From Dipteris shenzhenensis (taxonomy: Eukaryota): 64,000 bases of DNA. Shown one piece after another: positions 1-64,000 of the stretch (position 1 is its first letter; each line of letters starts with the position of its first letter). Both the position numbers and the translations under genes were made by a program. The notes beneath the pieces were generated by a model. That model did no database searches, had not been told where the DNA came from, and saw only the letters and a program-made list of their open reading frames with translations. Location: the NCBI GenBank assembly GCA_047967505.1, contig CM106538.1; one strand, written 5' to 3'.

Positions 1-857
1 AAGATACAAACTTATGTAAAAAGGCTCTTGCTATATTATTGGTGCTACAAAGTGCTTTGAAGCTTCCTATGTGTGTTCATTTCATTGATTGTCAAGAGCT
101 TGTATTTTAGGCACATCTCTTTGGCACACACATGGCATAGAGTGCCTCAGTTGGTGCAATTCTATTGATTCAAGGAGGAATTCCATAAGGAGTATCGACT
201 AAGGTTCATCAAGAAAACCCTTGGTATTTATTAGACGTTGATGTTCTTGAAATGGTTTGGCTCCCTGTATTCACAAAATCTCATTCTAGGTAAGGTACGG
301 TACACTTAAGTACTTTAAGGATAGATTTGTATAAGGAGCTGGTATTGATATACAATTATGTGTATGAATGCCCACTCTCAAACAATGAAGTCTCCATCAC
401 TTTTTCATGTCATTTTCTCGTCATTTTATGTTGAAGAAATGTAGAAAAGTGGATAGTCCTTCCAACAAGGAAAACTATATGGTGGCATGGGTAGAGTTTG
501 CAGAGAGCATCGTGAAAATTATGGAGGGACATAGTAAGCTACTAAAGAAGATGGATCAGTGGAGGTAGGATAATGATGCATTATACATTGTTTCTCATAG
601 ATTACATCTAGTACATGAGATGATATTATCATTTGTAGATCCTAGAGGGTGGAGTGCAATCAAATAAGGGAGCAATAATGCTTGAAAGGTAGCAACAATG
701 CTTGATATGTAGCAAGAGTTGTATTGAATGAAAAGAAGCTGTATAGAACGTAGCTACTACATTGGAGTATGAAAAGAAAAGAAAACAACAAGACCAAGGC
801 GTGTCACATGCTATTCATGCTCTACAAAAGGAATTAGAAAGTTCAAAATGATATTTT

Positions 858-1036
858 TGTTAGAGCTATATATAGCTTTTCCTAACTCAACCTAGTCCTC
901 AACTATATATATGCCTATGATCTATGAATATAATCACTTTTTTGGGAGAAATTCTTGTGTCTGTCTCTCTCCTCTTTCTCTTCCTTTCAATACTTCTCTC
1001 TCCTCTTTCTCTTCCTTTCAACATGGTATCAGAGCC
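858..1036 (+). mobile_element. Short LTR (858-1023, TG...CA) followed by a tRNA-Met PBS; truncated LTR retroelement
   Basis: tgttagagc...ttcaaca is followed directly by tggtatcagagcc (1024-1036). The LTR resembles the reverse-strand LTRs at 17735-17883 and 32889-33037. No partner LTR found. Confidence 0.7.
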
Positions 1037-1559
1037 TGAGGCTCTTGCATGACTGTGAGAAGAAAGAAACATGATTTTTGTCAATCTGACAACAAAATCA
1101 TTCACAGAATGTTCTTTTGGATCGTTTGGACTACTTGATCGCTAGGTTTTGAGTTGATATGAAAAAGTTATCAAAGATGCATCGTAAATCAGCGCTGTGA
1201 TCATGATTGAAGAAAACGGCCCACAATGGCTTGTTCAAAGCATATGTGCCGGTTATTTTGACTAGCTGGATCACTATATTGCATCCAATGTTCAGCCCAA
1301 ATTAAACAATCAGAACACAAATGACGAGCAAATGACTTTATCCACAACAAAAACACTTAATTTTGGATGGATCTCTTTTCTCTTTACCATTATTACATTT
1401 TTCCTTTTACTGGAGATGTGGTGGCTTGGTTGCCAAGCATCAGTCGTGACTTGGTTTATTGATACTTGGATATCTTTTATTTTCATACTCAACCAACATT
1501 CTGCTCAAGTCATCATGCCCAAACTTAGTATAGGTATTCTAATATTTGGTTTTGCATTG

Positions 1560-1911
1560 TGTGAAGATAGTGGGAGAGAAGGAAGGAGTATCACTTGCAG
1601 CTTTGTCACATACACAATGGGGGAATACACACAAAGGTGCAGGCTGAAAATAGTTTTCCTCTTCTTAGTTGTGAAAGCCAAAAGAACTCTAGTACAAAGA
1701 AATAGGAGAACCCTATATGTGGGTCTCAAACCAAACTCAGCTAACTAAGGTGGCATACTAACTGAGCCATGAACTAGAGTACATAAGGATAGCTGTCATC
1801 CAGCTATTTTTCATGGGCAGTGCACCAACCGCATCTGTAGCTAACAAGTCGGTGACATAAATGCACAACGGTTACCCTGGCATATCGCGAGTGGAGCTCA
1901 ATATCTCAACA
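1560..1911 (-). repeat. 3' LTR of the copia element
   Basis: Direct repeat of 6773-7124 with about 21 substitutions by eye; adjacent to the PPT. Confidence 0.95.
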
Positions 1912-1924
1912 CTCCCCCTTGAGC
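1912..1924 (-). promoter_or_regulatory. Polypurine tract of the copia element
   Basis: Minus strand reads gctcaagggggag immediately before the 3' LTR. Confidence 0.8.
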
Positions 1925-1937
1925 TCAATCCCAATTC

Positions 1938-4900
1938 CTACACACCAAGCAGGTCTATGAACTTGCGTAGCTTCTCTATGCCCAATGCCTTCGTGAATAT
2001 GTCAGCTACCTGATCCTCTGTGCTGACATAAACTAGATCAATAAGACCTAGTAAAACCTTCTCCCACACATAGTGATAATGTACCTCAATGTGCTTTGTT
2101 CTAGCATGATAGACTGGGTTATTTGCCAAGTGTATACTGCTCATGTTGTCACAATAAATGACAATTGTCCCATCTGTATACTGATGCATATTATAAAGTA
2201 GCTTATGCAACCAAGCTACCTCACATGCAGCCATTGCTGCACCCCTGTACTCATCCTCTGTGCTCGACAAGGAAATTGTAGGCTATTTCTTGCTGCTCCA
2301 AGTGACTGCAGCACTCCCAAAAGAGAATACATATCCATTGGTAGATCGTCTATCAGAAATACTACCAGCCCAATCAGCATCAGTGTATCCATGCAACTGT
2401 ATCTGAACCCCAGCCTCATAAAATAGTCCATACTACAATGTGGACTTCACATACCTGAGTGTGCATCTAGCCACATCCAAATGCGGTTTCCTTGGAGCTT
2501 GCATAAACTGACTTACCAATCCAACAGCATAGCTCAAATCTGGCATGGTAATGGTCATATAAATCAAACTTCCTACTATGCGTCTGTACATAGTAGGGTC
2601 TTCCAGAAGCTCACCTACATCTGTGCTCAGCTTCACATTCTACTCCAAAGGAACTGAAATAGGCTTATAGCCTGTCATCCCATATTTGGACAGCATGTCC
2701 AATCCATACTGCCTCTGCAAGATCTGTATCCCACTTGGTGATCTAATCACCTCAATGCCCAAGAAATAACGCAGCTCTCCCAAATCCTTTATCTCAAACT
2801 TTTTCTTCAATAGCATTTTCACATGAAGGATATCTTCATCACTATCATGTGTGATGATCAAATCATCAACATAAATGACAAGCAGCATAATACCTTTCTC
2901 TGTTTTTCTCACATAAAGTGAGAAATCTATCTTGGAAATCTGAAAGCCAATAGTGACAAGATACTGTCCTATCTTGTCAGACCATGCTCTAGGTGCTTGC
3001 TTCAAACCATACAAGGCTTTTTTCAACCTGCAAACAAACTCAGGATGTGACCAGCATGAACATAACCTGGTGGCTGCTCCATAAAGACCTCTTCTTGCAA
3101 ATCACCATGCAAGAAGGCATTCTTTACATCCATCTGATGTACAGACCATCCCTTTGATGCAGCCATAGCAATGACTGCTCTTATGGTTGCCATCCTTGCA
3201 ACTGGACTGAATGTTTCTTCATAATCAATGCCATATTGCTGTGCATACCCCTTGACAACTAATCTTGCCTTGTATCTATTCATAGAACCATCTACATTGT
3301 GCTTCACCTTATAAACCCACTTATAGCTAATTGCATTCTTGTCTTTAGGCAAAGGCACCAATTCCCATGTAGCATTTGCTTCCAAGGCATCCATTTCTTC
3401 ATCCATGGCTTTCTCCCATTTTTCTTTTCCCATGGCTTGCTCAAAAGAAGTGGGTTCTGGTTCCTGTGTCACTTTGACCATATAGGCATAGTGAATGGCT
3501 ATAAATCCATCATATTTCAGTGTATCCATAGGATACCTAGCTCTGGTAGACTTGCACAAAATAGGCTCACTTCCAGGTGCTCTCAAAACATCCCTGGTCT
3601 TCCTTACTTCAGGTGTAACAATAGAAGGAATACCCAACTCATCATCAATGCTCTGTTCTGAGCCACTGGATTCACCATCCACATAAGAGTGACCTGCATT
3701 CACATCAAACATCGGCTGATCCACCTTCTCTTTTCCTTTTCGTGATACCTGCATACCACTATCTGCATTGCTTTGAGGAGATTCTCCTGATCTCAATTTG
3801 CCTATCCATGGCGAAGTATGTGAACCACTACTAGAGGACACTGCAGGTCCACTAATATTTTGTGATTGCTACTGTGAATTCTGTGCAGCATTACCATTTT
3901 GTGCATCTACATCATCGATCACATTTACTGGTTTATACCAGCTGCTCATCTCATCAAAAACAACATCTCTGCTCACTGTAAACTTACGAGAAGAAGGGTT
4001 ATAGCATCTATAACCTTTCTACTACAGAGAATAACCAATAAAGATGCACTTCTCAGCTTTTGGATCCAACTTGGACCTCAACTCATCTGGCACATGAACA
4101 TAGGCAATGCAACCAAAAATTTTCAAATGAGAAATATTTGGTTTCCTACTAGTATACATCTCCTCTGGCATCATGCCATGTATTGCTGCAGTGGGAGTCC
4201 TGTTCATTATGTAAACTACTGTAGCAACTTCTTTAGCTCAATAATAATCTGGTAGGTCTTTTTCATTTAGCATGGCCCGAGATACCTCTCCAATATGCCT
4301 GTTTTTCCTTTTTGCAAGTCCATTTTACTATGGGGTATGACTGCATGAATATTGCTACTTTATGCCATGCTCCTGCAGGAACCTTGCAAACTCATTTGAG
4401 AGGTACTCTCCCCCTCCATCTGACCTTAGGCATTTTATTTGCAGGCTTTTTTCTTTTTCAACCATAGCTTTAAAAGCTTTGAAATGCCCAAAAAACTTTA
4501 CTTTTCTTTTTCATAAAATGCACCCAAACTTTTCTTCTATAATCATCAATAAAAGTGACAAAATAATGACAACCTCCAATAGATGCAGCTTTAGTAGTCC
4601 ACACATTAGAGTGGATTAATTTCAGTGGCTCCTTACTCTCTTGAACATGCCTAGGAAATGGTTTCCTTGCCTGTTTTACAAATTGACAGGCTTCACATAC
4701 CTTATGCATTTTTGCAACATTGAATTTAGGCAATCCTGCAACAATATTTTGGGCCTGCATTGATTTCAGTCGCTGTACATTAACATGACCAATGTGTTTA
4801 TGCCAGATATCAATATCTGCAACTACATCGTTCCCATGTGCAAACATTGCTGCACTCAATTCAGGTGTGTCTGCATCCAACGTAAACATCCTGCCCTTCT

Positions 4901-6228
4901 TCTTTCCTTTTGCTATCAAGCGACCGTTATTTTTCATATCCACAACAAAGTATCCATGAGGATTAAATCTGACCTGCAAGCCTTGCTCAACTATTTAACC
5001 AACAGAAACCAGGTTCTTGGTGATATTCGGGACATGAAATACATCAGACAGATATTTCTTTTTCCCATCCTACAAAATAATTTTACCAATCTGCACAATA
5101 GGATATGTAGTATCATCACCAGTCTCCACAAATCCTGGTTTTTCCATTTTCCTTGCATCCTGCATCCATTTTGCATGACCTATCATGTGGTTTGATGCAC
5201 CTGAGTCAACATACCACACATCATTGCTTTCTTCTGCACTTGTCACAGAATTGGTCATGTGTTGCACCATAAATAAATGCTCATTTCTGTCATCACCCTG
5301 TCTACTAGAGGATGCATAATTGCCTTGCTGCAATTTTCCATTAATAATGTCATTATGCTTTTTGTAGCAGCCTTTAGCCATATGACCCATTTTACCACAT
5401 TAGTAGCATTCAACATTGCTGTTTGCATTTTGGCCTCTCTGCCATCCACCATGACCTCTTTGGCTCCCCTTGCCTCTAGAGTTACCACGTCCTCCTCCAT
5501 AGGACTAGTTTTCTTGAGTTTGCTGCATATTCTGATTTCTACCACGGTGTCCAAATCGGCCTACTCTACCTCTGCCTCTACCTCTTCCAGCATTTGAGTA
5601 GAAGACAAGTTCTTTTGAAGTTCCTCCCGAAGAAAATGCACCACCATTTCTCTGCTCTTCAGAAATTAGAAGAGCAAACAACTCCTCAAAATTAGGAAAT
5701 TTTTCACGGATGGCAATGGATGTCTGGAACTGTGCATAATCCTTTCCTAGACCATTCAAGGTCACAGAAACTAGATCATCATCTTCCACTGGGGACCCAA
5801 TGGAAGCAAGTGCATCTGCAATTTTCTTTACCTTCATGTGGTAGTCATTGATGCTCATATTTTCTCTCTGCACATTGTGCAACTCCTGCTTGAGCTGCAT
5901 TTTCCTGGCTTGCGTATTTGTGCTATACATTTTTGCCAAAGTATCCCATGCCTCCTTTGGCATACTTGCATCCTGAATATGCACAATCATAGAATCCGAA
6001 ATACTGATAGACAACCAACACATAACTTTTTTGGCTCTCTCATGCCATCCTTTAAATGCCTACATTTCCTGTTGATTGGGAACATTAGGAAGAATTGGTT
6101 CTTCTTCATTTCCTGTAATGAACTCCCGTTAGCCTTTTCCCATAAGGAAATTCGTCATTCTGAACTTCCATGAAGTTGTTCTTGTCAAGATTTTCAGTGA
6201 CAATCTATGAAAGAGAATCAGACACCAT
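1938..6228 (-). pseudogene. Copia gag-pol polyprotein broken by stops and frameshifts
   Basis: ORF fragments show gag (KEAWDTL), zinc knuckle remnant (GHMAKGC), protease (WYVDSGASNHM), integrase (WHKHIGH, CEAC, YFVTFIDD, SKLDPKAEKCIFIGYS), RT ([24 protein letters not shown]) and RNase H (YCDN, RTKHIE, QVADIFTK). Confidence 0.95.
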
Positions 6229-6760
6229 TACAGAACACTGCAAAATATTTTGTCACCGCAAAAAACATAGCTCTTGCCTCACACGGGCAAATCTGCAAAA
6301 TTGACGAAAGTGGTATTTGACCACACAGTCACTTCCTAGTGATGATTTTGCATCAACATCCAATAAGGATGATTCTGTAACTCCCAATATCTCTGTGCAT
6401 AGGCATAGGATGCAATTTCTGTGACAACTTTTCACCAACCTGCAGAGCAATGGTCGCATAGCAAAAATAGGGCCTTTTTTCTCAAAGCTTGCGGAGAACT
6501 TCCGCCTCTAAAACGGGCCCTGAAATGGCCTCGAATCCGAAAAATAAAGCACCGAGGGCTTCGCCTACACTTGCAGCATATATTGCCCTCTTGCCACACC
6601 ACGAAGGGTGTCTCAATCTGAGACAATGCACTCTTGCACTTTCTGGCTGTGCTACCTACAGAGATTTGCTCCCAAACTCAAAAAAGGAAAGCAACACTGG
6701 TCCTCTTACCAGGACACCGTGAACTTGGTTTGCTTTCTTGAGCTCCTTACCACGAACTAG

Positions 6761-6772
6761 GCTCTAATACCA
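6761..6772 (-). promoter_or_regulatory. Primer binding site (tRNA-iMet type)
   Basis: Minus strand tggtattagagc, one mismatch to TGGTATCAGAGC, directly after the 5' LTR. Confidence 0.9.
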
Positions 6773-7124
6773 TGTGAAGATAGTGGGAGAGAAGGAAGGA
6801 GTCTCATTTGCGGCTTTCTCACATACACAATGGGGGAATACACACAAAGGTGGAGGTTGAAAATAGTTTTCCTCTTCTTAGTTGTGAAAGCCAAAAGAAC
6901 TCTAGTACAAAGGAATAGGAGAACCCTATATGTGGGTCTCAAACCAAACTCAGCTAACTAAGGTGGCATACCAACTGAGCCACGAACTAGAGTACATAAG
7001 GATAGTTGTCATCTAGCTATTATTCATGGGTGGTGTATCAACCACATCTGTAGCTAACAAGTCGGTGACATAAATACACAATGGTCACCCTGGCATATCG
7101 CGAGTGGAGCTCGATATCTCAACA
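6773..7124 (-). repeat. 5' LTR of the copia element
   Basis: Direct repeat of 1560-1911, adjacent to the PBS. Confidence 0.95.
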
Positions 7125-7149
7125 CATTGTACTTCCAATTGTCCAGCCC

Positions 7150-7720
7150 TATAACACTTCTTACACCATTTTTCATTACAACTAGATTTTTTCTCCAATG
7201 CCCAATTCCTTTAAGGCCTTCTTTAGCTCGGTTTTGAGCTTATATTTCTTTGCTAGCATCTCCTTATTGGTATCGCTACTAGCATCATTCTTCTTTGCCT
7301 TGCTCTTTAAGACTTCAGTCTTTTGTAGAGCAACAGCTTGGTCTAGCAACTCTTCAAACGTACTCTTAACCGGATTGACTGTTACACAAGTCTACTTGAG
7401 TACACAGTGTGGTCAGGTAGCCTCACATAGACTTATCACTTGGTATAGTACTCAACTAATTGATAAGAGCTCAAATCCTATGCACAAGTTCTTGGATGGA
7501 ATTTCCTTTATTTTGCTTTAGCTCACTCATCTTCGTGCAAACATCTTCATTGTTAATCTCATACCTATGCCTTCACAGGAATGCTTCAAACATCATATAC
7601 CAATGAGGAAAATACCCAATTGAGAACTGATTGAACCATCCTTGAGCATCTTTTATTAGATAACACAAGAAATAATCCAAATGCTTATTCCTCGTGTGTA
7701 GTAGCATCATTAATGTGGCA
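7150..7720 (-). pseudogene. Possible Ty3/gypsy-type gag remnant
   Basis: LIKDAQGWFNQFSIGYFPHWYMMFEAFL resembles the retrotransposon gag A..WF...W..F pattern; heavily decayed. Confidence 0.4.
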
Positions 7721-7929
7721 AACTTACAAGAAACTCTATAAATGGCTATACGAGTCTTGGTCATTAGTACCTTTGAAATTTTGAAATTTAACCTTGATGT
7801 TGTTGCTATAGCAACTCTTTGCTCTCCTATAGGAGCTTTTCCCCTCTTTCTTTTCCTTCTCATATAGGATACAACTGCTCTTTCCTCTCCTACAACTATT
7901 GTTTTCCCAACAGGCACAGTCTGGAACAC

Positions 7930-8170
7930 AGTGACACAAGGTGGTTATGTTGTGAGCTCTAGTGTGTCTTGGAGGCATGGTCAAGAAGAAAGTGACACAA
8001 GCTGACAATATTGTGAGCTCTAGTGTGTTGTAGCAGCATGGTTAGGAACAAAGTGACCAAAGTGGCCAAAGATGGCAATATTGTGAGCTCTAGTGTGTAC
8101 TAGAGGCATGGTCAGGAAGAAAGTGATAGAAGTTGACAATATTGTAAGTTCTAGTGTGTTCTAGAACATG
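7930..8170. repeat. Tandem repeat, ~60-bp unit, about 4 copies
   Basis: Recurring gacaatattgtgagctctagtgtg...gcatggtcaggaagaaagtga. Confidence 0.8.
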
Positions 8171-9739
8171 AAAAATGCATTGGATGACTTGAACTTACAG
8201 ATTGACTAACTAGACAGTCATGGAAGGTTTTGCCAAGGGTCCACATAAGCTTTCCAAGAGGAAGGATGTATTTCTTAGACTATGTACCTTCCTTGCCTAT
8301 CTTCTTTACAAGATCTTATTTTAACATAGAGTTGGAAGTAGTGGAATCTTTGATATCACTGACAATGGACTGTCTGTAAGTTATGTGCAGGAATACCTTT
8401 TAGTCATCAAAAATGAAATGTATATTCCTTCAACTTTACTTGAAATGGTGAAATAGCAGGCAAGAATCTAGAGAAATGCATAAAAATGTCCATTTATCCC
8501 TCGTGCAACATTAAACAATGTGCTTGACTAGTACAAGCTATCCATAAATTGTAGGTTGGGCATTTTGGAATTTGCATAGGTTTTCTTAATGACTTGGAGG
8601 ACATTAAAAGCATTGATGAATTTTATTTTGATGGTTTTATTGTGTGGTTTCGTGTCCAAAGTTTTTAGGTAATATGTATACAGTTTTCATGCCTAAAGTT
8701 TTCATGTCTAAAGTTTACAGTTTATACCTATTTGCCTTGCTTGCATCATTAAAGGAGACAATGCTATGATGGTAAGCATCCTATGTATTGATTTATATTT
8801 TATGGTCTTTTAATGTAATGAGCTTTGTTAGGTTTGCTAATGTAATGGTTGTTGAATTGATGCAGGAGGCATTTGAGATCTCTCATTGGTGCACTATATT
8901 AGTCGAGTAGGAGAATACGTTGTGGTCTTCCACATCCAATTTTTAGAATAAACTACTTAACTACTAAGGTGCATCAAAGTATTGACAGCTTGATCATTGT
9001 GATCCACATCACATGGCTTCCCCTATTGCATTGTATCCCATTGGCAATGGTGTAAAAAACTTTGTGCCCGGCTACCCTGAGAGGAGAGCCGAGGGAGAGC
9101 CTTAATGTTATTAGTATTAGGATTTTACTTGGGGATTTCAAAAGCCTCTTTTTTCTATGTATTAGAGGTAGCAAAAAGGAGGTATAGGCTATGAAGAGTC
9201 TTTGTATTTTAAAGGAGAGATTATAATACAAAAATGTACATTTTATCACATTCTCTTCCTTGTAGATACCATGTCATAAGCAATAATTTTGATTGAGTCA
9301 TGGTTGGAATTTTGAATATGTTGTTAATTCAATATATGGTAATGTCGCCTTGAATTGTAGAGTATTGAATACACCACATCCAAGTTTGTTGTGTAGAGAG
9401 ATGAACCTTTTAGATGCAAACTTGTCCCTTTTCCTTCATTTGTATCCAAAGTAATTACAAATTTATGACCCCCTCAACTTGTGACTGACTTTTGAAGGTC
9501 TTCTACATTGAATTTGAACATTCAGGGAAAAATTTTCCAGTCAAATATCATAGAGCTACTCATGCTCTCGATTTTGAACTTTAAATTTGCAATTGGAGTT
9601 ATAGTGCAAAAGTTATAGCTATTTTACTATTCTCTTCATATTCCATGCAATTAAGTTCTATTACTTGTATATATATTTTTGTAAAATTAATTTAGGAAAA
9701 TATTATGAATATTCCAAGCCAAAATAGTACTCTCGACTA

Positions 9740-10040
9740 AGTTTGGTATTTTGGTGACCATTTTTGGCAAATGTAGGAGGAATTTGACCACGGTGCAGAA
9801 GGCAAAGTTGGTCAGGACATCATGGGGTGTCCAAAAATGTACAAACCCGCCACAATGCGAATTTGGCCATCTAGAGGGTGCACCTCTAGATGGCCTCCAG
9901 ATGGCCAAATTCGCACTGTGGTGGGTTTGTACATTTTTAGACGCCCCATGATGTCCTGACCAACTTTTCCTTCTGCGCTGTGGTCAAATTCCCCCTACAT
10001 TTGCCAAAAATAGACATCAAAATGGCCGAAGTTGTCAAAC
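9740..10040. repeat. Long imperfect palindrome (foldback), arms ~140 bp
   Basis: gttggtcaggacatcatggggtgtccaaaaatgtacaaaccc...ggccat is mirrored by atggcc...gggtttgtacatttttagacgccccatgatgtcctgaccaac. Confidence 0.85.
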
Positions 10041-10608
10041 TCCTTCATCTACCTCTTTGAAATCTATATTTCTTCATAGGAAATCATGAAGTGCATCAAT
10101 CCTTTACAAGGTGATATAGTAGCCAACCTAAAAATTAAAAGAAAAGATACATGGACATAGCCAACCTCCATGACCAAGAAAACATAGAAAATGAAAATTT
10201 TAGATTCCTCTTCAAAATATATATATTCTCATGTAATGCATCAAATTATTTCAAGGTGATTTATGATATGAAATCAAATATTTCATTGACATAGCTAACC
10301 TAAAAGGTGGCTCCAAAGGCAAGATAAACAAAGAAAATGAAAATTTACAAGGTGATGTAGTGGAAGATCAAAATCCTCTGGATTAAATTAAAAATTACAT
10401 TGACATAGCCAACCTAGAAGGTTCCTCCAAAGCACAAGAAATTATATAGAGAATATATTGCCTAAGGGTCTTACCAGAGCTGTGCTACAAGGCACATAAG
10501 TTGTCATATTGACCAACCGTCATTTGCTAAGTTACTTCGTAAATATTTTCTTTCCATGTTTATCTATGTTGAAGTTGATGCATCTATAAAGACACATGGA
10601 TTTCAATT

Positions 10609-10930
10609 AGGTAGATGAAGGAATTTGACAATTTGGGCCATTCCAATGTCCATTTTTGGCAAATGTTGAAGGACTTTGACCGCAGCACTAAAGACAAAGT
10701 TGGACAGGATGTCATGGGGTGTCCAAAAATGCAAAAACGCACCACGGCGCAAATTTGGCCATTTGGAGGGTGTCCAAATGGCCAAATTTGCGCCGTGGTG
10801 GGTTTTTGCATTTTTGGACACCCCATGATGTCCCAACCAACTTTGCCTTCTCTGCTGCGGTCAAATTCCTCCTACATTTCCCAAAAATTAACATTGAAAT
10901 GGCCAAAGTTGTCAAATTTCTTCGTCTACC
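10609..10930. repeat. Second foldback palindrome of the same family, arms ~160 bp
   Basis: Centre ggcgcaaatttggccatttgga-gggtg-tccaaatggccaaatttgcgcc; arms extend to ggtagatgaag and cttcgtctacc. Confidence 0.88.
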
Positions 10931-11020
10931 CCTTCAAAATCTATATTTCTTCGTAGAAAATCATGAAATGCATCAATCCTTTACAAGGTGATGTAGGAAA
11001 ATCTCAAATTTTGGCTTTTA

Positions 11021-11286
11021 AACACTCCATCTAATCAATGTGGTGCCATGGTCAAATCCCTTCTACATATGTATTGGAATGGCCAAACTTGGCAAACAAC
11101 ATTTTATTGACTTGTAAGTTACATCAAAATGTGATATAACTTTTGTGTGCAAGGTTTTTAACCACTCCATCTAATTAATGTGGTGCCATGGTCAAATCCC
11201 TTCTACATATGTATTGGAATGGCCAAACTTGGCAAACAACGTTTTATTGACTTGTTACATCAAAATGTGATATAACTTTTGTGTGT
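11021..11286. repeat. Tandem duplication, ~140-bp unit x2
   Basis: cactccatctaat.aatgtggtgccatggtcaaatcccttctacat...aacttttgtgtg occurs twice. Confidence 0.85.
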
Positions 11287-12249
11287 AAGCTGATATAAAA
11301 AAAGATGCAATATTAAAAACAACAGATAGTTAAAATAGACATAACAAAAGATTCACCATTTGGCCATAGATACATAATTTTTTTTTGCTTTAGATAGAAG
11401 AATATTATTAGAAATAGGTGTTTGTATTTCAAATTGTATTACAAAGAGGCTTCATAGCCTATTTCTCTTCTTCTTCAACTCTAATACACCAATAATAGGG
11501 TCTTTGAATCCTCGACTAAGTCCTTAGAAAGACCGCTATGCTATTTGGAATCTCACATTCAACTCATAAGTTCTTATAATCTCATGTACAACACATTGGA
11601 ATGGATCACATAGGTTGCCTTGGGTCAATACTGTGAATTCTCCATGCCTTCTTGTTCCAAATGGATTTATTCCACATTCCTGCTTGCTACTATACACATG
11701 AAGAAACATCATTTTAGAAATTTAAATTTAAATAGATGTAATGCATCATGTGAATTCTTCTTCTTCAATAAACTTTTGGACTTCAAGACATACATTAGCA
11801 ACATCACAAGCTCCAGGCATCTTGTTTACATCCCCATTCCCTTCAAGTCCTGCATCACCTCCAAAACAACTTGCTCATGCATGACTTTGTGTCTTTCGAT
11901 ATGAACAGTCCCATATCATCCATGCCCACCATTCTCATATCATCCTCCATGAAGGTCCTAAAAGAACAACTAATGGAACCTTAGCAAAGGCAATGCACCA
12001 CTATGGATAATCCAAAGTAAGAAATTACATTGTTCAAAACACTATGAAATTAACATTTTATCTCATATTCTCCTCTTTAGAGCACCTACTGAGGTTCAAG
12101 ATGCTTCTTTTCTTGAAAAAAACAATCATGGATCACATATTGATCCTGCAACTATACGGTCACATGGTAACATGGGAGATCTCCTCAAATGGTGCCATCA
12201 ATAGTGGCAGAGTTTATAGAGACTATGATAGGCCATGATAGAAGGTAGG

Positions 12250-12790
12250 TGATGTTTGAGGAGGGATGAGAAAGACCATGAATGATTACGAGGGAGGAGA
12301 AGCAAGCGGAGGACTAGGTGTGAGGATGAAGGTAGACGAATACGCATGAGTAGGAGGAGTAGAAGCAACAGGATCAGGCATGAGCATGAGGAGTCAAGAG
12401 GTGCTTGCATGAGTAGGAGGAAGGAGGAGTAGGCATGAGCATGAGGGAAGATGAGAATGGATGAGCATGAGGGAGGAGGAGGAGGAGGAAAAAGTAGTAG
12501 GGAGGGAGGAGGAGGATGCATGTGGGAGGAGGAGGCATGTGGAAAAAGGGAGGAGGAGGGGGGGAGGGAGGAGGGAGGCAATGGGAGGGAGAAGGAGGAG
12601 GAGGAGGAGGAATGGGACATGTGGAAGAGGAGGAGGGAGGAGGGAGACAAGGAGGAGGATGGGGGAAGGAGGAGGGAATTCCAATTCAAAATTCAAAATT
12701 CAAAAGTTTGACTTTGGAGGATGGGGGGAGGAGGGAGAGAGAGGGAATTCAAATTCAAAATTCGAAATTTTGACTTTGGAAAAAGTGCCC
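12250..12790. repeat. Purine-rich (GGA)n-type low-complexity tract, probably inside a decayed retroelement
   Basis: Degenerate gga/gag runs followed by aattcaaa repeats. Confidence 0.7.
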
Positions 12791-14550
12791 CCTCCTTGCT
12801 GTAAGAGGTGGCCCCCTCCTAGGTGTAAGAGGGGATCAACTGGGCTAACCCACCTAGGTAGGGGTGGTTAGGACTCCCTTGGACCCCACAAGAGGACTTG
12901 CATTAGGCCTAATTCATTTCTTAACCCATTCCTTATGAGGCCCTTTTGAGACCCCATTTCTCCCCTAATGCATGTCAAACTTGAGTTGCTCGATGCCATC
13001 CCAACCGTGTGCAGTGCTTACTGATTATACTCACTCTTGAAATCACTGGTCTAGTGTGCTTGGGTAATAAAACAAATGCCAACGTCAAACACTTGGATTA
13101 GTTGTTGAAGGGAGAACTGTATGGTGATGAGAGAACTGAGTTCACATTACTTAGAAAAACAATACTTAGTGCACAAAACCATAAATTAATAAACAATGAA
13201 TAGGCAAACAAATTCAACTTATATTCTTTACAACCAAGCCGAGGTTGGAATGAACACTCAATATATCAGCTTCCTAACCTATCAAGCTTAGGTGAGAGGG
13301 AGAGTACTCATCACACTTTTCTATGCCCTTCTCCCTGTTACATAGCCTTTTACTAACTAAGAAGACTTCCTTCTAAAAGACATAGCACTTGGTGCACTTA
13401 CAACCACTTGCACCTATAGCTGTGAAGGGTGCTCGGTCCAAAACTTTTAATTGCTTCTACCACCTCCAAGCAAGACTACACTCGATAACTACACTCTTGT
13501 GTTAGTCTAAAACTTGCAATCCTATTGGCCTTACCCGAGGGCTAACAAACAGATGCAAATCTCACTCCCAAAGCTCTCCATAGCCAACATCAACTTCCAA
13601 CCCATGACAAATTGCAATCATCTAGAGATTACCAAGCTCTCAGAGCACGTGTCAAAGATGATTTCACCATCAAGTGTATTGTTTTTTGGCATGGACCTGA
13701 CCTATTAAACAAGCAATCCAAACCTTCTCTCAAAATAGCAAATGGAAAATGGAAATCATATAGTAAAGTAAGATGGATAGTGAATTGTAGCTTGGCCATT
13801 CACTACTCATAACTCAAAACTCATCAACAAGGGGATCACCCTCCAAACTGGCAAAGTGAATTGCCACCACATACCCCATGAACTGCTTGATGTGAGAAAA
13901 GCATGCTAGATATTGTTGCAACACAGCACTGGGTTTAGAAACCAGCTTGCAATGATCTTTGAGTGAGGAGGATAATGGCAATGCCAAGGTAGGCTCAGGT
14001 GAACGACAGAGTCAATGGCAAGGAAACACCAAAAAGATGTAGATTGAAAAAGCAACCCTAGAAAGCTGTAGACACGTAATGCTAGAAGGATGAACTAGAA
14101 AGTAAATATTAAGGCAACACCAAAAAGATGTAGATTGAAGCGGCAATGTCAGAAAGTTGTAGAGTGAGGTAGTGTTAGAAGGCTATAGATTGAATTGGAT
14201 TGGTTGGAGATAATCGAATAAAGTTGAGTGTTAAGGACAAGTAAGAGAGAGAAAATGATTGAGTGAAATCGAATAAAGCTGAGTGTTAAGGACAAGTAAG
14301 AGAAAGAAAATGATTGAGTGACTAAGACTTTGGGCATGAAATAAAGGCACAGATTTTGCATGAGGAAAAGCTAAGCAGTGATGCAAATGGCTTTGAGGAA
14401 ATAGAGCTGCAAATTTTGCATGAGGATAAGAGGTGATGCTCGGGGGGGTCACTATGTATAAAGCCTCTAATCACGTGTGTTCAAGGCCTATTTCTAAATA
14501 CCTTATCTGTAAATTTTTCATTAATAAAAAGTACCCTTTTTCTATACAAA

Positions 14551-16347
14551 CACAACACAAAGCAACTATAGATGCACTTGATAGACGTGCAAAATAGCGG
14601 GCATGTCTATAGGCATTGCTTGAATAGAGAAATTATGGGTGCGTCTAATAGCGCTTCTAATAGCTCATCTATTTGTGTGTGTATTAACACGTCTATTAGT
14701 GTGTCTACATTGAGAAAATACGGGCCCGTCTAACATTGCGTCTATCAGTGCATGTATTTGTGCGTATATTAGTGCATCTATTAGCGCGTCTACACTGAGA
14801 ATTAGACATGTATTTAGATGCTAAACATAGAATACAGAAAGTGAGATTTTGGTGTACATCATTGCTTTCCAAACATTGCCCATGATTACCAAAGCACATA
14901 ATTTTAAGAAAAACATCAATGCTTTTTTGCAAGCCCACATATACAAGAATTAAGTGAGGTGAGGAGAATGAGACAATATGTCAAATAGTTTTGCCAATAT
15001 CAATGATGGGGGCTACGGTTCAATCTCATCCTCAATGAGATCAACCCTTGCCAAACTATCTACTTCAAAATCCAAACAAGTGTTTAGATCTACAAATACA
15101 TTCAACCCATTACTACTTGTGCTACTCATGTGCTCATCGAAATCAGCATCACCAATGGTATGCTCGTCCTCACGAGTAATGGCCTCAATATCTATATCTC
15201 CTATCTCATGATCATCCTCCTCTCTCATATCACAGTCATCATCACCTCCATGGCCACGATCATCCTCCATACGCTCCATATTAGTAAATGTACTATACAT
15301 CACTTTGGAACGTGGCATAATAGGTATGACATGCCACCATCTATTATTATCCACCATTGGTTGATAGACAACCTAATTCAACCACAAATACAATCATATT
15401 ATTTTCCTTGCATCGAAGGTATCAAATATTTAAAAGCGAGTATTTTTATATGTGTGCACAGTACCTGTTCACATTGTTGCGGTAGTACTAGTGTGTCCTT
15501 CCTACTTTGCCAAAACTTTATGGAGTCAATAGTTACAAAGCCACTTGCATGGCATTTGATTGTTGCATTAGGGCCTCTTTCCACCACGTCCTTAAACCAC
15601 TTTACATCCAAAACATACACAGATCGATTAGTCGTAGAAGTAGTGCAAGCTACTCTTTTCTGTACTTAAAGCCACTGGCTTGGCTTCATGCCTCTTGTAT
15701 ATACACTCCTCTTATTTTTTGTACTTGAAGCCATATGATGTGGCTTAGCTTCGTGCTATTTGTACATACAAGCACTTTTTGAGCTTTCAATTTTCTTGTG
15801 CAACATTCTATCAATTAATGCCTTGTGAACTAAATGTTTTGGAGTTGTAATGTTTTATTTGGAATTGTAATTGTTGGCTATAGACATGCTTCCAAGAGTG
15901 CTAATTAAAATGCGGTTGGCTGTAAGAATTGAATTACACAATGTGGAAATGGGATTCTTGTAACTACATAGCATACACAACATACACATCATTCTATAAA
16001 TTTAAAAAATATTATGTAGCACGTCTATCAGTGCATCTATAAATGCATCTATATGTGTGTCTATCTATTCGAGGAGCATCTATTCGTGCGTCTATAAAAG
16101 CATCTATAAGACCGTTTATAAATGTGTCTATACATGCGTTTAACGATGCGTCTGTCTGTTTTTTAAATTTTCTAGCAGAGCATCTATTTACGTGTCTATA
16201 TGCACGTCTATATGCACGTCTGTCTGCAATATAGATGTGCCGTTAGACGCGGGTCTTTAGACACGTAAATAGACATGCTCGTAAGTTTTTTTTTAGGTTC
16301 AATAAATGCGTCTGTGTGCGCGTTTGTAGGTGCTTTGTCTTGTTGTG
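14551..16347. mobile_element. En/Spm (CACTA-superfamily) element with CACAA termini: left end, TnpD C-terminal piece and duplicated right end
   Basis: Left TIR cacaacacaaagca, right TIR tgctttgtcttgttgtg, 3-bp TSD AAA, and dense gc(g/a)tctata/tataga(c/t)gc subterminal repeats in both orientations. Abrupt internal junction at 15620/15621. Confidence 0.85.
15013..15620 (-). pseudogene. CACTA TnpD C-terminal fragment (DUF4216-like) with acidic tail
   Basis: YVLDVKWF...HASGFVTID...DTLVLPQQCEQV, a probable intron, then NRWWHVI..PR and a D/E-rich tail. Confidence 0.75.
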
Positions 16348-17726
16348 AAATCTATCAAAATTTCCCAAAAGTGTTTTAAATACTCCCTTATCTAAATTAA
16401 CTTCTGTTAAATTTAGATATTAAAAACATCCTTCTGTTGAACTCACGTGATAGGGTTACGTATGATGAGTGACCCCCCTGAGAAGTGATGCAAATGACAA
16501 AGACAAGTTTGTGAGTTACTATGTTGGGAAACACATTATGTTGAGAAAGTACATGATTTGAATGTGTGAGTCTCCAATGGGTATAATACTTTGCACAGGC
16601 TTCAATATCACCTACTTTAAGGCCTTTTCAAACAACTATGCCCATCAAATATTGTTCTCCATGGTTAGGGACACATTTTTCCTTCTCTTTCACCCCCCGT
16701 CATGCACAAGTGCCGAAAGACACACATTAAGGTGTCTCATTCAAACTTGAGAGATTGCATATTGAAATGCTTGGGAAACATGATATGTTATGAAAACATG
16801 CAAGATGCTCTATATTGCTATATTCCATGTTGCAATGCTCTTCAAGTGACTATGCCTGTGAAACAAGAGATGCAAAAGTTATGTTGAGTTCAATAAGAGA
16901 TGCAAAAGTTATGATGAGTTCAATTCAGTATGTATCTTTTCTGTGCATTTGAAAATGATTGAACAACGTCCATCTCAATGTCAAGGTAAAAAGGCTAAAA
17001 GCACACAGAGCTCATACAACATAGGAATCATTTATGGTGAAAAAGACTAGCAACCCTCTTTAGAAGCTCTTGTCTACAAAGCACGCTTCCACACACAAAA
17101 TTCACATCAATTTTGAAGGAGACACTCCTAGATTTGCTAATAATTATGAAAATCTACAAACAATCAAATATCTTTGAAAAATCTAAGTCCATAAACAGCT
17201 TCGGCTGCCCCAGTTAAATCGTCATCCCTAGAAACATATCATATGTACTAATGTCATCCAACGAAGGACAACTGGTAGAAGAAATCTTGGCTTTGTCTCA
17301 AACACAAGCAAATAGAGTAGGTATGAAATTAAAGAGTGATCTCACAACCAAATGGTAGAAGAAATCTTGTCTTTGTCTCAAACACAAGCAAATAGAGGAG
17401 GTATGAAATTAAAGAGTCTCACAAACATTCAACATTGCCCTGCTCTTGCACCATCTAGCTCATTGGTTTGCAAAACCAAACAAGAAGAAAAAAGCCATCA
17501 TCCAATACTTCAATCACCCATCTAAGTATTCCAGTGAAGAGCCGTGGCCAAAGAATACAAAGCTATCAAGCCCACATATTTTGACAAAAAGGAGTAAGCG
17601 TTAGAAGGGGAGTGTGCCAAGAAACTTTAGATGCACCATGAGAGAATACGCCACAATATTTTGAATATGCCAAGAGGTCTCCAGCTACAAGGAAGCATAC
17701 TAGATAGTAGGAAAGCAAGATGGGTT

Positions 17727-17883
17727 TGATACCATGTTGAGAGGAAGAGGAAGAGGAGAGAGAGATACAAGAGTTGCTCCCAAGGAAGTGCTTCTATTGG
17801 AGTTCTATTGACAGATCATTATAGGCATATATATAGTGGAGGGCTAAGTTGAGAGTTAGGGTGAGCTATCTATGGCTCTAACA
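17727..17883 (-). mobile_element. Short LTR (17735-17883) with tRNA-Met PBS remnant
   Basis: Minus strand tgttagagcc...ctctcaaca then tggtatca; same family as 858-1036. Confidence 0.7.
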
Positions 17884-19325
17884 GTTGTGGATCCTGGGAG
17901 AATTCATAGTCTCGGATAACCCTTAAATAATAGGGTGACAGGGCATGACATGGATGGCATGTGCAAGAGAAGTAAGTTTAGTGAAACTTCAATGAATGCA
18001 ATAGCGAAAGTTGTCAAATGTTGGGAAAAACCTATGGCTGTGTTTTGCCTCCTTTGAATGTACACATGTCACTTACTGAAGTGCCCCCTAAACGAATGGA
18101 TAAAAAAAGAAAAAGGTGAAATGGCTTGCTAGCAAGTTTCATGCAGTGGATTAAGAATTGGAATCACCTTTCATATGCTTATGCGCCCCATTGCAAGGTA
18201 GTGACTCTAAAATGAACCAATGCAAAATTACAAATAATGTGGGATTTATTAAAGAGCATTGCACATGTATGAACTTAGTTTTTTCTAGTGCATCCATTTA
18301 TGGGCGAACTAAGTTACAAATTTGTGCATTTCTTCAAAAAAAAATCCTTTTTTACCAAATAAGGAAAATTTATTAAGCTTATCCTCAAAGGTATGTTTGT
18401 AATTGCAGCACTGTATTGGAGACCCCATAGACCATAGAAAAGGTTCTCAATTGACTCTCTCCTTCGGTTTGTAGGAAGCTCAAGTCATGCGCTTTCAAAT
18501 AAAAAATTGCTTTCATATATATGTTGAACAATTATTTGATTTTCTAAAACTTTTTAGATATCCTATTCAAATTTGTGAAATTTCATTACGAAATGCATAA
18601 GTTATGAATTGATCAAGTTAGGCATATGCAATATATTCCCTGAACTTCACAAAAATGTTCTATACCCAATCATGCATTGGCCCTTCACTATATATAAGTC
18701 TATGTATCATGTGTGTTCAAAGCCTAATTTAAATGTTCCTTATTTGTTACATTTTTATCAATAAAATGCACCCTTTTTTAATTCAATATGTGAGTAACAA
18801 TTTAAATGGTACCCTTTTGTAGGTGAAAAAATGTGCTAGTTTTAAAAAAAGTCCCTTGTATTGAACCCATGTGTAATGCTTTCATATTTGTGAGTGACCC
18901 CATTGGAGCAACTCCACTTTGCGTAGCACTTCTTGCATTCAGATGGGAATGTAAGGACATGATTCTAGGTGGATGCCTTCTCCAATATAAGGTCCTCTTT
19001 TTGGATGGGTTTTTGAGTTCGTTCGTGGTCTCCTCATCTTTGTAGTTAGGCAACTATCGGCCTAGTTTTTTGGCCTTTTCCTGGGTTTTGGCCATGGGGA
19101 TGGAGAGAAAGAGGGAGAGCATGTGAGACAAAGGGTGAGGTGGGGATTAAGGGCAAGTGGAAGAAGGTGTGGGAGTGGAGAATTCTTAAAACCCAGAAAT
19201 AAAAATGAGTATAGGGCCCAAAACCTTAAATTTAAAAAATGCTAGTTTTCAATTCTAAACTCCAAAACATAAAATCTACTCAATCTTGAACTAAAAACTT
19301 ATAATTAAAATGCGTGCAACCCAAG

Positions 19326-19877
19326 TTTTTCCTTTTGTATTATAATTCATAGCATGTATATACTGACGTTATTGTAGATCGCATAACTAAGAACTTGTTA
19401 TTCAACAATAAAAAGATGGGTGAGCTTTTTACCTATGTTTCTTTGAGAATCCTAGCAAAATTACTCCACCTCTTGCAAGTGGGTGCAATTTTTTCCTTTT
19501 GTATTATAATTTATAGCATGTCTATATTGACATAATTGTAGATCACATAACTAAGAACAATAATTATGTCTATATTGACATAATTGTAGATCACATATTG
19601 TCTATATTGACATAATTGTTATTCAACAATAAAAACATGGGTGAGCTTTTGACCTATGTTTCTTTGAGAATCCTAGCAAAATAACTCCTTCACCTCTTGC
19701 AAGAGGGTGCAATTTTTTCCTTTTGTATTATAATTCATAGCATGTCTATACTAACGTAACTGTAGATCACATAACTAAGAACTTGTTATTCAATAATAAA
19801 AACATGGGTGAGCTTTTTACCTATGTTTCTTTGAGAATCCTAGCAAAATTACTCCTTCACCTCTTGCAAGTGGGTGC
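19326..19877. repeat. Tandem repeat, ~165-bp unit x3, middle unit internally expanded
   Basis: ttttccttttgtattataatt.atagcatgt...gagaatcctagcaaaat...cttgcaag.gggtgc repeated three times. Confidence 0.9.
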
Positions 19878-20523
19878 CAATACCACTTGTCGAGATACTA
19901 GCAATAGATAGAGTTTGTTAGAAAGTAAGCCTAGTGATTGGTGGGAGAAGCAAATGTGCAAATGGATTTGGAAACAATGGGCATCAAAATGCTAGTGTGG
20001 GGAAGGCTTGTATCTTTTTGTGTACTAAGGCCAACACAAGAAGTGCAAGTTCATAGGTCGGTGGGGAGACAGCTGGGTGACCTGGCATTGTTTTCTAGAA
20101 GTCTCATTGTGACCTGGGTGGTCGTCTGTGGTAGATGTGCTGCTATATGTACTATGAATGTGTGAGCGACGATAGAAGCAACTGTTACGCGTGGGTGTCG
20201 ACCTTATGTAGATGGGATATATGGGGTACTGAGCAAATGTGAAATTGGTTGCAGAAAGGGCGTGGAATGCGTCACTCGTGACTATTGAGTGGTGACTATT
20301 GAGTGAGTAGTGAGAAAAACATGGGGTATCTAATAATAAGTGGGTACCATGTGAGGCCATCATATAGGACGCAAGGGTCGATATAACGGACTGGAAGCCT
20401 TTAGGACTCAAAATTGTCATGCATGGCCTCTTTAAATGCGGTACCAACTGAGGCGATCATATAGGACGAAAGGGTCGATATAAGGGACTCGAAGCCTTTA
20501 GGCATTTTTCAAAATCGTCCTGC

Positions 20524-21715
20524 ATGGCCTCTTTCGACGACCTTCTGCTGCTTCTCTCACCTCAGCTTCCTTACCTTCCCGATTTGCCAGATATCGCCCA
20601 TGATCCACACACTTCCTCTCCTTCCACGCTGTCTTCCCCTCCCCCTCACTTCTTCGAAGCTTCCTCGCCCTCAGACTTCGATCGCCTCCTTCCACAAACT
20701 ACTGCCGGATCCGTCCCCCAGCTTGGGCCCAGTTCTCTGCATCCTACAACTCGGCAGAATTTAGAAATCTGTGGGTTGCCCGGGCTCGGACAACATAGAA
20801 TTCCTGGTGGTTCCATTGAACTAGAAGGAAGAGGAATCCTGAAACGAAGAGATCCTTCTCATAGGGAGCGTGTAGTCAAGGAAAACTTGCGACGCAAAAC
20901 AATGGCCAAATTGTTCTCGAGGTTGGAGCTACTGCTGCCGCCACAAGACCTGTACACGGTATGAAATTCTTCTATTCTTTCGGTACTTCTAAACCAGCTA
21001 ATTCTGTCAGATAGGGTGCACAGGAGTATTAGGCACGACAACGCGCTTGAATGTTTTGATCCCAATCGGAGGTTAAGGCAGACTATAAACTTTTTGTTTT
21101 ATGGGATGGAAAAAGTTTGACAGGTGCAGCCTCCTAGACGCCACAATGACGTACATACGCTCCTTACAGAAATCGGCTGCAGAACTTTCCGAGACAATTA
21201 ATGCCATGCAATCTTCGAGCACACGCAAGCAAGTTGTCACGATATCTGACATCGGCAGCTCCCCGACCACAACTAGCACTGATGTGGAGCAGCAAACGCC
21301 ACTAGTTGTAGTAAAGTCTGTTTTGACAGACGTTTGCATAAGTGCTGTATGCAACAACAGAGATCCCTTGCTATTTTCATGCTTGCTATCGGTGGTGCAA
21401 ACACAAGAACTCCAAGTCTTGAACGCAACACGCTCACAGAAAGAGGAAACGGTCTTATACACCATCCATGCGAAGGTAAAACTATTCGTTGCTATCATCC
21501 AGCACGATGCGCTTGTTTGTTCTGATCAAAACCAGATTAGGAAAGGTGCCCGTTGGAGGAGCTCCAGCTTATAGCATTTTACAATATTTCGACCTAGATG
21601 TGCTGTGATACCATCATCCATGGTTGTGGGTTGGGTGCAGATCCCAGAGACGGTTAAGCTGCGCGAGCAACTCCTCAAGGATCAGCTTTACGATTTGCTA
21701 GGTGCAAAGCCCTAG
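20524..21715 (+). CDS. bHLH transcription factor with C-terminal ACT-like domain, copy 1; exons 20524-20958, 21116-21475, 21641-21715; 289 aa
   Basis: Basic/helix 1 RVVKENLRRKTMAKLFSRLELLLP, helix 2 DRCSLLDATMTYIRSLQ and ACT-like LLSVVQTQELQVLNATRSQKEETVLYTIHAK. Two phase-0 GT-AG introns give an open frame ending LGAKP*. Confidence 0.88.
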
Positions 21716-22019
21716 GGGTTTGGGAGCTGGGTTTGGAGAGAAAGATTGCAGTGCAGTCTGCACGGCTTCCTGGCCAAAGAGGCTAAAAAGTGTCTACAGC
21801 CTATCCATTGTCTTTCGTCAACAGCAACAGCCTCTGTTACGCCGTGCTTCAGAGGGCAATCTGAACGAACGGCTTGAATATGGAGCTAGTTTAATACAAT
21901 GCTTTTCGCAACTCGGGACCACCCGTGAAAATTTTTTCGCAACCAATCAAATTAACGACCCTGAGTACATTTCCTGGTTTTACACTAAATTACTCAACAT
22001 CTTAACCTATAATTTGTAA

Positions 22020-22071
22020 CGAGTAGCCTGACCCGTCTACGACGGGTTGGAGACCCGCTCTGCTGGGTCTC
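22020..22071 (-). terminator. Helitron 3' terminal signal: two hairpins plus CTCG
   Basis: Plus strand: acccgtc-tac-gacgggt (22031-22047), gagaccc-gctctgct-gggtctc (22050-22071), cgag at 22020-22023. Confidence 0.8.
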
Positions 22072-22174
22072 AAGGTGGGATCTTTAATTTCAAAAGAGAA
22101 ATTCTGAAGTTCCAACACTGGAACCGCTTGGCTTGGCTCACTTAGTGTAATTTTGTCCAACAGCTTTCCTAAAA

Positions 22175-22730
22175 CCCCCTCTCTGCTTTCATACATAAAA
22201 TTTTGCAAGATTAAGTGCATAAAATTCATGAATTTGTTTGAATTAAACATGTTTGTATGCATATCCCCTCTCTGCTTTCATACATGGAATTTTGCAAGAT
22301 TACGTGCGTAATGCATTGTATGCCAAATGTAAGGCTAGATTGCAACACAATCAATTTTGGTTTATGGGATACATTAGTTTCAGTGTAAATAAATAAAATT
22401 CATGAATTTATTTGAATTAAACACGTTTGTATGCATATCCTCTCTCTGCTTTCATACATGGAACTTTGCAAGATTACGTGTGTAATGCATTGTATGCCAA
22501 TGTAGTGCTAGATTGCAACACAATGAATGTTGGTTTATGGGATACATTAGTTTAAGTATAAATAAATAAAATTCATGAATTTGTTTGTATTAAACATGTT
22601 TGTATGCATATCCCCTCTTTGCTTTCATATATGGAATTTTGCAAGATTATGTGCGTAATGCATTGTATGCCAATGTAGTGCTAGATTGTAACGCAATCAA
22701 TCTTGGTCTATAGAATTCATGATTTTTTTT
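22175..22730. repeat. Tandem array inside the Helitron, ~174-bp unit (about 2.6 copies) plus one ~90-bp deleted unit
   Basis: cc.ctct.tgctttcata.at..aa.tttgcaagatta.gtg recurs near 22176, 22265, 22439 and 22612. Confidence 0.9.
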
Positions 22731-22931
22731 GAAATAAACGTGTTTGAGTATAAATAAATAGAATTTATGAATTTGTTTGAGTATAAACGTATATGTGCAT
22801 GCTTCAATAAACACAACAAAATAAGATTTACTTAAAATTAGCATACCTAACAAAATATACGCTCTATAAAAGAGTACTACAAAATCTTACAAATTCATAT
22901 ATCTACATACAGAGTGTCTATATCAGCTCCC

Positions 22932-23646
22932 CTAAGAAAATAGACTACGTCTATGTCCCACCCCACGCACCACCACACGTGCGCGGCGTCGACCTACGCA
23001 AGGCAAAAAGATCATTTAAGAATTATAATCATTAAATCAAAGAAAATTTAGAATTGTGTCTTAATAATACTCCACATTAATTAGAATACTTACGCTGGCG
23101 CACAGGAGTGTGTATGTGGTACATAAATGCATATACAAAGTCTCCGTTCGCCCCTCGATAAAATACATCTGTTCCCATCGGCTCCAGGTACCCAATGAAG
23201 CGCACATAGATGGTCTGGGGACTATTATTCCCAGCAAGACGCTGAGAACTCACGGCAAAATATCCAAGATTGAGACGTTCCACCCCATCATACGCTGGAC
23301 CGAGGAGATTCATTGCAAAACTTGAGTCGGGAACCGCCCTAAAGGAAAACAATATCATGTTTATTCACTTATATATGTAACCTAAGTAGCTTTCACCTAT
23401 ATGAAAAAAATTTAAAAAATATATATATATATATATATAGGTATCTACCCAATAAAGCTCTCCAATTCCAAGATGTCAACCAATAGCTGGGCGCGCACCC
23501 CAGCTCTCCAACCATCGGGATCTGTATATTCCTAAAGGTAAATGACTATACTATTAAATAAGTCAACTTAGCAACTGACTACTACACAATTATGTACCTG
23601 CTACCTGTACAGTTGTCTCGGTGGTGAATGTAAATGACGCTGCCAT
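22932..23646 (-). CDS. Helitron-borne 4-exon orphan gene, 143 aa; exons 23646-23605, 23531-23449, 23338-23094, 22993-22932
   Basis: Three AT-rich GT-AG introns (73, 110, 100 nt) with compatible phases 0, 2, 1 join four GC-richer exons into one open frame: MAASFTFTTETTVQEYTDPDGWRAGVRAQLLVDILELESFIGAVPDSSFAMNLLGPAYDGVERLNLGYFAVSSQRLAGNNSPQTIYVRFIGYLEPMGTDVFYRGANGDFVYAFMYHIHTPVRQRRRRARVVVRGVGHRRSLFS*. Confidence 0.75.
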
Positions 23647-24063
23647 CCTATCATATCATATTACAATAACAATACATATCATATTACAGTAACAATAGAT
23701 GTGTCAACGTAAATATAGAGAAGAAATTAAAAGGCTTCACCAAGCCACAAATTAAAAAGAAAATTAGTTATAGTACATTTGATAATCCATAATTTGAAGA
23801 AAAAATAACAATGTGTGAACCCATAAAACTCACAAAAATCATACATTGTCAAAATTCTGGAGACGACATTGTTTGAATGGAATATGGAATGAGCTCATGA
23901 AAATTATACAAAAATAGTCATCACCAATTTTTAATCCACACTTCAAAGGCTTACAATTGATAGACCTTTGATCGCCTAAAAGAACACAACGATACAAAAA
24001 AGACTGTGAAAATTTGTCACCCACCAAAGTCTGAAGAGGCTTTCAAAGAGCATTGGCATACTG

Positions 24064-27000
24064 CTAGGTTCTTCTTGATGCCAATTGTAAAACCTCTTTG
24101 TATACAACATTTGTGGTACAACTCATTTCAGCATCCTCATCACTAACCCAATCCACACTCTCTGGAAGGAATACTTTGACTGCATTTGATGATCGGACAC
24201 GCGAGAAAGCCACGTATAATTGCCCGTGACTAAACACCGGTGTCGCCAAGTATAAGCCTAGGATAGACATTGTTTGGCCCTGTGCCTTGTTTATCGTCAT
24301 GCCAAATGCTAGCCGAACAGGAAATTGCCTTCTTCTCATATTGAATGGAAGTTTCAAGTTACTGGGAATGAAAGTTACTCTTGGAATGAACATCCTATCT
24401 CCAGCATTGGTACCAGTGATAATCTCAACTTCCAATACCTTCGTGTGGAACTCTTTGCATATCAGCCGAGTCCCATTGCATAATCCCTGTCGAGGATTTA
24501 GATTGCGCAACAAAATGAGGGGAGCATTTTGTTTCAAAACCAGCCGATGAGGTGGGTATCCACCACCAAGATCGAGCGTGTTAAGATACTCTACTGCATA
24601 CAAAAAAGAATCTCCACATGAGCTCTCTACTGAGTCTGCACTTAGATACTCCTTTTCCTCGCCGGGCATTGCCTTTAGTGCAGTAGCATTGACTGCATCA
24701 ACTTCAAGGTTTCGAGGTGCGAGAATAGCGCGGTCTCGAAAATACGATGCATAATCCACAACCCTTGCAAGTCCTGTATACACCCACTCAATCAGACCTT
24801 CCATAGAGTTTGTCCTTAAAAGCATCTTTGATGGGATTGCAACAGTGTCTTCTCTTATATGCCTGCTAGTTCCATTTCCAATATCTAACACCCATTGTAT
24901 GAATTCCTGCTCTATTGAATTATCACCTTCCTGAATAACCCGCATATTCTGTACCAGCTTCAATACCTTGATGCATCTCCAAATCCTTGAGTGGCACAAT
25001 GTAGAATTGACAATATCTTCTCGTCTTGCCTTGGGAATAACTGGCAAGACCTGCCTAAAATCCCCCCCTAACAACACCACCTTTCCACCAAACAGTTGGT
25101 CATTTGACATGATATCTTGCAGCGTCCTATCCAGTGCCTCAAATGCGAATCGATGAGTCATAGGTGCCTCATCCCATATTATCAACTTTGCTATCTTCAG
25201 AACATCTGCAAGATGACTGTTAACCTTTATATTGCAACTGCTGGTGGCATCCAAATCCAGTGGTATCTTGAACCGCGAGTGTGCTGTGCGTCCATTACTT
25301 AGTAACAACGCTGCAATCCCAGAAGAAGCGCATGCTAAAGCGACATGCCCCTCCCCACGCAACCTAGAAAGCAAACAATTGTATAGGAAAGTCTTTCCAG
25401 ATCCTCCTGGACCATCAAGAAAAAATATCGCACCAACATTTGCATAGACTGCTGTCAGAATCTGATCGAAGGCAGTCCGCTGGCAATGATTTAAGGTACT
25501 TTCCATCTGTTGACCAAGTCGTGCCTCACTCTCAAAATCAAACATTCTTTCTTCTTGCAATAGAGCATTTGTAGCTGCCAATACACATGATCTATCCAAG
25601 GTAGGCAATCCATCAAACTCTACCAACCTTCTCCCATGTTGTTGGAGAATATGCTCCAAGTGCCATAGAGCCTCCTTCCGTGCCAATCCACGACGGTCAA
25701 CCATACTTGATTCGAACGCATGGAAGAAATCATCCGATAGATCGTCTGAGAATCTTTCCCACAAAATTCCTGGAGATGTTGGCTCACAAAAAATCAAAAT
25801 TGCAACAAAAAGGTGCCTCAACTGTGTGCTATTTTGATGTAAAACGGCCTCTTGCATGCAGATAAACCATTCCTCATCACTTTCCAATAACCCTCTAGCT
25901 ATACATGCTGCCTTGAAAGTAGGGTAAACTTGCCCATCAAAAGTGCGCAAGTCATCAAAACACTTACAACCCTTGCAAACGTTAAGTAGCATACGCATGA
26001 AATATAATTCACCAGCAGATGGAGAAATGTTATACATCCGACCAATGCTATTGCCCTGCCTTCTTCTAGACCACTTTTTATTGGATTTGTTCCAAACCAT
26101 CTCGCATGGAAAGTCACTGTAAAGCAAATTATCTGCATCATGTTGCAATCGGTTGTAAGTGAACCATTCCGTGAGGCTGGTCTTTCTGTTCTGTTCCCTA
26201 TCGACCACATTGTGCAAATCATCATCATCTCTGAATATCACATTATTCAACATCGGAAGATGGACTTGCAACCTTTGTACATCTGGCTTTTCATCATGCA
26301 TATCATACTCATAAATGCGCCAGCATGCTTCTGATGCTGATACATAACGTGAATCTAGGTAATAGTTTATCTCATCAATTCCACAATCAACTGGGTTGTG
26401 TAGTTGTCCTTGTCCTTCCACACGATTTATCTGCATCCTGACGGTTGCTCTGTCATGTCCCTTATACACGTATTTATATAAATACTTGACTGCAGTAATT
26501 GTGGAACAAATTTCAACGTTGATATGTGCCTTGTACTTCATAGAGAGGAAAGGATTGAATGGCACAATCCAACGATTATCCACTATACCCTCTTTCACCC
26601 GTATCTTTCTACCATCATCTCGACGCATGTAGATAGGGTAACCATCGTTACCCACCACAGTAGACTGAGAGAAGGGACGTGGATAGTGACGACTACATTT
26701 GCCATCAAACATGCAAGGAGCAGAGACATTAAGTACACCACATGGGCCATGAACATTGCATTGTGCAATAATCTCATGCAACTCAGGGAAAAGGGTTTTA
26801 TCTGGAACTTCTGCACATACCAATTGATCATAGTGACCAACCTGAGTAGGTTTGAATGCACCTTCCAAAATCAATAGTATGTGTGAGTGCGGAAGACCTC
26901 TCTTTTGAAACTCAATCACACATACGTACCCAGCAACTTTTCCAAACAAATCATGCTTTATAATCGACTGCATCAGATCCTTGTGTTTTTGATAAAATAC

Positions 27001-27333
27001 ACGGGTTGTCAAATCCGGGCGATCTTGTGCTCTTTGACCTGGCAATAATCCTTCAGATATTTCTGACCATTTTGGGTTGCAGGTGAAGGTAATAAACAAA
27101 TCTGGTTTACCCTTTTTTCTCACAATTGCCATTGCATCCTGGTATAACTGGCACATATACCGCGGTCCTCCTGTAAAAGAGGATGGCAACACAACTCTAC
27201 GTCCGACAGCATTGCCCAATACATTATGGACCGCATCAGTTGCGTTTAGCATGTCCATCAATCCTTGATAAACTTCTGCACGTAAAGAAGATTGATTGTT
27301 ACGTATCCATACTCCCATTCTTCCACTAGCCAT
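24064..27333 (-). CDS. Helitron RepHel (HUH Rep + Pif1-family helicase), 1089 aa, native N-terminus missing
   Basis: Rep motifs PDLFITFTCNPKW, EFQKRGLPHSH, KYLYKYVYKG; helicase motifs GPGGSGKT, IWDEAPM, GGDFRQVLPV, RRQFPVRLAFGMTINKAQGQT, HGQLYVAFSRV. No internal stop. The ATG lies in adjacent CACTA-derived sequence. Confidence 0.93.
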   Translation of the reverse strand: MASGRMGVWIRNNQSSLRAEVYQGLMDMLNATDAVHNVLGNAVGRRVVLPSSFTGGPRYMCQLYQDAMAIVRKKGKPDLFITFTCNPKWSEISEGLLPGQRAQDRPDLTTRVFYQKHKDLMQSIIKHDLFGKVAGYVCVIEFQKRGLPHSHILLILEGAFKPTQVGHYDQLVCAEVPDKTLFPELHEIIAQCNVHGPCGVLNVSAPCMFDGKCSRHYPRPFSQSTVVGNDGYPIYMRRDDGRKIRVKEGIVDNRWIVPFNPFLSMKYKAHINVEICSTITAVKYLYKYVYKGHDRATVRMQINRVEGQGQLHNPVDCGIDEINYYLDSRYVSASEACWRIYEYDMHDEKPDVQRLQVHLPMLNNVIFRDDDDLHNVVDREQNRKTSLTEWFTYNRLQHDADNLLYSDFPCEMVWNKSNKKWSRRRQGNSIGRMYNISPSAGELYFMRMLLNVCKGCKCFDDLRTFDGQVYPTFKAACIARGLLESDEEWFICMQEAVLHQNSTQLRHLFVAILIFCEPTSPGILWERFSDDLSDDFFHAFESSMVDRRGLARKEALWHLEHILQQHGRRLVEFDGLPTLDRSCVLAATNALLQEERMFDFESEARLGQQMESTLNHCQRTAFDQILTAVYANVGAIFFLDGPGGSGKTFLYNCLLSRLRGEGHVALACASSGIAALLLSNGRTAHSRFKIPLDLDATSSCNIKVNSHLADVLKIAKLIIWDEAPMTHRFAFEALDRTLQDIMSNDQLFGGKVVLLGGDFRQVLPVIPKARREDIVNSTLCHSRIWRCIKVLKLVQNMRVIQEGDNSIEQEFIQWVLDIGNGTSRHIREDTVAIPSKMLLRTNSMEGLIEWVYTGLARVVDYASYFRDRAILAPRNLEVDAVNATALKAMPGEEKEYLSADSVESSCGDSFLYAVEYLNTLDLGGGYPPHRLVLKQNAPLILLRNLNPRQGLCNGTRLICKEFHTKVLEVEIITGTNAGDRMFIPRVTFIPSNLKLPFNMRRRQFPVRLAFGMTINKAQGQTMSILGLYLATPVFSHGQLYVAFSRVRSSNAVKVFLPESVDWVSDEDAEMSCTTNVVYKEVLQLASRRT

Positions 27334-28567
27334 ACACTGTAAGAGGTGCTTTTGAGACCAAATGGGTTCACACCGTCCATACCCAATCCAAGTCTCAAGC
27401 TCCTAGGTTCTTCCTTGAAGCTTGGCCATGTGTCTTCAATATGCTTCCATGCAGGAGAGTCTACAGGAGTTCTCCACTTGCCATCGGTTGATCGATGGGA
27501 GGAATGCCATGACATGGGCTCTACAATGGATTTGCACTTGAACATATGTTGGATGCGAGGGATTATGGGAAAATGTCGCAGAACCTTATGAGGCAGATCC
27601 AAAGTTTTGAGATCTACTCTATATCTTGCCTCTCCATAAGTAGGGCACTCTCTTGCATCCTTATGTAGTCCACGAAACAAAACGCAATTGTTGATGCATG
27701 CATGGATGCGCTTGTAATCTAATCCTCCAAGAGAGGTCACATGTTGCCATATCTCTTGAGGTCGGTAATTTATTCTCCCTTGGAAGCATTTTACACAATA
27801 GCCCACACATGAAGACCATAAATGAGGAAAAGCATTCGAGTAATTGACCCACTAGCATAATTCACCATGTTTGCAAAATATACTTTAAAGCTTACTTGAG
27901 TAATGCATTCAAACTTGCATTGCTCCATCCATAGATGGTTTGCAAGTTTAGTAACTCAAGGGAGGCACGTGGAACAAAGAATGTGCACCCCTCAAACAGT
28001 GGAGTCGATGTTGCCATAAAAAGATCATCCTGCTCCATGCTATCATCCCTCCCTTTGGATTGATGGACATATAAATCCGGCACCATATCATCAAACACCT
28101 CCTCCTCCATGGCTTCATGAGGTAATGGCAGAGGGCTACTATCACCATCACTCCATGCATCTGTAACGGTCCCTCCTGAAGATCCCACCTCATATTGCCG
28201 ATGCCCACCTCATATTGCCGATGCTTCGCCTCCTCATGGTGAGCATAGGGCAACATATGCCGGTGTGGCACTACATCATGTATCAAATTAAAATGGGATC
28301 ATAACTAAAACATATGAACACCCATAGGTATCTCAATCAACCTTAACTCTTTAACACTTACCATGTTTATAGTCGCATCCCATTCTCCATACTTTGAGAT
28401 GTGATTGAGTATAATCCTACGCACACGATACATGTTTCCTCAACATCGATCACACATACATTTGATTTTTTGCTCCAACCACATTTCGCGATGGTGGATA
28501 TAGAGGGATTCATCCTCACTGGAGCTACTTGTTGAAGATGAAGCCATCCTACAAACAAACAACCCAA
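27330..28567 (-). pseudogene. CACTA TnpD N-terminal part (Transposase_21-like), decayed
   Basis: YKRIHACINNCVLFRG, KVLRHFPIIPRIQHMF, DSPAWKHI, LRLGLGMDGVNPF; upstream CxC.RC zinc motif in a shifted frame. Confidence 0.88.
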
Positions 28568-28949
28568 AAAAATTTGCTTTCCTTCAAATATTTAATTTTA
28601 AAGCACTATGGTGTGTCTAAAGGCGCACCTAAAACCACGTCTATCTATTTTTTGGTGTGCATATATAGGTGCGCCTAAAACCATGTCTGCTCAGTGTATT
28701 TAGATGCGCAATTACATGCATATTTAGACGCGTGTATAGATGTGCCATTAGACGTGCTTATAGATGCGGTTTTCAAATCTACTTTTAGCATGCTTGCTTT
28801 GCTTTTCTTCACATAAGCTTCACGCAGCTTGCTTGCTTTGCTATTAACAGATCCACAGTCCGACACTTAAGAGGAAGGCAACCACACTTACTTCCACAAG
28901 CTTACACTTAAGAGGAAGGCACCCACACTTACTTCTAGGCTTACAGGAG

Positions 28950-30775
28950 AAGAGGGTGAACAAGGAAGAGAAGCAACTTTGAAGAAGGACAAGAAGCTTC
29001 CATACCTCTATCCAAGGTAAGTCTCTTTATGGTTGATCTTCTTTGGAAGTTGCTCTCTTTGGATTCATCCTTTGTCGTATCCAAGAAACGAATGAGTTAC
29101 GCTTTTGTGTTGGGTGCATGTCCTTTTCCACTTTTTAGAATAGTCCATCTGTCGGAGCGCATCTATAGACGCGTCTTATAGCACGTCTAAAACCGCATCT
29201 ATAAGTGCATCTATAGACATGTCTAGTCTATTTTCAGACACAGATAGCCGTGTCTATAGATGCGCTATTATACGCAAAAATAGACACGCTTCTTAAACAC
29301 GTCTATAGATGCACTCTGATAGTTTTAGACCCTTCCCTTCCCTTCCCTTCCCTTCTCATCCCTTCCCTTCCCTTCTCTTCTCTTCCCTTCCCTTTCCTTT
29401 CCTTTCCTTTCTCTTTCCTCTTCCCTTTCCCTTTCCACTTCCACTTACAAGAAAAGGATTTGCCTCTCTTTTCTTCTCTTTTTCCTATATTTGCCTCTCT
29501 TTTATCCCTCTCTTTTCATGGTAATTTTTCTCTCTTTTTCTCTTCTCAGCTCATCAGTAATCTTCTTTTTTTCTTTTTTCCAGTTCATCATGTGGCTAGG
29601 AAGCTCTTCAGGCTCACCTAATCTCTGGGAGACCATTTTTGGGGAGTTATATAACCTTTTAGGGCACCCTCCCAGTCCAAGGGAGTTATACGGCTACATG
29701 ATGGGTACTCTAAACACCCCCTAGGAGTCAGCACTACAGACTCCAAACCACCCCAACCCCACACCAGCTGAGATTACCCCAGCGGAGTAAGCATGGCCCA
29801 GCTGGCTACATAGCCGAGCCCCTTTCCTAAGGCTGTCTTATGCCCCTTCCCCCATGACGTCTTATGCCCCTTCCCCCATGCTGTCAGGAGGTCCTTTTGT
29901 CTTGCAGAGCCGTCGGCGTACTCCTGTGCACTCGAGTTTGCACTCGAGACTTGGTTCTCCAGCTACGAGTGTCCATGTAGTCCTGTGCAATCTGCAGCTA
30001 TGAGGTTGGCTGATGAGACCCTCGCTGCTGTTTGCTTTAGGTATCCTAACCCCCCCAATCTTTAGTTCACAGATAAATGGGCCAAGTCGAGGCCAAGTCA
30101 AACTTGATTGTTACAATACTTGGCAATAAAAGATCTTCTCTTAAGAGGCAGGCACTAGCGGAGCTTGCTAGGCTTGAGGGAGGTCAACCACTAGGGGCCC
30201 TGCCCCACACCGCTCACAAGCGTGAGTGGAAGAAAGCAATGAAGTCAATGAGGGAGGAACCCAGTCTACAACATGGGAGGCATGAAGGATCCAAATGGAG
30301 CAATATGGAAGCATGCATTTTGGAGCAGGGGGTGTTGAATCATGGGAGGCCTAATTTGTAAGTATCAATCTCAAATTATATTGTTTATGTAGTTTATTAG
30401 GAGGTTGTTTCTTTGTACTAACCCATCCGTAAATTGTGTCGTCTTGCAGCTTGATATCGTGGGCAGATACCCTACTCCTGTCGAGAGAGCCTACCACCGC
30501 CACCATCACAGAGGAGATACATGGAAGCACTTCTATCATGACAGGTTGATTATTGAGGAGCAGTATATCCGAGCTACTGGAGCGCCCCCTGAGGTATTTG
30601 AAAGTAATTAAATAATGTCAATATTATAAGTAAAGATTTAATTTTTCATACATTGATATATGTTGTCCCTTGTTTACAGGCCCCTGCACAAGAAGACGAG
30701 GAAGGAGGTGGAGAAGGGAGTGCAGAAGAAAGCATAGAAGGGAGCATGGAAGGGAGTGAGGACATGGAGAACTTA
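28950..30775 (+). pseudogene. Spliced TnpA-like second gene of the CACAA element, oriented opposite to TnpD
   Basis: Exon-like blocks with GT-AG borders: MWLGSSS...LGHPPSPRELY, MEQYG..HFGAGGVESWEA.F|LDIVGRYPTPVE and an acidic last exon. Blocks recur at 47330-47760, 48720-49340 and 52170-53400. TnpA identity is inferred from loose motif similarity only. Confidence 0.5.
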
Positions 30776-32880
30776 GATCGATTAGTCGTAGAAGTAGTGC
30801 AAGCTACTCTTTTCTGTACTTAAAGCCACTGGCTTGGCTTCATGCCTCTTGTATATACACTCCTCTTATTTTTTGTACTTGAAGCCATATGATGTGGCTT
30901 AGCTTCGTGCTATATGTACATACAAGCACTTTTTGAGCTTTCAATTTTCTTGTGCAACATTCTATCAATTAATGCCTTGTGAACTAAATGTTTTGGAGTT
31001 GTAATGTTTTATTTGGAATTGTAATTGTTGGCTATAGACGTGCTTCCAAGAGTGCTAATTAAAATGCGGTTGGCTGTAAGAATTGAATTACACAATGTGG
31101 AAATGGGATTCCTGTAACTACATAGCATACACAACATACACATCATTCTATAAATTTAAAAAATATTATGTAGCACGTCTATCAGTGCATCTATAAATGC
31201 ATCTATATGTGTGTCTATCTATTCGAGGAGCATCTATTCGTGCGTCTATAAAAGCATCTATAAGACCGTTTATAAATGTGTCTATACATGCGTTTAACGA
31301 TGCGTCTGTCTGTTTTTTAAATTTTCTAGCAGAGCATCTATTTACGTGTCTATATGCACGTCTATATGCACGTCTGTCTGCAATATAGATGTGCCGTTAG
31401 ACGCGGGTCTTTAGACACGTAAATAGACATGCTCGTAAGTTTTTTTTTAGGTTCAATAAATGCGTCTGTGTGCGCGTTTGTAGGTGCTTTGTCTTGTTGT
31501 GAAATCTATCAAAATTTCCCAAAAGTGTTTTAAATACTCCCTTATCTAAATTAACTTCTGTTAAATTTAGATATTAAAAACATCCTTCTGTTGAACTCAC
31601 GTGATAGGGTTACGTATGATGAGTGACCCCCCTGAGAAGTGATGCAAATGACAAAGACAAGTTTGTGAGTTACTATGTTGGGAAACACATTATGTTGAGA
31701 AAGTACATGATTTGAATGTGTGAGTCTCCAATGGGTATAATACTTTGCACAGGCTTCAATATCACCTACTTTAAGGCCTTTTCAAACAACTATGCCCATC
31801 AAATATTGTTCTCCATGGTTAGGGACACATTTTTCCTTCTCTTTCACCCCCCGTCATGCACAAGTGCCGAAAGACACACATTAAGGTGTCTCATTCAAAC
31901 TTGAGAGATTGCATATTGAAATGCTTGGGAAACATGATATGTTATGAAAACATGCAAGATGCTCTATATTGCTATATTCCATGTTGCAATGCTCTTCAAG
32001 TGACTATGCCTGTGAAACAAGAGATGCAAAAGTTATGTTGAGTTCAATAAGAGATGCAAAAGTTATGATGAGTTCAATTCAGTATGTATCTTTTCTGTGC
32101 ATTTGAAAATGATTGAACAACGTCCATCTCAATGTCAAGGTAAAAAGGCTAAAAGCACACAGAGCTCATACAACATAGGAATCATTTATGGTGAAAAAGA
32201 CTAGCAACCCTCTTTAGAAGCTCTTGTCTACAAAGCACGCTTCCACACACAAAATTCACATCAATTTTGAAGGAGACACTCCTAGATTTGCTAATAATTA
32301 TGAAAATCTACAAACAATCAAATATCTTTGAAAAATCTAAGTCCATAAACAGCTTCGGCTGCCCAAGTTAAATCGTCATCCCTAGAAACATATCATATGT
32401 ACTAATGTCATCCAACGAAGGACAACTGGTAGAAGAAATCTTGGCTTTGTCTCAAACACAAGCAAATAGAGTAGGTATGAAATTAAAGAGTGATCTCACA
32501 ACCAAATGGTAGAAGAAATCTTGTCTTTGTCTCAAACACAAGCAAATAGAGGAGGTATGAAATTAAAGAGTCTCACAAACATTCAACATTGCCTTGCTCT
32601 TGCACCATCTAGCTCATTGGTTTGCAAAACCAAACAAGAAGAAAAAAGCCATCATCCAATACTTCAATCACCCATCTAAGTATTCCAGTGAAGAGCCGTG
32701 GCCAAAGAATACAAAGCTATCAAGCCCACATATTTTGACAAAAAGGAGTAAGCGTTAGAAGGGGAGTGTGCCAAGAAACTTTAGATGCACCATGAGAGAA
32801 TACGCCACAATATTTTGAATATGCCAAGAGGTCTCCAGCTACAAGGAAGCATACTAGATAGTAGGAAAGCAAGATGGGTT

Positions 32881-33037
32881 TGATACCATGTTGAGAGGAA
32901 GAGGAAGAGGAGAGAGAGATACAAGAGTTGCTCCCAAGGAAGTGCTTCTATTGGAGTTCTATTGACAGATCATTATAGGCATATATATAGTGGAGGGCTA
33001 AGTTGAGAGTTAGGGTGAGCTATCTATGGCTCTAACA
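32881..33037 (-). mobile_element. Short LTR with PBS remnant (duplicate of 17727-17883)
   Basis: Same sequence within duplication copy 2. Confidence 0.7.
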
Positions 33038-34479
33038 GTTGTGGATCCTGGGAGAATTCATAGTCTCGGATAACCCTTAAATAATAGGGTGACAGGGCAT
33101 GACATGGATGGCATGTGCAAGAGAAGTAAGTTTAGTGAAACTTCAATGAATGCAATAGCGAAAGTTGTCAAATGTTGGGAAAAACCTATGGCTGTGTTTT
33201 GCCTCCTTTGAATGTACACATGTCACTTACTGAAGTGCCCCCTAAACGAATGGATAAAAAAAGAAAAAGGTGAAATGGCTTGCTAGCAAGTTTCATGCAG
33301 TGGATTAAGAATTGGAATCACCTTTCATATGCTTATGCGCCCCATTGCAAGGTAGTGACTCTAAAATGAACCAATGCAAAATTACAAATAATGTGGGATT
33401 TATTAAAGAGCATTGCACATGTATGAACTTAGTTTTTTCTAGTGCATCCATTTATGGGCGAACTAAGTTACAAATTTGTGCATTTCTTCAAAAAAAAATC
33501 CTTTTTTACCAAATAAGGAAAATTTATTAAGCTTATCCTCAAAGGTATGTTTGTAATTGCAGCACTGTATTGGAGACCCCATAGACCATAGAAAAGGTTC
33601 TCAATTGACTCTCTCCTTCGGTTTGTAGGAAGCTCAAGTCATGCGCTTTCAAATAAAAAATTGCTTTCATATATATGTTGAACAATTATTTGATTTTCTA
33701 AAACTTTTTAGATATCCTATTCAAATTTGTGAAATTTCATTACGAAATGCATAAGTTATGAATTGATCAAGTTAGGCATATGCAATATATTCCCTGAACT
33801 TCACAAAAATGTTCTATACCCAATCATGCATTGGCCCTTCACTATATATAAGTCTATGTATCATGTGTGTTCAAAGCCTAATTTAAATGTTCCTTATTTG
33901 TTACATTTTTATCAATAAAATGCACCCTTTTTTAATTCAATATGTGAGTAACAATTTAAATGGTACCCTTTTGTAGGTGAAAAAATGTGCTAGTTTTAAA
34001 AAAAGTCCCTTGTATTGAACCCATGTGTAATGCTTTCATATTTGTGAGTGACCCCATTGGAGCAACTCCACTTTGCGTAGCACTTCTTGCATTCAGATGG
34101 GAATGTAAGGACATGATTCTAGGTGGGTGCCTTCTCCAATATAAGGTCCTCTTTTTGGATGGGTTTTTGAGTTCGTTCGTGGTCTCCTCATCTTTGTAGT
34201 TAGGCAACTATCGGCCTAGTTTTTTGGCCTTTTCCTGGGTTTTGGCCATGGGGATGGAGAGAAAGAGGGAGAGCATGTGAGACAAAGGGTGAGGTGGGGA
34301 TTAAGGGCAAGTGGAAGAAGGTGTGGGAGTGGAGAATTCTTAAAACCCAGAAATAAAAATGAGTATAGGGCCCAAAACCTTAAATTTAAAAAATGCTAGT
34401 TTTCAATTCTAAACTCCAAAACATAAAATCTACTCAATCTTGAACTAAAAACTTATAATTAAAATGCGTGCAACCCAAT

Positions 34480-35031
34480 TTTTTCCTTTTGTATTATAAT
34501 TCATAGCATGTATATACTGACGTTATTGTAGATCGCATAACTAAGAACTTGTTATTCAACAATAAAAAGATGGGTGAGCTTTTTACCTATGTTTCTTTGA
34601 GAATCCTAGCAAAATTACTCCACCTCTTGCAAGTGGGTGCAATTTTTTCCTTTTGTATTATAATTTATAGCATGTCTATATTGACATAATTGTAGATCAC
34701 ATAACTAAGAACAATAATTATGTCTATATTGACATAATTGTAGATCACATATTGTCTATATTGACATAATTGTTATTCAACAATAAAAACATGGGTGAGC
34801 TTTTGACCTATGTTTCTTTGAGAATCCTAGCAAAATAACTCCTTCACCTCTTGCAAGAGGGTGCAATTTTTTCCTTTTGTATTATAATTCATAGCATGTC
34901 TATACTAACGTAACTGTAGATCACATAACTAAGAACTTGTTATTCAATAATAAAAACATGGGTGAGCTTTTTACCTATGTTTCTTTGAGAATCCTAGCAA
35001 AATTACTCCTTCACCTCTTGCAAGTGGGTGC
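34480..35031. repeat. ~165-bp tandem repeat x3 (duplicate of 19326-19877)
   Basis: Same array in copy 2. Confidence 0.9.
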
Positions 35032-35677
35032 CAATACCACTTGTCGAGATACTAGCAATAGATAGAGTTTGTTAGAAAGTAAGCCTAGTGATTGGTGGGA
35101 GAAGCAAATGTGCCATTGGATTTGGAAACAATGGGCATCAAAATGCTAGTGTGGGGAAGGCTTGTATCTTTTTGTGTACTAAGGCCAACACAAGAAGTGC
35201 AAGTTCATAGGTCGGTGGGGAGACAGCTGGGTGACCTGGCATTGTTTTCTAGAAGTCTCATTGTGACCTGGGTGGTCGTCTGTGGTAGATGTGCTGCTAT
35301 ATGTACTATGAATGTGTGAGCGACGATAGAAGCAACTGTTACGCGTGGGTGTCGACCTTATGTAGATGGGATATATGGGGTACTGAGCAAATGTGAAATT
35401 GGTTGCAGAAAGGGCGTGGAATGCGTCACTCGTGACTATTGAGTGGTGACTATTGAGTGAGTAGTGAGAAAAACATGGGGTATCTAATAATAAGTGGGTA
35501 CCATGTGAGGCCATCATATAGGACGCAAGGGTCGATATAACGGACTGGAAGCCTTTAGGACTCAAAATTGTCATGCATGGCCTCTTTAAATGCGGTACCA
35601 ACTGAGGCGATCATATAGGACGAAAGGGTCGATATAAGGGACTCGAAGCCTTTAGGCATTTTTCAAAATCGTCCTGC

Positions 35678-36869
35678 ATGGCCTCTTTCGACGACCTTCT
35701 GCTGCTTCTCTCACCTCAGCTTCCTTACCTTCCCGATTTGCCAGATATCGCCCATGATCCACACACTTCCTCTCCTTCCACGCTGTCTTCCCCTCCCCCT
35801 CACTTCTTCGAAGCTTCCTCGCCCTCAGACTTCGATCGCCTCCTTCCACAAACTACTGCCGGATCCGTCCCCCAGCTTGGGCCCAGTTCTCTGCATCCTA
35901 CAAATCGGCAGAATTTAGAAATCTGTGGGTTGCCCGGGCTCGGACAACATAGAATTCCCGGTGGTTCCATTGAACTAGAAGGAAGAGGAATCCTGAAACG
36001 AAGAGATCCTTCTCATAGGGAGCGTGTAGTCAAGGAAAGCTTGCGACGCAAAACAATGGCCAAATTGTTCTCGAGGTTGGAGCTACTGCTGCCGCCACAA
36101 GACCTGTACAAGGTATGAAATTCTTCTATTCTTTCGGTACTTGTAAACCAGCTAATTCTGTCAGGTAGGGTGCACAGGAGTATTAGGCACGACAACGCGC
36201 TTGAATGTTTTGATCCCAATCGGAGGTTCAGGCAGACTATAAACTTTTTGTTTTATGGGATGGGAAAAGTTTGACAGGTGCAGCCTCCTAGACGCCACAA
36301 TGACGTACATACGCTCCTTACAGAAATCGGCTGCAGAACTTTCCGAGACAACTAATGCCATGCAATCTTCGAGCACACGCAAGCAAGTTGTCACGATATC
36401 TGACATCGGCAGCTCCCCGACCACAACTAGCACTGATGTGGAGCAGCAAATGCCACTAGTTGTAGTAAAGTCTGTTTTGACAGACGTTTGCATAAGTGCT
36501 GTATGCAACAACAGAGATCCCTTGCTATTTTCATGCTTGCTATCGGTGGTGCAAACACAAGAACTCCAAGTCTTGAACGCAACACGCTCACAGAAAGAGG
36601 AAACGGTCTTATACACCATCCATGCGAAGGTAAAACTATTCGTTGCTATCATCCAGCACGATGCGCTTGTTTGTTCTGATCAAAACCAGATTAGGAAAGG
36701 TGCCCGTTGGAGGAGCTCCAGCTTATAGCATTTTACAATATTTCGACCTAGATGTGCTGTGATACCATCATCCATGGTTGTGGGTTGGGTGCAGATCCCA
36801 GAGACGGTTAAGCTGCGCGAGCAACTCCTCAAGGATCAGCTTTACGATTTGCTAGGTCCAAAGCCCTAG
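35678..36869 (+). CDS. bHLH + ACT-like transcription factor, copy 2; exons 35678-36112, 36270-36629, 36795-36869; 289 aa
   Basis: Same structure as copy 1; the junction reads DLYK|FDRCSLL, matching the usual K-x-D loop/helix-2 pattern. Confidence 0.9.
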
Positions 36870-37259
36870 GGGTTTGGGAGCTGGGTTTGGAGAGAAAGAT
36901 TGCAGTGCAGTCTGCACGGCTTCCTGGCCAAAGAGGCTAAAAAGTGTCTACAGCCTATCCATTGTCTTTCGTCAACAGCAACAGCCTCTGTTACGCCGTG
37001 CTTCAGAGGGCAATCTGAACAAACGGCTTGAATATGGAGCTAGTTTAATACAATGCTTTTCGCAACTCGGGACCACCCGTGAAATTTTTTCCCAACCAAT
37101 CAAATTAACGACCCTGAGTACATTTCCTGGTTTTACACTAAATTACTCAACATCTTAACCTATAATTTGTAAAGACAGGAGAAATCTGAGCCAGTTTTTC
37201 TCAATTTTAACAGTGGCGCAAAATACACAAAAAGGCTGGTACTGCTCGAATATTAATGC

Positions 37260-37334
37260 GACAATGGAGAAGACAAGGAGCACTTTTAATGAGTACGACT
37301 CTCATTATAAGTGCTCCTTGTCTTCTCCATTGTC
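37260..37334. repeat. Near-perfect hairpin, 34-bp arms, 7-nt loop
   Basis: gacaatggagaagacaaggagcacttttaatgag-tacgact-ctcattataagtgctccttgtcttctccattgtc, one mismatch. Confidence 0.92.
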
Positions 37335-39296
37335 CACAAAACACCATTTTTTAAAAGAATACAACTAATTAACCTTGCCTGCCCCCTTGCCCAGTCCCTT
37401 TCAGTCCGCCCCCCTTCCCCTCGCCTTGTCCCCGCGATCCTATTATGGCTTTGAGCTTTATGCCTTGACACGTGAATTCGTGCACCTTCTTTGCTATGTG
37501 CAGTGTTAACATACTTCTGCTTACCCTACTCAACTATTGCAAGGTCAAGGAGTCCTGAATAGAGCTATAGAAAGTTTCTTTCATTTTGGTGGACTCTTGC
37601 AAGCCCTTAACAACAATGTTATCCAAACCTAGAAGCAAAGAAGCTCCTTCCCAATCACCTTTGTCAAGTATAGGTTGTAATGCATCTAAGTCAATGGGCT
37701 ACAGTGCATCTAAGTCACAATTACTAAAATTGTGATCTTAGTCTTAGAGGAGCCTATTCCTGACAATGTGTTGTAATCTAGATAAAATGAAAAAATAGTT
37801 TCATAAGAATCAGTGTTATGCACAATTGAACAAGAACCACCTAGCTGTAAACTTACATCATCACTAACATCCAATTCATTCTCGATTTCTGTGGTCATCG
37901 TGATCTCTTATTGCCCACCCATCTCAGTTGGGACATCAGCTTGTACAAGAAAAACCAAACATCATCAAGCATCCCCGAGATGTACATAAACCGTTCACTA
38001 CCTAAAGTTATTATATATGAATATGAAAACATTCTAAGAGGTAATGAAGTACAATATCTATTTCTTTTCTTTATCACATAAACAATTGAATCAATGATGT
38101 TACTATCTATCAAGAAGAATCAGCCATAATTGACTATAACTCCATGGACAACTTATAAAGTAGAGCTCATTCTAGCATTCTGTGTGATAGAGTAACGCAT
38201 GTATTTATATATGTATATAAGAGTCCTACATAGAAGTATTACGGTGTTTGTTATTTCAACCATCAGGCTAGTTGCTATTAGCCATGTGATTGAACTAAAC
38301 CAGCCTTGTAGTTGCAACCAGCACTATGGGAGTAAATATTCTAGCATTCTATATTTCAACCACAAGGCCAAGTTTCTTAAAAGTATTAGAAGTTTATGAC
38401 AAACTAGGTGGTGTTGTTAAGTTCTTAAAAGTGCGAAAAGGCTACACAAAATGGTTACAACCCTAGAGTGCCTAGAAAGTTCAAAAAAGTTGCTAGAATG
38501 GTACCAAAAAGTACTCAAATGTGCCAAAAATTCCTTTAAAAGTGCTCATTCATACTAAAACGTGCTAAAACATGCTAGAAAGTACTTAAGTGTGCCAAAA
38601 AATATTCGAATAATACCCAAATCTACTAAAAAGTACTTAGGCACTAGGAAACAAGTGCAAAAAAAGAATAATCATTCTAAGAAGTACTCAAACATTGCTT
38701 AATACAAATGTAGAAAAAATGCTTTCAATGATGTCTATCGACACTTCGTGGGCATAGGCACAAAAATCATCAGTATGGTTGGCAGGTGGGAAAGGTGTCG
38801 ATGTGAACGATAAAATTATAGTCGATACGAGTGTCAATATGTATGTCAGTATAGGCATCGGTATATACTGATGCCTATATCAATGTGCATGTTGATGATT
38901 GAGAATGCTTCCACCGATGCATCCACTGTCATTGATACCGACTCTGGATTAGAATTTCATACTGATGTTTTTGCAAAACGTTGTTTCCGAGGGACCCAAA
39001 ATAATTTTTGGCAATAAGTTTGGTCATTTGAAAGATAAAAAATATAAGAGTATGTACACCAAAATTGAGATCAGAACACTCATATATTGATGTTGAACTT
39101 AACATACAAATGCATAAACATAGGAAGCCTCGTCGATGTCAAAACAATCAATAAGTAGCATTTACATCGATGACTTCATCTTGAGCCAAGTCTTGCATGC
39201 TGAAGTCTATCTCAAGGTTTACATACAATTGATCGCATATATCATCATCCCCTATTGTATGTCCTCCATTACAGTGTCATTATCATCACCTTCTTC

Positions 39297-39542
39297 CTCG
39301 GGGGGGTCACTATGTGTAAACCCTCTATATCACGTGCGTTCAAGGCCTATATTTAAAGTCCCTTATCTGTAAAAAATTTCATTAATAAAATGTAACCCTT
39401 TTCTATACAAATCTATAAATTTTTTCCAAAACTATTTTAAATAGTCCCTTATGTATATTTATTTTTGTAAATTTTAGAAATAAAAAAAATCCTTCTGTTG
39501 AACTCACGTGATAGGGTTACATATGATGAGTGACCCCCTGAG
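39297..39542. mobile_element. Intact 246-bp MITE with 8-bp TSD
   Basis: TIRs ctcgggggggtcact and agtgaccccctgag; perfect TSD CCTTCTTC (39289-39296, 39543-39550). Confidence 0.9.
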
Positions 39543-39549
39543 CCTTCTT

Positions 39550-39784
39550 CCTGATCCATATCGTCATCTTCATCCTCTTCCCTAGATCAATCAGCATCAT
39601 TATTTGAATCTTCTGGTAGCATCTCCGTATCCACATTCTAATCTTCAAAAATATGTCTACTTCGAGGAGCAACTTGGACCACATACCACCATCTTCGATC
39701 CAAATGATCCAAATGAAAGACCACCTATGTTGAAGATGCAAAGTAGATGCCAATAATTATAATAATTTATGCTTAAGTATATAC

Positions 39785-39836
<52 letters not shown>

Positions 39837-41190
39837 ATCTACCAATAATTGTATGAAAATGAAGATATTAGCTTTTAATCAATTCATTAGTATTTATCTA
39901 ATCACAATGCTCTAGAGGAACAAAAGTATCACTTTCATTGGTCCAAAGATTGCAGTCCAAAGTTTGGTAGAGTCAATGGCAAAGAAACCACTGATTTCTC
40001 TCTTGACTATAGCATTGGGACCATTGTAGATAGTTCTAAACCATTTGACATCAAGAATGAAAATACTAAATTGGTATCGGAAGAACTTGCTCACCTATCT
40101 TGTACAAACTTAGCCATGACTCCATAATCATATGTGGCTATCCTTGAATCGATGCATTTCACATGAAAATGCCGTCCATGTGACCATAATGCACTGTAAT
40201 TTTTGTACTACACAAAAGAATATGATTAAAATAATGAGGATGCAATTTGCAGCTCATTTGCAGTGACTTTGACCATAAATACCCAAATAGAAAGGTAAGA
40301 AGTTTACATTTGGCATACATCCAATTGCAAGATCTCACTCTTGATTGATTATGTCCTCTCCATCATCTTCAACTTCACGAAGAGCTTCTTGTAGCTAATC
40401 ACGTGACATGTGTCTGGGGGGAGGAGAAAGTTCCATTGGACATAGCACCCTTTGCATGTGCATGACTCTAAATCTTGTCCTCTCATTTATTCATTTTGCT
40501 TTGGCCTCTTCATATCTCTTCACCCATCTATGCATCTCGAGACTATTGAGGCCACCAAACTTATAGAATTTCTCTCTTTGCTCTTCACTCATCTTTCTTA
40601 CAAACCCTTTACCCTAGGGAACCTCCACAACAACACGATCATCGTCCTTGATGTTCCAAGCATGTGGCATATTGGGATTCATGGATGTAAGAAACTTTGT
40701 GGTGTATAATAATGACTCTTGCACTGCAAGCCATCCCTCTTCCATGCTTTCTTTGGGTCTAGCTCTTGGCCTTACAAATCCCTTAAAATTTTTCATAAAT
40801 CGTTCAAGGAAAAACATCCAACAACTATGATAGGCTCCTGCAACCTCATCAACTACGTGGGCAAGCAAATGCATGTAAGTTGCCATAATGCTTGAGGGAA
40901 AGTGTTTCTCAAGAAAGTGCACAATTTAATGGACTCCACCTTACCCCTCTCGAAGCTCAAAATAGAGATCTCTTTCTGTGAGATCCACCTATTCCATGTG
41001 CACCCATAAGATCGAATATTTTCTAACGATCATTTAAAATTGTAAGAAATACAATGACGGTGATATGATAGTAAGCATACCTGACAAAGCCAATGATCTT
41101 GTAAGATAGCTTTTCTAACATCTTCTGATAAGCATCCTCTCACTACTATGATTGGGAGGATAAACTACCCAAGCAACAAAGGAGTTATAA
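39550..41190 (-). pseudogene. Decayed CACTA TnpD (DUF4218/DUF4216-like) from a second family
   Basis: MHLLAHVVDEV...WMFFLERFMKNFKGFVRPRARPKESMEEGW and ILDVKWF...SGFFAIDSTKLW. Confidence 0.82.
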
Positions 41191-41294
41191 CAATGTATCA
41201 CAATCATATAAGTTACACGAAAGCATCACAATCTTAGTTCTACTAAGCATTCAAGCTAACATATACAATACCAATAAGACCACCTTGTGCCAAT

Positions 41295-41742
41295 CCCAAG
41301 GGATTCACTCTTCATGAAAGAGGGATGTCACCTGCGTGCATGAACTTCAAGAAAACCCCCTATTTAAGATCCATGTAGGATGATAAAACACCCCTATTTA
41401 AGCTTATAAGATACCACCAAAATTCTATTATGTCCCCCCTTTCCTTAAATCTATGTTCTTTCTCAAGCATTTATATCACACAATAAGCAAATTTAGATTA
41501 CTTTCCCTATGACAATTTAAAACCATACACAAAACCAAACTTGTTTGGACTAGTCACCCAAGGTAGCCTATACTATGTCCCCCCCTCTTAAATATGGCAT
41601 GGCCCCCCTCACTTAAATTCAATATTGGGAAAAAATAAAAGGCCCCCCACCCCTAATGTATAAGCTTATGCCTCATTAAAAAAAAACCCCCCTATCCTAC
41701 ACTCACGTGATATCATAAGTTTCCTCTTGTGAATCCCCTGGG
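41295..41742. mobile_element. 448-bp MITE with 8-bp TSD
   Basis: TIRs cccaagggattcac and gtgaatcccctggg (1 mismatch); perfect TSD GTGCCAAT (41287-41294, 41743-41750). Confidence 0.85.
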
Positions 41743-41769
41743 GTGCCAATCATGTGAGGCCACTAAGAA

Positions 41770-43320
41770 GTGCATCTAATATCACAATTATTTAACGTGT
41801 CTAATAGTGCATTTACATTGTCCTTTACACGCATATTTAGACACGTTTATAAATGTGTAGCAGAGAATATAGAGAGTAAAATTTTGTTGCATGTTGATAA
41901 ATGTGCATCACACATTGTGATGATTACCAAAGCACATAATTGTAATGAAAATATCAATGCTTTTTAGTAAACCCACATATAGAAAAATTAAGTGAGGTGA
42001 GGAGAATGAGACAATATGTAAAATAGTATTACCAATATCAATGGTGGGCTATGGTTTGATCTCATCCTCAAGATCAACCCTTGCCAAACTATCTACTTCA
42101 AAATCTAAACCAATGTTGAGATCTAGAAATACATTCAGCCCACTTCTACTTGTGCTACTCATGTGCTCATCGAAATCAACATCACCAATCGTCCTCATGG
42201 GTAATAGTTGAAATATCTATATCTCCTATCTCATGATCATCCTCCTCTCTCGTATCACGATCATCATCACCTCCATGGCCATGATCATCCTCCATACACT
42301 CCATATTAGTAAATGTACTATACATTAATTTGGAACATGGCGTAATAGGTATGACATGCCACCACCTATTATTATCCACCCTTGGTTGATAGACAACCTA
42401 ATTCAAACACAAATACAATCATTTTATTTTCCTTGCATTGAAGGTAACAAATATTTAAAAGTAAGTATGTTTAGATATGTGTACAGTACCTGTTCACATT
42501 GTTGCAGTAGTACTAGTGTGTCCTTCTTGCTTTGCCAAAACTTTGTGGAGTCAATAGTTACAAAGCCACTTGCATGGCGTCTGATTGTTGCATTAGGGCC
42601 TCTTTCCACCACATCCTTAAACCATTAAAAATACACAAAGAAGTGTCGAAAGTCAAGTTTAATAATATCTTGGATTATGCCACAATAAGCCATTCGCTCC
42701 CTCAAAGCTAGCAATGATGCCGTAATCTTCTGTATTTCTCTGATCATCAATCCGTTGTGTCCAAAAATGCTTGCCCTCACACCATATAGCATTGAACATA
42801 GTACATTACACAAAGACAAACTCAATTGAATAAGCAATCTAAATTGTTGAAAGCTCCTAACTTATGCATAACATTCTATATACCGACCTTTTGCATGCAT
42901 CCTCTAGCATTCTCCCATTCTTTCATTGTGATATGCATCCCCTCGTCTCTCCCTACTCTTTCCATTTTGTTAAGTAGCCAATCCACATGAATATCCTTTA
43001 GAAGTGCTCTTAGATACTGAGGATATGGCACAGAGATCCGTGGTGTGTACGAAAGAGGGGGCCTTTCTCCTTGTCTTCAGAGCCTTTGCATCCTTGTATC
43101 TTGTCACCTATCTTTTCATCACATCACTATTAAGCATGCAATAGAGGTTGATATTATTAAGCAACTCCGTATCCATTACTTTGCTCTGTCCTTTCCCTTG
43201 AGGCACAATAGAGGTCATCCTTAGGTCTTCGTCATCTTTCCATAGTCGTGGGAGAGAGATATCCACATCGACAAGAAAATTAATAGTGTGAGTGATGGTA
43301 AGATAAGTGATAAGATACGA
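41770..43320 (-). mobile_element. CACAA-family TnpD C-terminal fragment
   Basis: Homologous to 14700-15620; YCGIIQDIIKLDFRHF and ASGFVTID motifs. Confidence 0.8.
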
Positions 43321-44767
43321 GGATGCAATGGCAAGAAGATAGGGAGAAAGGGCCCTTTTTTGTACACACCACGGAATCTCATGTGCCATACCCTCAGCTT
43401 CCAAGAGCACTTCCAAAGGATATTCATGTGGATTGGCTACTTAACAAAATGGAGACAGCAGAGAGAGATGAGGGGATGCATATCACAATGGAAGAATGGG
43501 AGTATGCTAGACGATGCATGAGCAAGGTCGATATATAGAATGTTATGCATAAGTTAGGAGCTTTCAACAATTATTGATTTTGTGATCTGTGGTGTAGTGT
43601 ACTAAGTTTAATGCTATATGGTGTGAGGGTAAGCATTTTTGGACACAATGGATTGATGATAAGAGAAACATACAAGATTGTGGTGCTCGATGCTAGCTTT
43701 GAGGGAGCCAATGGAGCCATGGATGATTATTGTGGCATAATCCAATCAGTTATTATTAAGCTTGACTTTCGACGCTTCTTTGTGTATGTTTTGGATATCA
43801 AGTGGTCTAAGGACGTGGTGGAAAGAGGCACTAATGCAACAATCAGACGCCATGCAAGTGGCTTTGTAACTATTGACTCCATAAAGTTTTGGCAAAGCAA
43901 GAAGGACACACTAGTACTACCACAACAATGTGAACAGGTACTGTACACATATATAAAAATACTCACTTTTAAATATTTGATACCTTTGATGCAAGGAAAA
44001 TAACATGATTGTATTTGTGTTTGAATTAGGTTCTCTATCAAAACCAATGGTGGATAATAGGTGACATGTTATACCTATTACACCATGTTCCAAATTGATG
44101 TATAGTACATTTACTAATATGGAGCATATGGAGGATGATCATGGCCATGGAGGTGATGATGATCATGATATGAGAGAGGAGGATGTTCATGAGATAGGAG
44201 ATACAGATATTCAAAACATTACCCACGAGGACGAGCCTGCCATTAGTGATGCTGATTTCGATGAGGACATGAGTAGCACAAGTAGTAGTGGGCTGTTCAA
44301 TGTATTTCTAGATCTCAACATTGCAGGTTTGTATTTTGAAGTAAATAGTTTGGCAAGGGTTGATCTCATTGCGGATGAGATCAATAGCCCACCATTGATA
44401 TTGGCAAAACTATTTTACATATTGTCTCATTCTCCTCACCTCACTTAATTTTTGTATATGTGGATTTGCCAAAAAGCATTGATATTCTTATTACAATTAT
44501 GTGCTTTGGTAATCATGGGCAATGTTTGGAACGCAGTGATGCACATTTATTAGCTTGCAGCAAAATATTACTCTCTGTATTCTCTATTGTGCATTTATAA
44601 AGGCGTCTAAATCTGCATCCTAAAGATAGTGCAGACGTGCTATTAGACGCATTAATAACCGCACTCATAGACGCGCTCGTATTTTCACTATTCTATATGT
44701 GCCTTTAGATGCGCCTGCTATTTTGCACATCTATCGGGAGCGTCTATATTTGCTTTGTCTTGTTGTG
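43320..44767 (+). mobile_element. CACAA-family TnpD C-terminal fragment in opposite orientation, with terminal TIR
   Basis: DYCGIIQSVIIKLDFRRFFVYVLDIKW; ends tgctttgtcttgttgtg at 44767. Confidence 0.82.
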
Positions 44768-44843
44768 TTTGCACCCATCAAAAAAAAATTTTGTGTAATA
44801 AAGGTCGATATTTTTGTCGAAAAACGGCCTGTGCCTTGTAGTG
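44768..44843. mobile_element. Probable terminus of a canonical CACTA element
   Basis: Ends tgtgccttgtagtg (reverse complement CACTACAAGGCACA), with gtcga motifs like those at 38730-38940. Confidence 0.45.
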
Positions 44844-45489
44844 TCCTGAGCCACGAAAAGAGCTCTTCCTATCAGTATTTTTCTCATAACTTTCTACTTG
44901 ATGCTCTGATCTTGATGGAGTCTTGATGAAACTTATATTAGCGAGAAGCTCTATTCAAGGAACATCTTCTTATGTTTTTCAACTTTGGTATCAGATGTCA
45001 GAACAAAAAGCTATGTCTCTTTGTGTGTGACTTTCTTTTTTAGACAATTTTTACCCTTTTTCAATAAAATGCCCATAACTTTTCAATCGCTTTTTCCTTT
45101 CTTATGAAAATTATGTTAGAGTGAAACCCATTACAAGCTGCATCTTTACATGTGTTTGAATCTTTGATATCATGTGTCTAATCAAAGTTATAGGCCTCTG
45201 TGTCTGATGACAATTTGCATAGTGTTTTGAGCTACTTGTAAAGGTGTCTATGAAGTAGGTGCAATGTTTCCCCAAAACGTACCCATCTGACCCAATCAGT
45301 GCCTTCAGACTCCTTGATATATATCACTTTTTGTTATATTGAGCCGCAAGATCTTCTTTCAACAATGTATCACTCTCTCTTTGGCGCAGACCCCGGCTTG
45401 GGGAGATTATGGCCTCTGCTAATTCTTTTCTTCTCCCTATGCTAAAGTACAACATCACTTGGGATGTTATCATCTTAATTCTCACCTAA

Positions 45490-45773
45490 GGGAGGAAAGT
45501 GTGGTGTGGTCTCTTGGCATAAAAGCTTCTATTTAATTTTCCTTTGCCACCAATAAAGATCCTTGTCACTAAGTCTGAAAGAAGTAGGAAGCTAAGAAGT
45601 GCGTGAAGTATTATTACCCCCAACTTCACGTCACAATTGCACTGCCTCCCTTCTCCAAACCTCGCATATGACTTGCCATTACTTTGCCACCTTTGCCTCA
45701 AGCTCACAAGCTCACAACTCAACTTAACTTGCTAAGGATTCCTCTATGTTTTCACTTCGTAGTTGTCGCTTGT

Positions 45774-45805
<32 letters not shown>

Positions 45806-46435
45806 CTTGTTATTTATTTACTTGTACCAGGTTGTGCTCCTTTATCTTGTGGCACCAACTTTGGTCAACTCTTATGTAGCCTCTTATGGCTAGGGTCATT
45901 GCTTGGATACGTATATATATATATATATATATATATTCATCTCTTGACTTTTTGAAAATTTTCTAGATATTACTTTGTAAGCTTCTTTATCAAATTTTGT
46001 AATGCCTTGTTTTCCTCTATTTTCTAATCTATCTTTTATCTCTAACCAATTTTTTCTAGAACCTTTACTATGCATAATATATATTTAAGACCTTTATAGT
46101 TTTAAGGATTTTAATGCTTGTGCTATATGATTTCGATGCCTTTTTTCATGGTCCTTAATGTTTAATTAATTTATTCCTTAAATTTTTTTCATTCCTCTAT
46201 TTAGTCCTCCTAAAGTTTTAGAAACTTGACTATTCTTTGGTCCTCCTTAATTTTTAGGTTCTCTCTAACCCTTATGTGTTTTCTCTCCCTCTTTCTATTT
46301 TCTATTTTTTCCTCTCTGTCCCTTTATATCTTCTTTGAAATCTCTTCATCTTTAATCACTTTATCCCTCTCTCTCCCTATATTCACCTTATTTAACACTT
46401 TTTTCTTTTTAAAAGTGAGCACGTGGATGACCCCC
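45490..46435. mobile_element. Possible non-autonomous Mutator-like element
   Basis: 9-bp direct repeat ctcacctaa at 45481-45489 and 46436-46444, with GGG...CCC ends; no convincing long TIR. Confidence 0.35.
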
Positions 46436-46578
46436 CTCACCTAACAGTATTTTCTTTATTTTCTTGTAGTTCCATATAAGTTTTCTTGTAATGGCCTTGT
46501 TACCCCTACACACACAATCACCCTCAACCCTCAACCCTCAAACATTTTATACTAACTCTATCCTTTGCCCAACCCAAC

Positions 46579-46637
<59 letters not shown>

Positions 46638-46644
46638 GCACGTG

Positions 46645-47870
46645 CACAACAAGACAAAGCACCCATAGACATGCACATAGATGCATTTCCTTAACTAAAT
46701 AAAACTTACGGGTGTGTCTGTTTATGGGTCTATAGGCTCGCGTCTATAGGCATGTCTATATAACAAATAGGCACGCCTATAGACATGCTTTTGGATGCTC
46801 TCTAGAAATTTTTAAAAAATAGAAAGACACATACATAGACATGCTTATAGATGCTCTATAGAATCTTTTTTTTTAATAAAAGCAGAATTTTGTGTGGTTG
46901 AACAAAATGTTGTGTATGCTACGTGGTTACAAGAATCCCATTTTCACATTGTGCAATTCAATTCTTATAGCCAACGGCATTTTAATTAGCACAATTCCAA
47001 CCACATCTATAGCAGATGATTACAATTCCGAATAAAACATTACAACTCCAAAACATTTAGTTCACAAGGCATTCATTGATAGAATGTTGGACAAGGAAAT
47101 TGAAAGCCAAAAAAATGAAAGGAGTGTATATTAATTCATAGCCCAAAAAGTGATTGTATGTACATATAGCACGAAGCCTAGTCACATCCTGTGGTTTCAA
47201 GTATTAAAAATAAGAGGAGTGTATATACATGAGAGGCATATTGAAGCCAATCCAATGCCTTCAAGTACAAAAAACACTAGCTAGCACTACTTCTACGACT
47301 AATCTAAGTTCTCTGCATCCTCGCTCCCTTCTTTGCTCCCTTCTTTGCTCCCTTCTTCCTCATCTTCTTCCTCCTGATCAGCCCTAGGCCCTATAAATGA
47401 GGGATAACATGTATCAATGTATGAAAGTCAAATCTTTATTTACAACATTGACATTATTTAATTACTTTTAAATACCTGGGGGGCGCTCCAGTAGCTCACA
47501 TATACTGCTCCTCAGTAATCAACCCATCATCATAGAAGTGCCTCCATGTATCTCCTCTGTGATGGTGGTGGTGGTAGGATGTCTCAACAGGAGTTGGGTA
47601 CCTACCCACGATATCAAGCTGGAAGATGACACAATTTGCAGAGGGGTTATATAACTCCCAAAAGATGGCATCCCGAAGATCAAGTGAGGCTGAAGAGCTT
47701 CCTAGCCAGATGATTAATTGAAGAAAAGAAAAGAAGAAGATTACCATCGAGCATGCCCTCTTTCCATCATGCAAAAGAAAAAATAGAGTGACAGCCTGAC
47801 ATTGAGTAAGCATTTGCAGACTCCTACATTCTTTGAATTAGAGTGACATAAGTTTGTATCTACTTACTCA
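46645..47870 (-). mobile_element. CACAA-family right arm, inverted
   Basis: Starts cacaacaagacaaagcacc; reverse-complement similarity to 30430-31501. Confidence 0.82.
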
Positions 47871-47899
47871 ATGTCAGGCTGTTGAAGCTTCATGTGGGG

Positions 47900-48550
47900 A
47901 AAAAGAGAGAAGGAAAGAGAGAAGAAAAGAGAGGAGAAGAGAAGAGAAAAAAGAGAGAAAAAGAGAGGAGAAAAAGGAGAAAAGAGAGGAGAAAAAAGAG
48001 AGAAAAAGAGAGGAGATAAGAGAGAAAAAGAGAAAAAGTGAGGATAAAAGAGAGAAAAAGAGAAGGAAAGAGAGGAGAAAAGAGAGGAAAATTGAGGAAA
48101 AGAGAGGAGAAAAAAGGGAGAAAAAGAGGAGATAAGAGAGAAAAAGAGAGGAAAAGACAAAAAGAGAGGATAAAAGAGAAAGAAAAAGAGATAAAAAGTG
48201 AGGATAAAAGAGAGAAAAAGAGAGAAGGAAAGAGAGGAGAAAAAAGAGAGAAAAAGAGAGCAGATAAGAGAGAAAAAGAGAGGAGAAAAGAGAGGAAAAG
48301 AGACGAAAAGAGAGGATAAAAGAGAGAGGGAAAAAGAGAGAAAAAGTGACGATAAAAGAGAGAAAAAGAGAGAAGGAAAGAGAGAAGAAAAGAGAGGAGA
48401 AAAAAGAGAGAAAAAGAGAGGAGATAAGAGACAAAAAGAGAGAAAGAAAGAGAGAATAAAAGAGAGAAGGAAAAAGAGAGAAAGAAAGTGAGGATAAAAG
48501 AGAGAAAAAGAGAGAAGGAAAGAGATGAGAAAAGAGAGGAAAAGAGAGGA
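47900..48550. repeat. GA-rich degenerate minisatellite
   Basis: aaaagagagg/agaaaaagag motifs with larger repeated blocks. Confidence 0.85.
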
Positions 48551-48599
48551 AATTGCTAACAACTATAGAGATTGATTTATTCACTACAAAGAGCAACCA

Positions 48600-49995
48600 A
48601 AAAAGTTGGCTGATGAGACCATCGCTGTTGTCGCTCTAAGTATCCCAATCCCCCCAATGTTTTGTTCACAGATAAATGGGCAAAGTCAAAGATTATTATT
48701 ATACTTGCCAATACAAGATCTTCGCTTAAGAGGCAGGCAAAGAGGCAGGCACTAGCTGATTTTGTGAAGAGAGAGGGAGGTCAACCACCAAGGGGCCAGC
48801 CCCACGTTGCTCAAAAGTGAGTAGAAGAAAGCAATGAAGATAGCGAAGGTAGACCCCAGTCTCAGCACATGGAGGCACGAAGGATCCAAATGGAGCAATA
48901 TGGAAATGTGCATTTTGGAGCAGGGGGTGTTGAATCATGGGAGGCCCAATTTGTAAGTATTGATCTCAAATTATATTTTGTTTATGTGGTTTATTAGGAG
49001 GTTGTTTCTTTGTACTAACCCCTCTGTAAATTGTGTCATCTTGTAGCTTGATATCATGGGCAGGTACCCTACTCCTATCGCGATAACCTCCCACCACCAC
49101 CATTGTAGAGGAGATACATGGAGGGACTTCTATGATGACCGGTTGATTCTTGAGGAGAAGTGTATATGGGCTACTGGCCCAAGTATTTAAAAGTACTTAA
49201 ATAATGTCAATATTGTAAATAAAGATTTGAATTTTCATACATGGATACATGTTGTCCCTCGTTTACAGGGCTCTGGGGCTGATCAAGAGGAAGAAGATCA
49301 GGAAGAAGGCGATGAAGAAGGGAGCGAGGATGCATAGAACTTAGATTAGTCATAAAAGTAGCGCTATCTACTCTTTTTTATACTTGAAGCCATTGGCTTG
49401 GCTTCGTGCCTCTCTTGTATGTACACTCCACTTATTTTTTTAACTTGAAACCACAAGATATGGCTTGGCTTCGGTGCTATATGTACATACAAGCACTTTT
49501 TGGACTATGAATTAATATACACTCCTTTTATTTTTTTGGCTTTCGATTTCCTTGTGCAACGTTCTATCAATGAATGCCTTGTGAACTAAATGTTTTGGAG
49601 TTGTAATGTTTTATTCGGAATTGTAATCGTCGGCTATAGACGTGCTTGAAATCATGTTAATTAAAATGCAGTTGGCTGTAGGAATTGAATTGCACAATGT
49701 GGAAATTGGATTCTTGTAATCACATAGCATACACAACATACATAGCATTCTATTCAACCACACAAAATTTTGCTTTATTTTAAAAAAAAATTCTGTAGAG
49801 CATCTATAAGCGTGTCTATGTGTGCGTCTTTCTTTTTTTTCAAATTTCTATACAGCATCTATAGGCATGTCTGTCTGTTATATACATGCGCCTATAGATG
49901 CAGGTTTGTAGACATGCAAATAGACACGTTCGTAAGTTTTTTTTAAAGTTAAGGAAACATGTCTGTGTTTGCGTCTATGGGTGCTTTGTGTTGTG
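48600..49995 (+). mobile_element. CACAA-family right arm
   Basis: Similar to 30005-31501; ends gtgctttgtgttgtg at 49995. Confidence 0.82.
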
Positions 49996-52900
49996 TTTGT
50001 ACTACACAAAAGAACATGATTAAAACAATGAGGATGCATTTTGTAGCCACTTTGACCATAAATACCCAAATTAAGTAGAAAGGTATGAAATTTACATGTG
50101 GCATACATCCAACTACAAGCTCTGGGGCTCTCGATCGGTTATGTCCTCTCCATCATCTTTGACTTCACACGAAGAGCTTCTTGTAGCTAATCATGTGACA
50201 TGTGTCTAAGGGGAAGAAAAAGTTCTGGTGGACATAGCACCCTTTGCATGTGCATGACTCTAAATCTTGTCCTCTCATTTATTCATTTTTCTTTGGCCTC
50301 TTCATATCTCTCCACGCATCTATGCATCTTGGTACTATTGAGGACACAAAACTTATAGAGTTTCTTTCTTTGCTCTTCACTCATCTTTCTTACAATCCCT
50401 TTATGCTAGGGGACCTCCATAACAACACGATCATCGTCCTTGATGTTCCAAGCATGTGGCATATTGGGATCCATGGATATAAGAAACTCTGTGGTGTATA
50501 ATAATGACTCTTGCATTGCAAGCCATCCCTCTGCCATGCTTTCTTCGGGTCTTATCTAACGATCATTTAAAATTGTAAGAAATACAATGAAGGTAATATG
50601 ATAGTAAGCATACCTAACAAAGCCAGTGATCTTGTAGATAGCTTTTCTAACATCTTCTGATAAGCATCGTCTCACTATGATTGGGAGGATAAACTACCCA
50701 AGCAACAAAGAAATTTGTCCACACCGTCCATACCCAATCCAAGTATCAAGTTCCTAGGTTCTTCCTTGAAGCTTGGCTGTGTCTTCAATATGCTTCCACA
50801 TAGGAGTGTCTATGTGAGTTCTCCACTTCCCATTGGTTGATCGATGGGAGGAATACCATGACATGAGCTTTGCAATGGATTTGCACTTGAACATATGTTA
50901 GATGTGAGGGATTATGGGAAAATGTTGCAAAACCTTACGAGGCACATCCAAAGTTTTGAGATCTGCTCTATATGTTGCCTCTCCACAAGTAGGACACTCT
51001 CTTGCCTCCTTATGCGGTCCATGAAATAGAACACAATCATTGGTACACACATGGATGCGCTTGTAATCCAATCCTCCAAGAGAGGTCACATGTTGCCATG
51101 CCATATCTCTTGAGGTCGGTAATTTATTCTCCCTTGGAAGCATCTTACAGAATAGCCTGCACGTGAAGATCATAAATGAGAAAAAGTATTCAAGTAATTG
51201 ACCCACTAGCATAATTCACCATGTTTGCAAAATAGATTTTAAAGCTTACTTGAGTAATGCATTCAAACTTGCATTGCTCCATCCATAGTAACTCAAGGGA
51301 GGCACGTAGAACAGAGAATGTGCACCCCTCAAACACTGGTGTCAATGCTATAGTAAAAAGATCATCCTGCTCCATGCTACTATCATCCCTACTTGAGGAC
51401 TAATGGACAAATAAATCCTGCACCATATCATCAAACAACTCGTCGTCCACGGCCTCATGAGGCATAATGGTGGAGGGCTACTACTATCATCACTCTGTGC
51501 ATCCATAATGATCCCTCCTAAAGATCCCACCTTATATCACCGATGCTTCACCTCCTCACGATGAGCATAGGGCAACATTGCATATACGGGTGTGGCACTG
51601 CATCCTACATAAAATTAAAAAAGGATCATATATCAAACACATGAACACCCATAGGTATCTCAATCAACCTCAATATTTTAACACTTACTCGAGATATGGT
51701 CGCATCCCATTCTCTGTGCTTTGAGATGTTTCCTCGACATCGATCACACATACATTTGATTTTTTGCTCCAACCACATTTCTTGATGGTGGATACAGAGA
51801 GATTCATTCTCGCTAGAGGTATTTGTTGAAGATGAAGACATCCTACAAATACACAACCTAAAAAATGTGTTCTTTCTTGATTATTTAATGAGAAAACTCT
51901 ATAGCACATCTATAGGCACGTCTATAATGTGGAACGTGTCTATAGGTGTGTCTACACATAGTGTAGACGTGCTATTGGATGTGCTTTTAGATGCACAGAT
52001 TGGTTTTTAAACCTACATTTTGCTCATTTTCTCACTCCACTGCGCTTGCTTTCCTTTCAAAACATAGGTCTCCAAGCATACACACATAGTTCCAGGCTCC
52101 CACACTCATCTCCAAGCACCCACACTCATCTCCATGCATACACACTCATCCCCAAGCATACAAGAGAAGAAGGTGAACAAGGAAGCTACAAGAGAAGAAG
52201 GAGAGGAAGCTTTAAAGAAAGACAAGAAGCTTCCATACCTCTATCCAAGGTAAGTATCATGTCAGTTGGTCTTCTCTAGAAGTTGTTCTCTTTAGATTTG
52301 TCCTTTGTCGTATGCAAGGAAAGGATGTTTTTGGTACTTTTGTTCTTTTTTGGATCAGGTACATGTTGTTTTTAACTTTTTGTCAAAAGGTGTGTGTGGG
52401 AAAGTGTCTATCATTTCATCAACCATTATAGAAAATAGTGTAGTCGTGTCTATAGATGCGTTGTTTGCTGCATCTATAAATGTGCTCTAATAGACATTTT
52501 TCAACATACATTTTCCCCCTTGGGCCTTCCCTTTCCCCTTCCCCTTCCCCTTCCCTTTCCCCTTCCCACCTCCCTTCTCCTTAATCCATTCCCCCTTCTC
52601 CTTCCCTTCTCCCTCCTTCCATTCTCCCATCCACCCTTCTCTTTTCTTTCTCCTTTCCCTTGCATGCATGTTTAATAAGTCTAATTTTCAATGCCATAAG
52701 CATTCGTGAGGAAATAAGGGATTCCATGAATGATGGAAATAAGTGATTGCATGAGGGAAATTGGATTGCAGCATGAGGGTAGGATAAAGAAAGAGCATGC
52801 ATGATGGAAATCCCCTTCCCCTTCCCTTTCCCCTTCCCATCTCCCTTCTCCTTAATCCATTCCCCCATCTCCTTCCATCCTCCCTCCTCCTTCCATTCTC

Positions 52901-53400
52901 CCATCCTTCCTTATATTTTCTTTCTCCTTTCCCTTGCATGCATGTTTAAATCAAATTTTCAATGCCTTAAGCATTCGTGAGGAAATAAGGGATTGCATGA
53001 ATGATGTAAATAAGTGATTGCATGAGGGAAATCGGACTGCAGCATGAGGTCAGGATAAAGAAAGAGGGATGCATGCTGGAAATCACGGGATTGCATGCAT
53101 GATGGAAAGAGGGCATGCATGATGGAAATCACGGGATTGCATGTTGATGGAAATCTTCTTCTCTTGTTTTCTGCAGTTCATCATGTGGCCAAGAAGCTCT
53201 TCAAGAGCCTTGCGTAATCTTTAGGATGCCGTATTATAGCACTTATATAACATTTTGGGGCACCCTCCCACTCCTCAGGAGTTATACACATTCATGACGA
53301 GTGCTCAACCCACCCCCTAGGAGTCAGTAGTACAGACTCCAAACCACCCCATACCCATGCCAACTGAGACTACTCCTATGGAATCAAGACAACCCAGTAG
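49996..53400. mobile_element. Internally deleted CACTA copy: TnpD pieces on minus (49996-51860) and start of the second gene on plus (52170-53400)
   Basis: YKRIHVCTNDCVLF...ECPTCGE and KVLQHFPIIP; similar to 40200-41190 and 27360-29800; contains a ~250-bp tandem duplication near 52530-53070. Confidence 0.8.
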
Positions 53401-54879
53401 GCGATAGAGTTAAGGATGGTGTAAGTACAAGATCTAGCAAGAAATGAGGCTCAACTTGGAGAGGCATGGAAAGCTTCTTGTCCTCCTTCTTGTCTTTTCT
53501 TCTTGTCCTTCTTCTCTTGTGGCTGGACTACTTGGAGATGGGGTGTGCTTGGAGATGAGACCTCCTTCTTGTCTTTCTTGTCATGGAGATGAGGTTTAGG
53601 GGGAGATTTTGTAGGCGACGAAGTGGAAAAGCATGGAATAGCAAAGTGGACATGTTTTGGGGATCGTTCTCAAGGCTATTAGGGGGCCCAATCCTTTCCT
53701 CGCATCATGTTGTCAATGCAAGCTCGTGTTGCCTCCTCTTCCACTAAGTGTCACTCTCATAGGCCTTCAAACTCGATTCAACTTGTTTCTCTATGAGAAG
53801 AGAAAGGGGGTGGAAAGGAGGATAGGGTTGAAAAGTGTGACCAGGGTGAATGGGGAAGGGGAACAAAGGTGTGGCCCTGAGACCTTCGAAGTATGCAACA
53901 TGCTCGATCGCCATGGTGCTTATTAGAGTTTCTTTGATGGTGAGCAAGTGTTGGCAGACACGGTTAAAGAGGGTTACTACACCGAGGGGGTTGTACTACT
54001 CATGGGAAGGAATATTCTTTAGGTATTAAGAAGTAGCTCCAACTTGCACCCTCACAGCCAACCCTTCCCCTACCTAACCCTTTGGTAGTTTTGACTATAC
54101 CACTCACCTCGATGTCTATTATGCCTCCCCAAGTGACCATAGCTATCACGACTAGTGTAGGGATGATCTTGAGTCTCAAAAACCCATCAAATTGCTCTTT
54201 AAAAGGAAGGTCAGCAATGCCCTATCATCAAGACATCCTCCACCACTACTAGCAAGCCCTCAGGGATAAACATAGATCAGGAACATAGTCAAAACATAAC
54301 TGACGTATTAATAGTCTACCAAATGGACAACACTTCATTAGGAAACATGTAAAGGAATCAACACATATTGATGCACTATATGTACAACCAAGCCACCTTG
54401 GCTTGCAATGAATCCTGGGTATCAAACTTCCTAAGCTAGTAAGCTCAAGTTAGAGGGAGAGTGGTGTTTGTACTATCACCTTATGTGTCCCTCTCTCTAT
54501 TACAAAGCCTTTTCTAGATGAAGCAAAACTGCCTTCTAAAAGATGGTGTGCTCATCTCACTACACCCCTACTTGCCATTGGTTGACCGCCCTAAATCATC
54601 TACTTCATCGCATGCTACTACCACTACTTGATTCAAAAAATTAAGCCACACTACTGCTCGTTCTAGCCAATGTGGCACTTGGTACCGCTTATAGAACCAC
54701 GTTCACTCCCATGGATTGTTGGCCTTAACTTGACGGCCAACACCCTTGAGGGAGATCCCCTACCACCTTGGAAAGAAGGACCATCTCAACATCATTAATC
54801 TTGAACTGTTTTATCCCCAAAAATTTCCAAAATGCAACCTTTGGTCTCACAAATGTAGCTAATATCTAATACAGTTCTT

Positions 54880-55830
54880 ATCCAATGACCTGGCACAAGG
54901 GAGGTCAATGTAATCTAGAGGTCTATCATTTTATTGGTGTTCCCAACCCCACCAAATATACTCCATTAAATTGGCATCCTCTCTTAGACCTCATGTGCCT
55001 CTCCACTTAATGATTTCTCCATAGTGCTTCCAAGTGCTAATCAAACTGGCCACCAAATCAGAGCCATTGATTTTCAATGGAAACCAGGAAAAGAACTTGT
55101 CATACCAAGAGGGATCTCTCAATTGCCCAAATCCCATATCTGTACCCTTCTCCACATAGTTTTTTACTAACTCAATCCATAGAGATGAACATTTAAATAG
55201 CTAAGGAATCCACTTACAAAGCAAAGAATAGTTTCTTAACTCCATATCATGTATACCTAGTGCTTCTTGTTATTTAGGAGCCTTGAGATACTCCTATGCA
55301 ACATAATGAAGACATCTGCACCCACAATCTTCTACCCATAAAAAGGATATAAGTATCTTCTCAACTTCTTGCCAATGATAGGTCTTGAAGTTCCAAACCA
55401 AAGCTACATAGTAGTGGTCGTAGCCAAGATGTGCTTAGTCACTAAAATTTTGGCATTCTAACTGAAATTCAAATGATGCCATGCCCATATCATTTTCTTT
55501 ATTCAATCTTTAAACCAATCAAATCTTTAGAGAGGGGTTAACCCCAAGCCTAAAGGAACTCCTAGATGTTAAAATATCTCTCCACCATGAGATAACAATT
55601 TGATGGTGAAAGTAGCCACCCAATCAAGCAAACTATCATGAATAACTCTCAAAGAAAAATTATTGCTCCAACCGTATATTCAGACCCCAAAGTTTCACAA
55701 AAGTTTTGCAATGCAGCAAACAAATTCTCTACATTCTCCCTAGATTCCTCTACAAAATCTGCCATATCATCAGTAAAGATTTGAGTACAAATTTGCTTAC
55801 TTGATGCAAGGGTCCACCCCTTGATCAATG
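54880..55830 (-). pseudogene. L1-type LINE reverse transcriptase remnant
   Basis: Minus-strand QIFTDDMA (FADD-like), HLGVPLG and LGIHD...NYSLLCKWI motifs with many stops. Confidence 0.65.
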
Positions 55831-56389
55831 CTTCGCTACTAGAAACCTATATTATCATTATGCTAAACCTACTAGTAGAAACCTAATTGGAATTGAGATG
55901 CAATGGGTAATGGATAGTTTCTTAATTTAATTGTTTGTGATAAGTGAGGAAAATTTCTTGATTTCACCAAAATGAAATATGAAATTAATTGTGCATATGT
56001 TCCATTCTAAAATATAAAAGAAAAGAGAAAACTAGCATATTGTTAATTCTTATGAGTGTAGGATTTAGCTAAAAGGACTAAGTGTAAAAGGTAGGTGTTG
56101 AGAGAATGGACAAATAGTTGATAATTCTCAATGTTGAGCTAGTGCTGGAACACAGTACGTGTGTGCATGCAAGAGGAATACTATTGATTCAATCATGATA
56201 AACCATATAAAGTAAACTTTAAAAGCACAACCCTTTATTAATTCCCCTATACACATGCTAGCACTATTTTAAAAATCTCCTAGAGTGTGTAACTTTTAGC
56301 TAGATTTTGAGACCCCCTCATATATTGTACACAATCTATGAATTTGTACTTTCTATTCACATTAAGTGCTAAAACCCAAATTCATCACA

Positions 56390-56441
<52 letters not shown>

Positions 56442-56769
56442 CTCTTAATTAAAGCTTATGTCTAAAGTCATTCAAAAAGAATGTTACCAAGGACAACAAA
56501 TATGACTTTGCATATGCTTCTTCCGCACGTCATCGCATAGGCTCCCATTGCATATGATGGTGAGTGGTATGCAAGTTGCCATGCTCTTGAGTAAATGGAC
56601 TTGGTCAAGAGCACTACAATTGGCATTACCACCCAGAGGCCTACGCGATGGTGACATGGAAGAATCAAGTCTTCAATGCCAAAACCCTAAGCACAAGACA
56701 TTTATAATGCATGATGAGACAATACCATACTCCCACCCATCAACATCATGCACGATATGACAAAATAAA

Positions 56770-56814
<45 letters not shown>

Positions 56815-57599
56815 AAAACTTATCTCGAAAGTCATTCAAAAAGAATGTTACCAAAGACAAGAAATATCACTTTGCAGATGCTTCTGCCTCACATCATCGC
56901 ATAGGCTTCTATTAAATTGTTTTTGTAAATCCCAAACAGTAAAACCCATGCTTGTTTTTAGTATATCCCAACAACCACCATGTTGCTTTCCCATAATGAA
57001 TCCACACATCCTACAAATCCATTCATCTTGTAATAATGGAAGCAAACCACCACGTTGGTGGCTATTCATATCCTAGTGCAAACCAACCACCGCACTGGCA
57101 ATAACTTATCTTGCACTACTATCGTGCTATCCCTACACTACTACCGTGCTATCCTAAAATTTATTGCACAATGCTATACTAAAACAATGCCCTTTAGACT
57201 GTTTATCATTTCATTAACCATATCCCATGCTTGCTTTTAGTATATCCCAACAACCATCGCGTTGGTTTCCCATGACGAATCTGCATATGATGGTGAATGG
57301 TATGCTAGTTGGCATGCTCTTTAGCAAATGAGCCTAGTCAAGAGCACCACAATTGGAATTACCACCCAAAGTCCTATGCGATGGCAACAAGGAAGAATCA
57401 AGTCTGAAAAGCCTAAACCCTAAACACAAGATATTTACAATGCACGAGGAGACAATATCATATTGCCACCCATCGATAGCATGCGATGAGACAATACCAT
57501 ACAGTGCCAAATCCTTATCCCACCCTAAACTGCAACCTGCAATCAAAAAACAAGAACACATTTAGAATACAATGAGATGTATTCAAAACCCACAATCAG

Positions 57600-60200
57600 C
57601 ATCACTGCATCATTGCCACAATTCACAAGTCACTATCCTCATCATGTTCATCATCATCAATGTCTTCATCTTCAGACCCATGTGGAAGGCTAATATTATT
57701 TCCTCCATCTTCATCCAATTCATCCTCCTCATCACTATCCTTCTCATATGTTGCACCATTAGTCCCAGTTTCATCCTCTTCTTCAGAATCTAGGATCTGC
57801 AATGATTGGACTACTTCAGGCTATGAATAGCATCAGGCGGGATATCATAGGTCCATTTTGGAACTTTGTCCTCATATCCCACATCTCCTAATGTTTCCAG
57901 GATTTTATGATTGACATAGTTGTATGCTAACTTCTCAACCTGATCCTCTAGAAGTTTATTTTGTAAAGAATGTACTTGTAATGACTTCAGTTTGAGCCCG
58001 AGTTTGAGCATGGTTAGAGAAAGAACCCTCATTGTAATCAGGCATTGAAGCTCACACGTGCCACCATGCATCATCCACCATTTCCAAGTAGATCTAGTTT
58101 CTTCCAATGTTTATACTTGGCTAACTCATTAATACAACACTTTGCAAATTATACTGAGCATGGCTTTGGGGATAATAGTGTTGCACAACCTTATGAAAGT
58201 CATGCATAATAATTGGGAACTCTTTGGGCTTCATAATACACCACTCAGGGTCTAAAAGGTACCCAACACTATGCAAAGGCTTGCTCCCATCGAGTCCTAA
58301 ATAATTGTCACAATTCCTTGCATTTTGTAGCATTAAATGGTCTTCTCTCATTCTCTTGGCTTGGGCGAGTAGGGGGATTCCTCACAATAAGAGCTTGCTC
58401 TATATGCAAAAAGTTGCATCCGTGCTTTTCTGATTGTTGGAGTCTTTGAGTCCAAAGCCCTAAGTGCATATGAAAAAAGTTTCATAACATTAGTAGCATC
58501 CTCAAACCGTTTCCATAATGTAGGGGATCCAAAAGTTTCTTTCAGGTCATGCATTTTCTCCTTTATTGCCCTATCGGGGTCAGCTCTGACTTCCATCATT
58601 CAACTACATCACAATGAAATGTCTCTATAAGAAAACTCCTATTTTTCACTAGGGATTGCAAAGTGTAGAAGTATGTTGCAAATCTCATGGTTGCTGGCAT
58701 TACAACATGGTAGAATCATCACGAGACATAAAGATTGCTTCCAAACATTGCTTCGATCATATTAACTTCACGATGTCTCGAGCTTCACAAACAATCTCTT
58801 TGAACCATGGCACTTGTTTATAGTAATCTTTCAATGCAAGATTTAAAGTATGTGTACAACACACAGATGCATATAGATTGGTATACTCCCTTTGCAATAT
58901 TCTACCCACACGCCATCTTTTTACAACTCTTGGCATTATCCAATACAACCTGCACAACCTTTTCAGGGCCTAACTCTCTTATAACATTTGATAATACACA
59001 ATCCATATATGTCCCCAACTCCTTTACATGTGAGCATCAATTGATGCATGGAAGGCCTCCCCACACGGTGATGTTATCGACCATAATTAGTCGATATCCT
59101 GATCGCTAAGATTAATCTACCAAGTACATATTGTGCATTCTCCAAATCTTGAATCCAGATGCTCTCAACTATCATGGGTTGCCTGAAGTTAGGAGCATGG
59201 ATGTTTCTATCAAATTTATACTTTTATATTAATATAAAATATTGGCAAAATTTTATTAAGATAATTTTTTAGTTTCACTACTTTGAAAAAACATAGTAGG
59301 ACTTAATATATTTTCTTTCGAATTTCTAAATAAAATGTGCAAACCCTCACAAAACTTTTGAAATTTTTGAATGAAAGTTCCAAATATTGGGGAATGTTTC
59401 AAAATTTTATTTTCATTGGGGCATACAAACTTTCGATGACAATATAAAAGTTTCACTTCTTAATGAAACTAACATGAAAAAATCATCCATGATTAGGAGT
59501 CACAATTGCCGATCTAGCTTCATGAGCCATAGGTGGAGATCTATCTTGCATGCTAGTGTCCACACAAGGAGTCCTAGCATGGGAGCCTTCAACACTTATA
59601 CTTCCAACACCATGTATGCTTACAGATTCTACTCCACTTACACCTTAACTTTCCGAAATTGATCTTCTTCGTATTTTTCTAGAAGATTGCAACTTCTCTG
59701 TCAAGGTGCGAGCTACTACAATAGCTCCTAGGGCCGCACAACACTGAATGCTTTTTCTTGAACCAAGCAAGGGACCGCTTATGCGAGGTACTCTCCCAAA
59801 TTTTTGTATTCCACAATAATTGCATTTACACTCAATGTAGTCACAAACATTAATGACAAAGTCCCATTCTCAACCATGTGACTTATGTTTTTCCCCCTGT
59901 GCACATGGAATCTCTTTGAGAGGATTGTGACACCCACATAAATCCTCTCCCCATCTTGGTTAACAACCTCACAAGGTGGATCAAGTGTTGTGGTAGTGCC
60001 TATTTTGGCAATGAGATCCTCTTCTGCAACTCCTTGTTCAACCCTAGGAACATTTTTAGGCATATGAATACAAGCATGGGCATGACTTGATGCATCCATA
60101 GTTTGCCTAGTCACAACTTGTCTTGAATATTGTGGATGAGCATTTCTAGTTTTAGGCATTTCTGATTGTGCATTCATAGTCTCAACATGTGCCCTATTTC
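57600..60200 (-). pseudogene. Decayed hAT transposase (BED-like finger, DUF659-like core, dimerisation domain)
   Basis: CKCNYC, VVQVVLDNA, CCTHTLNLALKD, LHSVGYLLDPE and VHS..NKL...QVEKLAY motifs, then an acidic tail. Confidence 0.78.
59196..59491. mobile_element. hAT-type MITE inserted in the hAT remnant
   Basis: Ends catggatg...catccatg; 8-bp TSD gttaggag/attaggag. Confidence 0.7.
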
Positions 60201-61448
60201 TGCTCAAATCATTGCCATATCATCTCCCCCTTCTCTCCATGCCTAGGGCCTTTAGCTTAAGACTCCTCACTAACAATCGCATTCATTGGCACTCAATAAT
60301 TATGGTCCACAAGTTTCCCAAAACGCAAGGAGTGAGAGTATAGACCACCCTCAAGAACACACAACAAACACTGGCATTCACTAGCCCTTGTATTCATGGT
60401 CTACAATTTTCCCAAGATGCAAGGAATCAGAGGATCAAACCACACCCACAAGTATAATGAATGCTAACTCACTCTTCCCCACTTAGCCTTACAACTATTT
60501 TGATCCAAATCCTAGTTCACTTTCTTTTCCAACTTACCAAAGGGTTTCTTGGGATATATTGAACCATAATCGGATCAAATAATGAGCCTTTATTGCCATT
60601 TCCACCAATATATAGCACTGGGTTGCATGAGAAACTACAAATCTGCAATCCACAGTACCGCCAGTACTTAAGATACTACTGGTGGTAATATTAAACAACG
60701 TGATCTTTTTTGTTAAACAACGTGATCACATTGTTTTCACACTACTTTAAAGAGTAGTAAACAAATGCTAATAACCCATTAACAGAAATGTGAAAACGTG
60801 AACATAATCCTTGCAGACGGCTAAAAAATAAATATGCAATTGCAAAAGGCTTGTATGATAGATTATATGTTTCAACCTTGATCCATATCAAAGCTATTGA
60901 TGAGTAGCTCTTGGTCCCTTGCACTTACGTTTGTCACCTAGAAAGTGCTTCCTCATTCTTGGTCCAAGTTAAACTTATGCTTCATGGAAAATGTTACACC
61001 TCCACTACTTGCCAACTAGCATTGTAACATAATCTTTCACCTTGGCATGTGCTACAATTGTAGGTTCTTGTTGTGTTGCTATGATAACATTTGTGTCAAT
61101 ATCTTCACTCAAATTGGTTGCTACTCTATAGCACCCTGTTCGTTGCACTTTGTGCTTATCACCTAAGAAGTGCCATGGGATTCTCCTACTTGGCCTAGGG
61201 CACTCTTCATGGCAAATGCTACATGTCCATGGATTCCAAACCAACATGGTAACATAATCTCATGCCTTTGCTAGAGTTCAAATATTTCTCTTTGGAGTCA
61301 TGCTATACTATCATAGTAGGAAAAGAAACATAATAATTTTATTTATATTTAGTAATCATTGATGCCAAATTTCAAGATTGCTAGGACCACATAATTCTAT
61401 TTGCAATTATATGTAAACATTCCACGTTACATGTAGTCTAGCTACACT

Positions 61449-61450
<2 letters not shown>

Positions 61451-61494
<44 letters not shown>

Positions 61495-61672
61495 ACCCAA
61501 TTTTCATGTCCCCTATTGACATAATTGGAATATTATAGACATGGTAATCTACTTATTTTCATAGGCATGGGATGGTGAGTGGTCTCACCCAATTTTCATG
61601 TCCCCTATTGACATAATTGGAATATTATAGACATGGTAATCTACTTATTTTCATAGGCATGGGATGGTGAGT

Positions 61673-61758
<86 letters not shown>
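61451..61758. repeat. (GA)21 - two identical 92-bp units - (TC)~41 composite
   Basis: Units at 61493-61584 and 61585-61676 are bracketed by inverted microsatellites. Confidence 0.88.
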
Positions 61759-61771
<13 letters not shown>

Positions 61772-62249
61772 ATTGATCTCATAAGAACTATTTGCACCTC
61801 GATCATTTGCAACATGATGCTCTACTAACGAATGTTTACATTTCACACAAACTAGTGTAGTAGCTAGCCTTACACTTTGGCACTTTGCAACATTTCTTCA
61901 TGTTGATTTCCTATTTATTTTCACTTTTTTGGTACCTTAAGATATGAATAGTTTTCAATATACAAATATTAGTAGTGACCAATAATTCTCAAACAGTTGC
62001 ACTTTGTATTTAACAAAACATTGCACTCCATATCGTATGATATTATTATATATCACACTATGAAATCATCCTCAGAATTGCTAAAATCTGGATGGGCACT
62101 GGTATCAAGTGGCCCCCAAAGATAGGAGCATTAGGCAAGGCACATAGGAGATTGCAATATACCTATATCTTCATCACTACATTGTCCCTTGACATCATTC
62201 CTCATCGTCCAATGCTCTACCATTTGCATACACATATACCTGTTCTCTA

Positions 62250-63950
62250 GCTTGTCTTTTTGCATGCCATTTCTTGTGTGATGGAATGCACAAACTTAAT
62301 GTACAAGATTGAGACAACACTTTTGTGGCTAGCATCTACAAATGATGTGGCGATGCTCCACACTCCTCCCACCATCTCCATGTAGGCATCTCTTTCACCA
62401 AGTATTTTATTCTTACATATGCATACTATGGAAAAGGGTGCTTTGGGTCTCTTCTCTTTTCTTTTCTTTTCACTATGTACAACAACCCTTCCTTTTTCAT
62501 AATGTAGACAACTCTCAGACAATAGTAGCATATTCAATATTATCTTCAAGAATCATCCCAAGATCTCATGCCAAAATTGCATTATTTGCACATCTATGAT
62601 CTATTTTGATGCAATATTCCCACCATGCAAGGTCTAAGATATGACCAGTATAGTGAAGAGAGTTATGGGTGTGATCCCATCTCTTCCACACAAACGATTT
62701 CAATAGTGGGTGGTAATTGGCACCATATATGATTTTTTCCTGTTAGTTTTGTTAAGAAGCTAAATTTTTATATTGATGGTGAAAGTTTGTATGCCCTAAT
62801 AAAAATAAAGGTTTGAAACATTCGCCAAGATTTGAAACTTTTATGAGAAAAAATGTATAGTTTCACCAGGATTTTTAACTTTTTCTTCAAATGTCAAATG
62901 AAAACATGTAACAAATTGTAATGCATTCTATCAATGTTATGAAACTAAAAAACTAGCTTGAGAAACTTTTGCCTAGTATTTATATTAATATATAAGTAGA
63001 GCTTCGATAAAAACATCCTTGATTGGCACTATACCCACCATCGCCATGACTTGTACCTTCCTTTAGCACATCTTGCTCAGTAGTCCATCAAGCCTTGTAC
63101 ACACTCCCCATGTTTGGCTCTTTCATGTCAACTTGTAAATATTGAACCATATGGGCCTCATTGCATCCACTACATCCAATATTCTCTTTTAGAAATTGGG
63201 ATTGTTATAGATCATCTTTAGTTTAGTGAATTCTACCTGAAATCCACTCTCATGTGACTAAGCTATCCACTCTATTGCCTCTATAGTGAACAAGGTTTAG
63301 TTATAAATCTTTTTTGCTTTGGAAAATGCTCCAACATTATATAGTTTGTTCTGAACCGTATCTCACTAGGCCTGAGTGGGCTTGATGTTTTCTAGATATG
63401 CCCAATAATATTTTGTGATTAGCAAAGTACAACACCACTTTTTGACCCTCATCTATAGTTGCTTTGAAGAAGTGGGTCTCGGTGATTTATATCAATCTTT
63501 GAGGATAAGGTCCAAACAATGGCAGGAGCATGGAGAGGCCCAAATTCTAGATAATTTTTTATTTATTATGTTTCCATGTTTTTTATGGTTCTTCACATTA
63601 TTAGTGATTGACATTCACATCCCCAATTACATTCGAGCAAGTTGTTGTTTGTGTCATTGAACCTATAACACTGCTACGAGTTGACACATTTTGCAAAGAA
63701 CCATCTACAACTACACACATCTTGAGTTTTTAGACAAGTGATTCTATCATTAATGGTAGGTTGGACTTGTTGATGTGCCATTATCTAATTGACTTGGCTG
63801 TCTACACTTCAAGGTACATCTCTAGCTCTGGCAATACTCTCTCAACTCCTTCTCAACTCTCCGCCCTCTGCACTTTCCAATTTTCTTCTGACGATTACCA
63901 ATGAAATGCCTTTGCATTCTTATGTCTGAGCCTATGTACACTTTGTGGAA
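62250..63950 (-). pseudogene. Possible second, very decayed hAT transposase
   Basis: Only scattered minus-strand motifs (LDNG; VHSEKKRK). Confidence 0.3.
62724..63021. mobile_element. MITE of the same family as 59196-59491, opposite orientation
   Basis: Perfect 8-bp TSD ATTGGCAC (62716-62723, 63022-63029), CA...TG ends and reverse-complement similarity to 59196-59491. Confidence 0.8.
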
Positions 63951-64000
63951 AATTTCACATCTCTATTTTTTAGTACTTAGCATTGTAACATAATCCCAAG

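Follow-up and report, generated by a model that had tools for sequence, protein, structure and literature searches.

An intron-containing orphan gene, possibly a passenger, in a composite Helitron of Dipteris shenzhenensis

The reading which we consider best supported is that a real intron-containing gene, belonging to a very rare and lineage-restricted family, is carried as a passenger in the cargo zone of a composite Helitron. We give this reading, taken as a whole, a probability of about one half. The gene is found in a stretch of 64,000 nucleotides from Dipteris shenzhenensis (assembly GCA_047967505.1, contig CM106538.1), called the window in the following. A preliminary description, made from the sequence, had already proposed such a gene and had regarded it as a dedicated accessory factor of an autonomous Helitron. 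The gene itself and its placement in a Helitron have withstood the analysis presented here; the accessory function has gained no support, and the carrier is probably not autonomous.

On the minus strand, from position 23646 down to 22932, an ATG and four coding blocks can be joined into a predicted frame of 432 nt, which is 143 codons and a TAG stop (Table 1). The introns begin with GT and end with AG in 3 out of 3 cases, the acceptor is always TAG/G located behind a T-rich run, and the third donor (C/GTAAGT) is strong. Exon 2 is bounded by in-frame stops exactly at both splice borders. Reading through the end of exon 3 leads to a stop after 4 codons and exon 4 lies in another frame; exon 4 can therefore be reached by splicing only. 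The ordinary long ORF of the region is exon 3 alone (23077-23364, 95 aa from stop to stop). This agrees in every detail with what had been proposed before, namely four exons with canonical splice sites coding for an intact protein of 143 aa, of which the ORF track displays exon 3 alone. It had also been stated that an AG directly precedes the ATG and that the gene follows RepHel in the same orientation at a distance of ~420 bp. The AG is present immediately ahead of the ATG. The RepHel ORF is co-oriented, and its stop lies 417 nt upstream of the ATG; a TATA-like TATATTT is located ~70 nt upstream of the ATG. The gene may be expressed. Exons 1 and 2 presumably belong to it: they are predicted from splice signals and composition, with a mild GC step between exon 1 and intron 1 (0.48 vs 0.32), and no homologue of either was found in the two relatives described below, in the protein collections searched.

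Table 1. Positions of the gene, of its exons and introns, and of the parts of the carrier element (window coordinates).
Feature	Position	Strand	Remarks
Whole composite unit	22023..37175	-	15,153 bp; TC start at 37175; carries the gene
Putative Helitron 3' end	22023..22071	-	GC-rich hairpins 22071-22050 and 22047-22031, then CAGGCTAC
Tandem array, 173-bp unit	22176..22800		Between the gene and the 3' end of the element
Exon 4	22932..22993	-	62 nt including TAG stop; Arg-rich tail; GC 0.58
Intron 3	22994..23093	-	100 nt; GC 0.24
Exon 3	23094..23338	-	245 nt, 81 full codons; aromatic core, predicted beta-rich; donor C/GTAAGT
Intron 2	23339..23448	-	110 nt; GC 0.20; contains a (TA)n run
Exon 2	23449..23531	-	83 nt; acidic stretch; GC 0.51, peak 0.73
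Intron 1	23532..23604	-	73 nt; GC 0.32
Exon 1	23605..23646	-	42 nt; ATG 23646-23644; phase 0 donor CAG/GTAGCA; GC 0.48
RepHel ORF	24064..27402	-	1112 codons stop to stop; homology from about codon 32, near 27309
CACTA transposase piece (Transposase_21 / tnp2)	27321..27485	-	Adjoins the truncated RepHel, in another frame

How easily a spliced frame of this size can be put together was determined by dynamic programming, in which every ATG in the window was allowed up to three GT-AG introns of 60-150 nt. When no limit was set on exon length a frame of at least 432 nt was reached by 37.5% of the 1559 plus-strand and 48.7% of the 1791 minus-strand ATGs; when each exon had to measure 40 nt or more, 21.0% and 28.8% still did so, respectively. 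Since 21-29% of the ATGs in the window extend as far, the intact spliced frame alone is not significant. The base composition is a different matter. The exons have a GC content of 48-58% and the introns of 20-32%, the steps coincide with the splice sites, and the exon/intron contrast is 0.265. When the layout was shifted to 8812 other sites in the window this value was never reached (maximum 0.142, standard deviation 0.039). With respect to codon usage the model frame ranks first of six; its score is negative in absolute terms and is equalled by 7.2% of 2000 random chunks.

The exon 3 protein was compared in an exhaustive HMMER search with 1,835,955,588 representative proteins. Three matches were obtained at E ≤ 0.001, and P0003 alone looks like a true relative. 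It is an unnamed ORF product of 79 aa from an 865-bp metagenome contig, and it aligns to exon 3 with 24 identities in 63 residues (38%), 63% positives and no gaps. The other two matches, P0001 (4051 aa) and P0002 (1502 aa), consist of many near-identical repeats which match residues 59-85 of the query only, in 6-7 stretches, and they were judged to be repeat-driven. A second search, with a profile of exon 3 and P0003, left 2 of 24 candidates at E ≤ 0.1 and added P0004 (90 aa, also without a name, from a 1080-bp metagenome contig), which shares 14 of 29 residues with the end of exon 3 (48% identity). Between P0003 and P0004 the identity amounts to 87% over 30 residues, and their likeness ends 5 residues beyond the end of exon 3, which is the site of the donor in the window.

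Where the window has intron 3, P0004 has a spacer of ~35 codons of the AT-rich type (K, Y, L, N, I, F). The spacer is followed by an Arg-rich end in which 10 of 19 residues are identical to exon 4 on a single ungapped diagonal. This tail score was equalled in 5 of 5000 composition-preserving shuffles, and in 4 of 5000 when it was the P0004 tail that was shuffled; BLASTP run with filters and composition adjustment returned no alignment between exon 4 and P0004. The peptides resembling exon 3 and exon 4 share one frame in P0004 and differ in frame in the window. That both are conserved despite the changed frame of the spacer is what a spliced gene predicts, and as exon 4 is out of frame with the read-through of exon 3 the tail is conserved in the spliced frame only.

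The support which goes beyond chance is thus the GC contrast together with the conservation at the protein level of exon 3 and, more weakly, of exon 4. An alternative is that the model does not represent a gene but an ORF accompanied by fortuitous GT and AG pairs. Such an explanation would be in line with the ease with which similar models are assembled in the window (from 21-29% up to 37.5-48.7% of the ATGs) and with the failure to obtain a Pfam match or a usable fold (see below). We hold it to be very improbable: it has to face a GC contrast reached by 0 of 8812 placements, the existence of the homologues P0003 and P0004, and a tail match found in just 5 of 5000 shuffles. On the same three counts we agree with the preliminary description that this is a real intron-containing gene and not a random ORF.

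As far as the sequences tell, the family has three known members, the window gene and the two unnamed ORFs on short metagenome contigs, and appears to be very rare. P0004 begins in the middle of exon 3 and P0003 has an Asn at the position of the donor GT of the window, so that both of these copies may be broken or damaged. Word-index searches of the protein collections gave 0 candidates at near length and 29 candidates among longer proteins, none of which scored. Pattern scans for further relatives matched 143 and 115 times in metagenome contigs, 28 times in genome contigs and 41 times in viral contigs, and 0 of these matches were confirmed. Taken together the word-index, HMMER and profile searches revealed no annotated homologue and no parent host gene in the protein collections searched, the 81-aa query being blind to relatives below ~30% identity.

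The predicted spliced product of 143 aa has a mass of 16.1 kDa and a pI of 9.15. It contains 13.3% aromatic residues, 13 Gly and 15 Arg, and has 0 Lys and 0 Cys. The first 42 residues, the N-terminal third, are acidic, and the last 19 residues include 7 Arg and end in RRSLFS; the aromatic and Gly-rich core and the Arg-rich tail noted earlier are accordingly borne out by the counts. The only Trp of the protein sits in a GW pair in exon 2. From the base composition a product with no Lys is expected with a probability of ~0.03; this deserves notice but is not strong evidence. By eye, the exon-coded parts of the relatives are poor in Lys too (1 in P0003, 0 in P0004). The tail of P0004 carries an RGRGRG run. 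Tails of the Arg or RG type commonly serve in nuclear targeting or in the binding of nucleic acids, and the Arg/RG tail, the sole functional lead, would suggest a nuclear or nucleic-acid-binding activity.

With exon 3 and both relatives as queries Pfam gave no RPA or OB-fold family even at E ≤ 10; the lone match at this level was YdiH, with an E value of 0.28 and in 1 of the 3 members. A profile search of the PDB gave 0 matches at E ≤ 10. The protein therefore keeps the orphan status assigned to it before, with no RPA, PDB or annotated homologue, and the match to a host gene or to an RPA domain which the preliminary description had named as evidence to the contrary was looked for in the protein collections, Pfam and the PDB and was not found. 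AlphaFold2, which it had proposed as a check, produced a model of exon 3 with the two relatives, consisting of six short strands, and with a mean pLDDT of 49.2 and a pTM of 0.37 the model is too poor for a fold search and gives no usable fold. In the Atlas the closest clusters consist of fragments of Peptidase_M1_N (score 0.93, with 158 features in common and a recognition of 1988); these values lie below the reliability marks of the tool, and the lead was rejected.

The carrier was delimited by comparing the window with itself. Positions 15621-22022 and 30775-37175 are 99.6% alike over 6402 bp, with a period of 15,154 bp. A repeat which is found also at 48605-49753 and 47649-46907 crosses the 30774/30775 join without interruption. 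The unit must therefore run from 37175 to 22023, and it is followed head-to-tail by a second copy which is cut off after 6402 bp. The stretch 15621-37175 thus holds 1.42 units, and on the minus strand the junction between them reads hairpin-CAGGCTAC/TCGTTAC. It looks like a rolling-circle read-through or a tandem Helitron, with CTAC as a non-canonical 3' end.

Helitrons have a 5' end starting with TC and a 3' end with a hairpin a few bases before CTRR, and they insert between A and T with no target-site duplication. In the window both copies start with TC, two hairpins are found 8 nt before the end, and no duplication is seen in the flanks. The putative 3' end folds as DNA at -15.7 kcal/mol (z -3.59), which 0 of 200 shuffles match; its sequence is unique in the window and directly adjoins the TC with which the next copy begins. 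The agreement with Helitron ends is only partial: the element terminates in CTAC and not CTRR, TC is preceded by G (outer end) or by C (junction) and not by A, and the bases which flank the element are not A and T. A 55-bp piece of a DNA contig (22020-22074, 5 other letters, 91%) covers the 3' hairpins, and the match stops at most 3 bases from the proposed end of the element, which may be taken as a weak hint that the end at 22023 is a real repeat boundary. Other contig pieces, 98-99% alike, match 23452-23564 (1 other letter, covering exon 2) and 23619-23771 (3 other letters, covering exon 1 and upstream DNA); none of these pieces joins one exon to the next.

The RepHel ORF codes for both a Rep (HUH) domain and a PIF1-type helicase, the combination that defines a RepHel (Pfam: Helitron_like_N 2.3e-49, PIF1 4.9e-78, Pif1_2B 7.5e-14). 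Its residues 32-1106 align to residues 456-1496 of Helraiser (7lcc_A) with an E value of 2.3e-254. HSH, GxGKT and YxxKY-type motifs, as we take them to be, are visible in it. Only the equivalent of Helraiser 456-1496 is present; the first ~455 residues of Helraiser have no counterpart in the ORF, and a search for the N-terminus in the 6.4-kb repeat found two minus-strand ORFs with no Helraiser match. Instead the ORF adjoins a piece of a CACTA transposase: residues 123-177 of the ORF 27258-27851 correspond to positions 1-55 of the 213 in the Transposase_21 profile (E 1.6e-16). The region 27309-27485 has the appearance of a chimeric breakpoint inside two transposase genes, RepHel and CACTA, and the DNA from 27360 upward recurs at 50711-53376 with ~80% identity. 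Being truncated at the N-terminus and chimeric, this copy is probably non-autonomous, which speaks against the earlier idea of an autonomous carrier.

The gene lies within the Helitron-derived part of the unit, which extends from RepHel to the 3' hairpins, and the order on the minus strand is gene, 173-bp array, hairpins. In this respect the Helitron-borne nature proposed earlier was supported. TRF finds the array at 22219-22711 (period 173, 2.8 copies, 91% matches) and self-BLAST extends it to 22176-22800. It is this array that makes up the repeat system of the preliminary description. Tandem arrays have already been described in plant Helitrons, Mothra among them (PMC4683698).

Several other features of the window should be mentioned. 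The possibility that the 6.4-kb direct repeats belong to an LTR retrotransposon was rejected, as they have no TG..CA ends and no flanking duplication, and as no RT or integrase domain is found among the tested ORFs between them. A Ty1/copia LTR retrotransposon is found elsewhere, at 1560-7125 (minus strand), with Gag, pre-integrase and RVT_2 pieces in separate ORFs and with 353-bp LTRs that are 94% alike. The 6.4-kb repeat contains two GC-rich (48%) ORFs on the plus strand at 35606-36728, with a copy at 20452-21574. They resemble a basic helix-loop-helix domain in two halves, with an intron between the halves and a C-terminal region behind them; no Pfam or PDB match was obtained for them. Possibly the element carries here, in antisense orientation, the gene of a host transcription factor. 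At 46649-49994 inverted copies of a ~1-kb repeat (46649-47649 vs 49994-49016, 83%) flank a dense tandem array (47897-48553) with a strong excess of G and A and a GC skew of 0.56. The same ~1-kb repeat family spans the 30774/30775 join of the composite element. Rfam and tRNA scans of the window found nothing.

We now turn to the question of what the gene is doing in the element. As the introns have been kept, the gene was most likely acquired, or came into being, as DNA. Our preferred reading supposes further that it would be copied passively at each rolling-circle replication of the element. If it is expressed, transcription would start from its own upstream region (the TATATTT) or result from read-through from RepHel, and the product would be a small nuclear nucleic-acid-binding protein acting via its Arg tail. 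We infer that the gene is a passenger, and the presence of further foreign DNA in the element makes this more likely. Among the points which count against our reading is the age of the element: its two copies are 99.6% alike, hence young, and the intactness of the frame is for this reason no sign of selection. Another is that the collections searched contained no parent host gene, which one would normally expect to find for a captured gene.

The same youth of the element could be used to argue that the exons are a decaying relic, left from a captured gene or gene fragment, neither expressed nor selected, with a frame that is still open only because the copy is recent. Spliced open frames of this length do occur by chance at 21-29% of the ATGs, in its codon usage the model frame is not exceptional (7.2% of 2000 random chunks), and the relatives may themselves be broken, considering the mid-exon start of P0004 and the lack of a donor codon in P0003. 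A precedent is the captured 96-aa ORF of the rice Mothra Helitrons, which was judged to be functionless in the part of the account concerned with it (PMC4683698). We find this reading unlikely. Against it stand the ungapped conservation of the protein (38% identity and 63% positives over 63 residues) and the conservation of the tail across a change of intron frame, and the sharp GC step between exons and introns is what one expects where a sequence has long been coding.

A dedicated accessory protein of the Helitron, with an Arg tail and kept by selection on the element, was the reading favored in the preliminary description. It could act by binding ssDNA or RNA, in nuclear import of the transposition complex, or in anti-silencing. 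The gene is indeed co-oriented with RepHel, 417 nt downstream of it and inside the Helitron-derived segment, its coding sequence is 38-48% identical in the relatives, and no host parent gene turned up in the collections searched. The relatives, which come in two versions, are ORFs that lack annotation and stem from contigs of just 865 and 1080 bp; this would fit a multicopy repeat masked from annotation. The lack of Lys (P ~0.03), the one GW pair and the RG-rich tail of P0004 are suggestive, if weakly so. Yet an accessory function of this kind has not gained support from the analysis and we regard it as improbable. Plant RepHel proteins are plentiful in the same collections while the gene family has 1 ORF among the 1.84 billion representatives, which means that it is no general companion of RepHel; moreover the adjoining RepHel is truncated and the element holds other foreign pieces. 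A more far-reaching version, which we consider doubtful, makes the gene the founder of a new family of Helitron accessory proteins, Lys-free and beta-rich, of ~16 kDa and with an Arg/RG tail, which a lineage of plant Helitrons would keep for its own propagation. Such a protein would coat or escort the single-stranded transposition intermediate, or it would blunt RNA-directed silencing.

RPA70-like proteins are several hundred amino acids long. The window product, in comparison, has 143 aa, it has 0 Cys with which to form a zinc ribbon, and it gives neither an RPA or OB-fold match in Pfam (E ≤ 10) nor a match in the PDB. What it has in common with the RPA70-like genes of plant Helitrons is to be an extra intron-containing gene beside RepHel (PMC4683698 and PMC9033089, in the sections which describe these genes). 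According to the same sections plant Helitrons hold additional ORFs and captured fragments. The host genes and gene fragments captured by Helitrons, in maize and by Mothra in rice among others, show a likeness as well (PMC2267711 and PMC4683698): they too occupy a cargo zone between RepHel and the 3' hairpin, keep their introns and are accompanied by other foreign DNA. The window gene differs from them in being a complete frame from ATG to stop and no fragment, and in having no parent gene in the collections searched. Junctions between a 3' end and the TC of a following copy, as well as tandem Helitrons, are also on record; maize and bat elements show CTAG/TC junctions in the parts of PMC2267711 and PMC5876387 concerned with them, to which the 3' end adjoining the next TC in the window corresponds. 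The window differs in having CTAC and not CTRR as the 3' tetranucleotide and in a second copy that ends after 6402 bp.

In this locus we have a clean case of an orphan gene, real and without annotation, that repeat masking has kept from view. Its lesson is that a spliced open frame alone is no evidence, and that a compositional step between exons and introns together with conservation across copies is. The carrier, with its head-to-tail 1.4-mer and its chimeric join of CACTA and RepHel, lends itself well to the study of how rolling-circle read-through and the capture of sequences take place. If the Lys-free accessory family were true, its protein could not be ubiquitylated on lysine residues. 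Judging from excerpts of two sources (PMC9033089, PMC4683698) in a literature search that was not exhaustive, no protein beyond RepHel and the RPA-like genes is known to be kept by plant Helitrons; a conserved extra gene, if true, would bear on how Helitrons move and how they escape silencing.
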